In this document: in pieces, positions 1 through 64,000 of the stretch
Position numbering within the stretch: position 1 is the stretch's first letter
How the letters are laid out: every line of letters begins with the position of its first letter
Assembly: GCF_902713615.1 (NCBI RefSeq)
Contig: NC_052154.1
Coordinates: 43,753,306-43,817,305 of the forward strand
Source: Scyliorhinus canicula
Lineage: Eukaryota
DNA length: 64,000 nt
Direction of reading: 5' to 3'
The notes under the pieces: generated by a model
Seen by the model: only the letters and a program-made list of their open reading frames with translations
The model's database searches: none
What the model was told of the DNA's origin: nothing
Program-made: the position numbers and the translations under genes

Positions 1-12500: not shown

Positions 12501-15500
12501 AGGTTCAATCCTCAACCTGTATTAGATTAGCCTATTTAACTTTTGGGAATGATGGAGTATGGTAGTTAGCTCTGTGCCCATTGGTGAAAAAGGGAAAATA
12601 AAAATGAGCCAGGCTTTCTCGATTTTGATCTGTGACTCCTGCTGTGCAGTATATCGACGGAATGAGGTCCGGTTGCACTTGCAATAACTTTCTGTTTAAA
12701 AAGCCTGCTAATGCTTATTATCTAGACTTGTGCATGAAGAAGTGCACCCATGGGACCACTCTGCAATAGGAAACTGTGCCTTCAAGATAGGAGGGGAGAA
12801 AACAGGCAGAGAAACAGAAAAACTGGACTTTTCAGGAATGATGGCGCAGCTTTCGAGCACCACTTACATCTTCTCATGTGGTGAGTCATGTCGGCCATGT
12901 CAACCGAAGGCCACAAGGCGGGAGGAAAAGGCAAGAGCAAACACTATGTGCTGTTGCATCATTTTGTTGGAAATCGAGGGGGCAGCACGGTGGTGCAGTG
13001 GGTTAGCCCTGCAGCCTCACGCCGCTGAGGTCCCAGGTTCGATCCCGGCTCTGTGTCACTGTCCTTGTGGAGTTTGCACATTCTTCCCGTGTTTACGTGG
13101 GTTTTGCCCCCACAACCCAAAGATGTGCAGGCTAGGTGGATTGGCCACGCTAAATTGCCCCTTAATTGGGAAAAAATGAATTGGGTACTCTAAATTTTTT
13201 TTTAAAATGTTTTTGGAAATCGGGAGCGGGTTGTTCATATGTTAATCAGGGATCATGTGAGATAAAGTGAAGGCAAGGAATAACAAATTCCTTATAAAAA
13301 ACACAACTCCAAAAGACTATAAGACAATCAGACTGTAACCTAACTTTCTATTACATTGAAATCATACCAGATTGTCAATTCTAGCACTTTAGGATCAGCA
13401 TGTTTTTTGACATAAATTGTAACAAAAACTCAGCAAACTTTGAAACAAAACAAAATGAGAATGTCAACTCTTGGAATACATACCCCATACAGAGTTATGA
13501 GTCATTGGACCCGTGTGAATGTCCAGGCATGCAAATCAGCCAAAATATGATATTGCAGGTTGTAAACTCGGATTTTGTCAGAATGTTGATGGAGGAATTT
13601 CTTGACTCCAAATTTCCTTGGGTGGCACTGATCTTGCTAGTTTGCAGGGTGAGCCAAAATGGATCTTATTTGCATTGGGTTGGAACAAGACTATTTTGGC
13701 AACAGTCTCTCCATGTCTGGCAGGTACTTTGGTGCCTGCTTGCTCTTTGAGAAGGGGTTGCCCAGTGCCACTCCCCAGCACCACTGCCAATAGACCTATA
13801 GACAAGGAGGCCAATTTGGTCCACATTCACCTTTATGGAGGGCAGGATGCCTCCACTCTACATACCAGTTGTCACCATTATACCAGTTCACACTGGAGTA
13901 GTAAAGTGGGGACTCCTAGCCTATGGGAAATCTATGGATTTCTCCATCAATGGTTGTAATTTGCTATGCAACATGTTATAACCATTACAAAATGTTGAGG
14001 AAATGGTTTTGACACAGCACACTTCGCAAAGGGTTTCAGATAAATTGATTATGAACAAATGTGAGGGACGATTGTGTCTCTACTTATAGCTGGGTGATAT
14101 AAGTTTATTGTTTTATCTTAGTTTTATTAAAACACAAATAATAAAATGCAGAAGTTAAAATGTTTTAAAAAAAACTTCCAATTAAAGAGCAATTTAGTGT
14201 GGCCAATCCACCTACCTTGCATATCTTTGGGTTGTGGGGTGAGACCCACGCAGACACGGGGTCTCACCCCCATAGGGACAGTGAGCCGGGACCAGGATCG
14301 ACCCTGGGTCCTCGGCACCGTGAGGCAGCAGTGCTAACCACTGTGCCATCGTGCCGCCCAAAAGTTAAAATGTTAACACTTTAGCAAGCATCCAGTTCCT
14401 GCAGATCAATGTGAGGAGCCACTATGGAGATTTCAAAGCAAATTGTACAACCCTGATATTCAGTAATATAGCAAAATACTGCGCAGAAAGGAAACAATTT
14501 ACACGTTTAAAAAAAAACATACCCAAAAACTCGCAATGTTGTGTTGATCTCCAGAGCTTCAGCTATTGAGCGGGCACCTTTAGCGCCAACAGTGTTTGCT
14601 CTTAATCTTGTGAAAACAAAGTGATTTAGTTAAAGCAAGAGAACCAAAAGCATTCCAGTCATCCCAACAGCAGTGCAGCTAAATAATCTTTATTCCTGAA
14701 AACTTGACAAGTATTGTAATTTGCCAGGTTTAATACATACCCCAGTGTTTTCAGACTGCTGTTTGTTTTCAATGCTTCAGCTATTTGGGCTGCTCCTTTC
14801 TCCCTTATGGAGTTGTGTTTCAACCTGTGAAAATTCTGGATATTCAGACACTGTATCCAATGTGTGGACTCAAAGTTAGTGACATCTATATACAAGCACT
14901 CAGTCATCTCAATTATAAATTTTGATTTAATAATAATTTGATTTGAAAATATTCCTGATTAGTTAGCAGCATGCATGGCACATGGGGAGTTACCCACTGC
15001 AGTAAATAAAATGCAGGGCCGGGGTTCTCCCTTACCCGGCGGGGCGGGGGGTCCCGGTATGTTGGAGTGGCGTGAACCACTCCGGCATCGGGCCACCTAA
15101 AGGTGCGGAGTTAGGGGCCAAGCCCTCACATTGAGGGGCTAAGCCCGAGCCAGAGTGGTTCCCACTGCGCCGGCTGGCGTGAACGGCCTTTGGCGCCACG
15201 CCAGCAGGGGCCAAAAGGACTTCGCCGGCCGGCGTAGGTCCATGCATGTGCCGGAGCGTCAGCAGCTCCTGACGTCATACCAGCACATGCACAGGGGAAG
15301 GGGTCTCTTCCGCCTCTGCCATGGTGAAGGTCATGCCGGGGGTGGAAGAAAAAAGAGTGCCCCAACGGCACAGGCCTGCCTGCCGATCGGTGGGCCCCGA
15401 TCGGGAGCCAGGCCACTGTGGGGGCACCCCCCTGGGTCAGATTGCCACCCCCCCCCCCCCCCCCCCCCCCCAGGACCCTGGAGCCCGCCCACGCCACCAA

Positions 15501-18500
15501 TCCCGCCGGTCAGGTAGGTGGTTTAAATCACGCCGGCGGGAGAGGCTTGTCAGTGGCGGGACTTCGGCCCATCGTGGGCCGGAGAATCGCCGCGGGGGGC
15601 CCGAATTCCACCCCAGGTTCTTACAATATAGACTGAGCAGAGAGCTGTTATTTTCATGTGTTAAAGAGAATTAATGTCATACTATGTTATATGTATTACA
15701 CTGCTTGTCAGTAGAACTAGGAATAGAATGCTGTCAGAAAAGTGGCTTGGAAAAGTTAGCACAATAAAATACACACACGATCGATATAGTAATTATTGTA
15801 AATTCTAGCATTTAATTACTCCATCTTTATTAATTTACATATTTTGCACCATTAACTTTAATGAGCCTCCCTCTCCCCCTCTCCCCTCTACACTATGCTA
15901 TTAGCATTCAGTATATAAACCAAATATTCCAAAAAAACTAGAACAGTTAGCAACAGAAAATGATATTAATCATAATTTTTTAACAGGTTGATCGTTCAGT
16001 CACAGTAAGATACAATTTCTACATTTCTAAAATGTATAAAAGTCACGAATCTCTAATCGCATTGTTATGAGATAACAGTTGGAGGAAAGAGCTCATGATG
16101 GACTTCATTACTCTTGGCCTGTGAATTTTAGATCTTAAAAAAAAAATGTTCAACTAATTTTCCATCTTTTCTCAAACTTTTCTGTCTTTAACCAAACCTT
16201 GTAGTTCATCTCTAATTTTGAAAAAAAGGCCATTTTAATGATGTGGCGTACAAAAGTGGAGCAGTTGGAATTTTACCTCAAGATTTCTATTCTACACGTT
16301 TCATTTTTGAGTGCATTGGCAATGATCTCTGCTCCTTCGTCCTCCAGCATGTTTCCCTCTAAACTGTAAGTTTAAAAAAAACATTTTTTTTAGTTCTGCC
16401 TCTGTGAATGCCGAATGTATTTTTGAAGTAATGAAGTATTCATTTGCTCAGCTATAATTATTCAATTTAAGTTGTGCTAGCATATTCTCACATACTGAGC
16501 AGAGTTTCTTGCTGTCACTCATTCACCACTTAACAACATGCATTTATATGGCAGACTTAACATAGAAGAATATTAAAAAGTACTTATCAAAGGAATAACG
16601 GAAAACTTGATGGAGAGAAAAAGGAGGTAGTAGAGGGATGACTAAAGACTGGGTCCTGGAAGTAAGATTTTTTAGGAGGAGAGGTGCTGGATAGGCAAAG
16701 AGATATAAGAACATTAATCAAAAGCATGGGAGCTAAAGGCATTATTGCCAATTATGGGTGAAGGGATGGGGAAACGCTCAAGAATTTAGAGGTAGAAGAA
16801 TAGAGTTTTCCGGCAGAATTGGAGAAAGTTAGAGAAATATTGCTAAAAAGAGGCATGTCAAAGCTTTTTGTCTTGCACTCATCAGGACACTTCACAAGAA
16901 TACAATTGTGAGGGGAAAACACCAATTTACACTGTATGAGAAGCAAATGCACTCTGGTTGAAATCAAATGACAATCTTAAGATTGTCAGTCAGACTTGCA
17001 GTGTAGTGAATTTGTGTGTACTGGAAGCTACATATATTAATTGCAGACAGAAAGAACATGTACACATATTGCGCTTGTTTCAGCTCGACACAAGTGACTG
17101 CCAGTCACTGATTAATTCCTCAGAGCAATGCCTTGACCATTCGGGGTCAAGCTCCCTGGTTTAAATTTCAAACAATGTTTGGCAGTTGTCTCTCAGTCAC
17201 CAGAAACTGGTGCATTCTCCATGGCACTGCCTCTACCAATTAGAATCCACTTGCCAACCAATCAGCAACATTGTCTCAGACATTATAAAATTGTTGTTTT
17301 CCCCTTATAAGGGGCTGGTTTAGCACAATGGGCTAAACAGCTGGCTTGTAATGCAGAAAAATGCCAGCAGCACGGGTTCAATTCCCGTACCAGCCTCCCC
17401 GAACAGGCGCCGGAATGTGGCGACTAGGGGCTTTTCACAGTAACTTCATTGAAGTCTATTCGTGACAATAAGCAATTATTATTATACTGGTATTCCTGCA
17501 AAATGTCCCGTTGAGTGCAAGACATGTCTCTTTTTTCAGCAATACTCAACTTTTGTGCTTCCAAATGACTATTACAGAAGTTTGGAAGGGTAAAACTATG
17601 GGGAGATTTAAACAGAGGATGAAAATGAATTGGAGGCACTGAGATATTCAGGAGTCAATATTGGTCAAGTGAGGAAAGATATAATGGGGAGTGAGGTTAG
17701 GATGGTGAGGGGTGGAAAGCTAGCTAGGAGAGCATTGGAATGGTCAAATCTAAGATGGCATAGGCATGGATGGGCTGAAATTGATGTGGAAGTAGCCAGC
17801 TAATGTCATTTCCCTGGGCATTTTACTGGTCTTTTAGATATAAAGGTGGAGACTGGTTTCAGGTTTTCAATGTCTTTCTATGGTGAGACCTTACCTTGGA
17901 TTTATATTTAAATTATACTTAAAGATTTGTATTTATAAAGTGGCTGTCATGACCTCAGGATGTCCCAAAAGCTTTACAGCCAATGAAATCCTCTTTCAGT
18001 GCAATCAGTGTTGTAATGTAGAAAATCTGACAGCCAATTTATAAATTCATAAAGTTCATAAGATATTGGAGCAGAATTAGGCCATTTGGCCCATCAAATC
18101 TGTTCCGCCATTCTATCATGGCTGATATGTTCCTCCTCTTCTACCTACAATGTTACAGACCAAGAGCTGGATTGCGAAATCAGCCAGAGCATCTCCTCCC
18201 TAGAACACATGACCTAGGAGCAGGAGGAGGCAATTTAGCGTCCCTGCCTAAACACGCTCAACGTGATCATGGCTGACCCCATCCTGGCCTCAATGCCACC
18301 GTCCTGCGCGTTCTCCATAACCCTTCAACCCATTACCAATTAAAAATCTGTCTAACTCCTCGTTAAATTTACTCACTGTCCCTGCATCCACCACACTCTG
18401 GGGTAGCGAATTCCACAGATTCACAATCCTTTGGGAGAAATCGTTTTTCCTCAAATCTGTTTGAAATTTGCTACCTCTTATTCTACGACTATGACCACTC

Positions 18501-21500
18501 ATTTTAGAATACTGAAAGCTCCTACAACAACTGATCATAGTAACTACAATAACTGTCTAAACATTTTAAGCCAAAGGTGCTCATGTGGTCTGCTTGTATT
18601 GGATCATTTGCCACTAATGCTAGGATTAGTCAAAAATTAAACTAATATCTGTGATCAAATATTAATGTTTTCATGTTCAGTGTTTTTGCTGTTTTAATAA
18701 TGTTCAATATAAAATATATGAATTTTAAGTAAAGATTTGAAATATTAGCACAATATAAATGAATCAATTGCCAAACAATTCAATTTGAAAGTCAAAAATT
18801 AATCTTAATATTACTATAACCATGTGTGTTAATAGTATAATTGAAATACAAGGAGTGAGACTAATTTATCTGACTGACAGAATATAGAAGATTCAGGGTG
18901 CGATCTAACCAAAACAAAAAGTCAGAGTCCGTTCTGGGCGGAATTAGCCGGGTCTTTCCCGGCACTACACCTACTATCTAACGGCACTTAGTTGCTATAC
19001 TGGGCCCTGACAGTGCCACCAAGGTACGCTGGCAGTGAAGGGCCGGCTCCTGAAATTACACTGTCAGGGCGCCAGGCTAACAGTGCCATGGTGCCCAGTG
19101 GCCCCAGCAGTGATAGAGTGCCAGGCAGGCCAGAGGACGACCACCTGGGTCTCCCAGGTGACCTCTGATCACCTGGGAGACCCCCCCCAAGAGCTGGTAC
19201 GTCTGGCTCCGATTTGTGGAGACCAGTGGTGAACAGCACTCGGCTGGAGTCTCCTCGGTGAGACCAATAGATGCCGGGTGACCGTTCGATCTGCCGTCAG
19301 TATGGCTAAGTGGGATTTTAAACTCACTTAACCGTGCGAGACTGGGCCCCGTCCATTGTGAGTGGGACTCAGATTGTGAGATCTGGTTAGATCTCGTGAG
19401 GTGTAACAGCCCTCCGGAATCCCAGGGTAGGCCTCTGCTGGGATCTACCTGGCGTGTCCCATTCCGCATGCCCGAAATATATTCACATTAATAAGAGTTT
19501 AATAGATTTATCTTGAAAAGACATGGTGGCTGATCCACCAATATCCCAGAGCATTTCTGATACTTCTAAATCACGTCTAAAAATCATTTCAATACCTCAA
19601 TATCTTGACTCTTGAGAAAACAGACTCCAATCTTTGGAAACCAGAAGCTCCAGCTTTACATCCATCTAGTTCCAACGTTTCAATAGTTTGATGGTAAGAA
19701 AGAAGGTGTGCAATTGCTGTGCAGTCAGTCACATTCAGAGAAATGTAAGAAAAATTTACAACATCACTGGTTTGGGAGGCAACAAGTTGTGTTAAGTTTT
19801 CATTTGCTGCTTCATAGAGACAATGCGAGGCTGTTAGTTTTTGCCTTTTGTGAACTGTATATTTTGTAATATTTTCTGGAGATAGCGTGTCTTCTTTTGG
19901 AACGTCAACTGCAGCAACATTCTTGATAGCATCAAAGACTTCTGTTTCTTTAACTTGATGTTTAGGCACCAACTGCTTCACAAGTTTTCTGTTGCTATGA
20001 GAAACTAGGCCAGCTGTGAACCTCAGCACAATCTCAAATACATTGCTTTTCGAACTGAAAGCTTTATGCACATGATCCACACTGGGTTCGTTAGCAGAGA
20101 TGCAATAAAGTGCTGCAAAAAACTCCTGGTGTGTCAGGTGGAAAAATTGCCAAATGTGGGATTGCATCATTTTCTGGCTCTCTTTAGTGAGAATTTTCTT
20201 CCAGAAGGACTTTTTGTCCTGGGGGTTTTGGGCGATGTTCCTTTCAATGTCTTTTGTTGAGAATATTATTGTTTTATTAATGATCCCATCCCATGCAAGT
20301 TGTGCCAATTTAATTATTTCATTTTTGTCATTATCATCTTCAATGCAGAAGGACTCAAGATCTTCTTCCTCATCACTGTTACAGACCAGTAAACACTTGG
20401 TGAATCTAAGGAACAAATCTGTGATTGTCCTGGGAAAGGAAGAGATCTGAGACCACTTGCCTTTACAGTGAAAGGTTTTGTGGAGGTAAAAACACAGGAT
20501 GTCACAAAATGCAGGAACATAGCAGAGTCCAAACAAGGAATCGATGCTCTTCACTGTTTGAAAGACATGATCAGCAACCTTTATATCCTTGAGGCACTTC
20601 AAAAAGTATGCAGAAATTTCCTTCTTGGAAAATCCTAAAATTTCAGCACATCGATTAAAATACGCTTTGTTATCTAAATCAATTGTGGTTGGGCGGGATG
20701 TAATCAGGACAGTTGCCTCGGGAACAAGGTCTCCCTTTATGATACTTACAATCAAATGGTTAATTTGTTGAGCAATGGATGGGTCGATAATTGAAGGATT
20801 GTTAAACTCAAGAGACAATTTGAATTCATCCAACCCATCAAACAAAAATAGGATCCTGTTGGGATATTTCAATATCTTATTGCACAATGCTCTCAGATGA
20901 GGGTAGCTACATACTATAAGCTCAGTCAGACTGATATTGTCCTTAATTGTGTTTAGCTCCCGAAAACTGAAATATAGCAGTATATAAAATCCAGTATAAA
21001 TCATTCCACAGGCCCAACTATGAGTGAGCTTCTGCATCATTACGCTTTTGCCTATGCCTGCCACGCCTTGCACTAGAGTAACTCGGGGTGGCTTCTCCCC
21101 AGGTGCAGATGGCGAGAGAAGCTGTTTTAAATCTATACGCTCACACGCTGTGTAGTCTCTGTGTTGCAGAAGTTCATGTTCAGTTTTGTTCTTTTCCCGA
21201 ACATTGAGAATAACTAGGCTGGTGAAATGTTCCTGCAGCAAGGGCCTGGAGTTATCAAATACAAAGTATGGTTTTATTCTCTCCATTTGCTCTTGTAATG
21301 TGGATTTATGTGTGGCCACTGCTTCAGAGATTTCTGTAATTACAAGAGAAAGGTAATGAGCTACAGTGGAGCCCCCATTTTCTATCATAAGGAGCAGGGC
21401 TCCTCAGTGAATTACATAATATGACACATACTCCTGCGACACCAGTTTTTGGATTTTAGACAGGTGATAAATTAATACAACAGGCACAAAATTAAACCAA

Positions 21501-24500
21501 GTACAATCCAAATTATAGTAAACAATTTCAATGTTTCTTGGTCTTTGAGGTTCCATAAGACCATAAGACATCGGAGTGGAAGTAAGGCCATTCGGCCCAT
21601 CGAGTCCACTCCGCCATTCAATCATGGCTGATGGGCATTTCAACTCCACCTACCAGCATTCTCCCCGTAGCCCTTAATTTCTCGCGACATCAAGAATTTA
21701 TCTATCTCTGCCTTGAAGCCATTTAGCGTCCCGGCCTCCACTGCACTCCGCGGCAATGAATTCCACAGGCCCACCATTCTCTGGCTGAAGAAATGTCTCC
21801 GCATTTCTGTTCTGAATTTACCCCCTCTAATTCTAAGGCTGTGCCCACGGGTCCTCGTCTCCTCGCCTAACGGAAACAGTTTCTTTGCGTCCACCCTTTC
21901 TAAGCCATGTATTATCTTGTAAGTTTCTATTAGATCTCCCCTTAACCTTCTAAACTCCAATGAATACAATCCCAGGATCCTCAGCCGTTCATCATATGTT
22001 AAGACCCGCCATTCCAGGGATCATCCGTGTGAATCTCCGCTGGACAAGCTCCAGTGCCAGTATGTCCTTCCTGAGATGTGGGGCCCAAAACTGGACACAG
22101 TACTCCAAATAGGGCCTAACTAGAGCCTTATAAAGGCTCAGTAGCACATCGCTGCTTTTATATTCCAACCCTCTTGAGATGAATAAGGTTCATTTCTGTT
22201 GAACCCAGGAAGTTGGTGTTTGTGGTCAGTGAAATGGGACATCTGCAATAAGGTTTTGTCCTACAGCAATAGAGGCTTGTCTGGAGGGCAAATAATTGGA
22301 ACCTAAGCAATGGAGGTTTCGCTGTTTATACCAAGGTATGTGAGACATCTGCTAAAATGCAGTTCATTCTAAGAATTTAAATGTCACTTGTGGAATGTTA
22401 TGAAGGTGCCAGTAGGTTTGTTCAAATTTTCATCTATTCCATTCTACTAAGTAGCCAGTATATTATCAAAATTAGAATCAGTTAGCAGGAGTATTTGATA
22501 GCTTGATTGTCCCATAATATTTTCAAGACCCAACCTGCATTTGCATGATTATCGCGCCTGACTTGGTGATGCGACGAGGCCATTGAATCTCACGAGAGGC
22601 GTGATTCGTGGCACTTGAGACATTTTGTGAGATTCAACTGAACGCCGCGAGATGGTGCGATCTGTTTCTTGCCCTCGCTGGGGGAGATCCAGATATGCAT
22701 ATTTAAATGGGCCTAAATATGTCTGTGCCGTATTATCCCGGTGTCCGGGAACTAACAGCCTCCCCAGCGAGGCCTCGCCAGGCATAATGGCAGCTGGGGG
22801 GGATTTCCCAGGCCATTGGAAATAGGGCAGAGTGGCCCCTGGCTCTCCCTCTGGCACCTGGGCACCTTGGCACTGCCACTCTGGCACTGCAGGGTGCCCA
22901 AGTGACACTGCACGGGCACTACCATGGTGCTAGGGTGGCAGTGCCTGAGTGCCCAGGTGCCAGGGCCAAGGGTCATGTCCTGAGGAGGCCCAGGCCCATG
23001 AAAGATATATGAGGGAGGTTATGAAGTGTCGGGGTAATTGGTTTTTGGAGCAGGCAAGGAGCTGGATTAGGGGTTTGCCCCTTTCCACACTCTGAGCCCT
23101 GGCTTTGTAACTCAGAAAAATAAAAAAAAGAAGTATGAAGGGTGGAGGTCCTGAATGGGGGAGGACCCGAAAGGGCGGTGGGGATGCCTGAAAATGGGGA
23201 TCCCTTAGCAACCCCAAAGAGGGATGTCTTCACTTGGGATGAGGGGGCTAATGGCCATGTGTGCGGGGGTGACATTGTCCGTGGGTGTGGGGGACCCTCA
23301 TGCTCACTTACAGATCGGGGCGCCCTTTCAAAATGGTGGCCCGATATCTGAGGAGATGGTCTGGCTGGCGAGTTGAGCTCCCCAGTCAAACAATTTCCAA
23401 GTGTGGGCTTGACTGGGTCAAACTCCCCAAGGCCCAAGAAAATTACTAAGGGCATGATTGTCCGGCCGTGTTCCGCCAGAATCGGGATGGGACAGCCTAC
23501 AATGGGCGGGATCCAGATTTGCATAGTTAAGCATGCAGTTAGGCAGTTAGTGTGCAGTACATGTCTATGCCAGAACTAACCAGCCCCCAGGATCATCGAG
23601 GCGACCCCAGCCGGGCTCTGTTTAGCACTGGATCTCCCTTTATTTACAAACCATTCCCAAATCTCCCCACCTTCACAAACAAGGATCAGGCGGAATGGTA
23701 CTTGAGGGTGATCCCCAGGAGATTGGAGGCCCCCGGATGGTTAGCCTCTGGGCAGGGTGGCACCCTGGCACTTCTGATGCCACCCAGATGGCACTGCCAG
23801 TGCCAGGCTGGCAGTGACACGATGCCCAGGTGGCATTTCCCCCATGCTGGGTATTGGGGCCGGGGGTGCACTGCAATATATGAGGTGGGTTGTGGGTGGG
23901 CTTGACGACCCACAGGTGAGTTGGGACATTGGAGGAGGAGCGGGGGTGGCAGGGGAGTCGTATCAGGGGATTGGATAGGATTCTTTTAGTTTCTGTTAAA
24001 TCGTGCCCCAAGTGTGGTTGAATAGTGGGGGTGTGGATCTGACCCAAAACATTGTTGGGAAATGCCCCGCCAAACTTGCCCAAAATGACACAGAATTGTT
24101 TTGGTTGAATTCCGACCATTATCTTTGACAAATCACACTTACCTTCAGGGAAATTGGTTATTTGGATGTTTTCATTGATGCCCTCAAATGAAATGGGGGG
24201 TAGGTTTTCATTGAGAAGATCAATAAGTGGTCTGTCTTCTTTGTCAATGTAGGATTCCAGCAATGTTGTTACAAACTTCTTTAAGCCAGGATAAATGTTG
24301 TCAGTGTCTTGCAGCACCTCGAGAAACTCAGCAGATGACTGCTGACCTCTGTGGCTCAGCATGTCGAGAAGAGTTCGCCCTTTATCAACGTCTGATTTAT
24401 CTTTTATTTCATTATGGTCACCTTCGGAGATTATTTTCTTACTCATTAAAAGGTGTAAGAGTGGAAGTATGTTGGGACTGATGTAATTAACCAGTGTCCG

Positions 24501-27500
24501 CCGGCCTTCTTCAATTGCATGGATTGCCCAGTCTGGGCGCTTCATTCGTGGTGGAAAATAGACACTATTGTCACAAGCACCTGTTAAGAATGATATGAAA
24601 GCCTTTAAAATCAAAAATGATCTTCGATCAAACTAAGCTGTCTAACAGAGTTTACATTTAGTAGCTAATAAGATATGCACAAAAATAAATGGCTAAATTT
24701 AACTGCTGTAAAATTTTGAAACAGTTGTGTCTGGCAAGTTTATATCATGGTTTGAAGTATTATTTTCTCTTTTTTATGAGTTAACTAATACATCTTCCAG
24801 GACAGCTTTTTCCCAGTAATCTTACAAGGGTAGTATTATTGCTTATTTTACTGACTTCTGCTTGTCTTTGTTCGAGTGAACACTTTTAGTTCTGACTGAA
24901 GCTAATGCTAAAAGCTAAAATGCTAATCTTTGTGCAGGATGAGGTAGGAATTTCCGTCCGTTTTGAGTGAAGTTCTGATACCTTCAATGCTGAGTAATGT
25001 AGTTAATATGCCAAAAGTTGGTCATGCCCACATGTTAATTTAGGGGCTGGATTCTTCTGCCTGTCCGCCCGCCGCAAGATCACCACGTGCAAGACGCGGA
25101 CATTGACTTCGGGCAGGATTCTTTGGTTTGGGGCCCCGATTTGGGGCTCTCGTGGGATTCACCAGTTGCTCCCTGCTCCTTGCCAGTTGCAACGCAGTGG
25201 CTGAGTCATGCCCTCCAAATTTGGTGGGACTTTAGACCCCAATCCCAAATTTTTGCTCCTTACCTCCAAATTCCCTGAAATTTACCACTGGACAGGAGAA
25301 TTCAATAAAATTTGCTAAATCTTAAATGCTAATACAATATAATGTATAGTCTATAATTTACACAGCGATGTACTGTCAAAGGATCATTCTCATTTTTATC
25401 ATGCCCATCATTTTGGTACAGATTGTAACAAATCTAATTTTCTTTCAATTTTTTCCTGTATTTCCTTATTATAAAATAATAGCAGCTCACCTTTGATTTC
25501 TAAAACAACGACTTTTGAAACGCTCTGCTTTAGAGCATCATGCTGAACTTCAAAAGAATACAGCAGCTTCCTTTTTGTAGCTTCTGCAGTTCGGAAGGTG
25601 AGCTGAGATATTAAACTATATGCTCCACTTCCTTGGTGATATTTCAAAGTCATGGCAATGTCATGATCTCCTTCCGTGAAGTGCAGTATTTTGTCTTGTT
25701 CTTGCTCGCTCTGATAATCTACTCTATCGCCTTCACCTAGTTTGTTAGACAATGAGGTGCTCTTCCATTTACTGATGAGAACTCTCTGGAATTTACCCTC
25801 TTCCTCTCTGTACCAGGAGATATTGATAGCTTTTGGTTTGAACCAAAGAACAGCACAAGCCAGAGAGAGGGGATCCTCCATACGGAAATGGTTTGATTGA
25901 ATGATGTCTGTCACTTTGGGGGCAACTGAAAAACAAACAGGAACAGAATCATCCAGTTACAGGCACGGTTCAGCCCCCAGGACTCAACATTTAGTTCAAC
26001 AACTTTAGACTGTGACCTTTTTCCTCCACCTTAACTTCCTCTTATATATCACAAACATTTTTTGATCCCTTGTAAAAACCCTCTCTCCCCCATCTCCAGC
26101 GGGCCATCTGTCACTTGTTAAGGTTTGCTACATCTTTGTGGCAGTCTCTCCCAGTTCCCACTAATCACTGTTCCACCCCCCCCCCCCCCCCCCCCCCCAA
26201 AGAACAAGAACAATACGCACAGGAACAGGCCCTTTGGGCCTCCAAGCCAGTACCGGTCATGATACCACCCTTGGCCTAAACCCTCAGCACCTCCTAGTGC
26301 CATATCCCTCTATACCCATCCTATCCATGTATTTGTCAAGCTGCCTTTTGAACGCAGTTAATGTATCTGCTTCCACAACCTCCCCTGGCAACTTCTTCCA
26401 GGCACTCACCACTCTCTGTGTAAAACACCTGCCTCGTACATCTCCTCTAAACCTTGCCCCACGGACCTTAAACCTATGCCCCTGGTGAAAGAGTGCCTGC
26501 CCATCCACTCTATCCATGCCCCTCATAATCTTGTAGACCTCTATTAGGTCACCCCTAAACTTCCGTCGTTCTAATGAAAACACTCCGAGTCTATTCAGCC
26601 TCTCCGCATAGCTACACTCCAGACTAGGCAACATCCTGGTAAATCTCTTCTGCACCCTCTCCAAAGTCTTCACATCCAGAATTGTGCGCAATATTCCAAG
26701 TGCAGTCTTATCAAGGTTCTATACAACTGTAGCATGACTTGCCAGTTTTTATACTCGATGCCCTGGCCAATGAAGGCAAGCATTCCGTATACTGCCTTGA
26801 CTACCTTGTCCACGTGTGTTGCCACGTTCAAAGATCTGCGGACCTGCACGCTCAGATCTCTCTGACTTTCTATATTCCCAAGACTTTTGCCATTTTGGGT
26901 ATATTTGCCCTCTATTTTAGACTTACCAAAGTACAACCCAACACATTTTCTCCTCTTAGTTCTCAAGAAGGGACATGCAGACGCAAAACGCCAACTCTGT
27001 TTTCTCTCCCTATGGATGCTGCCAGACCTGCTATTTAGTTCCAGCTTTCTCTGTTTTTCAAATTATGTATTATGTAAGTAATTTTCAGTAAATGAAAATG
27101 CCATAGCAACGTACATTGCTCTGATTTTTTGAGCATTGGACTTGTTTTTTACTGTCGTGGATTCTATTGTGTTTTGAAACATTTAGTGATTAGCACAACA
27201 TACAGTGTTCTGCTGCTCAAGTCCCCACCATTTTAAATATATTTTCATGTTCCACACTCTTTGGAGCAAAGTTAGGTGATGCCCTTCCACTGACCTGATT
27301 GACTGGCAACTGCCAATGCCAATGGAAAAAAAGCTGATTTCTCTCCTGAAATGCCGACACATGGGCTGAAGCACTGAGGGCCAGATTTCAAAGCAGGTTC
27401 AGGAACCGGACAATTGGATAATTTTCTGGTCTGACCTGACGTCTCCGCTATCTCACTACCACGAGCCGTTTTAAAATGTAATTGGGAGCTGCCTGTGGCA

Positions 27501-30500
27501 GGCAAAGCCATACTGAGGCCTGTCCTGTCTCACCTCTAAAATGCAGGCAGGGCATTAGAGGGCTAGCAGTGCTTAATTGAAGGAAGATGGTCCTGCAGCC
27601 AACAGGAAGGCAACACCCACAATTCTGTGCAAGATCACCGCCCAAGCACGTCTCAACTAATGTCTCCCAATTTCAACCCGAAAGCTATGTCCTGAAATGC
27701 ACTAGACCCCTCAGGTTAGTGGGATTCCCTTTTGGAAAATTACAGCTTGTACAGCACTCGGTCAATACCCTGGAATGTTCTACCTTAAGAGAGCACCACC
27801 ACCACCACATGAAATATTGTGGTTCAAGGACACAGGCCACGATTATCTTTTCAGGGCAACTGGAGTGGGGCAATAAATGAAGCCTGGCCAAAGTCACCAA
27901 CGTTTTGAAAACAAGCTGACAAAAGATTAATTATTTACCTTTTATTTTCCTGCTGTAAAAATTAAATGTTGCAACGCACACAACTGCTGTGATGACACAA
28001 GTTAGAAGAAAAGTGAGCAATATTCCTGATCTTGGCTTGGATCCTGTAAAAATGCAAGACCCAAAGATGCGTTATTGATTATTCACTGCTTTTTCACTGT
28101 GCTTGTGACAGAAAACAGAGTTTGCAATTTAGTTGCATAAAGCATCATCACACATTCATAACTGAAAGCAGATTTTACTGATAAATAATGCACCAACTCC
28201 TACTTCATTTATAATTTTTAGTGAAATGGCCAACACATTTGTTGGAAAGTCAAGTGGCCTTACTGTACTCCATTTTAAAAAGTAAAACTTTTGACATTTT
28301 AAACATGTCAGTATTTTGTTACTTCATAAATGGAATTCTTTCAACAAAAATGCAAATCTGAAACTTGTGACTGTTCAGTGACTGCACAGCCATTTGGATT
28401 GTGAAGCCAATATGAAAATAATTATTTATTCTACCCAGTCTCACGCTGCACCCAGGCTATGTTGCACCTGATGCTCCAGGCCTTCATTTAGAAAATAACA
28501 CTTTTCCTTTTCTACCCCAAGGATCGAGGGCTGCCTTGCTGATATTAAGCGCAGGATTCTCCATCCATTCATGCCAGTGGGATTCTCCAGTTCCACTGTA
28601 GTGAATGGAAGATTTGGCTGAGTCCCAAATTCCCCGTCCTCACGAGGATCGGTAGCAGGACGGATTCGCAACAGAGGAATCCTGCCTAAAAATGGGATGT
28701 GGTGTTACTAAAATAAAAGTCACATGTTGACAAGTAGCATTATGACATGACAATGCATTGTGAAAGAATAGCTTTGGGAACAGTTTTAAAAACTTATACA
28801 TCTAGGCTTGCAAAAGATTGGCTTCCTATGGCTTGCGTATAAGATTCAGGGCCAAACCCTGAGATGGATTACCAATAAAGGAGGCGCCAAAGAGAAATGC
28901 TCCAGGTTACATTGATTTGTCACTAAATGCCATGTAGGGTAAGTCATTATAATGCTGACATTCTTCTTTGATAAAGTCCCTCAAATGCACACAAGCTGAA
29001 GGCAGATGTCTGTCTAATAGCATATAAGATATCTGAGGCTTGCAATCACTAATCCTGGAAGGTGTCAAATGGAAGCAACACTCTCACCACTGGGCCCAGT
29101 ATCCAAGATGATTGGCTTGCAGAAAGGCAAACAATTGCTCCCAAACTATGCAATCATGTATGATGTGTGCCAATATTATGGTTAGAAAGAAAATTTCAAT
29201 GTTCTCACATATTTTATTGTCAGTTCTGATGCTCACTTCACCATTGTGAGCAGCATTTGGCGTAAATTAAGTACATAGCATAACTTGCATTTGTCAATCA
29301 TCTGTTGGCAAAATAGTTACAAGCATCTTGAGGGTGAGGATGAAATTGGATCTCTTTGGGATTAGAGTGATTCCAAGATGAAACAAGTGATAGTAGCAAT
29401 TCAGAACAAATTAAATTCTCCGTGACAGACGTGAAATCTAGTATCTGTGGGAAATGGAATCTAAGCACTGAGGGGAGTATTAGTGTCCTCCCGTGCAGCC
29501 TGGCTCACTAATTGACCCCAGATGGGGTAGACAATGGGCTGGATATTTCCCCATTGGTTGTGGAATTGTCTGGAGTCAATGAGTGTATTTTAACTGCAAA
29601 ACCACTTCTATGTTCAGCAGTTTAACAAAAACTTCGCTCTGCCATCCGAAGCCTGCTGGACTTGGGAGAGTGAGGTGTGCTCTAAAGGGGCAATTGCTTA
29701 CATACCATATTGAAATTCTAGGTGCAGTTTAATTCCAAGAGTCTGAAACATGGTGACAGATTTTTGTATCTGCCAACAGGTAAATGATAAATAGGTAAAA
29801 AAAAACTACTTGGTTGAATGATTATGAAGGATAATTATAAAAAGCCTTTTCCTCATAATGGTAAAACTGGTCCCTTGCATATTTTGACACAGGAAAGCAG
29901 AACCCACATCACTCAGATGTAATATTGATACTGCTTTGTTGTCTTGTACATTTCTAATAAATTCATGTGCAAGTTTATCAGTATTTCTAGCCCTGTGAGC
30001 TGTGAAAAACATTCACAAATACAGTGGAGCAAAGAGCAAACTGAATGAAGAAGAAAACCTGGGCCAGAATTAAAATAGCACAAGGTTCATTGCAAAGAAT
30101 AGTGGCGGGATTCACCGTTTCAAAAACTAAGGGCGCGATTCTCCCAAAACGGGAGAAATCGTAAAGCTGCCGTAAAACCCGGGCGGGTTTGACGCCAGCG
30201 CGCCCCTTCCCGACCGGGGACCGATTCTGGTCCCCGGTCGGGGCTAGCAGCCCGACGCCGTAGGCTCCAGCATGACGGGCTTAACGAATATCGTTGAGCC
30301 CGCTTGCCGGAGTTAGCGCCGGCTGACGCGTCATATGACGTCAGCCGCGCATGCGCGGTTTGGAAGACTCCAACCCACGCATGCGCGGATTACGTCATCG
30401 CGTATTTGCGCGAAACCCGCGCATGCGCGGGCCGGGTTGCCCCTCAGCCGCCCCGCGAATGGATACTGCGGGGCGGCGGAAGGAGAAAGAGTGCGCGGGC

Positions 30501-33500
30501 ATCGGGCCCGCGATCGGTGCCCACCGATCGCGGGCCCATGGCACCCTTGGCACGGCCGTGCCAATCGGTGCCATGGTTATGAAAAGCGAGTTTGTGACGC
30601 CGTTTTTACGAACGGCCAGACCAGGTGTGTTTGCCGTTCGTAAAAACGGCGTAAAGGGCTGGGACTTCGGCCCATCGAACAGCTGTGAATCGCTGCCGGC
30701 CGTAAAAAAACGGCGGCAGCGATTCGGGTCGGGAGTTGGGCGGGGGTTGGGGGAGAATAGCGGGAGGGCGGGAAAAATGTCGGGAAGGCCCTCCCGCTAT
30801 TCTCCGACCCGTCGTGGGGGTCGGAGAATTTCACCCTAAGTGTTGACGCTGGGACTGAATCAGTGGTGTTCTATGGCAGCAAAACTGGCACTGTTTCCAG
30901 AGCAATTCATCAACTGTGAATGGGCTAGCACTGGTACCACGTTATTCCAATGAAAAATGGTGTCGGAGTCGCCGGGGTTGAGACTCAAGAGGCTGACAAG
31001 CTGCAGCCGCATATTAGCACTCCACTCTCCACACACATTCATCCCAGCCAATAAGGTGGCACTGGTTGCGCTGGAGCACGCCCATTCCATTGATAGGTCG
31101 GCTGGTTTAGCCTGGGGAAGCACCCATGCAACATGTGGCACTCGGTTCACAGTGCGCAATCAGCGGCATGTGCAACCACATAGCTGCCTTGCAGGCTGCA
31201 GCGATGATATTCCTTGCCCATCCACCCTGACCCCGCGGTCCACCTCCTGGCCACTTCCCCAGTCCTGGCAGATGCCCCTCGTCCAGTGGCACAACTATGA
31301 GCACACTATGGCGCTGTGGGAAACTTTCCGTACCCCCTCTCTCTCCCTCAGCAGCCACGCCGCCTGTTTCCTGATTTTTGAAACTACAAGTGAACCTTGC
31401 CGTCGGTAATTCCTCCTACTGGAGGCGGAGCATCATGAAGGCCCCGGAGAATACCTGGCTAATAATATGCCAACGGCATTTACTGTATATGCTGAGTAGA
31501 ACGCACTGACACCGCTATCGAGGCATCGGAACATGGCATTCTGGTGGCCGCCATCATTTTGGTCTCACGGCCGATTTGCCACCCAATCGTCTGATGTTTA
31601 CATATGTGGGAATCAGATAATGTCCTTTTATTTATAATGATCCATTTGTGTGGCTCATTTACACAAATTCAATCCAACGTTCCTAAATAAAAATAAAACA
31701 TAATGCCTACTACATTATAATCAAAAATGAAATGTTTTTCGCATTTATTTCACATTCTCATTTATTATTACTCACCTTTGATGGTCAAACTAACAACTTT
31801 TTGTAAAGTTGTCATCAAAGCTTCATGACTAACTTGGCAGACATAGGAAGCTCCATCATCTGCCAGGGTGCCTTTGATGATCAGGAATGAAAGCAGATTA
31901 AAGGTTCCATCTTGATTTTGCTGAAGTGATCCCACAACCGCACTTGATGTGACGTCAGCTTGGTTTTCACTACCTTGGGAGCCACGTTTTAACCAAGAGA
32001 GAGAATGGTCTTCTGGATAAAAATGTTTCATCTCACAAATAATTGTTTTGTCTTCCCCGAGTTCGACGTCAATGTTTACGGTGTTTACTGAAACTGTAGG
32101 AGGTGCTACAAAGACATAAGGAATAAGGATATATACTATGTTCCTTTTATTACATGTCACCTTAAAATACAACACGGTCATGTTAACCATGCATAGGAAT
32201 GGGTGCGGACAATTTAACTCCTCAAGCCATTTTTGCCATTTAAGTAGATTAGGATTGATCTGAGACCTAACTCCCTATGCCCACCGTTGCCCCAAATGCC
32301 TTAATATTTCTGACCAACAAAAATTGGGCTGTACTAATAAAAGAAAATGCTGGCTAAACTAAGCAGATCTGGCAGATTCATATGGACTTGAAATGTTAAT
32401 TCTGTGGGTGCGATTCAGCCACCACATTTTGTCTGGTGCAATGGGTAAACCCTGTGAGAGCCCCAAATCGGGCTCCATCTCAGGCCAATTGTTACTCACC
32501 CAACTCACTCACTCCGGCGCGATCTGGATCATGCCCTTGCTAGGCGTGATCGGGCTCAGCACATTTAACTGGGACGCCGCTTTTACCCACGCCTGGGAGT
32601 CAATGACCACAGGGGCGCGATTCTCTGCTGCCCAAGACGTGTCGGAGAATAGCGGGAGGGCCTTCCCGACATTTTTCCCGCTATTCTCCCCCCCCCCCCC
32701 CACGGCCGCCCTACGACACGAATCGCTGCTCGCCGGTTTTTACGGCGAACAGCGATTATCCCCAGGCCGATGGGCCGAGTTCCCAGGCCTTTACGGCCGT
32801 TTTCACGAACGTAATCACACCTGCTCTCACCATTCATGAAAACGGCCGCAAAGTGCCGTCCCGGACAACCATGGCACCGATTGGCACGGCCGCAACACGG
32901 CCGTGCCAAGGGTGGCATGGGCCTGCGATCGGTGGGCACCGATCGCGGGCAGCGGGTCCGATACCCGCGCACTATTTGTTCCTCCGCCGCCCCGCAGGGT
33001 CAGTCTGTGGGGCGGCTGAGGGGAATGACGGCCCGCGCATGCACGGGTTTGACGCATCTGCGTGATGACGTCATCCGCGCATGTGCGGGTTGGAGCCGTC
33101 CAACCCGCACATGCGCGGCTGATGTCATCGTGCACGTCAGCCGCCGTGACGCCTGGCACGCGGGCTTAGCGACGGTCGCTAAGCCCGCGATGCCGTTCTT
33201 CACGGGGCCGCGCTGCTAGCCCCGCCCGGGGGGGGGGGGGGAGAATCAGGTCCCGGGAAGGGGCGCGGAGGCTGCCGTGAAACACGGCCAGTTTCACGGG
33301 AGCCTTTACGACTCGCCGCATTTGCGGAGAATCGCGCCCACTGATTCCTCGACCAGGAGCTATTAAGCACGGGTCTCCACAAACATGGACCAGGCATGAC
33401 AGTACCTCGGGAGATCTTGCGGGCCATTAGAGGCTCCTGGGTGGTCGGGCACAGGGCAAGATGGTACTCTGGTACTCCCCCTGGCAATCTTGGCACTGCC

Positions 33501-36500
33501 ACCGTGGCAGTGACATCTTGGCAATGCCTGGGTTCCCGCATGGCACTGCCAGGGTACTCGGCAGACAGTACCAAGGTGTCAGGGTGTCAGGTTGGCACTG
33601 CCAGGTTTGGGCCCAGGCCCGGGGGGGGGGTTCCTTGTTCATTGGAGGGGAGGTGATGGGGGTCCCAAGGGCCACGGGAAGGTTGGGGGTGGGGGTGAGA
33701 GGGGAAGTCCAGAAAGCGGGGATGGGAGGGGAGTGTAAGGGGATGGGAGGGGACTTTTAAGGGGGGGAATGTAATGATCGGGACAACCGTTCAATACAGC
33801 ATCCTGATCTGCGAGGGGCTGGCACAGCTGGCAAGCCAGTGCAGGATATCCACTAAAGTGTGGCCTCGGTGCTGAGTAACTCTCTGAGGCCAAAAACAAA
33901 GGCCAAAGTGCTGGTGAATAACGGGGTAAATCTCAGCGTTGCAACTGCCGTGAAACACCCCGCCAAACGCGCCCGAAAGTGGACCTTTTTTTATGTCCGC
34001 TGAATTTCGCCCTGTTTCTCTCTCCACAGTTGCTGCTTAGTTTATCCAGCATTTTCTCTTTGCATTTCAGAATTCCAACATCCATACTATGTTGGGCAGG
34101 TAGTGATGTAATGGTATTGTCCCTGGACAAGTAATCCAGAAACCCAGGGTAATGCTCTGGCGACCTGGGTTTGAATCCCGCCAGGACAAATGATGGAATT
34201 TGAAATCAAGAAAAAAATTTCTGGAATTAAAAGCCTAATGATGACCATGAAACCATTGTTGATTGTCGTAAAAGAAAAACCCATCTGGTTCACTAATGTT
34301 CTTTAGGGAAGGAAGTCTGTCATCCTTATCTGGTATGGCGTACATGTGACTTCAGACCCACAGCAATGTGGGTGACTCTTAAATGTCTCAGGGATGGCCA
34401 ATAAATGCTGGCCCAGCTAGCGCCGCCCATATCCCATAAACAAATAAAGCAAAGTATTTTGTTTTTAATATAAAAATTAGGCTATCACAGGTTTAAATTT
34501 AGAATTGATCTTGCGCTAATTACTATCTTACTATCTTCAAATGAAAGCTCCAAACTTTTACCATTTGCATGGAAAAGTGTTTCCTTATCTCACTTCTGGA
34601 AGGACTGGTTCCAAATTTAGATTATGCCCCTCCACCGGCACTTCATTCCCCTTTCCCTCAGCCCCACATTGTAAACTCCTCTCTCCATACCGTTTAATAC
34701 AGTATCTTGGAATTAGTGAATTATAACATTTCTGTACAAGAGCATATTTTGATCTGTTGACTTACGTCCACTCGGAACAAAACTGCAACTGCTCAATTGA
34801 TGAGATGTTTCGCCCAGCTGTTAAAGCTTGCAGAGGATAAACAACATTACACCAGCTCACATTGCTGTTTCTGTTTTGTTTTTACTTCCAAATAGTTGTG
34901 AGTAATTTTCCAAGGATACTGTTCTGTTGTAACAGTATCACATAACCAATTAAAATACCTACTCTGTGAGTTATGAAATGTGCCATTCATACAGTTCTAT
35001 CTGTATCCATAACTGTCCCTTGTATTCCTACAGTTCTATCTGTATCCCTAATTATCCCTCGTATTCCTACAGTTCTATCTGTATCCATAATTGTCCCACG
35101 TATTCCTACAGTTCTATCTGTATCCATACCTGTCCCTCATAGTCCTACAGTTCTATCTGTATCCATAACTGTCCCTCATATTCCAACAGCTCTATCTGTA
35201 TCCATAACTGTCCCTCGTATTCCTACAGTTCGATCTGTATCCATAACTGTCCCTCGTATCCCTAGTTTGATCTGTAAGCATAATTGTCCCTTGTATTCCT
35301 ACAGTTCGATCTGTATCCCTAATTATCCCTCGTATTCCTACATTTCGATCTGTATCCCTAATTGTCTCTTGTATTCCTACATTTCGATCTGTATCCATAA
35401 ATGTCCCTCGTATTCCTAATTCTATCTGTATCCCTAATTATCTCTTGTATTCCTAGTTCCATCTGTATCCATAACTGTCCCTCGTATTCCTACATTTTGA
35501 TCTGTATCCCTAATTATCCCTCGTATCCCTACAGTTCGATCTGTATCCATAACTATCCCACGTATTCCTACAGTTCCAGCTGCATCCATAATTGTCTCTC
35601 GTATTCCTACAGTTCGATCTGTATCCCTAATTATCCCTCGTATTCCTACATTTCGATCTATATCCCTAACTGTCTCTCGTATTCCTACATTTCGATCTGT
35701 ATCCCTAATTATCCCTCGTATCCCTACAGTTCTATCTGTATCCATACCTGTCCCTCGTATTCCTAGTTTGTTCTGTATCCATAACTGTCCTTCGTATTCC
35801 TACAGTTCTATCTGTATCCATAACTGTCCTTCGTATTCCTACAGTTCTATCTGTATCCGTAACTGTCTCTTGTATTCCTACAGTTTGATCTGTATCCCTA
35901 ACTGTCTCTCGTATTCCTTGTTCTAACTATATACCTAATTATCCCTTGTATCCCTACAGTTCCATCTGTATCCACAATTGTCCCTTGTATCCCTAGTTTG
36001 ATCTGTATCCATACCTGTCCCTCGTATTCCTGCAATTCAATCTGTATCCATAATTGTCCCTCGTTTCCCTACAGTTTGATCTGTATCCATAACTGTCCCT
36101 TGTATTCCTACAGTTCTATCTGTATCCATAATTATCCCTCGTATCCCTACAGTTTGATCTGTATCCATAACTGTCCCTTGTATTCCTACAGTTCGATCTG
36201 TATCCTTAACTGTTGTATTCCTACAGTTCTATCTGTATCCCTAATTATCCCTCGTATTCCTACAGTTCTATCTGTATCCATAATTGTCCTTCGTATTCCT
36301 ACAGTTCAATCTTTATCCATAACTGTCCCTCATATTCCAACAGCTCTATCAGCATGGTGGCACGGTGGTTGGCACTGCTGCCTCACAATACCGGAGTCCT
36401 GGTTCAATTCCGGCCTTGGGTAACGTTGTGGAATTTGCACTTTCTCCCCGTGTGTGCGTGGGTTTCCTCCGGGTGCTCCGGTTTCCTCCCACAGTCCAAA

Positions 36501-39500
36501 GATGTGCAGGTTTGGTGGATTGGCCATACTAAATTGTCCCTTAGTCCAAAGTTGTGCAGGTAAGGTGGATTGGCCATGTTAAAAATTGCCCCTTAGTGTC
36601 TAAAGATGCACAGGTTGCGTGGGGTTACGGGGATAGGGTGGGGGAATGGGTCTAGATAGGATGCTGTTTCAAACTGTCAGTGCAGACTCGCTGGGCTGAA
36701 TGGCCTCCTTCTGCACTGTAGGAATTATATGATTCTATCTATATCCATAACTGTTAGAACCCCCATGAAGACCACAAATAAACCATTTTTGATCTCCCTA
36801 TGGGACCCATGGAGCACAAGCTTCCCACGTAGATAGTGGAGGCCCCCTAGACCTACATATTAAGCCGGCCCGGAGCTGTTTGTTGGCCTAACACGGACTG
36901 GATTAGGAGAGAGTTGCGGCCGTGGGCAGAGTCTTGTATATGGTTCAATAAACCCTTGTTCCACTGCTGCTGGCTTCCTCAGCTACTAAAATAACTATCC
37001 CTCAAATTCCTACAGTTCTACCTGTATCCATAACTATCTTTCATATTCTTACAGTTTTATCTGCATACATAACCATCCCCCGTATTTCTACGGTTCTATC
37101 TGTATCCATAACAATCCCTGGTACAGATTAAATCAATGACAGAAATTAAATTGGCTAAAAAAAAATAAAATTGGTTGAATGTTGTGGTAGCAGCAAAGAA
37201 ACAGTGTTCACCTCATATTTCGATGAAAGTTGCCCACAATGAGCTAACAATCCCTGTGGCACTGTTTTCCCCTTTCCCAAAGTCAGTTTTCTGCTGTCGC
37301 TAAGTCAAGGGGTCTCAAAGCATCCAGCAGCACTGGTATAATCAAGTAGGGTGAGCAGCCAATCACACTGAAGTATTCTCATAGACAGCAAATCAGGAAG
37401 CAAAAATAACTGAATCCTTTTGACTGCTAATTTTAATTTACACCACATTCAAAAAGGTTTTCAAAATGAAACTAAAAGCTTAAGAGTGGAAGTTTTTGTT
37501 AATTCGACTTGATTGCACTCTGGGGTAATTCAACTGCGTATTCTATGGTGAAGCACTGAATTGGTTGCAGCAACTGCTGAATTTCTGCATTGAACTGCAC
37601 AGGTATGGACTCCAGACGTTGCTATCACTTTCAGATGTATAATTACGGCAAAAGAATTTCTGAAAAAACTTCACAGGAGCATTATAAACCAAAATCTTAA
37701 AACCGACCCAACTAAGGTCATATCAGGTCAGATAACCAAATATTTGATCAAAGAGGTAGGTTTTAAGACGTTTCTTGAAGAAGGAAATTGAGGTTGAGAG
37801 TGAAGAGGTGTAGGGAGGGAATTCAAGAGCTTAAGCTCGAGGCAACTGAAGGCATGGCCAACATTGGTGGAGCAATTAAAATCTGGGTTGCTCAAGACAT
37901 CAGAATTACATGAGGGCAGATATCTTAAAGGGCTGTGGTGCAGGAGGAGATTACAGAGCTACAAAGGGTTGAGGCCATGGAGGGATTTAAAAACAAGGAT
38001 GAGAATTTTAAAATCGAGATATTGTTTGACTGGGAACCATTGCAAGTCAGCAAGCACAGGGGTGATAGATTAACTGGAATTTTGAGGTTAATACATGGGC
38101 GGCAGCGTTTTAGATATGTTTACATGGGTAGAACACAGAAGGACAACCAGTAACGCATTGGAATAGTCAAGTCTAGAGGTAAAAAAGGCATGAATGAGGT
38201 TTTCTTAGCAGAAACTGAGCTGTGACAGGGGCAAAATTGAGTGATGTTATGGAGGTGGAAATAGGCAGTCTTAGTGATAGTGCAAATATGTGGTCGGAAG
38301 TTCATCTCAGGGCCAAATTCCAGGAAGGTGAATGGGACACCTTTTGCAGTCAAGTAGAATACTTATCAGAGCTTCCTCCAAATGACACAAGAGCATGGTT
38401 ACACCAAAGTTCTGAGGTCACTCCTATACTAACAAAATTCATGGGAAATACATGGTTCACCCAACATTGGTGGAGCAATTAAAATCTGGGTTGCTCAAGA
38501 CATCAGAATTACATGAGGGCAGATATCTTAAAGGGCTGTGGTGCAGGAGGAGATTACAGAGCTACAAAGGGTTGAGGCCATGGAGGGATTTAAAAACAAG
38601 GATGAGAATTTTAAAATCGAGATATTGTTTGACTGGGAACCATTGCAAGTCAGCAAGCACAGGGGTGATAGATTAACTGGAATTTTGGGGTTAATACATG
38701 GGCAGCAGCGTTTTAGATATGTTTACATGGGTAGAACACAGAAGGACAACCAGTAACGCATTGAAATAGTCAAGTCTAGAGGTAACAAAGGCATGAATGA
38801 GGTTTTGTTAGCAGAAACTGAGCTGTGACAGGGGCAAAATTGAGTGATGTTATGGAGGTGGAAATAGGCAGTCTTAGTGATAGTGCAAATATGTGGTCGG
38901 AAGTTCATCTCAGGGCCAAATTCCAGGAAGGTGAATGGGACACCTTTTGCAGTCAAGTAGAATACTGATCAGAGCTTCCTCCAAATGACACAAGAGCATG
39001 GTTACACCAAAGTTCTGAGGTCACTCCTATACTAACAAACTTCATGGGAAATACATGGTTCACTTAAAAACACTGAATTAATTAAAGAAAAAAAAAGAAA
39101 ATGCTTTTTTATTTTTACAGCGCTTTTCAAGACCACTGGACATGTCAAAGAATTTTACAGCCAATTAATTTATTTTTGAAACTCAGCTCTTGCTGTAATG
39201 CAGGAAACATGGCACCAACTGTAATGCAGGAAACATGGCACCAACTGTAATGCAGGAAACATGGCACCAATTTGCATACAGCAAACTCCCACAAACAGCA
39301 ATCTTTCACCCATTGTTCATTATATAAAGCTGTAACTGAACTTTCTCTATCAACAAATTGTACTTAAATCTATTTTCTGATTCTATTTTGGGTTACATGT
39401 ACAAATATATGAATTAGCAGGAGTAGGCCATTCGACCCTCTAACCTGCTCCGTCATTCAATAAGACCGTGGCTAATCTGACTGACCTCAACTTCACCTAC

Positions 39501-42500
39501 CCCTGATATCCTTTGACTCCCTTGTTAGTCAAAAATCTACCTCGGCTGAAAAGATATTCAATGACCCTGCCTCCACCACTCTGGGAAGCGAGGTTGATCC
39601 TCAAGAGAAAATAAATTCTCCTTGTCGCCATCTTAAATAGGGGACCCCTTATTTTAAAACTGTGTCATCCCGTTCTAGTCTCTCTCAAAGGGAGAAACAT
39701 GCTTTCAGCATCCACCTGTTAAATTCCCTCAGGATCTTCTATGTTTCATTAAGATCACCTTTCATTCCTCAAAACTCCAATGCATACAAGCCCAGGCTGT
39801 CCAAACTTTTCTCATAAAGTAAACTCCATTCTAGTTAATCAGTCAAGTGAACCTTCTCTGAAATGCTTCTAATGCATTTATGTTGGGCAAGATCTAATGG
39901 CTGTTCCGCACTTGAACCAGGGCGTGATTCGGCCGGTAAATCCCGCGAGAAGCCTTGTGAGATTTAACAGGATCCAACAGGTTGGCAGTGCCAAGGTGCC
40001 CGGGTGACATTTTGCCCAAGCTGGGGATCGGGCCCTGGGGTGCCCAGCCTTTATTAGGTGGGGTGTGGAGGGTTCGATGACTCCCTTATAGGTGAGTTCT
40101 GATGTCGGGTATCTTGAAATAGCGGTGCCATTTAAAAATGGCGCCCCAATCTCATCCTGCAGCGGCAAGCAGAGCTCCTCAGTGTAGTAAATGAGACTAA
40201 GTGCGGCCGTGGCAGGACCTTTCCCGCTAAAGCCCCAAAATACAACAGAGTCCCATTAGATGGTGGGGTCTTTCTCTGTGCTGTGAGCACCAAGAAACAC
40301 CCGGCTAAACGCACTCGACAGGACACTGTGTTCCATTTCTGTTAAATCGCGACCACCCTTTCTTAAATAAGGAGACCAAAACAGTACACAGTCCGCCAGA
40401 TGTGGTCACAACCAACTCTGCACAACTGTGGCAAAATATCCTTTCTTTAATATTCCACTCCTCTTGCAATAAACAACACCATTCCATTTGCCTTCCTAAT
40501 TACTTCCTGTCCCTGCATACTAACCTTTTGTGATTCATGTAACAAGGCACTCAGATGCCTCTGCATCTCTGAGTTCTGTAAACTCTCTCCACCAAAATAA
40601 TATACTTTTCAATTACAGTCATACCGCAGAGGAAACCGCCCTTTGGCCCATCTTGCCACCAAAGTGGACAAGCTCACATTTTCCAACGTTATACACTATT
40701 TGTTGTCTATTCAACAAACCTATCAATATTCCTTTGCTCCTTATGTTCTCTTCACAACTTACTTTCCTATCTGTTTTTGTATCATCAGCAAATTTAAGAA
40801 CCATACATTTGGTCCCTCCATCCATGTTAGTGATACAATCTGCAAATCGTTGAAGTCCCAGCACCAATCCCTGTGGTACTCCACTTGGCACATCTTGCAA
40901 AATGACTTATTTATGCCTACTATCTATTTCCTGTCAGCTAACCAATCCTCTATCAATGACAGAATGTTATTCTCTACATCATGAGCTCTTATTTTGCATA
41001 GTAACCTTGGTATTGACACCATGTCAAATGCCTCTCATATGACAGAGTGCATCCCAGTGGCTATTTGAATCTGCAGAAATGTACTTGCACCAGGGCTGCA
41101 CGGTAGCACAATGGTTAGCACTGCCGCTGCACAGCACCAGGGTCCCAGGTTCGATTCCCGGCTTGGGTCACTGTCTGTGCGGAGTCTGCATGTTCTCCCC
41201 ATGTCTGCATGGGTTTCCTCTGGGTGCTCCGGTTTCCTCCCAGAAGTCCCAAAAGACATGCTGTTAGATAATTTGGACATTCTTAATTCTGCCTCCATGT
41301 ACCCGAACAGGAGCCAGAATGTGGTGACTAGGGGCTTTTCACAGTAACTTCATTGCAGTGTTAATGTAAGCCTACTTGTGACAATAAAGATTCTTATTGT
41401 TATAAGATAACTTCAGTTAATTCAACGTGCTTGGACGTTAATTTGGACGTGCTTATCTCACAGAGATTCCTGAAAGCTTTTTCTTTAGCTCAGTTAGGTG
41501 ATGGCAAATTACCTGCCATTTTAGAGAAAACTGTGAGTTCAATTGAGAATATTTGCATTTCTGAACTTTTCTCATCAATACGTTTGACACGTCCCAAAGT
41601 CAACTCGAATTCTTATTTACATTAATATTTCCGGTTGTTGTTAGTGTATCTTAACACCCACATACATTTCTTTTACCCATTGGGGAATAGTGGTGGAAGT
41701 AGTGGATGGATTTCCGAGCTGATTATCAGCCCACTGAATCATGTTGCACATTCCTTCTGTGGTCAGCAAGTCGTGGTGCTGGACTCAAACCCAGAACTTC
41801 TGGTCCAGAGGTAGGGCCGGTACCATAGCACCACAAGGTCTTATTGCATCTCTGGTATATATATTTTTTAAAAAACGCCAAATACAGTTCCTGAAGGATT
41901 GCACTTCAGGCATTTTCCTCACTCACCTGTTACTGCCAGAGTAACTCTCCCCATTGCTTTATCAGAAAGTATTGTAACTGTGCAGGAGTATGACCCAATG
42001 TCATGAATTGTAACATTTTTTAGAAGTAAAGAAGCATTTGCTTTGCTTATTTCATTTATAGATAGACTTGATCCTGATCTACAGCTTTCATAATCTCCAA
42101 AGTCGAACAAGCAAACTGCTTTTTCATCATCACCCACTCTGTGGTTCCATTCAATCACAATGTATCTCAAATCAAGTTCAACTGTGTGCGTAAATAGGCA
42201 GCCAAGCAGGACATCTTCATTGATTGTGGCATTGATAGCTGGGACGACCACCACCTCCAGGGAAGCTGCACGAAAAAAATATGTGTTAGAAAAAAAGCTC
42301 AAAACATGGTCAATAAATCATGAACAGGAATCATTGGGCTGGATTCTTCTTCCCCACCCGCTGCAGGATCGCAACGGGCGGGACGCGGACCATGCAAAGG
42401 TCCTCTGACCACGGGCAGGAATTTCCAGTCGCCGGGCGGGTACTGCCGGAGAATCCCTCCCATTGGTTTTTCATCAGAGTTCTGTGGAGGGAGAAACAGC

Positions 42501-45500
42501 TAACAATTTAACGACCGCCAGGGATGGCAAAATGTAGGGGGGGGGGGGGGGGCATGTGGGACACCTCAACCACTTTTAAAAATATATTTCCGACAATACA
42601 ACAGTGGCTATCCTTTAAAAGAATACTTCATTGGCTGTAAAACATTTTATCACATCCAGAGGGCATGAAAACGCAATTTTTATGCAATCTTTCTTTAGTT
42701 TTTGTTCTCCGGCCTGCGGCCAGCCAACTGGATAGGTGTGTGGCGGGAAGAAGGTTTTGGGGAAGGGGAGGAATGACCGTGATTAGGAGTTGGGGGAGGT
42801 TGGTGATTGGGTGGGATGGGGCAAAGACTTTTTTTGGGAGGGATGAAAGAGGTTAGTGATTGGGTTTGGAAGGGGTAGATGCCATTGGGTCCGGAATATA
42901 GGGACCACTGTTCTTGCAAACCTCATAACTAGGGATGTGGCGAGGGCTTTCAATTAAATAGAGGGGTGGAAATAGGATATGTGGGCTTGCAAAGCAAAAG
43001 GATACAGCAGCATTTCAAGGCAGCTATTTAATGATACCCAGAGTGTGACAGGAAGGGATAGTGTACAATCATTTAAAAATGATCAAAAAGGAAAAAAAAT
43101 GGTAACTAGGCCAAATTAATGGCTCTTTACTTTCATGCATTTAGTATTCGGCACAAAATAAATGAATGAATAACACAAGTTGAGGTTAATGGGAATGATT
43201 TTACAGCCATTACAGCGACATGGTTACAAGGAGATCAAAACTGGGAACTAAATATTCAGGCTTATGTAACTTTTTGTAAGGACAGGTGTAGTAATCCACG
43301 GGAATATTTTCCATCGTACGCTGGAATATAGCGCAGGCTGATGACACTCCAAAAGGTAGTCTAGTATAACAAAAAAGGCCCTTCAGGGTGTTGATCGTAG
43401 CGAACTTCTGGGAGCCCTTGTCCAGTTTTAACGGCAGGTAGGCGTGGCTCATGTCTAGTTTCGTGAACAAAAGCCTACCTGCCAATTTGGCATATAGGTT
43501 GTCTATTTTCGGGATTGGGTATTTGTCCAGCAGTGCGTATTTGTTTACTGTCTGTTCGAAATCTCGACAGAGACGTATCGAGCCGTCTGGCTTCAAAATT
43601 GGTACCACCGGCGCTGCCCATTCCAAGAATTGTACTGGTCTGATAATGCCGTCGCGCCGTAACCTTTCTATTTCATCATCTACTTTCTTCCTCAATGCAA
43701 AAGGTACCGGCCTGGTCTTACAAAATTTCGTAAGGGCTTTTGGGTCCACGTGCAAAGTTGCTTTGGTGCCTATGATTTCCCCCAAACCTTCCTGAAAGAC
43801 CGCCGGGTATTTTTGGAGTACTCCACTCAACTGCCCGCTTCCACTCTGGAAAATTTTCACCCAATCTAATTTTAGGTCTTTCAGCCAGTTCCGTCCAATT
43901 AAGCTCGGTCCGGAGCCCTCTACTATCGTCAACGGTAATCTGAGCAATTGTTTCTCATATTCCACAGGTACATGAGTCGTGCCTAGAACTTCCAGGGGTT
44001 GCCCCGTGTAGGTTTTAAGTTTCGTCGATGTTTTTGTTAGAGTTAGTGGCTGGAGTCCATCTTTGATTTTTCTAAATGCTGCCACTCCCATTACTGATAC
44101 GGCCGCACCCGTGTCTATTTCCATTATTGTCGGCCGCCCGTTCACCCGTGGGGTAATCCTGATGGGTTCTGCTTTCTTCGTTGTAATATTATATAATTGT
44201 TCCCCTTCGGAGGAGGATGGGGCGTCTAGGTTGTGTACTTCTCTGCGTCCCCACCTGCTATTCCTCTTTTGCCACCTCCTTCTAGGGTTTCTGTCATTGT
44301 TACCCCACTCTGTCTGGTGCCAGAAACGGTCCTTCTCTGTTGGGGGAGCCTCAGCCGGTATTTCCCTCTGTCTCCAGTTAGTCCTGGCAGACTTGGGGGC
44401 AGTTCTGGGGTTTTCTTTTTTCCCTCTATTCCTCAGGTTTTTCCTGAGAGCGGCTATCTGGTAGCAGGACCCGTTGTGGTGGTCCCTCTCACAGGTATCT
44501 ACCTCCATTGGCGTGCCCTGTAGTTCCTGCGCCCCACTTGCTGCCTTAGGCAGCACGGTAGCATTGTGGATAGCACAATCGCTTCACAACTCCAGGGTCC
44601 CAGGTTCGATTCCGGCTTGGGTCACTGTCTGTGCAGAGTCTGCACATCCTCCCCGTGTGTGCGTGGGTTTCCTCCGGGTGCTCCGGTTTCCTCCCACAGT
44701 CCAAAGATGTGCAGGTTAGGTGGATTGGCCGTGAAAAATTGACCTTAGTGTCCAAAATTGCCCTTAGTGTTGGGTGGGTTTACTGAGTTATGGGGATAGG
44801 GTGGAGGTGTTGCCCTTGGGTAGGGTGCTCTTTCCAAGAGCCGGTGCAGGCTCAATGGGCCGAATGGCCTCCTTCTGCACTGTAAATTCTATGTAAATTT
44901 TCTAGGGACAGTGCGAGCTGTAACGCCTGCCTGCAGTCTAGCTCCGTTTCCGCCAACAGGCGTTTCTGCATTGTGAGGTCGTTTATACCACACACTAACC
45001 GGTCCCGAAGCATTTCATTTATTGTCGGGCCGAACTCACATTTTTCCGCCAGCCTTCTCAGGCAGGTCAAGAAATTCGTGACTGACTCCCTGTCTTCCCG
45101 CTTCGCTGTGTAGAATCTGTACCTACGCAAAATGAGGGGTGGTTTTGGGTCGTAGTGCTGTTTCACCAATTCCGTTACTTGTTGGAAAGTTTTCGTGTCC
45201 GGCGCATCGGGATAAGACAGACTACGTATAATGGCGAAAGCGGAGGGTCCACACGCCGACAGCAGGATAAGCCGTCTCCTTTCGTCCGTCAGTATATCAT
45301 TTGCCCGGAAGACGTAACACATTCTCTTCACATACTGGGGCCAGTCCTCAATAGCCGGGTCGAATGCCTCTAACCTCCCAAAAAACGGCATTTTTAAAAT
45401 GGCAAGGCTTACCCTCCGAGTGCGGCAGCTGGTCTCTGCAAAATTCGTAGTTTACCTCGTCGCCACTGTAGTAATCCACGGGAGGCAGGAGTTCCGTCAC

Positions 45501-46824
45501 CCCACCAATATTTATTTACAATAACGATATTACAGGAGCAAACAGTGCTGCTAGCAGTCCAGTCAACTTAAGACTCTTCGCAAAGCCTACACAGGTGATT
45601 ATATGGGCCCCCTCAATTGGCCAACCAATAAAGTCAATTGGAGTTCATTACAACAGGCAAGATGGAAAGGTTGGTGGGGTAGCTTTGTCCATATGGCATG
45701 GAATAAGCACAATCGCAAGAAATGATCTTGGATTGGAAGATGTAGAATCCATATGGGTAGAGATTAGAAATAACAAGAGGAAGAAGAGACATTGGTGGGA
45801 GTAGTCTGTATGCACTCAAACAGTTGCTACACTGTGGGACATAGAATAAATCAGGAGACAAGGAGGACAGTAAAAAAAGAGCAGTACATTAATCTTGGGT
45901 GACTTTAATCTTCGTGCTGATTGGGAAAATCAAATTGGCAAAAGTAGCCATGAGGAAGAATTCATAGAGTATTCAGGACAGTTTTCTAGACAAATATGTT
46001 GTGGATTCGACCAGGGAACAGGCTATTTTGGATCTGGTAATGTGTAAAGAAGCAGGTTTAATAAACAATCTCAAAGTAAAAAATCCCAGAGGAAACAATG
46101 ACCATAACATGGTATAATTTCACATTCAGTTTGAAGAGTGAGAAACTGGGACAGAACTATGCAAAACCTAAACAAGTGCAATTATAAAGGATTTGAGGCA
46201 TAGTTGACTGGAGTGAACTGGGAAAGGAACTTAGCAGAAAAGAAGGTTGATCACCAATGGCAGATATTTCTGAAAATAGTTCATAACTCGCTCCTTAACA
46301 TTTTTGGGTCCGCTGCTTCCTGTATCTTTCTGGGTGAGGTTGAGTCTTGGGGCTGCTGGTGTTGGCGAATATTTCCCAGTTTGTCTGCTTCATTCTGGAA
46401 TCTGTTTGATGTTTATGCAAAAAAAAACTGACCAGACCAGAAAGTTTTTGTGGATGGTGAGGAAAGGACAGAACTGGCAAACTAGAAGAGTATGTACAAT
46501 ACATGTTAGAGGCGCAGTCACAGCCATTTGTGACTTCCTGTTTCCTTAAGATAGTTCAGCTGAAAAGAAAACTTCAGGAAGACAGTCTTTTTGGTAATTC
46601 TGAAATATATCAAGCATTAGGTTTATTTTTATCATCAAAAATAACATTAACCGGAATAATTATGTATCTTTCCACCTATGGAATGAATCCCTCGTACGAA
46701 GGTTTACTTTTACCCCGCCCAGAAGTGACTTCCTTATTCGTAGCAACAAAGGCGAAGGAATTCTTCACTCACCTGCTAAAGAAACTATGCAAAATATCCC
46801 GAGTTGTACTAGAAAGTAGTTCAT
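3192..46824 (-). CDS. Predicted 13-coding-exon gene: signal peptide-IgV-IgC1-TM-degenerate IgC1-CARD-NACHT-LRR (transmembrane Ig-NLR), 1314 aa
   Basis: Exons 46824-46773, 42265-41927, 32105-31776, 28043-27939, 25925-25491, 24580-24143, 21333-19596, 16363-16277, 14824-14741, 14606-14523, 12370-12287, 6591-6508 and 3276-3192 all have canonical AG/GT boundaries. Phases are compatible (six phase-1, then six phase-2 introns). Lengths sum to 3945 nt (1314 aa + stop) with no internal stop. That this is one transcript is an inference. Confidence 0.8.
3790..4900. mobile_element. CR1 LINE 3' fragments in both orientations with a SINE (4101-4420, +) between them
   Basis: CR1 ORF2 C-terminal motifs (EMRKCFFTQRVLGFWDSL; RVVNLWNS-like). 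The SINE has a tRNA-like head with B box GGTTCGATTCC. Confidence 0.75.
5490..5712 (-). mobile_element. tRNA-derived SINE (shark HE1-like family)
   Basis: Reverse-strand tRNA-like head (GGTTCGAATCCC) and shared body ggtggattggccatgctaaattgcccc. Similar copies at 12978-13210(+), 14160-14360(-), 36350-36735(+), 41090-41400(+), 44549-44897(+), 48850-49070(-), 54910-55180(-), 55215-55525(-) and 56666-56980(+). The family name is a recollection. Confidence 0.8.
6508..6591 (-). CDS. Ig-NLR LRR exon (LGDNDITEKGSGYFRSALEMNDTLEEL)
   Basis: 84 nt, phase 2-2, acceptor tacttgtttgtag, donor TG|GTAAGA. Confidence 0.92.
7350..8060 (-). mobile_element. LINE ORF2 3' end (L2/Crack-like), degraded
   Basis: Frameshifted ...SPTTLKKLNTAQDK / LIGTTSTTLNIHSLHH...TIYKMHCSNSPRLLRQHL... 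RT C-terminal region. Confidence 0.6.
8530..12105. mobile_element. Degenerate PIF/Harbinger DNA transposon: Myb/SANT-like gene (+) and DDE transposase (-) convergent
   Basis: Left end gggtgagattctcc. MAARKATPRFTDAKLET...WAQVAEAVSA (Myb/SANT-like) at about 8768-8940. HARBI1-like PLAVKV...FYTT...QASSGDLSRISQTSVHRYI at 11599-11817 (-). Many frameshifts and a SINE/LINE insert near 8950-9320. Confidence 0.75.
12287..12370 (-). CDS. Ig-NLR LRR exon (LQFNKIGDEGAKYMAQAMKTNRSLVEL)
   Basis: 84 nt, phase 2-2, acceptor tttgtcctacttcag, donor AG|GTAAGC. Confidence 0.93.
14523..14606 (-). CDS. Ig-NLR LRR exon (LRANTVGAKGARSIAEALEINTTLRVFG)
   Basis: 84 nt, phase 2-2, acceptor ctttgttttcacaag, donor GG|GTATGT. 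Confidence 0.92.
14741..14824 (-). CDS. Ig-NLR LRR exon (RLKHNSIREKGAAQIAEALKTNSSLKTLG)
   Basis: 84 nt, phase 2-2, acceptor aattttcacag, donor GG|GTATGT. Confidence 0.93.
15016..15614. mobile_element. CpG-rich Harbinger-type MITE
   Basis: TIR-like ends gggccggggttctcc / gaattccacccc, GC/CpG-rich interior, related to the copy at 57239-57840. Confidence 0.65.
16277..16363 (-). CDS. Ig-NLR LRR exon (SLEGNMLEDEGAEIIANALKNETCRIEIL)
   Basis: 87 nt, phase 2-2, AG/GT boundaries, ribonuclease-inhibitor-type LRR. Confidence 0.92.
16850..17320 (+). mobile_element. Penelope-like element 3' fragment
   Basis: LKIVSQ...LCVLEATYIN.CRQKEHVHILRLFQL resembles the C-terminus of the PLE GIY-YIG domain. Confidence 0.6.
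17318..17490 (+). mobile_element. Short tRNA-derived SINE (second family)
   Basis: ggggctggtttagcacaatgggctaaa...ggttcaattccc A/B boxes, with tail ttcacagtaacttcattg...gtgacaataag. Confidence 0.75.
19596..21333 (-). CDS. Ig-NLR exon 7: FISNA-like segment + NACHT NTPase + HD1/WHD/HD2 + first LRRs
   Basis: Walker A GVAGIGKS, Walker B LFLFDGLDE, sensor-1 LITSRP, EILGFS, FFHLTHQEFFAALY, LRFTAGL and HCLYE. Preceded by a FISNA-like FTSLVI...EHEL...IDLKQLL segment. Single 1738-nt exon, phase 1 to phase 2 (TTG AG|GTATTG), as is typical of NLR NACHT exons. Confidence 0.96.
21555..22190 (-). mobile_element. CR1 LINE 3' end
   Basis: YSLEFRRLRGDLIETYKII...RTRGHSLRIRGGKFRTEMRRHFFSQRMVGLWNSLP, plus a cttatggt-type 3' microsatellite tail. 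Confidence 0.9.
24143..24580 (-). CDS. Ig-NLR exon 6: CARD-type death-fold domain plus linker
   Basis: AIEEGRRTLVNYI...LLHLLMSKKIISEGDHNEIK...KGRTLLDMLSHRGQQSSAEFLEVL matches the six-helix CARD pattern. 438 nt, phase 1-1, acceptor tcattcttaacag, donor GAAG|GTAAGT. Confidence 0.85.
25491..25925 (-). CDS. Ig-NLR exon 5: degenerate IgC1-like domain (predicted cytoplasmic)
   Basis: VAPKVTD...LACAVLWFKPKAINISWYR...SGAYSLISQLT...YSFEVQHDAL...LEIK keeps the C1 pattern, but the F-strand Cys codon is TTT (Phe) and there are about 35 extra residues. 435 nt, phase 1-1, acceptor gtttgtttttcag, donor G|GTGAGC. Confidence 0.85.
26190..26960 (-). mobile_element. CR1 LINE 3' end
   Basis: LERVQKRFTRMLP...RGDLIEVYKIMRG...FTQRVVSAWKKLPGEVVEA. 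Confidence 0.9.
27939..28043 (-). CDS. Ig-NLR exon 4: transmembrane helix GSKPRSG-ILLTFLLTCVITAVVCVATFNFY-SRKIK
   Basis: 105-nt phase 1-1 exon (acceptor gtcttgcatttttacag, donor AAG|GTAAAT). It encodes about 23 apolar residues followed by basic RKIK (positive-inside rule). Too short for the ORF track. Confidence 0.85.
30131..30836. mobile_element. Harbinger-type MITE with TAA target-site duplication
   Basis: TIRs GGGCGCGATTCTCC / GGAGAATTTCACCC, flanked by TAA on both sides (30128-30130, 30837-30839), the PIF/Harbinger TSD signature. Nested in an older Harbinger derivative (about 30105-31585). Confidence 0.88.
31776..32105 (-). CDS. Ig-NLR exon 3: Ig C1-set domain
   Basis: APPTVSV...IICEMKHFYPEDHSLSWLK...NQDGTFNLLSFL...SYVCQVSHEAL...LTIK contains the C1-set motifs CxxxxFYP, W, DGTF and YxCxVxH. 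330 nt, phase 1-1, acceptor ttatgtctttgtag, donor G|GTGAGT. Confidence 0.93.
32613..33339. mobile_element. Harbinger-type MITE, same family as 30131-30836, opposite orientation
   Basis: TIRs GGGCGCGATTCTC / GGAGAATCGCGCCC. The interior aligns by eye with the reverse complement of 30131-30836. Confidence 0.85.
34986..37115. repeat. 39-bp minisatellite (about 35 copies in 34986-36352, remnants to about 37115), interrupted by a SINE and a solo LTR
   Basis: Consensus approximately TATTCCTACAGTTCTATCTGTATCCATAACTGTCCCTCG with degenerate copies. Confidence 0.92.
36752..36990 (+). mobile_element. Solo LTR with 5-bp TSD ATAAC
   Basis: Starts TGTTAG, has AATAAA at 36947-36952, ends ...CTACTAAA (a degenerate CA end). 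ATAAC lies at 36747-36751 and 36991-36995. Confidence 0.7.
37858..39063. repeat. 603-bp head-to-tail tandem duplication of an L2-like LINE fragment
   Basis: Units 37858-38460 and 38461-39063. The paired ORFs are offset by exactly 603. About 7 substitutions seen between the copies. Confidence 0.92.
39193..39270. repeat. 26-bp x3 tandem repeat
   Basis: CTGTAATGCAGGAAACATGGCACCAA repeated three times. Confidence 0.9.
41927..42265 (-). CDS. Ig-NLR exon 2: Ig V-set domain (B7/tapasin/butyrophilin-like)
   Basis: ASLEVVVVP...LLGCLF...IEWNH...NASLLLKNVTIHDIGSYSCTV...VTLAVT: B-strand Cys, C-strand Trp, DxGxYxC motif, an extra Cys pair and three N-glycosylation sequons (NAT, NAS, NVT). Acceptor ttttttcgtgcag, donor G|GTGAGT, 339 nt, phase 1-1. 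Confidence 0.92.
43170..46200 (+). mobile_element. CR1 ORF2 endonuclease region split by the Gypsy insertion
   Basis: Degenerate AIT.TWLQGDQNWELNIQ.Y...KDR|QDGK.GGVA...GDFN APE-type endonuclease motifs continue across the TSD. Confidence 0.75.
43287..45652 (-). mobile_element. Internally deleted Ty3/Gypsy element with tRNA-Ser PBS, inserted into a CR1
   Basis: 5' LTR 45652-45467; PBS TGGCGACGAGG at 45465-45455; gag 45391-44852; SINE insert; protease IDTGAA; RT to ...LPFGVSSACAIFQRTMENI; then only 17 bp of 3' LTR (43303-43287). TSD ACAGG at 43282-43286 and 45653-45657. Confidence 0.92.
46773..46824 (-). CDS. Ig-NLR exon 1: signal peptide MNYFLVQLGIFCIVSLA
   Basis: ATG at 46824 with A at -3, 17 mostly hydrophobic codons plus G, then donor AG|GTGAGT (phase 1). 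This is the usual Ig-superfamily leader exon layout. Confidence 0.85.
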
Positions 46825-46869
46825 CGTCCCGCTTATCTTTAAAATCGATTTGTGAAAGGACTACATGAT

Positions 46870-47058
46870 TCGCAGGTGGACAACGCACATTTACCAAAGG
46901 TCGCAGGTGGAAAGTGAAAGTGAAAGCGAGTTACAAAAGAGGAAAGGGGCGGCGCATTCATAAAGCGCAAGATGGATTTGAACAAAGGTTTGCCACCATT
47001 TCATTGTGCATTCGGAAACACATGAAAAAAAGGGATGAAAACAGAAATTGATGCAAAT
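46870..47058 (-). promoter_or_regulatory. Putative proximal promoter of the Ig-NLR gene: triple IRF-E/ISRE, 2 E-boxes, PU.1-like site, GC box, octamer
   Basis: On the + strand: GAAAGTGAAAGTGAAAGC at 46910-46927; direct repeat TCGCAGGTGGA at 46870 and 46901 (CAGGTG E-boxes); AAAAGAGGAAAG at 46935-46946; GGGGCGG at 46946-46952; ATGCAAAT at 47051-47058. All lie within about 235 bp upstream of the ATG. Function is inferred from motif match only. Confidence 0.65.
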
Positions 47059-49604
47059 CCTGCCGAGTTACCCCCTCCCCCACACTCAGGCTTTCAGCAT
47101 CTGCTGTATTTTAGTTTTTTATTTGCCAGACTGTACATGAAGATTGCACTCGTTTGAAATGGATCATTGGTTTGCAGAGATGGAGCAGGAAGAAAAAAAA
47201 ACTCCTTTAGTTCGGATAATAAATGATGAAGATCGTAAATAGAAACTGAAAATGCCAGAAATACACTGAAGGCACGGGCACGTGTGTAAAATCAGACAGG
47301 CTGATACTTTCAGGATTCAAAAAGACACATTCTTGACTCTTAATAACTAACTTGAATAAATATGGTCCGGGAACTGAAATGTCAGGAGTACAGAAATGCT
47401 AAAAGTGTACTGAGATTTTATAGTCTACAAGTTGATTTATTTAAGCTAGAAAGAGGTAAACTATTGGGTTAATGAGACGGTGCAACGTGAACGAGAAATT
47501 AGTAGGCAAGTATTGTTGGTACATGAGTGATGTGAAGCAGTCACAGGAATGCCAGTATGATATCTGCAAACAGGAAGCTGGTGTTCAGCAAAGATGTCAT
47601 GTTCATTCCTGACCACTCTTGCAGCCCTCCTGCAACAGACGTTCCAAAAGGGCAACATTTTAAATCTCTTGTACTGTGAACACACTTTGGATCTGTAAAT
47701 CACTCTGCCAAAGGGGTCATGATCAACCTTACAAATAATTTCAGCAGGTGCCCATACCAGAATTAGATTGAGTGCCCATTCTGGGGCAGATGCGTTCTAT
47801 GTGGCATTCTGTTGCCTCTGATGGGGACACATGAGAGCTTACCAATGTTCCCACTCGGCTGCATGTGGGCGCACAACCTGGGAGATTTTGCACTGAAGGA
47901 ACATTTTACAAGGAAAGTTGCACTCCGAGATCTGGATTGACCGCTGCTTAGTTTTTTCAGAGAAAGTGATTGCCAAAGCCAAGTCTCATTTTGTTCTTAC
48001 CCAACCAGTGTGCATGTACACATCTCACTCGGTAACTTTATTTCTTCAGAATCAGCAATGACAAACCATATTCGAGTGGCAGTGTAAAATATCAGGGTTC
48101 TGTTTCTGAAGCACAATCTAACACGATCCCCTTCTCTGGTCACTGTCTCAGGGTTAAACAGACAGTTCAGCACCTTAACACTGTTAAAACCAGGGAAGAC
48201 ATCAGATTCCACAAACCCAATTTCAGTTGTGTCGGTGGATTTTGAGAGTGTTGTCGGTGGATTTTGAAGGTGTTAAAATCTAGCCTCATTTCCTCCTTCA
48301 CAAACACTACTTACTTCTCCGGGTTCTCCAAGTCCCGAAAGACGTGCTTCTTAGGTGATTTGGACATTCTCAATTCTCCCTCAGAGTACCCGAACAGGCG
48401 CTGTAGTATGTTGACTACGGGATTTTCTCAGTAACTTGATTGCACTGTTAATGTAAGCCTACTTGTGGCACTAAGAAAATGATTCCTTCTATACCTGTAA
48501 CATCGCCGTTATCTATCTGGCGCGGATACAATCGATCCATGTCATTACAAGACAAATGTGCTCTGATGTTCCTTCTGGCCAGCCTCCTATCCTGCAGCCT
48601 ATGTATGCTAAACAGTTTATGAACTCTGCTGCCCATAAACTGGTACCAAAGATCATTCACCCAACGTGCCTGTATTCACTGGCCTGCATTGGTTCAATCA
48701 TAATGTTCTCATATTTGAATTCTTCCTTGCCCTTGTCCCTCAACTCTATCACCTCCAACATCACAATCTTACGTGAACTCTTTTGTGGTTTCCAGCCTCT
48801 GAAAATCCTCCTTTCATCCCACTATCAGCAGTTTACGCAATCTTTTATTTTTATAAATGTAGAGTGCCCAATTATTCTTTTCCAAATAAGGGCCAATTTA
48901 GCATGGCTAATCCACCTAACCTGCACATCTTTTGGTTTGTGGGGTGTACCCACGCAGACACGGGGAGAATGTGCAAACTCCACAGACAGTGACCCAGGGC
49001 TGGGATTGAACCTGGGACCTCAGCGCCATGAGGCAGCAGTGCTAACCACTGCACCACCTGCCGGCCAAATTTATGCATTCAACCAGGTAGGCCTCTTGCT
49101 GTGGAACCCCCCCCCGTTTCCTGCCTTTTCAACAGCCTCCATAAAATTCACCTATTTTACCAAGCTTTTGGTCACTCCCCACCCCTGAATACCTCCTTTG
49201 TTACTTTATTTCTTCTTATGCCTCTGCGAAAGATACTGGGATTATTTCAATGTTAAGGGCATGTAAATATAAGTTGTTGGTGCTTTCAACATAAAAAATA
49301 ATTACATTTTGGCTTTTATGTTTTAATAAATTTTAATGAAACCAAACATATTTTCAATATGTGGTAACTCACTGTCTGAAAAGATGATGTATATTCAGAC
49401 ACATATACAGAATGCTGTGACAAATTCTTTCATTGCTCAGAAATTGCACTGCAAGTTTAATAAAGAAACCCATGCAGACAAGACGATTGATACATGTTCC
49501 CACTGATAGAACTGAACACGCAGGCTAATCTCTTTTCAGTGAAACTGTGTCAAGGAATCAATGACTTCAGTTGTTATTGGACCATCAGCTGCACCGCCCT
49601 GGAT

Positions 49605-49741
49605 TTAAAGGTCTATACTTCCTTTCCCTTTAAATTTTTTAGCGGAACGCTCACTTGCTCTCAGTTGAAACTTGCTGCCGTAGATATAGGAAACAAAGCC
49701 ATCGATTTCCACACTGAAGACACTGTTTTGCTTGGGAATAA
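49605..49741 (-). CDS. POP4: POP4 (RNase P/MRP subunit p29) last coding exon
   Basis: VIPKQNSVFSVEIDGFVSYIYGSKFQLRASERSAKKFKGKGSIDL-stop closely matches the vertebrate POP4 C-terminus as I recall it. Polypyrimidine acceptor ttctccttctccgacccag, phase 1. Confidence 0.95.
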
Positions 49742-51389
49742 CTGGGTCGGAGAAGGAGAATAAGATGAAGTACGTGGAACGACATGCAAAATCCAATTTT
49801 TAAGTTAGTTAAATTCTTTTGTATTTTAATACTTTACATCACAAGTTATACTTTAATAAAAATATGCTGGTGAAAGTGATGTCACTGCCACTGCAGAATC
49901 GATTTCTTAAGAAATAACAACAACATTTACAACTTATAGATATAAAACAAGGAATAATTAATATCTGGGAATGATTATAAACTATTTGAAGAATCTGTAC
50001 AAACCCAGACCATCAATTTACGCTTTGCAATCCACCAATTATCCACATAGGGCTTCCAGTTTAACTGAAATTATGGGCTACAGAATTTTACAAGGGGGTC
50101 AGCTCCATACACAAAGCTTGCACTGCACTAACTGCAAATTACTGCGCAGAACAGGCTAAGCAGAACATTATTTTAGCTGAATTATTCTTCAGTTACCTCA
50201 CCCAGAAATAAACTGACCACAGGGGATCCTGTTTTGAGGAACTTTGTCACAGGACTGAGGTATGATTTTCAATAATATGCTCCGTTAAAGTTAACTTTTA
50301 CTCAGTAGGTTCTGAAGTCCCTTGCAGCTGAGGGCAGAGTGGATATGTGCATTAAACAAGACACACCAGCTTGTGGACTGCACTACTTACGTCTCACTTT
50401 AAGCTGCAATAATAAGTGTTAAAGCATCCCCTCAGGTTTAAATCAAAACAAAATATTTTGGATGAAACAGAAAGTTCTGGAAAAACTCAGCAGGTCTGGA
50501 ACCTCTGCAGAGTGAAAAACAAGAGTTAAATTTGCGAGTACAAAATGACTATTCTTTGGAGTTGAAGAGAGGTAGAAATCAGTGCCAACGGGTCACATTG
50601 GACTTAAAATGTTAATTCTCTTCCTCCCTCCACAGATGCTGTCAGACCTGCTGAGTTTTCAGCACTTTGTTTTTCCCTCAGCTGGGCTGATTAATTTGAT
50701 ACACATCAGGAGTTAGTGACTAGGATACTTTATTTGTAGCTGGTTTAATTGCCCAATCCCAAGACAGTAAATGGCGTCAGCAATCAAACTGCTGTTTATT
50801 TGTTCAGTTAGGAAATTAGAACAAAGAAACACAAGGCCAGTCAGTTTTGTGAAAGAGCCGGTCTTAGGAAGAATCAGTTCTCTCATTTTTAAGGTCATAG
50901 CTGGTCAGAAACTGTATTTACCAAATATGACTCAGTTGGCTGCACTCTTATATCTAAGACACATTGGATTTAAGTCCCAATTCAGACTCAAGCATAAAAT
51001 TCAAGGCTGATGCCCCAATCCAGTACTGAGGAAGTGCTGTGATGAAGATGCTGTCTTTCAGATGAGATTTTAAACAGTCATTGTCTGCTACAAAAGATTT
51101 CATGGCACTATTTGAAAAGGTGCAGATTAATTATCCCTATAATTCTAGCCAATATTTATCCCTAACCAAACCAAGTCTAAGTCAAAGAGTCAGTAGACAA
51201 TATGCTAAATAAGTCTTTAGAAGATTGAAGAAATAAACATTGAAACATCAGTTTATTCTATTCATTTATTCCAGGGTTTTATTGCTATGACTCAATGCCA
51301 TATTATAATGCGACTTGAGATAGGGCAGTCAAACTAAAGTTTTCATTGTAAAGGATGTACTTAGGGGGCAGGTCCGAAATTTACAGTAC

Positions 51390-51491
51390 CTTTGAGCTTA
51401 TTTTCCTCCGTGATAATCTTGAATATGTGTTTCATTTCCTGAAGAATAATTCCTGTGACCCCGACATAGGAGGGACATTTGGATTTTGTCA
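51390..51491 (-). CDS. POP4: POP4 penultimate coding exon
   Basis: VTKSKCPSYVGVTGIILQEMKHIFKIITEENKLK; 102 nt, phase 1-1, AG/GT boundaries. Confidence 0.95.
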
Positions 51492-51949
51492 CTGTAATGT
51501 AAACAGAATTTTAAGAAAAATCTGATCACCAAAGTTTTTAGGTGAAGTTTTTTTTATGCTGATACAATGATAAATAGAATCAGTACTTGCACATGTGCAC
51601 TTTGCAAAAATAAATTAAATTTACATTTCAGAAACCTGTAGGATCTAATGATTATCGAGGAAAAATCAGACCCTTGTGGGCAGTGTGAGAGCTGGTGACA
51701 GACATGTTGATCGCACCATCTCATAAATCAATACACAAATCTTTAAAAATCAAAATATTTGAGATAAGAATCAGGAGTTGCAATTTCTTTGCAAACATAA
51801 ACCAATTGGTTGACAGTTGGTTTCTGAATCTCATTACTAGCTTATTTAATCTCAAAGAGGTTAAAAATCTTCACAAAAAAATGCATCTGAAAATGATTTC
51901 AATTTTTAAAAAGTTATGACCGTTATCCTCAAACCTGTTAAAGGATAAC

Positions 51950-52240
51950 CTCTCCCACCAGAGTGGAATGCTACAGCCCAGTGCCTGATGATAACATCCC
52001 TCAGGCAATCCTGTATTCATATCTTAAACTTGCACACTGCCTGCCAGGTAGGCCAAGATTAAGGTTCAAGGGTTCCTTGAAGGCAAAACTCAAGAAATGT
52101 GTCTTGTCCACAAGACGGGGAGAAAATTCTCAAGAGACAACTACCTGGGGAGCAATCTCAAGTAGTGGCGTTGTTTCCTTTGAAAAGCAGAGATTACAGG
52201 CAGCGATGACCAAAAGTTAGAAAGACTCGACATACAGTCC
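51950..52240 (+). mobile_element. RTE-clade LINE 3' fragment
   Basis: PDDNIPQAILYS...GRPRLRFKGSLKAKLKKC...SFEKQRL resembles the RTE ORF C-terminus. Confidence 0.7.
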
Positions 52241-53547
52241 CAACAAAATTAGACAATTCATCCTTTCATTGTGGAAAGCCATGATGGTTTGCAATCGGGC
52301 TCCACAAACACATGAGAATGCACAGAGGACTTATCTATGCACGCAAGAAATGGATGTCCTCCATAACTGACGCCTATGCCTACTTATTAGAAGAGCTATA
52401 CAATTAGTCTACTCCTGTGCTCTTTTCCTAGACTTTCAATTGTTTTCCCCTTCATATATTTGTCCAATTCCTTTTGAAGGTTACTACTGAATCTGCTTCC
52501 ATCATTTCAGGTAAAATATTCCAGATCATAATCATATTCATGATGGGGAAAGGAATATAAATGCTAATAAGGCTGGATGGAATATAATAGAAGGCGCTTC
52601 TATTATTGTGTGGTACAAGTAGAATTACAATTTAGGGCTGTGCCATCCAAATTATGCCTCTTAATATTAGCTTCCTAGGATCACTGGAGGGATTATTTTC
52701 CATAATATCTAAATCTATGTACAACTGATCTTTTAAACAGCACATTGGAGGGACAACATTTTTTTAAAAAACTGTCAATGGGGTAGGTTGTAATATCCTT
52801 TATACCTTTTCTTAAAAATAAAAGGGAACTTTTTTTGATCTTTCACAATATATTCTGTTTTCTTCTCAGCTGCCTTTGGAACTTGCTAGGATACTGTAGT
52901 TCAACAGTAGCAAGAATCAACGCACAGGGTAGAGAAATAACTTAGTGTTTCTTCGGCAAAGTCCTAAATATCATTTGCAGCTGAAATCCAGATCATGAAA
53001 TCATGTAGCACAGGAACAGACTATACAATCCAGAGTTTGCGTCTAATCTTTCGAAGAGCAATCTAGTTGTCCCACTTCCCTGCTTTTCTCCATATTGCTA
53101 CATATTCTTCTACTTCAATTATTTATCCAATTCCCTTTTGAAGGCTACTATTGAAATTATATTTATCCCTTTGGCAATGCATTCCAAACCTGAGCCACCC
53201 GTGAATACGTTTTTCCTCAAGTCGCCTCTGGTTCTTTTGAGATAATTGTTTCAAATTTGTACCCTCTGGCTAATGACAAACAACTGGGAGCAGTTTCTCT
53301 TTATTTCTTCAATCTCTAAACCTTTTATGATTTTAAACATCTGTAGCAAATCTCCTCTCAGCCTTTCCTGCCTTAGAGAAAATAACCTCCGCTTCTCCAG
53401 TCTAATTTGTACAAGTTAGATGGGTTGTACACTATAGCTATGATGCTACCTACATATAAACTTAATCCACGCTCTGTATATTAGGGTTTACCTTCCTTGC
53501 TGTCGAATTGGCATAATTTACTTACTAACAAACCAATCTATGTGTAC

Positions 53548-53609
53548 CTGTCACAATGGCACCATGAAAATCTGCTTTTAGCAGTTTGGTCTGAATCATC
53601 TGTGTCTGC
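53548..53609 (-). CDS. POP4: POP4 internal coding exon
   Basis: QTQMIQTKLLKADFHGAIVT; 62 nt, phase 2 to phase 1, acceptor ttcttatgtttgcag, donor G|GTACAC. No upstream POP4 exons were found in the window. Confidence 0.93.
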
Positions 53610-53716
53610 CTGCAAACATAAGAAGAAAGCACGGCAATCAAGGGGTATGTTGGCAATGGATTACACAATAAATCAGTTGTTATTCAATGGGTATTACCAG
53701 GAACCTGAAATAGCAT

Positions 53717-53864
53717 GAGCTGGATTCTCCGCCAGTGGGATGCTCAGTTTTGCCAACAGCCCGGGGGTATCCCAACACTGTCCCACAATGGGAAATCCCA
53801 TTGGCTGGCTGGTGTAACGGAGCATCCCGCCAGAAATGGTGCGGCAGGGCGGACAATCCAGCCC
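53717..53864. mobile_element. Short MITE
   Basis: TIRs gagctggattctccgcc / ggcggacaatccagccc. Confidence 0.65.
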
Positions 53865-56800
53865 CATTTCTTTTAACGCTAATTTACCTCAAGTCAAAAG
53901 TAAACTAAACCTTTGCGAATAAATCAAACAATATTTTTAGAAGGATTTCAGCGTTTAAGAAATGTAAGGTGTGATTATCAAATTCTATATAACCTCCTTA
54001 ACATAGCTGTCAGTGCATTCTGACCACTTGCATATTTGTTCCAATCCCTTTGAGAAAGATATTCAAATTTCACGTGGCTGACTTGAAGGATTACATAAGA
54101 ATTCAAGTTTTAAGAGTTTTACTGCAATAAACAAACTAAAAGCAACATTGTCTAAACACTGTCCAGTAGACAACTTACTCTGAAGTAAGAAATGATTCTC
54201 CATTTAACTTTTGGAAGATAGAAAATCCCCTTCCTTGATTATACTTTATTCTGTAAGAATATAAGATGTAAGAACAGAAGTACGCCACTGGGCCCATTGA
54301 ATCGGCTCCGCCATTCAATGAAATCATGTCTCATCCAATATAATTCTCAACTCTACTTTCCCGCCTTATCCCCATAACCTTTAATTTCAATACTGATTAA
54401 AAATATGTCTATCTCAGCCTTGAACATATTTAACGACCCAGCCTCTATACCTGTCTGCGGTAAAGAATTTCACAGGTCCACTACCCTCTGAAAGAAGAAA
54501 TTCCTCCTGCTCTATAGGTGGCACTATATTCTCCAAAACTATTCTCAGCTCCCGAAAGCATGCTTCCTTTTCCCTTTATGAGCTGGATAACTTCCAATCC
54601 CTAAACTGACTTTTATGGTAAGGGATGAATTAGAGATTCTTCCCTCTAGACAAGCTAATTGAATCTTCCAATCACATTTAAATCCTCACAAACCGGTCTT
54701 TTCAATTTGAGCATGAGACCCCATGTGTTTCACGTTGCCTGTTTTTGTTTTGGCAGAAGCGTTAATCCAAATATGTTTAAATTGTGGAGAAGAGGACATA
54801 AGGTGCTTCCATTATGTGTTGTACACGAAAGGGGATGTTAGAGCTTTGATTTTGTTTTCAGGATCAGATTTTCTCTGATCAAGGTGCAGAACTAGCTGCT
54901 TCATATCTTTAAATCTTTATTGTCACAAGTAGGCTTACATTAACTCTGCAATGAAGTTACTGTGAAAAGCCTCTAGTCACCACAGAGGGAGAGTTCAGAA
55001 TGTCAATTCACCAAATAACACGTCTTTCGGGACTTGTGGGAGGAAACCGGAGCATCCCGAGGAAATCCACGGGGACAACGTGCAAAACTCCGCACAGACA
55101 GTGACCCAAGCCGGGAACCGAACCTGGACCCCGGAGCTGTGAATCAGCAGTGCTACCCACTATGCTACCATGCTGCCCCCATGCTCTCTTTCTTCCAGAT
55201 TCTTGTAGACTGACTGTAGAATCATAGAATACCTACAGTGCAGACAGAGGCCCATTCAGCCCATTGAGTCTGCACTGACCCTCTGAAAGAGCATCCTACC
55301 CAGGCCCACTCCCCCACCCCATCCCTGGAACCCCACCTAAACGTTGGACACTTAAGAGGCAATTTTGCACGGCCTAATCCAGCTAACCTGCACATCTTTG
55401 ACTGTGGGAGGAAACCGGAAAGAAACCCATGCAGACACGGGAGAATGTCAGTCGCCCAAGGTCAGAATTGAACCCGGGTCCCTGGCACTGTGAGGCAGCA
55501 GTGCTAACCACCGTGCCTACCATGTTGCCATGTCTGAAAGGTTCAGAAATCTTTTAAGAAAAACTTCTAAGCTGATATTAAAATTCTTTCCTATCAAAAT
55601 GGCCTATCTCCAGGTCACCGTGAATTACATGAGCCAGGTAAAAGTGATTAACTATTTTCTAATTCCCAACTCCATTCTACCTTGGAATTAAATAGACAGT
55701 TAATATATAACTCTTCACAAAACCTAATTCTTAATACCTCTCCTGTGACTTGGGGCCTAACAGTTTATCTACCGTCAACACAGCTGACCCGGTCATTATT
55801 TACAGGTGTGACCATCTTGCACCTTCTTCCTAATAATCAACTTGGACTCCCTTTGTACTTCTAATAACCAAGCCACAAAGGCTTGTTGTTGGGAAGAATT
55901 CAAAACAGGTCATGGCCATTAAATTTCGGCTTTGCCATGAATTCCATGAGAGAACAAAAAAGACTGGAAAATGCTTATTCCATTCAGGCTTTACATCATA
56001 AAAACACATTTATTAAGTTGCTTTTTTAAAAATGATTTTGCCTTGCTAACAAAAATGTGACGGCCAGGTTTTGGCAAGGGGGTGGGGGGATGTCAGCTCG
56101 ACCAAAGTGTTGGCCAGGGTAGAGGAGGGAAGCAGTGTAGAATACTGGGCTAGACCATCAGTTTGGGGGTTGGGTTAGAGCGCCAAGCCCAAGCTTCAGC
56201 CAGGCGCAGAGAAACAGCTCGCTGGGTTCAACGGTCGTCTAGGGGTGGCTACAGTCTTCTAACAGGTGGGCACAAGCCCCGAGGACAAAACTGGCACTAA
56301 TCCAGCACAAACTGCCACCAAGCTTAGGCTACAACAAATGGTGTTGGAAATAGAAAAAAATGTTACAGTAGTGCAGGAGATTGTCTTCAAAATTGGGACG
56401 AAGAAAAGAGGGATCCTTTTAATTTGTACTGAACAGTTTTGTCCCTAACCTGCGAAGTCTAGAGACACTTAAGTTATTTTGCATCAGTATTTCCAATGTT
56501 AAAATCTGAAACTACATAGCAAAAAAACAAACCTCAGCTAATAAAGTAGTTGGTGAGTATGCAGCTCACCAAATCAAAAAGTAGCCCTCAAAAGAATTTT
56601 CACAGGAGGCCTGGGAAAAGAATATTTCGACCCCTGCCCAGACTTGACTAATCAATTATGAACTGGGCAGCATGGTAGCACATTAGTTACCACAGTTGCT
56701 TCACAGCTCCAGGGTCCCAGGTTTCGGTTACTCACTTGTGCGGAGTCTGCACGTTCTCCCCGTGTCTGTGTATGTTTACTCCAGGTGCTCCGGTTTCCTC

Positions 56801-57839
56801 CCACAGTCCAAAAATGTGAAGATTAGCTGGATTGGTCATGGTAAATTGCCCCTTAGTGTCCCAAAAAAAGGTTAACTGGGGTTACTGGGATAGGGTGGAG
56901 GTGTGGGCTTATGTAGGCTCTTTCCAAGAGCCGGTGCAGACTCGATGGGCCAAATAGCCTCCTTCTGCACTGTAAATCTATGAACTGACTGTCTGGCTCC
57001 CCTCTTCCATGGTACATATACACGATCTCATCCAAACTCTGCTGCCTGTACCAAATCCCACTCAATTATCATCCTCATGCTCATGACCTACATTGGTTCC
57101 TGGTGCACTGGTTCACCCAACACCCCAAATTTAACGTTTGCATCCCTGTATTCAAATTACTCCACTATATCGTCTCTCCCTTTCTGTAACTTCCTCCATC
57201 CTATAACCTTTAGGGAACTCTTGTGTTCCTCCAAATCTGGGGCGAAATTCTCCAACCCCCCAGCAGGGTCGGAGAATCGCCTGGGGGGCGCCTAAAATCC
57301 CGCCCCCGCCGTGGCAGGATTCTCCGCCACCCGGGTAGTGGCTGGTGGCGGAATCTCGCCACTCCGATCGGAGAGGCCCCTGCGGTGATTCTCCGGCCCG
57401 GATGGGCCGATAAGTCCCACCGCTGGGAGGCCTCTCCCGCCGCCGAGGTTTAAACCGCCTCTGGAACGGCGGGCTCAGCGGCGCGAGCAGGCCCCCGGGG
57501 TCCTGGGGGGGCGGGGGGCGATCGAACCCGGGGGGTGCCCCCACGGTGGCCTGGCCCGCGGATCGGGGCCCCCCGCTCAGGACTCCGGGCCAGTGCCCTG
57601 GCTGCACTATTTTCCTCGCAGCCGCCACGGCCTTCGCCACGGTGAAGCGGAAGAGAACCCCATATCGCGCATGCGCTGGCAGTGACGTCAGCGGCCAGCT
57701 GCCGCTGACGTCACTGCCGGCGCATGCGCGGGCCGGCGAAAGCCTTTCGGCCAGCCCCCGCTGCCGGGGGCGCCAGTTTTTTGCGCCGGTGTTCTGGTGG
57801 CAACTGCTCCAGCGCGGGGCTGGCCCCAAAGGTGGGGAG

Positions 57840-60800
57840 ACACAGGTGAGGGTACTTAATGGGAGAGGGCCAATTACATCCAACTTAACAGAAAACTGGG
57901 AATGTGGATTGGGAGGGCTATTTGAGGGCAAATCCACATCTGACATGTGGGAGGTTTTTAAAGGCCAGTTGATTGAAGTGCAGGACAGGCATATGCACTC
58001 AAAAATGAAGGATAGAAATGGCAGGATTCGGGAAGCATGGATGACAAGGTAAATTGTAAGCTTAGTCAAAAGGAAAAAGGAAGCAGACGATAGGTCTCGG
58101 CTTCTAAAAACTGACAACGCCCTTGAGGAGTACAGTGAAATTAGGAAGGAACTTAAACGTGGAAATAGAGGGCTAAAAGGGGCCACAAAATGTCTTTAGC
58201 AAACATGGTCAAGGAGAATCCCAAGACATTTTCTGCATATATTAAGAGCAAGAGGGTAGCAAGAGATTGAGTAGGCCCACTTAAGGACAATGGAGGGAGG
58301 TTATGCGTGAAACCACAGGAAGTGGGTGAAATTCTTAACGAGTATTTTGTATCGGTATTCACCAGGGAGAAGGACATGACGAATGTGGAGGTCAGGGATA
58401 GGTGCGTGAACTCTCTTGAGAACGTCAATATATCAAAGGAGGAAGTGTTGAGTATCTTAAATTGCATTTAAGGTAGAAAAGTCCCTGGGGCCGGATGGGA
58501 TCCATCCCAAGTTATTGCTGGAGTCAAGGGAGAAATAGCTGGAGCCTTAATATATCTTCGCATCCTATTTTTTTTTTTTGAAAATCTTTTTATTGGCTTT
58601 TCTCATATTTATAAACAGTTGTTGTGCATATTCATTACATTTTTCTTACCTGCGCTAATATACGTTATTTTACAGAGAGGTTTATTTTGTCCTTCACTTA
58701 ACTAACTCGATGTACATTCTGTTATCCTATGGATTGGTCAATGATTCCACCCCCCCCCCCCCCCCCCCCCCCCCTCCGCACCCCCATGGCTTCAGCACCC
58801 TTCCTCTTCTCTTGTGGTTTCCCCACCTTCCTTCTGCAAACCCCCCCCCACCACCCCCAGGTTGCGCAGTCCTTTGGTTCTTCATCTTTGTTTTTTCCCT
58901 GGCTTACTCCTCGTTGTTGACCTTCCAGGTTTTGGAACAGGCCGACAAACTGCCCCCAAGTATCCAGGAAGCCTTCCTCTGACCCTTGGATGGCATACTT
59001 AATCTTCTCCAGGTGGAGAAATTCCGAGAGGTCAGCGAGCCAGTCTGCAGCTTTGGGTGATGCTGCCGATCGCCAGCCGAGCAGGATTCTCCGGCGTGCG
59101 GTTAGGGAAGCGAAACGAAGGGCATTGGCCCCCTTCCCCATGTGTAACTCTGGCTGCTCCGATACCCCGAAGATTGCCACTAATGGGCATGGCTTCACCC
59201 CCACAACCCTGGACATTGCCTCGGAGAAGGCTGTCCAGAACCCTGCAAGCTTGGGGCAAGCCCAAAACATGTGGGTGTGGTTGGCCAGGCCCATCTGGCA
59301 TCGCTCACATTTGTCCTCCACCTCCGGGAAGAACCTGCTTATTCGGGTTCTGGTCAGGTGTGCTCTGTGCACCACTTTGAGCTGCATTAGGCTTAGCCTT
59401 GCGCAGGAGGAGGTGGAGCTCACCCTGCTCAGTGCTTCGCTCCAGAGTCCCCACCTACCTCTGTCCCCAGTTCGTCCTTCATTTTTGTCTTGTCCTGCCC
59501 AGTAGTGTTCGTGCTCTGTCCAGTATCTGTCCGTATATTTTCCCACATAGCCCCCCCCCTTCTCGCTGCTTGTGCCTATCAGGTCCTAGTGTATTTTCTG
59601 GGGCTCCGGGGTACCCTACTGTCTATTTGCGGAAGTGTTTTATTTGGAGGTGTCTCAATTCCTGTCCTTTTGCTAGTTTCCACTTCCTCGTCAGTTCATC
59701 CAGTGTCGCAGTCTGCGTCCTATATAGATGTCCCCGACCGTCAGTGTGCCCCCCGTCCCTCCTCCATCTTTCGAAGATGGTATCTAGCATGGCTGGGGGA
59801 ATCTGTGATTGCCGTAGATGGGGGCCATTTTGGTTGACCCGAAGTGCTGTCTCAACTTGGTCCACGTTCTCAGCGTGGGCGGTACCACTGGGCTCATTTT
59901 GTATCTTACTGAGGAGAATGGGAGTGTTGCTGTAGCCAGGGCCTGGAGGGTTGTTCCTTTACAGGATGCCTCCTCCATTTGTTCCCAATCTGTATCGGGT
60001 TCTTGTACCCATCCCCTCACTGTTTCTGCCGTTGCAGCCCAGTGGTAGTATTGTAGGTTCGGTAGGGCCAGCCCCCTTTGACTTTTCCTCTTTGCAGTGT
60101 CGGTTTGGGAATTTTCGGGTTCTTGTGTGGGAACCACACAAACGCTATGGTTAGACGGTCTACGTTTTGGAAAAAGGCCTTGGGGATGAAGATCGGGATG
60201 GATCTAAACAGGAAGACGAACCTTGGCAGTACGTTCATCTTGATCGTCTGCACTCTTGAGCCCCACGGTTGAAGGTCTTTTCTTACTTTCTCCACCAGGC
60301 TGGTCAGGTTCCACTTGTGGATCTGTGTCCAGTCTCTGGCTATTTGGATCGCCAGGTAATGGAATCTGTTCTGGACCGTTTTGAATGGACCCTTTAGCTC
60401 TGTCCCTCCCCCTTTTGGGTTCACTGGGAATGCCTCGCTTTTGCCCAGGTTAAGTTTGTAGCCCAAGAAGGTTCCAAACTCTTTCAGTATTTGCAGTATT
60501 GCTTTCAGTCCCTCCGTGGCTTTGAGACAGAGGAGCAGGTCATCTGCATAGAGTGAGACTCTGTGCTCTCTGTCTCCTCTCCGGATTCCCTTCCAGCTTT
60601 TTGCATCCCGCAGGGCTGTCGCCAGAGGTTCGATCGCGAGCACGAACAAGAGTGGGGACAGGGGCAGCCCTGTCTTGTTCCTCTCTGTAGCTGGACGTAT
60701 TCAGAGCTGGTGATGTTAGTTCGGACACTTGCTTTGGGAGCTTTGTACAGGAGCCTCACCCAGGAGGTGAATCCTGCTCCTAGCCCAAACCATTCCAGTA

Positions 60801-62270
60801 CCTCGAGGAGGTAGTTCCATTCGACTCTATCTTCACATCCTCTTTGGCCACAGATGAGGTTCCATTCGACTGGAAAATGGTCAATGTTATTCCCTTGTTT
60901 AAGAAAGGAAGCAGGGAGAATCCAGCAAATTATAGGCCGGTGAGCCTGACATCAGTGGTGGGGAAGCTTTTGGAAAAGATACCGAGGGACAGGATTATGC
61001 TCATTTGGAGGAAAATGGACTAGTTAGTGACAGGCAGCATGGCTTTGTACGGGGAAGGCCATGTCTCACCAAAAGAGAAAATTCTGGAAAATATCAGCAG
61101 GTCTGGCAGCATCTGTAAGGAGAGAAAAGAGCTAACGTTTCGATTCTAGATGCCCTTTGTCAAAGCTCACCAACTTGATTAAGGTTTTTTTTGAAGAGAT
61201 GAAAAAGAAAATTGGCGTTTGACAAGTTCCCACATGGCACACTGGTGCAAAAACTAAAATCACATGGGATTCGGGGTAGGCTGACTAGTTTGATACAGAA
61301 AACAGAGAATGGGGTGGAAGGGTGTTCTTTGTGGAACACCTCTGCTCAATCCAGAAGCATGACCCTGACCTTCCGCTTGCTGCCATTAGAATTCACCACC
61401 TTGCTCTCAGGCTCACATTTCTGTCCTCGGCCTCCCACTATAGCTAGTGGTGTCCGCAGGGCTTAGTGCTTGGACATCTGTTGTTGTAGTATATATAAAT
61501 GATTCTGGAGGAAAATGTGGATGGTCTGATTGGTAAGTTTGGGATGACACGAAGATTGGCGGAGAGTTGCTGATAGTGCCGAGGTTTGTCAGAGGATACA
61601 ACAGGATATAGATAAATTGGAGACGTAGGCACAGAAATGGCAGATGCAGTTTAATCCGGACAAATGCACGGTGATGCATTTTGGAGGATCAAATCTAGGT
61701 ATGAATTATATTGTAAACGGCTGAACCCTTAAGAATATTAACATAGACAGGGATCTGGCTGTGCAGGTCCACAGTTCCCTAAATGTGGCAACACGGGCGG
61801 CCAAGGTGATTAAGAAGGCATATGGCATGCTTACATTAATCAGCCGGGGCATTGAGTACACGAGTTGGGAAATCATGTTTGCAACTATATAAAACCTTGG
61901 TTAGGCTGCAGTTCTGGTCACCCCATTATCAGAAGGATGTGGAAGATTTGGAGGGAGTGCACAAAAGTCACCAGGATGTTGCCTGGTTTCGAGGGTGTTG
62001 GTTATGAGGTGAGGTTGAATAAACTTGGATTTTTTCACTGGAAAGACGGAGACTGAGGGGAGGAGACCTGATAGAGGTCTACAAAATTATGAGAAGCATA
62101 GATGGGGTGGTTAGCAGATTGTCAAGGATGTGTGGAGCAGGCACATTCGCAACATGTATTGGACGGATACATAAATAGGGAGGAATTAGATGGAAACGGA
62201 CCGAGAAAGGGCAGAGGTTTTTTTTTTTTAGTTAGTGTATCATAATCAGCACAGCCTGGGAAGGCCAGAG
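57840..62270 (+). mobile_element. CR1 ORF2 (RT and 3' end), degraded, host of the L1 insertion
   Basis: FSAYIKSKR...GPLKDNGG; NYRPVSLTSVVGKLLE; AFDK.PHGTLVQK; RGDLIEVYKIM and a 3' tail. Continuous across the L1 TSD. Confidence 0.8.
58567..60828 (-). mobile_element. 5'-truncated L1/Tx1-like LINE with poly(A) tail and 13-bp TSD, nested in a CR1
   Basis: QRGTRQGCP..., LAIEPLA, HRVSLYADDLLL RT motifs and a C-terminal Cys/His region (CERCQMG...H.FWAC). Poly-T on the + strand at about 58568-58579. TSD ATCTTCGCATCCT (58554-58566) / ATCTTCACATCCT (60829-60841). Confidence 0.88.
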
Positions 62271-64000
62271 GGCCTGTTCCTGTGCTGTACTTTTCTTTGT
62301 TCTTTGTCCCTTCAATCCCACCACTGGCAGCCTTGTAGACCCGAAGCAGTTGCCTACCCAATTCTCTCTAGTTTCTCACCTTCTTTAAGAACTTCCAGAA
62401 ATCTGACCTTTGTCCAAACTTCCCTACTGATATCTCCTTCTTTGGCTCTGTGTCAATTTCTGATTGATTACACTTCTATGGAGGTGTTATATAAATACAA
62501 GTTGTTGTTTTATATATAATAACGTGATGCAGGGAGTGCCTCCTGTCTGTTAAAATGTTGTATCAGTTTATGTAAATACTTACACAATCTATTTACTAAA
62601 TGCTTGAAAACTCCAGTCTGAGTAAGTAGCTAAAAGCTGGAAAATAAAAGACTGAAATAAGACCGCTTATTATGTTTGATAATCCTACTTTATCAAAACA
62701 TGGCACTACTTAAGTCTCAAGGGCAGTAATTAAGTTTGAAACGGCTTATAAACGTTACTATATAGATTTTTCTTTACAATTGATGGACCATCATTCTTCA
62801 ACCTTGAGCCCAAAGCGCAAACAGGTGCCTCTAGTTTCAGAATTCATCTATGATTATTAGATTATTATATTAAGAGGGATCAATTCAGAAAAATTCCCAG
62901 TAACACAAGTCCAGTTGTCCGATGAGATAAAGGCAATTATGAGCTTGCTGAAATCTACTGAATCATTTTTGCAAACTGGAGGAGGGAAAGTTAAATATTC
63001 ACCAGCAGCAACACAGGACAATTGACATCTCATTAAAAGAGCATCCATCTGGAATATATTTAAAATCTTAAGTCTGCGAGCAGAATGTAATTTTTCCGTG
63101 TTACAAATGAATGAAATGAAATGAAAATTGCTTATGTCACGAGTAGGCTTCAATGAAGGTACTGTGAAAAGCCCCTAGTCGCCACGTTCGGTGCCTGTTC
63201 GGGGAGGCTGGTACGGGAAATTTCCAATCTCCACATCTATAAGGGGAATTTTCTATATAATTTTCTCACTCTATTGCCAGTTAACAGTTTTCTGGCACAC
63301 CTCAGTTTTTGCACCTCCAGTCCTCCACCCTTCAAAGCAGAGAAATAGGCTGCAGTCAATGCTACATCTCTGCTTTCCAAAGCACGGTATATTCTACTAT
63401 CCTATATAATATTATATTAATTTAATATGGAACATAAGGTCAGAAGATATTAGCTTTTAAAAATGAGGGCTGAATACCTCATATTCCTCTGTCCTCTAAC
63501 CTGTTATCTCAAGACCACGCTTATTTACAATTCCTTCCAATGTTTTTCATTATAAACTCCAATATCTCAATTATAATGAAAATAGCCCTGTAAATCTCAC
63601 AAGCTATCATTATTACTTCACTCAGGGAGATACTAGTGTCATCAGTGGTATGATGGTGCAATAATAATGTGTCACGCTTACAAGATAATTGCCATTATAA
63701 ATGTAGATTATAGAATGCAAATGTAAAAATAAGGACAGAAAGCGGGGACTGGATTAAGTCAGTATATTCTGGTCCAATCATTCCTCCAATAAACCTCACT
63801 TTACCTGAACACCCACAATAAAAGGTGTGTAATTACCAGCATGGCCAAGTATTAATTTTTTTAAAAGTTTGACAAAACAATTGTTGTTTATATACGAGAT
63901 GCAACAGAACAAATTATAAACTACTGAGATAATACCTTAAATAAAGAATGTCCCATGAATCCCAGGCAGAAACGGGGAGAATGCACAAACTCCACACGGA

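What the first reader, a model, noticed from the sequence alone, without database searches (positions are those of the whole stretch)
25491..25925. Ig C1 domain on the cytoplasmic side that has lost its disulfide and gained about 35 residues
This exon follows the TM exon, so it would be cytosolic. It keeps the C1 scaffold (LAC...F.P..I.ISW...GAYSL.S.L...Y.xEVQH..L), but the F-strand Cys is Phe (TTT, one base from TGT). The Trp-to-(D/S)G spacing is 34 residues longer than in the extracellular C1. It starts (V/A-x-P-x-V) and ends (IK + G|GTGAG) like exon 3. Inference: a duplicated C1 exon repurposed in the reducing cytosol as a spacer, scaffold or integrated decoy. Loss of the Cys independently fits the predicted topology. 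A relict NIS sequon suggests extracellular ancestry.
Basis: partly seen in the sequence, partly recalled or inferred. Interest (0 to 1): 0.72.

Follow-up and report, generated by a model that had tools for sequence, protein, structure and literature searches.

The report
Cytosolic Ig domain of membrane NLR
This catshark exon encodes an antibody-constant-type domain placed inside the cell, between the membrane anchor and the CARD-NACHT-LRR part of a membrane-spanning innate immune sensor; it is transcribed, conserved in the 12 sharks and rays found, and belongs to a class of intracellular Ig domains I found described in no paper.

Summary
Window 25491-25925 (minus strand) is a phase 1-1 exon of the Scyliorhinus canicula gene that RefSeq calls "protein NLRC3-like". 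Spliced contigs from four runs in four studies join it to the transmembrane exon upstream and the CARD exon downstream. It encodes a 145-residue C1-set-derived Ig domain. The B-strand Cys and C-strand Trp are kept. The F-strand Cys is Phe in all 12 elasmobranch orthologues (TTT or TTC). About 35 residues are added between strands C and D. AlphaFold2 folds the addition as two extra strands and a disordered acidic loop, and it is as conserved as the core. dN/dS is 0.34-0.56.

The exon is not a recent copy of the gene's own ectodomain C1 exon. It matches the first domain after the membrane span of B7-H6-like genes that carry Ig arrays behind their TM helix. That class already has the insertion and has usually lost the disulfide. 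The whole IgV-IgC1-TM-Ig module aligns collinearly with those genes, so it was probably fused as a block to a CARD-NACHT-LRR gene.

Function (juxtamembrane spacer or adaptor) is inferred, not shown. The "relict NIS sequon" is not conserved. Two earlier notes of this scan described the B7-H6-like family elsewhere on this chromosome.

The parts
25491..25925 (-). The finding: a phase 1-1 exon encoding the 145-residue cytosolic C1-derived Ig domain (called E5 here; residues 277-420 of the RefSeq protein held as P0059)
   Evidence: Splice sites read. Pfam C1-set hit. Spliced contigs. 100% identity to P0059.
25552..25554 (-). Phe codon TTT at the F-strand position where C1 domains have the second disulfide Cys (E5 residue 124)
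   Evidence: Invariant Phe in 12 orthologues. No variant in four runs.
25855..25857 (-). Retained B-strand Cys codon TGT (E5 residue 23), now without a partner
25672..25800 (-). Added segment between strands C and D (E5 residues 42-84). It holds the C' strand with Trp53, a disordered acidic loop and one extra strand.
   Evidence: The PDB profile match leaves out residues 41-84. AlphaFold2 strands are at 47-54 and 78-84, with pLDDT under 50 at 59-72. Q46, V48, L49, K52, W53, T56, Q71, E75, D77 and F82 are invariant or nearly so.
27939..28043 (-). Transmembrane exon (phase 1-1): hydrophobic span followed by SRKIK
   Evidence: Joined to 25925 in four runs.
24143..24580 (-). CARD exon (phase 1-1), directly downstream of E5
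   Evidence: Pfam CARD E 1.2e-10. Splice sites. Joined to 25491 in four runs.
31776..32105 (-). Ectodomain IgC1 exon, with both Cys kept; the comparison exon of the finding
   Evidence: Pfam C1-set E 3.9e-12. Splice sites.
41927..42265 (-). Ectodomain IgV exon (B7-type)
   Evidence: Pfam V-set hit. Splice sites. V and C1 together are nearest to solved B7-H6, E 1e-24.
46773..46824 (-). Leader exon, with ATG at 46824 and a hydrophobic signal sequence
19598..21334 (-). NACHT-helical-domain exon. Its acceptor is phase 1, so it is in frame with both the CARD exon and E5.
   Evidence: Precomputed NACHT Pfam for P0059.
3195..16365 (-). LRR exons and the stop codon. Four were mapped: 16365-16276, 14826-14740, 6593-6507 and 3275-3195. 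The exons encoding residues 1204-1258 were not mapped.
   Evidence: tblastn of P0059 on the window.

Best explanation
The exon encodes the membrane-proximal cytosolic domain of a type I transmembrane NLR. The domain order is signal peptide, B7-type IgV, IgC1, TM helix, this Ig domain, CARD, NACHT, LRR.

The domain is a disulfide-free, C1-set-derived beta sandwich with two extra strands and an acidic disordered loop. It is the counterpart of the first post-TM domain ('D1') of B7-H6-like genes whose TM helix is followed by arrays of C1-type Ig domains.

The most likely history is that an IgV-IgC1-TM-D1 block of such a gene was joined to a CARD-NACHT-LRR gene before sharks and rays diverged. This is easy to do because every exon is phase 1-1.

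Inferred function: the domain starts about five residues after the stop-transfer residues, so it would act as a rigid juxtamembrane spacer and protein-binding platform. It would hold the CARD (or the NACHT, in isoforms that skip the CARD exon) off the inner leaflet. It probably also keeps whatever partner-binding role D1 has in the parent family.

Shown: the exon, its splicing, its conservation, the Cys-to-Phe state, and its class membership. Inferred: the topology, the fusion history and the function.
For: Splicing and gene model:
- TM to E5 and E5 to CARD junctions appear in spliced contigs of four runs from four studies. One X1 contig of 6328 nt carries all three exons contiguously. An X3 contig has 783 nt upstream of the TM exon, which fits IgC1 (330) + IgV (339) + leader (52) + a short UTR.
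- My spliced exons equal RefSeq P0059 residues 131-566 at 100% identity.

Conservation:
- The same architecture is present in 12 elasmobranchs.
- C23, W37, F124, W53 and 27 other columns are invariant.
- The Phe codon is TTT or TTC.
- dN/dS is 0.34-0.56, with bootstrap upper bounds 0.57-0.97.
- The CARD-less isoforms of Narcine and Pristiophorus keep E5 and splice it directly to the NACHT exon.

Fold:
- AlphaFold2 gives pLDDT 82 and pTM 0.77, and all five models agree on a nine-strand sandwich.
- VIA-align gives Z 10-12 to TCR V domains, the B7-H6 IgC domain and kappa CL.

Class membership:
- hhalign against family D1: probability 99.0, E 9e-18, 131 columns. Against the gene's own C1: probability 88.8, E 2.5e-6.
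- One collinear BLASTP HSP covers V-C1-TM-D1: P0059 27-421 against Heterodontus P0025 38-434 (E 4e-42), and against catshark P0083 34-433 (E 1e-41).
- The C'-strand Trp is at least 90% conserved across E5 plus D1.

Topology:
- In 34 family proteins both canonical Cys are kept in 48/50 pre-TM domains, 5/31 first post-TM domains and 91/165 later post-TM domains (Fisher 5e-14 and 8e-9).
- The downstream CARD-NACHT-LRR is nearest to NOD2 and NLRP3. These are cytosolic ATP-dependent proteins (established knowledge).
Against: - There is no protein-level or topology experiment. The signal peptide and TM were judged by hydropathy only.
- The runs are labelled RNA only as a guess. I infer RNA from canonical intron removal and empty introns.
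- The domain tree on 105 core columns puts E5 in the post-TM cluster at only 81% SH-aLRT. AU tests reject neither E5+D1 (p 0.25) nor E5+own C1 (p 0.43).
- E5 scores nearly as well against the second post-TM domain as against D1.
- E5 has the highest dN/dS of the folded domains. The loop alone is near 1 in two of three pairs.
- The Cys counts come from related paralogues and repeats, so the Fisher p-values overstate independence.
- Nothing here tests the proposed spacer/adaptor role.
Confidence: 0.7

Rival explanations
1. One reading: the exon is a tandem duplicate of this gene's own ectodomain C1 exon (exon 3). After landing behind the TM exon it independently lost the Cys and gained about 35 residues.
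For: - The two exons share their ends (x-P-x-V start, IK+G|gtgag end) and their phase.
- They are 25% identical.
- The AU test does not reject E5 + own C1 as a clade (p 0.43).
Against: - hhalign score is 40 against the gene's own C1, versus 103 for family D1 and 88 for family D2.
- The insertion, the C'-strand Trp and the frequent loss of the F-strand Cys are already present in D1 of B7-H6-like genes from sharks, bichir, lungfish and amphibians.
- The whole V-C1-TM-D1 block is collinear with those genes.
- The shared exon ends are generic for Ig exons.
Confidence: 0.08
2. Integrated decoy or bait: the domain (or the whole V-C1-TM-D1 block) mimics B7-H6-like receptors that a pathogen targets. 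Interference with the mimic would be read out by the attached NLR, as in plant NLR-ID proteins.
For: - The block is a diverged copy (26% identity) of a co-existing receptor family encoded in the same genome.
- E5 evolves faster than the NACHT domain.
- Nine of the 10 listed exonic differences in the TM, E5 and CARD exons between runs are non-synonymous.
Against: - No pathogen factor or target relationship is known.
- The 26% identity and the one-to-one orthology across the 12 elasmobranchs indicate an old, stable gene rather than a bait tracking its model.
- The counts of differences are tiny.
- No animal NLR-ID precedent is known to me.
Confidence: 0.12
3. Passive leftover: the domain came along with the TM exon at the fusion and now serves only as an inert linker with no specific interaction. 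Its conservation would reflect folding constraints alone.
For: - It has the highest dN/dS of the folded domains, 0.34-0.56.
- One loop is poorly predicted and fast-evolving.
- The homodimer prediction gave no signal, which is not evidence either way.
Against: - 31 columns are invariant over the whole elasmobranch crown. They include surface-loop residues Q71, E75 and D77 inside the disordered loop, and the C'-strand residues.
- The exon is retained in every isoform retrieved while the CARD exon is skipped in two species.
- An inert linker would be expected to shrink or vary in length, yet the length is 141-146 residues in all 12 species.
Confidence: 0.08
4. Alternative topology or isoform: the domain is really extracellular or lumenal, for example in transcripts that skip the phase 1-1 TM exon. 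The Cys loss would then be unrelated to the compartment.
For: - All exons are phase 1-1, so skipping the TM exon would stay in frame.
- Later post-TM domains of the parent family keep both Cys in 55% of cases.
Against: - Every listed contig that reaches the E5 acceptor joins it to the TM exon, in four runs (26 further joints were not shown).
- All RefSeq models of the 12 species contain the TM segment.
- A CARD-NACHT-LRR in the secretory pathway would lack its cytosolic partners (established knowledge).
- Retention of the Cys pair drops sharply exactly at the TM.
Confidence: 0.02

Closest known systems
First post-TM Ig domain ('D1') of B7-H6-like proteins annotated 'uncharacterized' (e.g. S. 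canicula LOC119971842 = P0083; Heterodontus francisci XP_067902345 = P0025; also Pristiophorus, Erpetoichthys, Protopterus and amphibians)
   Same: - Position directly after the TM helix and basic stop-transfer residues.
- Start motif x-P-P/K-V-S/T-D/E-I and a length of about 140 residues.
- C' strand with a nearly invariant Trp.
- F-strand Cys usually replaced by a hydrophobic residue.
- hhalign probability 99%, and a collinear V-C1-TM-D1 alignment.
   Different: - In those genes D1 is followed by more Ig domains and no known signalling domain. Here it is followed by CARD-NACHT-LRR.
- E5 keeps the C-strand Trp, which D1 often loses (14/34), and it always has Phe.
- Sequence identity is only 18-24%.
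Canonical Ig C1-set domains (Pfam PF07654; e.g. Ig kappa CL, IgNAR C domains, B7-H6 IgC)
   Same: - Sequence signatures L-x-C...W and Y-x-x-x-V-x-H.
- Pfam hit above the cut-off.
- 20-24% identity to CL in structural alignment, Z 10-11.6.
   Different: - No B-F disulfide.
- About 35 extra residues forming two more strands and a loop, so V domains align slightly more residues (Z about 12).
- Cytosolic location rather than extracellular.
Sea cucumber AjNLRC4 / AjNLR-new (Ig + TM + NACHT proteins; PMC8699970, PMC13133943)
   Same: Membrane-spanning NACHT proteins that combine Ig domains with a TM segment. AjNLR-new is reported to have an intracellular Ig domain that binds cytoskeletal partners.
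   Different: - The authors describe them as lacking CARD and LRR (abstract), and as having an N-terminal Ig domain between two TM segments with an extracellular NACHT in AjNLR-new.
- No homology to the sea cucumber proteins was tested here.
- Here there is one TM, a B7-type ectodomain and a complete CARD-NACHT-LRR on the cytosolic side.
Butyrophilins (B7-family ectodomain, TM, intracellular B30.2 sensor domain)
   Same: A B7-type IgV-IgC ectodomain is coupled through one TM helix and a juxtamembrane element to an intracellular innate-immune sensing domain (my knowledge of the family). The ectodomain here is nearest to B7-H6 and CD276.
   Different: The intracellular part is an Ig domain plus CARD-NACHT-LRR, not a coiled coil plus B30.2. 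No B30.2 was found by Pfam in the orthologues.
NOD1/NOD2-type CARD-NACHT-LRR receptors
   Same: The downstream part has CARD, NACHT and LRR. It is nearest to solved NOD2 (E 8.5e-60) and NLRP3. NOD1/2 must be recruited to membranes to signal (my knowledge: by S-palmitoylation).
   Different: Here membrane attachment is hard-wired by a TM helix, with an Ig domain inserted before the CARD.
Cytosolic I-set Ig domains of titin, MyBP-C, palladin
   Same: Ig beta sandwiches that fold without a disulfide in the cytosol and serve as spacers and binding modules (my knowledge).
   Different: These are I-set domains of cytoskeletal proteins. E5 is C1-set by sequence (I-set is not among its Pfam hits) and belongs to an immune-receptor lineage.

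Membership tests
Ig C1-set domain (PF07654) | Profile match above Pfam's gathering score | tested here: met
   27.5 bits against a cut-off of 21 (E 4.2e-6), but the match covers residues 15-42 only. The orthologue profile also matches CL/CH over residues 85-140.
Ig C1-set domain (PF07654) | Intradomain disulfide between the B-strand and F-strand Cys | tested here: not met
   The F-strand Cys is Phe in 12/12 orthologues. The B-strand Cys is kept.
Ig C1-set domain (PF07654) | Conserved C-strand Trp packing on the core | tested here: met
   W37 is invariant.
Ig C1-set domain (PF07654) | Seven-strand (ABED/CFG) sandwich without C'/C'' strands | tested here: not met
   The AlphaFold2 models have two additional strands (47-54 and 78-84) between C and D. 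The top structural matches are V domains, by a small margin. This rests on a model, not on a solved structure.
Post-TM 'D1' domain class of B7-H6-like genes (class defined here; I found no published definition) | Lies immediately after the single TM helix of an IgV-IgC1-TM protein | tested here: met
   Five residues separate the hydrophobic span from the A strand. The same arrangement is seen in 11 family proteins.
Post-TM 'D1' domain class of B7-H6-like genes (class defined here; I found no published definition) | Full-length profile similarity including the inserted C-D segment and the C'-strand Trp | tested here: met
   hhalign probability 99.0, E 9e-18, 131 of 146 columns. W53 is at least 90% conserved in E5 + D1.
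Post-TM 'D1' domain class of B7-H6-like genes (class defined here; I found no published definition) | Monophyly with D1 domains in a domain tree | tested here: inconclusive
   E5 falls in the post-TM cluster (SH-aLRT 81). The AU test neither supports nor rejects E5+D1 (p 0.25) or E5+own C1 (p 0.43).
NLR (NACHT-LRR) receptor, CARD subtype (for the gene that holds the exon) | CARD, NACHT with Walker A/B motifs, and C-terminal LRRs in one polypeptide | tested here: met
   CARD E 1.2e-10 on the window. A NACHT ORF with GIGKS and LFLFDGLDE motifs. Precomputed Pfam NACHT, CARD and LRR_6 for P0059. NOD2 is the nearest solved chain.
Type I membrane protein | Cleavable signal peptide, one TM helix, C-terminus in the cytosol | not testable with these tools
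   The hydrophobic leader, the single internal hydrophobic span and the drop in Cys-pair retention at the TM all fit. No topology predictor or experiment was available.

The most novel reading that the evidence does not exclude
Jawed vertebrates other than mammals possess an unrecognised class of intracellular, C1-set-derived Ig domains that form the tails of B7-H6-like receptors. In elasmobranchs one IgV-IgC1-TM-D1 block was fused to a CARD-NACHT-LRR. This would create a true transmembrane NLR in which a B7-type ectodomain and a cytosolic LRR sensor are wired to the same CARD through this Ig domain. Extracellular engagement and intracellular sensing could then converge on one signalling platform at the membrane.
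Probability: 0.45. Interest if true: 0.85.

Novelty: new variant of a known kind. Interest (0 to 1): 0.66.

Why it matters
C1-set Ig domains are the hallmark extracellular modules of adaptive immunity (Ig, TCR, MHC, B7 family). They normally depend on a disulfide formed in the secretory pathway.

Here one sits, by every available sequence criterion, in the cytosol. It has been stably disulfide-free for the whole history of sharks and rays, and it lies directly in front of a CARD-NACHT-LRR.

That gives three things:
- A natural example of how a C1 fold is re-engineered to work without its disulfide: Cys to Phe, an added C' strand and a new Trp.
- A clear case of exon shuffling that links the B7 family to the NLR family.
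- A vertebrate transmembrane NLR. Vertebrate NLRs are textbook cytosolic sensors.

The gene is in RefSeq only as "NLRC3-like" or "NOD1-like". I found no paper describing the architecture or the domain class.

Tried and rejected
- Homodimer prediction of the domain (two copies): score 0.01, verdict 'no answer'. This is no evidence for or against pairing (six earlier attempts found the machine busy).
- Domain phylogeny with AU tests: too few columns to decide between E5+D1 and E5+own C1. I relied on profile-profile scores and collinearity instead.
- dN/dS with more species: DNA was served only for Pristis (L001) and Rhincodon (L002). Carcharodon, Heterodontus, Chiloscyllium, Mobula and Hemitrygon files were too large, and Heptranchias was not on record. 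Only three pairwise Nei-Gojobori estimates exist, so no codon-model test was run.
- NIS sequon as a relic of extracellular life: rejected, because it is present in 2 of 12 species. Conserved sequons also occur throughout the cytosolic NACHT-LRR, so sequons carry no information here.
- Literature: seven full-text searches and five papers read found no description of a vertebrate Ig-TM-NLR or of cytosolic C1-type domains. The whale shark NLR survey does not mention it. UrIg/UrIg2 have their TM after the C1 array, which is a different architecture. Two B7-H6 evolution papers (PMC3709836, PMC4594805) are not held and could not be checked.
- Reading the exon as a sequencing error, private variant or skipped pseudo-exon: rejected.
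Full report
**What is at the coordinates.** On the minus strand, 25925-25491 is a 435-nt exon. It is bounded by a good acceptor (tttgtttttcag|) and donor (|gtgagc), with phase 1 at both ends. It encodes (V)APKVTDIIQSNHFRMEDPLSLACAVLWFKPKAINISWYREEEGKFQRVLISKW...GAYSLISQLTFRTAEATKRKLLYSFEVQHDALKQSVSKVVVLEIK(G). Pfam recognises C1-set above its cut-off, but only over the A-B-C part. A profile of 12 orthologues matches Ig kappa CL and CH domains in two blocks, residues 13-40 and 85-140, leaving out roughly residues 41-84.

The Phe at the F-strand Cys position is codon TTT at 25554-25552. The B-strand Cys (TGT, 25857-25855) and the C-strand Trp are kept. All sequence statements of the finding are correct.

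**The gene.** Upstream on the same strand lie four exons:
- a leader exon (ATG at 46824);
- a B7-type IgV exon (42265-41927);
- an IgC1 exon (32105-31776);
- a TM exon (28043-27939) encoding a hydrophobic span followed by SRKIK.

Downstream lie a CARD exon (24580-24143, Pfam E 1.2e-10), a large NACHT exon (acceptor at 21334) and LRR exons ending at 3195. Every boundary examined is phase 1.

My spliced IgC1-TM-E5-CARD translation is 100% identical to residues 131-566 of RefSeq "protein NLRC3-like [Scyliorhinus canicula]" (P0059, 1314 aa). The window is therefore small-spotted catshark, and the annotation pipeline reached the same exon chain. The ectodomain is nearest to solved B7-H6 (E 1e-24) and CD276. 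The cytosolic part is nearest to NOD2 (E 8.5e-60) and NLRP3.

**Is the exon used, and after the TM exon?** I laid contigs of four runs from four studies (two organism labels) on 22400-28399.
- All four show the joints 27939|25925 and 25491|24580, with GT..AG ends on the gene strand.
- One 6328-nt contig (X1) carries the TM, E5 and CARD exons contiguously.
- One X3 contig has 783 nt upstream of the TM exon, which fits IgC1 + IgV + leader + a short 5' UTR.
- In X1-X3 the non-repeat intron bins have zero depth, so these are RNA-derived contigs even though the run type is only a guess.
- No run shows any difference at the Phe codon. The second organism label differs in E5 at R14H, M15L, K54N and one synonymous site.

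**Conservation.** One-to-one counterparts with the same architecture exist in 12 elasmobranchs:
- four batoids: Narcine, Pristis, Hemitrygon, Mobula;
- eight sharks: Pristiophorus, Heterodontus, Carcharodon, Heptranchias, Scyliorhinus, Chiloscyllium, Mustelus, Rhincodon.

E5 is 50-79% identical among them and 141-146 residues long. Thirty-one columns are invariant, including C23, W37, F124 and W53. Several lie inside the "insertion" (L49, K52, W53, Q71). Phe is TTT in catshark and whale shark and TTC in sawfish. The residue has therefore been maintained through codon turnover.

Pairwise Nei-Gojobori dN/dS for E5 is 0.34-0.56, with bootstrap upper bounds 0.57-0.97. For comparison:

| Segment | dN/dS |
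|---|---|
| IgV | 0.19-0.24 |
| IgC1 | 0.24-0.29 |
| E5 | 0.34-0.56 |
| CARD | 0.38-0.40 |
| NACHT | 0.10-0.16 |
| TM exon | 0.40-0.76 |

So the exon is under purifying selection, but it is the least constrained folded domain. Its disordered loop evolves fastest. Two species have RefSeq isoforms that skip the CARD exon and splice E5 straight to the NACHT exon. None of the retrieved isoforms lacks E5.

**Fold.** With the 12 orthologues, AlphaFold2 gives pLDDT 71. With 11 homologous domains added it gives pLDDT 82 and pTM 0.77, and all five models agree. The model is a beta sandwich with these elements:
- strands B (20-28), C (33-41) and C' (47-54);
- a disordered acidic loop (59-72);
- a further strand (78-84);
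- strands D (87-96), E (101-110), F (120-128) and G (135-141).

The added residues therefore build a V-like extra hairpin on a C1 sequence scaffold. Structural matches are TCR V domains (Z about 12), the B7-H6 IgC domain (Z 11.6) and kappa CL/IgNAR C domains (Z 10.3-10.6, up to 24% identity).

**Where the domain comes from.** A scan of the whole protein library with E5 found, after the orthologue cluster, about 50 proteins. Those whose names I looked up (10 proteins) are all annotated "uncharacterized". They come from sharks, bichir, lungfish and amphibians.

Most share one architecture: signal peptide, IgV, IgC1, a TM helix at residues 230-330, then several C1-type domains. In 11 of them the E5 profile aligns end to end, about 140 residues, with the domain directly after the TM. 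These "D1" domains share several features with E5:
- the start motif;
- the long C-D segment;
- a nearly invariant Trp in the C' strand;
- a hydrophobic residue instead of the F-strand Cys in 8 of 11.

Profile-profile comparison gives the following:

| E5 compared with | Score | E-value | Columns |
|---|---|---|---|
| Family D1 | 103 | 9e-18 | 131 |
| Family second post-TM domain | 88 | 4.6e-15 | 122 |
| The NLR's own ectodomain C1 | 40 | 2.5e-6 | 92 |

A single BLASTP HSP aligns P0059 27-421 with Heterodontus P0025 38-434 (E 4e-42) and with catshark P0083 34-433 (E 1e-41). It runs collinearly through IgV, IgC1, TM and D1 and ends at the same "...IKG/VEG" exon end. P0025 has "uncharacterized" orthologues throughout elasmobranchs.

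I conclude that E5 is the D1 of a B7-H6-like gene and arrived with its IgV-IgC1-TM neighbours. The Cys loss and the insertion are class features, not innovations of this exon.

The caveat is the tree. A domain tree on 105 core columns places E5 in the post-TM cluster at only 81% SH-aLRT. AU tests reject neither grouping.

**Topology argument.** No experiment is available. Three lines agree.
1. The leader is a typical hydrophobic signal sequence. There is a single internal hydrophobic span, followed by basic residues.
2. What follows E5 is a CARD-NACHT-LRR, whose known relatives work in the cytosol.
3. In 34 family proteins both canonical Cys are kept in 48/50 domains before the TM, 5/31 first domains after it and 91/165 later ones (Fisher 5e-14 and 8e-9).

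So selection for the disulfide relaxes exactly at the membrane. The domains counted are related to each other, which means the p-values are optimistic.

**Mechanism, as far as it can be argued.**
- Shown: the exon is an expressed, conserved, disulfide-free Ig domain that begins about five residues after the stop-transfer residues and is followed by a roughly 20-residue linker and the CARD.
- Inferred: it acts as a rigid membrane-proximal spacer and binding platform. It would hold the CARD (or the NACHT, in CARD-less isoforms) away from the inner leaflet so that NACHT oligomerisation can occur. It may also retain the ancestral partner of D1, because the C' strand and parts of the acidic loop are conserved between sharks and rays.
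- Rivals that cannot be excluded: a decoy/bait role and a passive-linker role.
- A homodimer prediction gave no verdict.

**Known or new.** The gene is in RefSeq under generic NLR names. Full-text searches found no description of a vertebrate Ig-TM-NLR or of cytosolic C1-type domains. The nearest published analogues are sea cucumber Ig-TM-NACHT proteins, one reported with an intracellular Ig domain that binds cytoskeletal proteins. Their architecture differs. UrIg/UrIg2 carry their TM after the C1 array.

Two earlier notes of this scan describe B7-H6-like genes with intracellular Ig arrays about 115 Mb away in this genome, and one note describes this whole gene as a transmembrane NLR. I reached the family independently through the protein search, and I treat those notes as agreement, not as evidence.

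**Verdict.** The domain is a new variant of the Ig C1 kind, in an unusual receptor.

Noticed in passing
window 24143-24580 (CARD exon); P0001 and P0063: In Narcine bancroftii (isoform X4) and Pristiophorus japonicus (isoform X2) the CARD exon is skipped and E5 is spliced in frame to the NACHT exon (...LEIK|EISEAVA...). The CARD is therefore a cassette exon, while the Ig domain is kept in every isoform retrieved.
   Followed up: partly
P0061 (Mustelus asterias) residues about 277-310: The Mustelus model has an extra partial copy of the first 30 or so residues of E5 (VAPKVTDIVKSNHLHMDDPLSLVCAV...) in front of the complete domain. This is either a partial exon duplication or a gene-model artefact.
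   Followed up: no
window 24208, 24232, 24296, 24320, 24395, 25762, 25881, 25883, 27983: Nine of the 10 listed exonic differences in the TM, E5 and CARD exons between runs are non-synonymous (e.g. CARD E124G, R116K, I95V, E87K, S62P; E5 R14H, M15L, K54N; TM V20A). This hints at fast protein evolution or balanced variation, but the counts are too small to test.
   Followed up: partly
window 25708-25749 (E5 residues 59-72 and flanks): The disordered loop carries a conserved acidic/Gln motif (Y/F-Q-S/T/N-E-Q-E-Q-D). Its S/T-E-Q-E core resembles, from memory, the major TRAF2-binding consensus (P/S/A/T)-x-(Q/E)-E. It is not conserved in Chiloscyllium or Rhincodon and was not tested.
   Followed up: no
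run X1, record 2 (6328 nt), laid on window 24143-28045: This contig extends 2243 nt beyond the TM exon on the 5' side of the gene. The leader, IgV and IgC1 exons account for only about 721 nt. The rest could be a long 5' UTR, a retained intron or an assembly join, and it lay outside the 6-kb stretch I could lay.
   Followed up: no
family proteins P0002-P0050: Later post-TM Ig domains of the B7-H6-like family still keep both canonical Cys in 55% of cases and the C-strand Trp in 177/179. This is odd for domains predicted to be cytosolic. It could reflect packing constraints, or isoforms that skip the phase 1-1 TM exon.
   Followed up: partly
window 26284-26966, 21640-22168 and 43210-45391 (minus strand); 34973-36563: The introns hold LINE-type reverse-transcriptase fragments, which give very high RNA-contig depth at 26200-27200. 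There is also a retrotransposon gag-pol ORF (448 aa) and a long tandem-repeat tract that reads as repetitive ORFs.
   Followed up: no
L001 1-5482 (Pristis pectinata locus): The upstream neighbour of the sawfish orthologue is an RNase P/MRP p29 (POP4-like) gene. Synteny with the catshark window was not examined.
   Followed up: no
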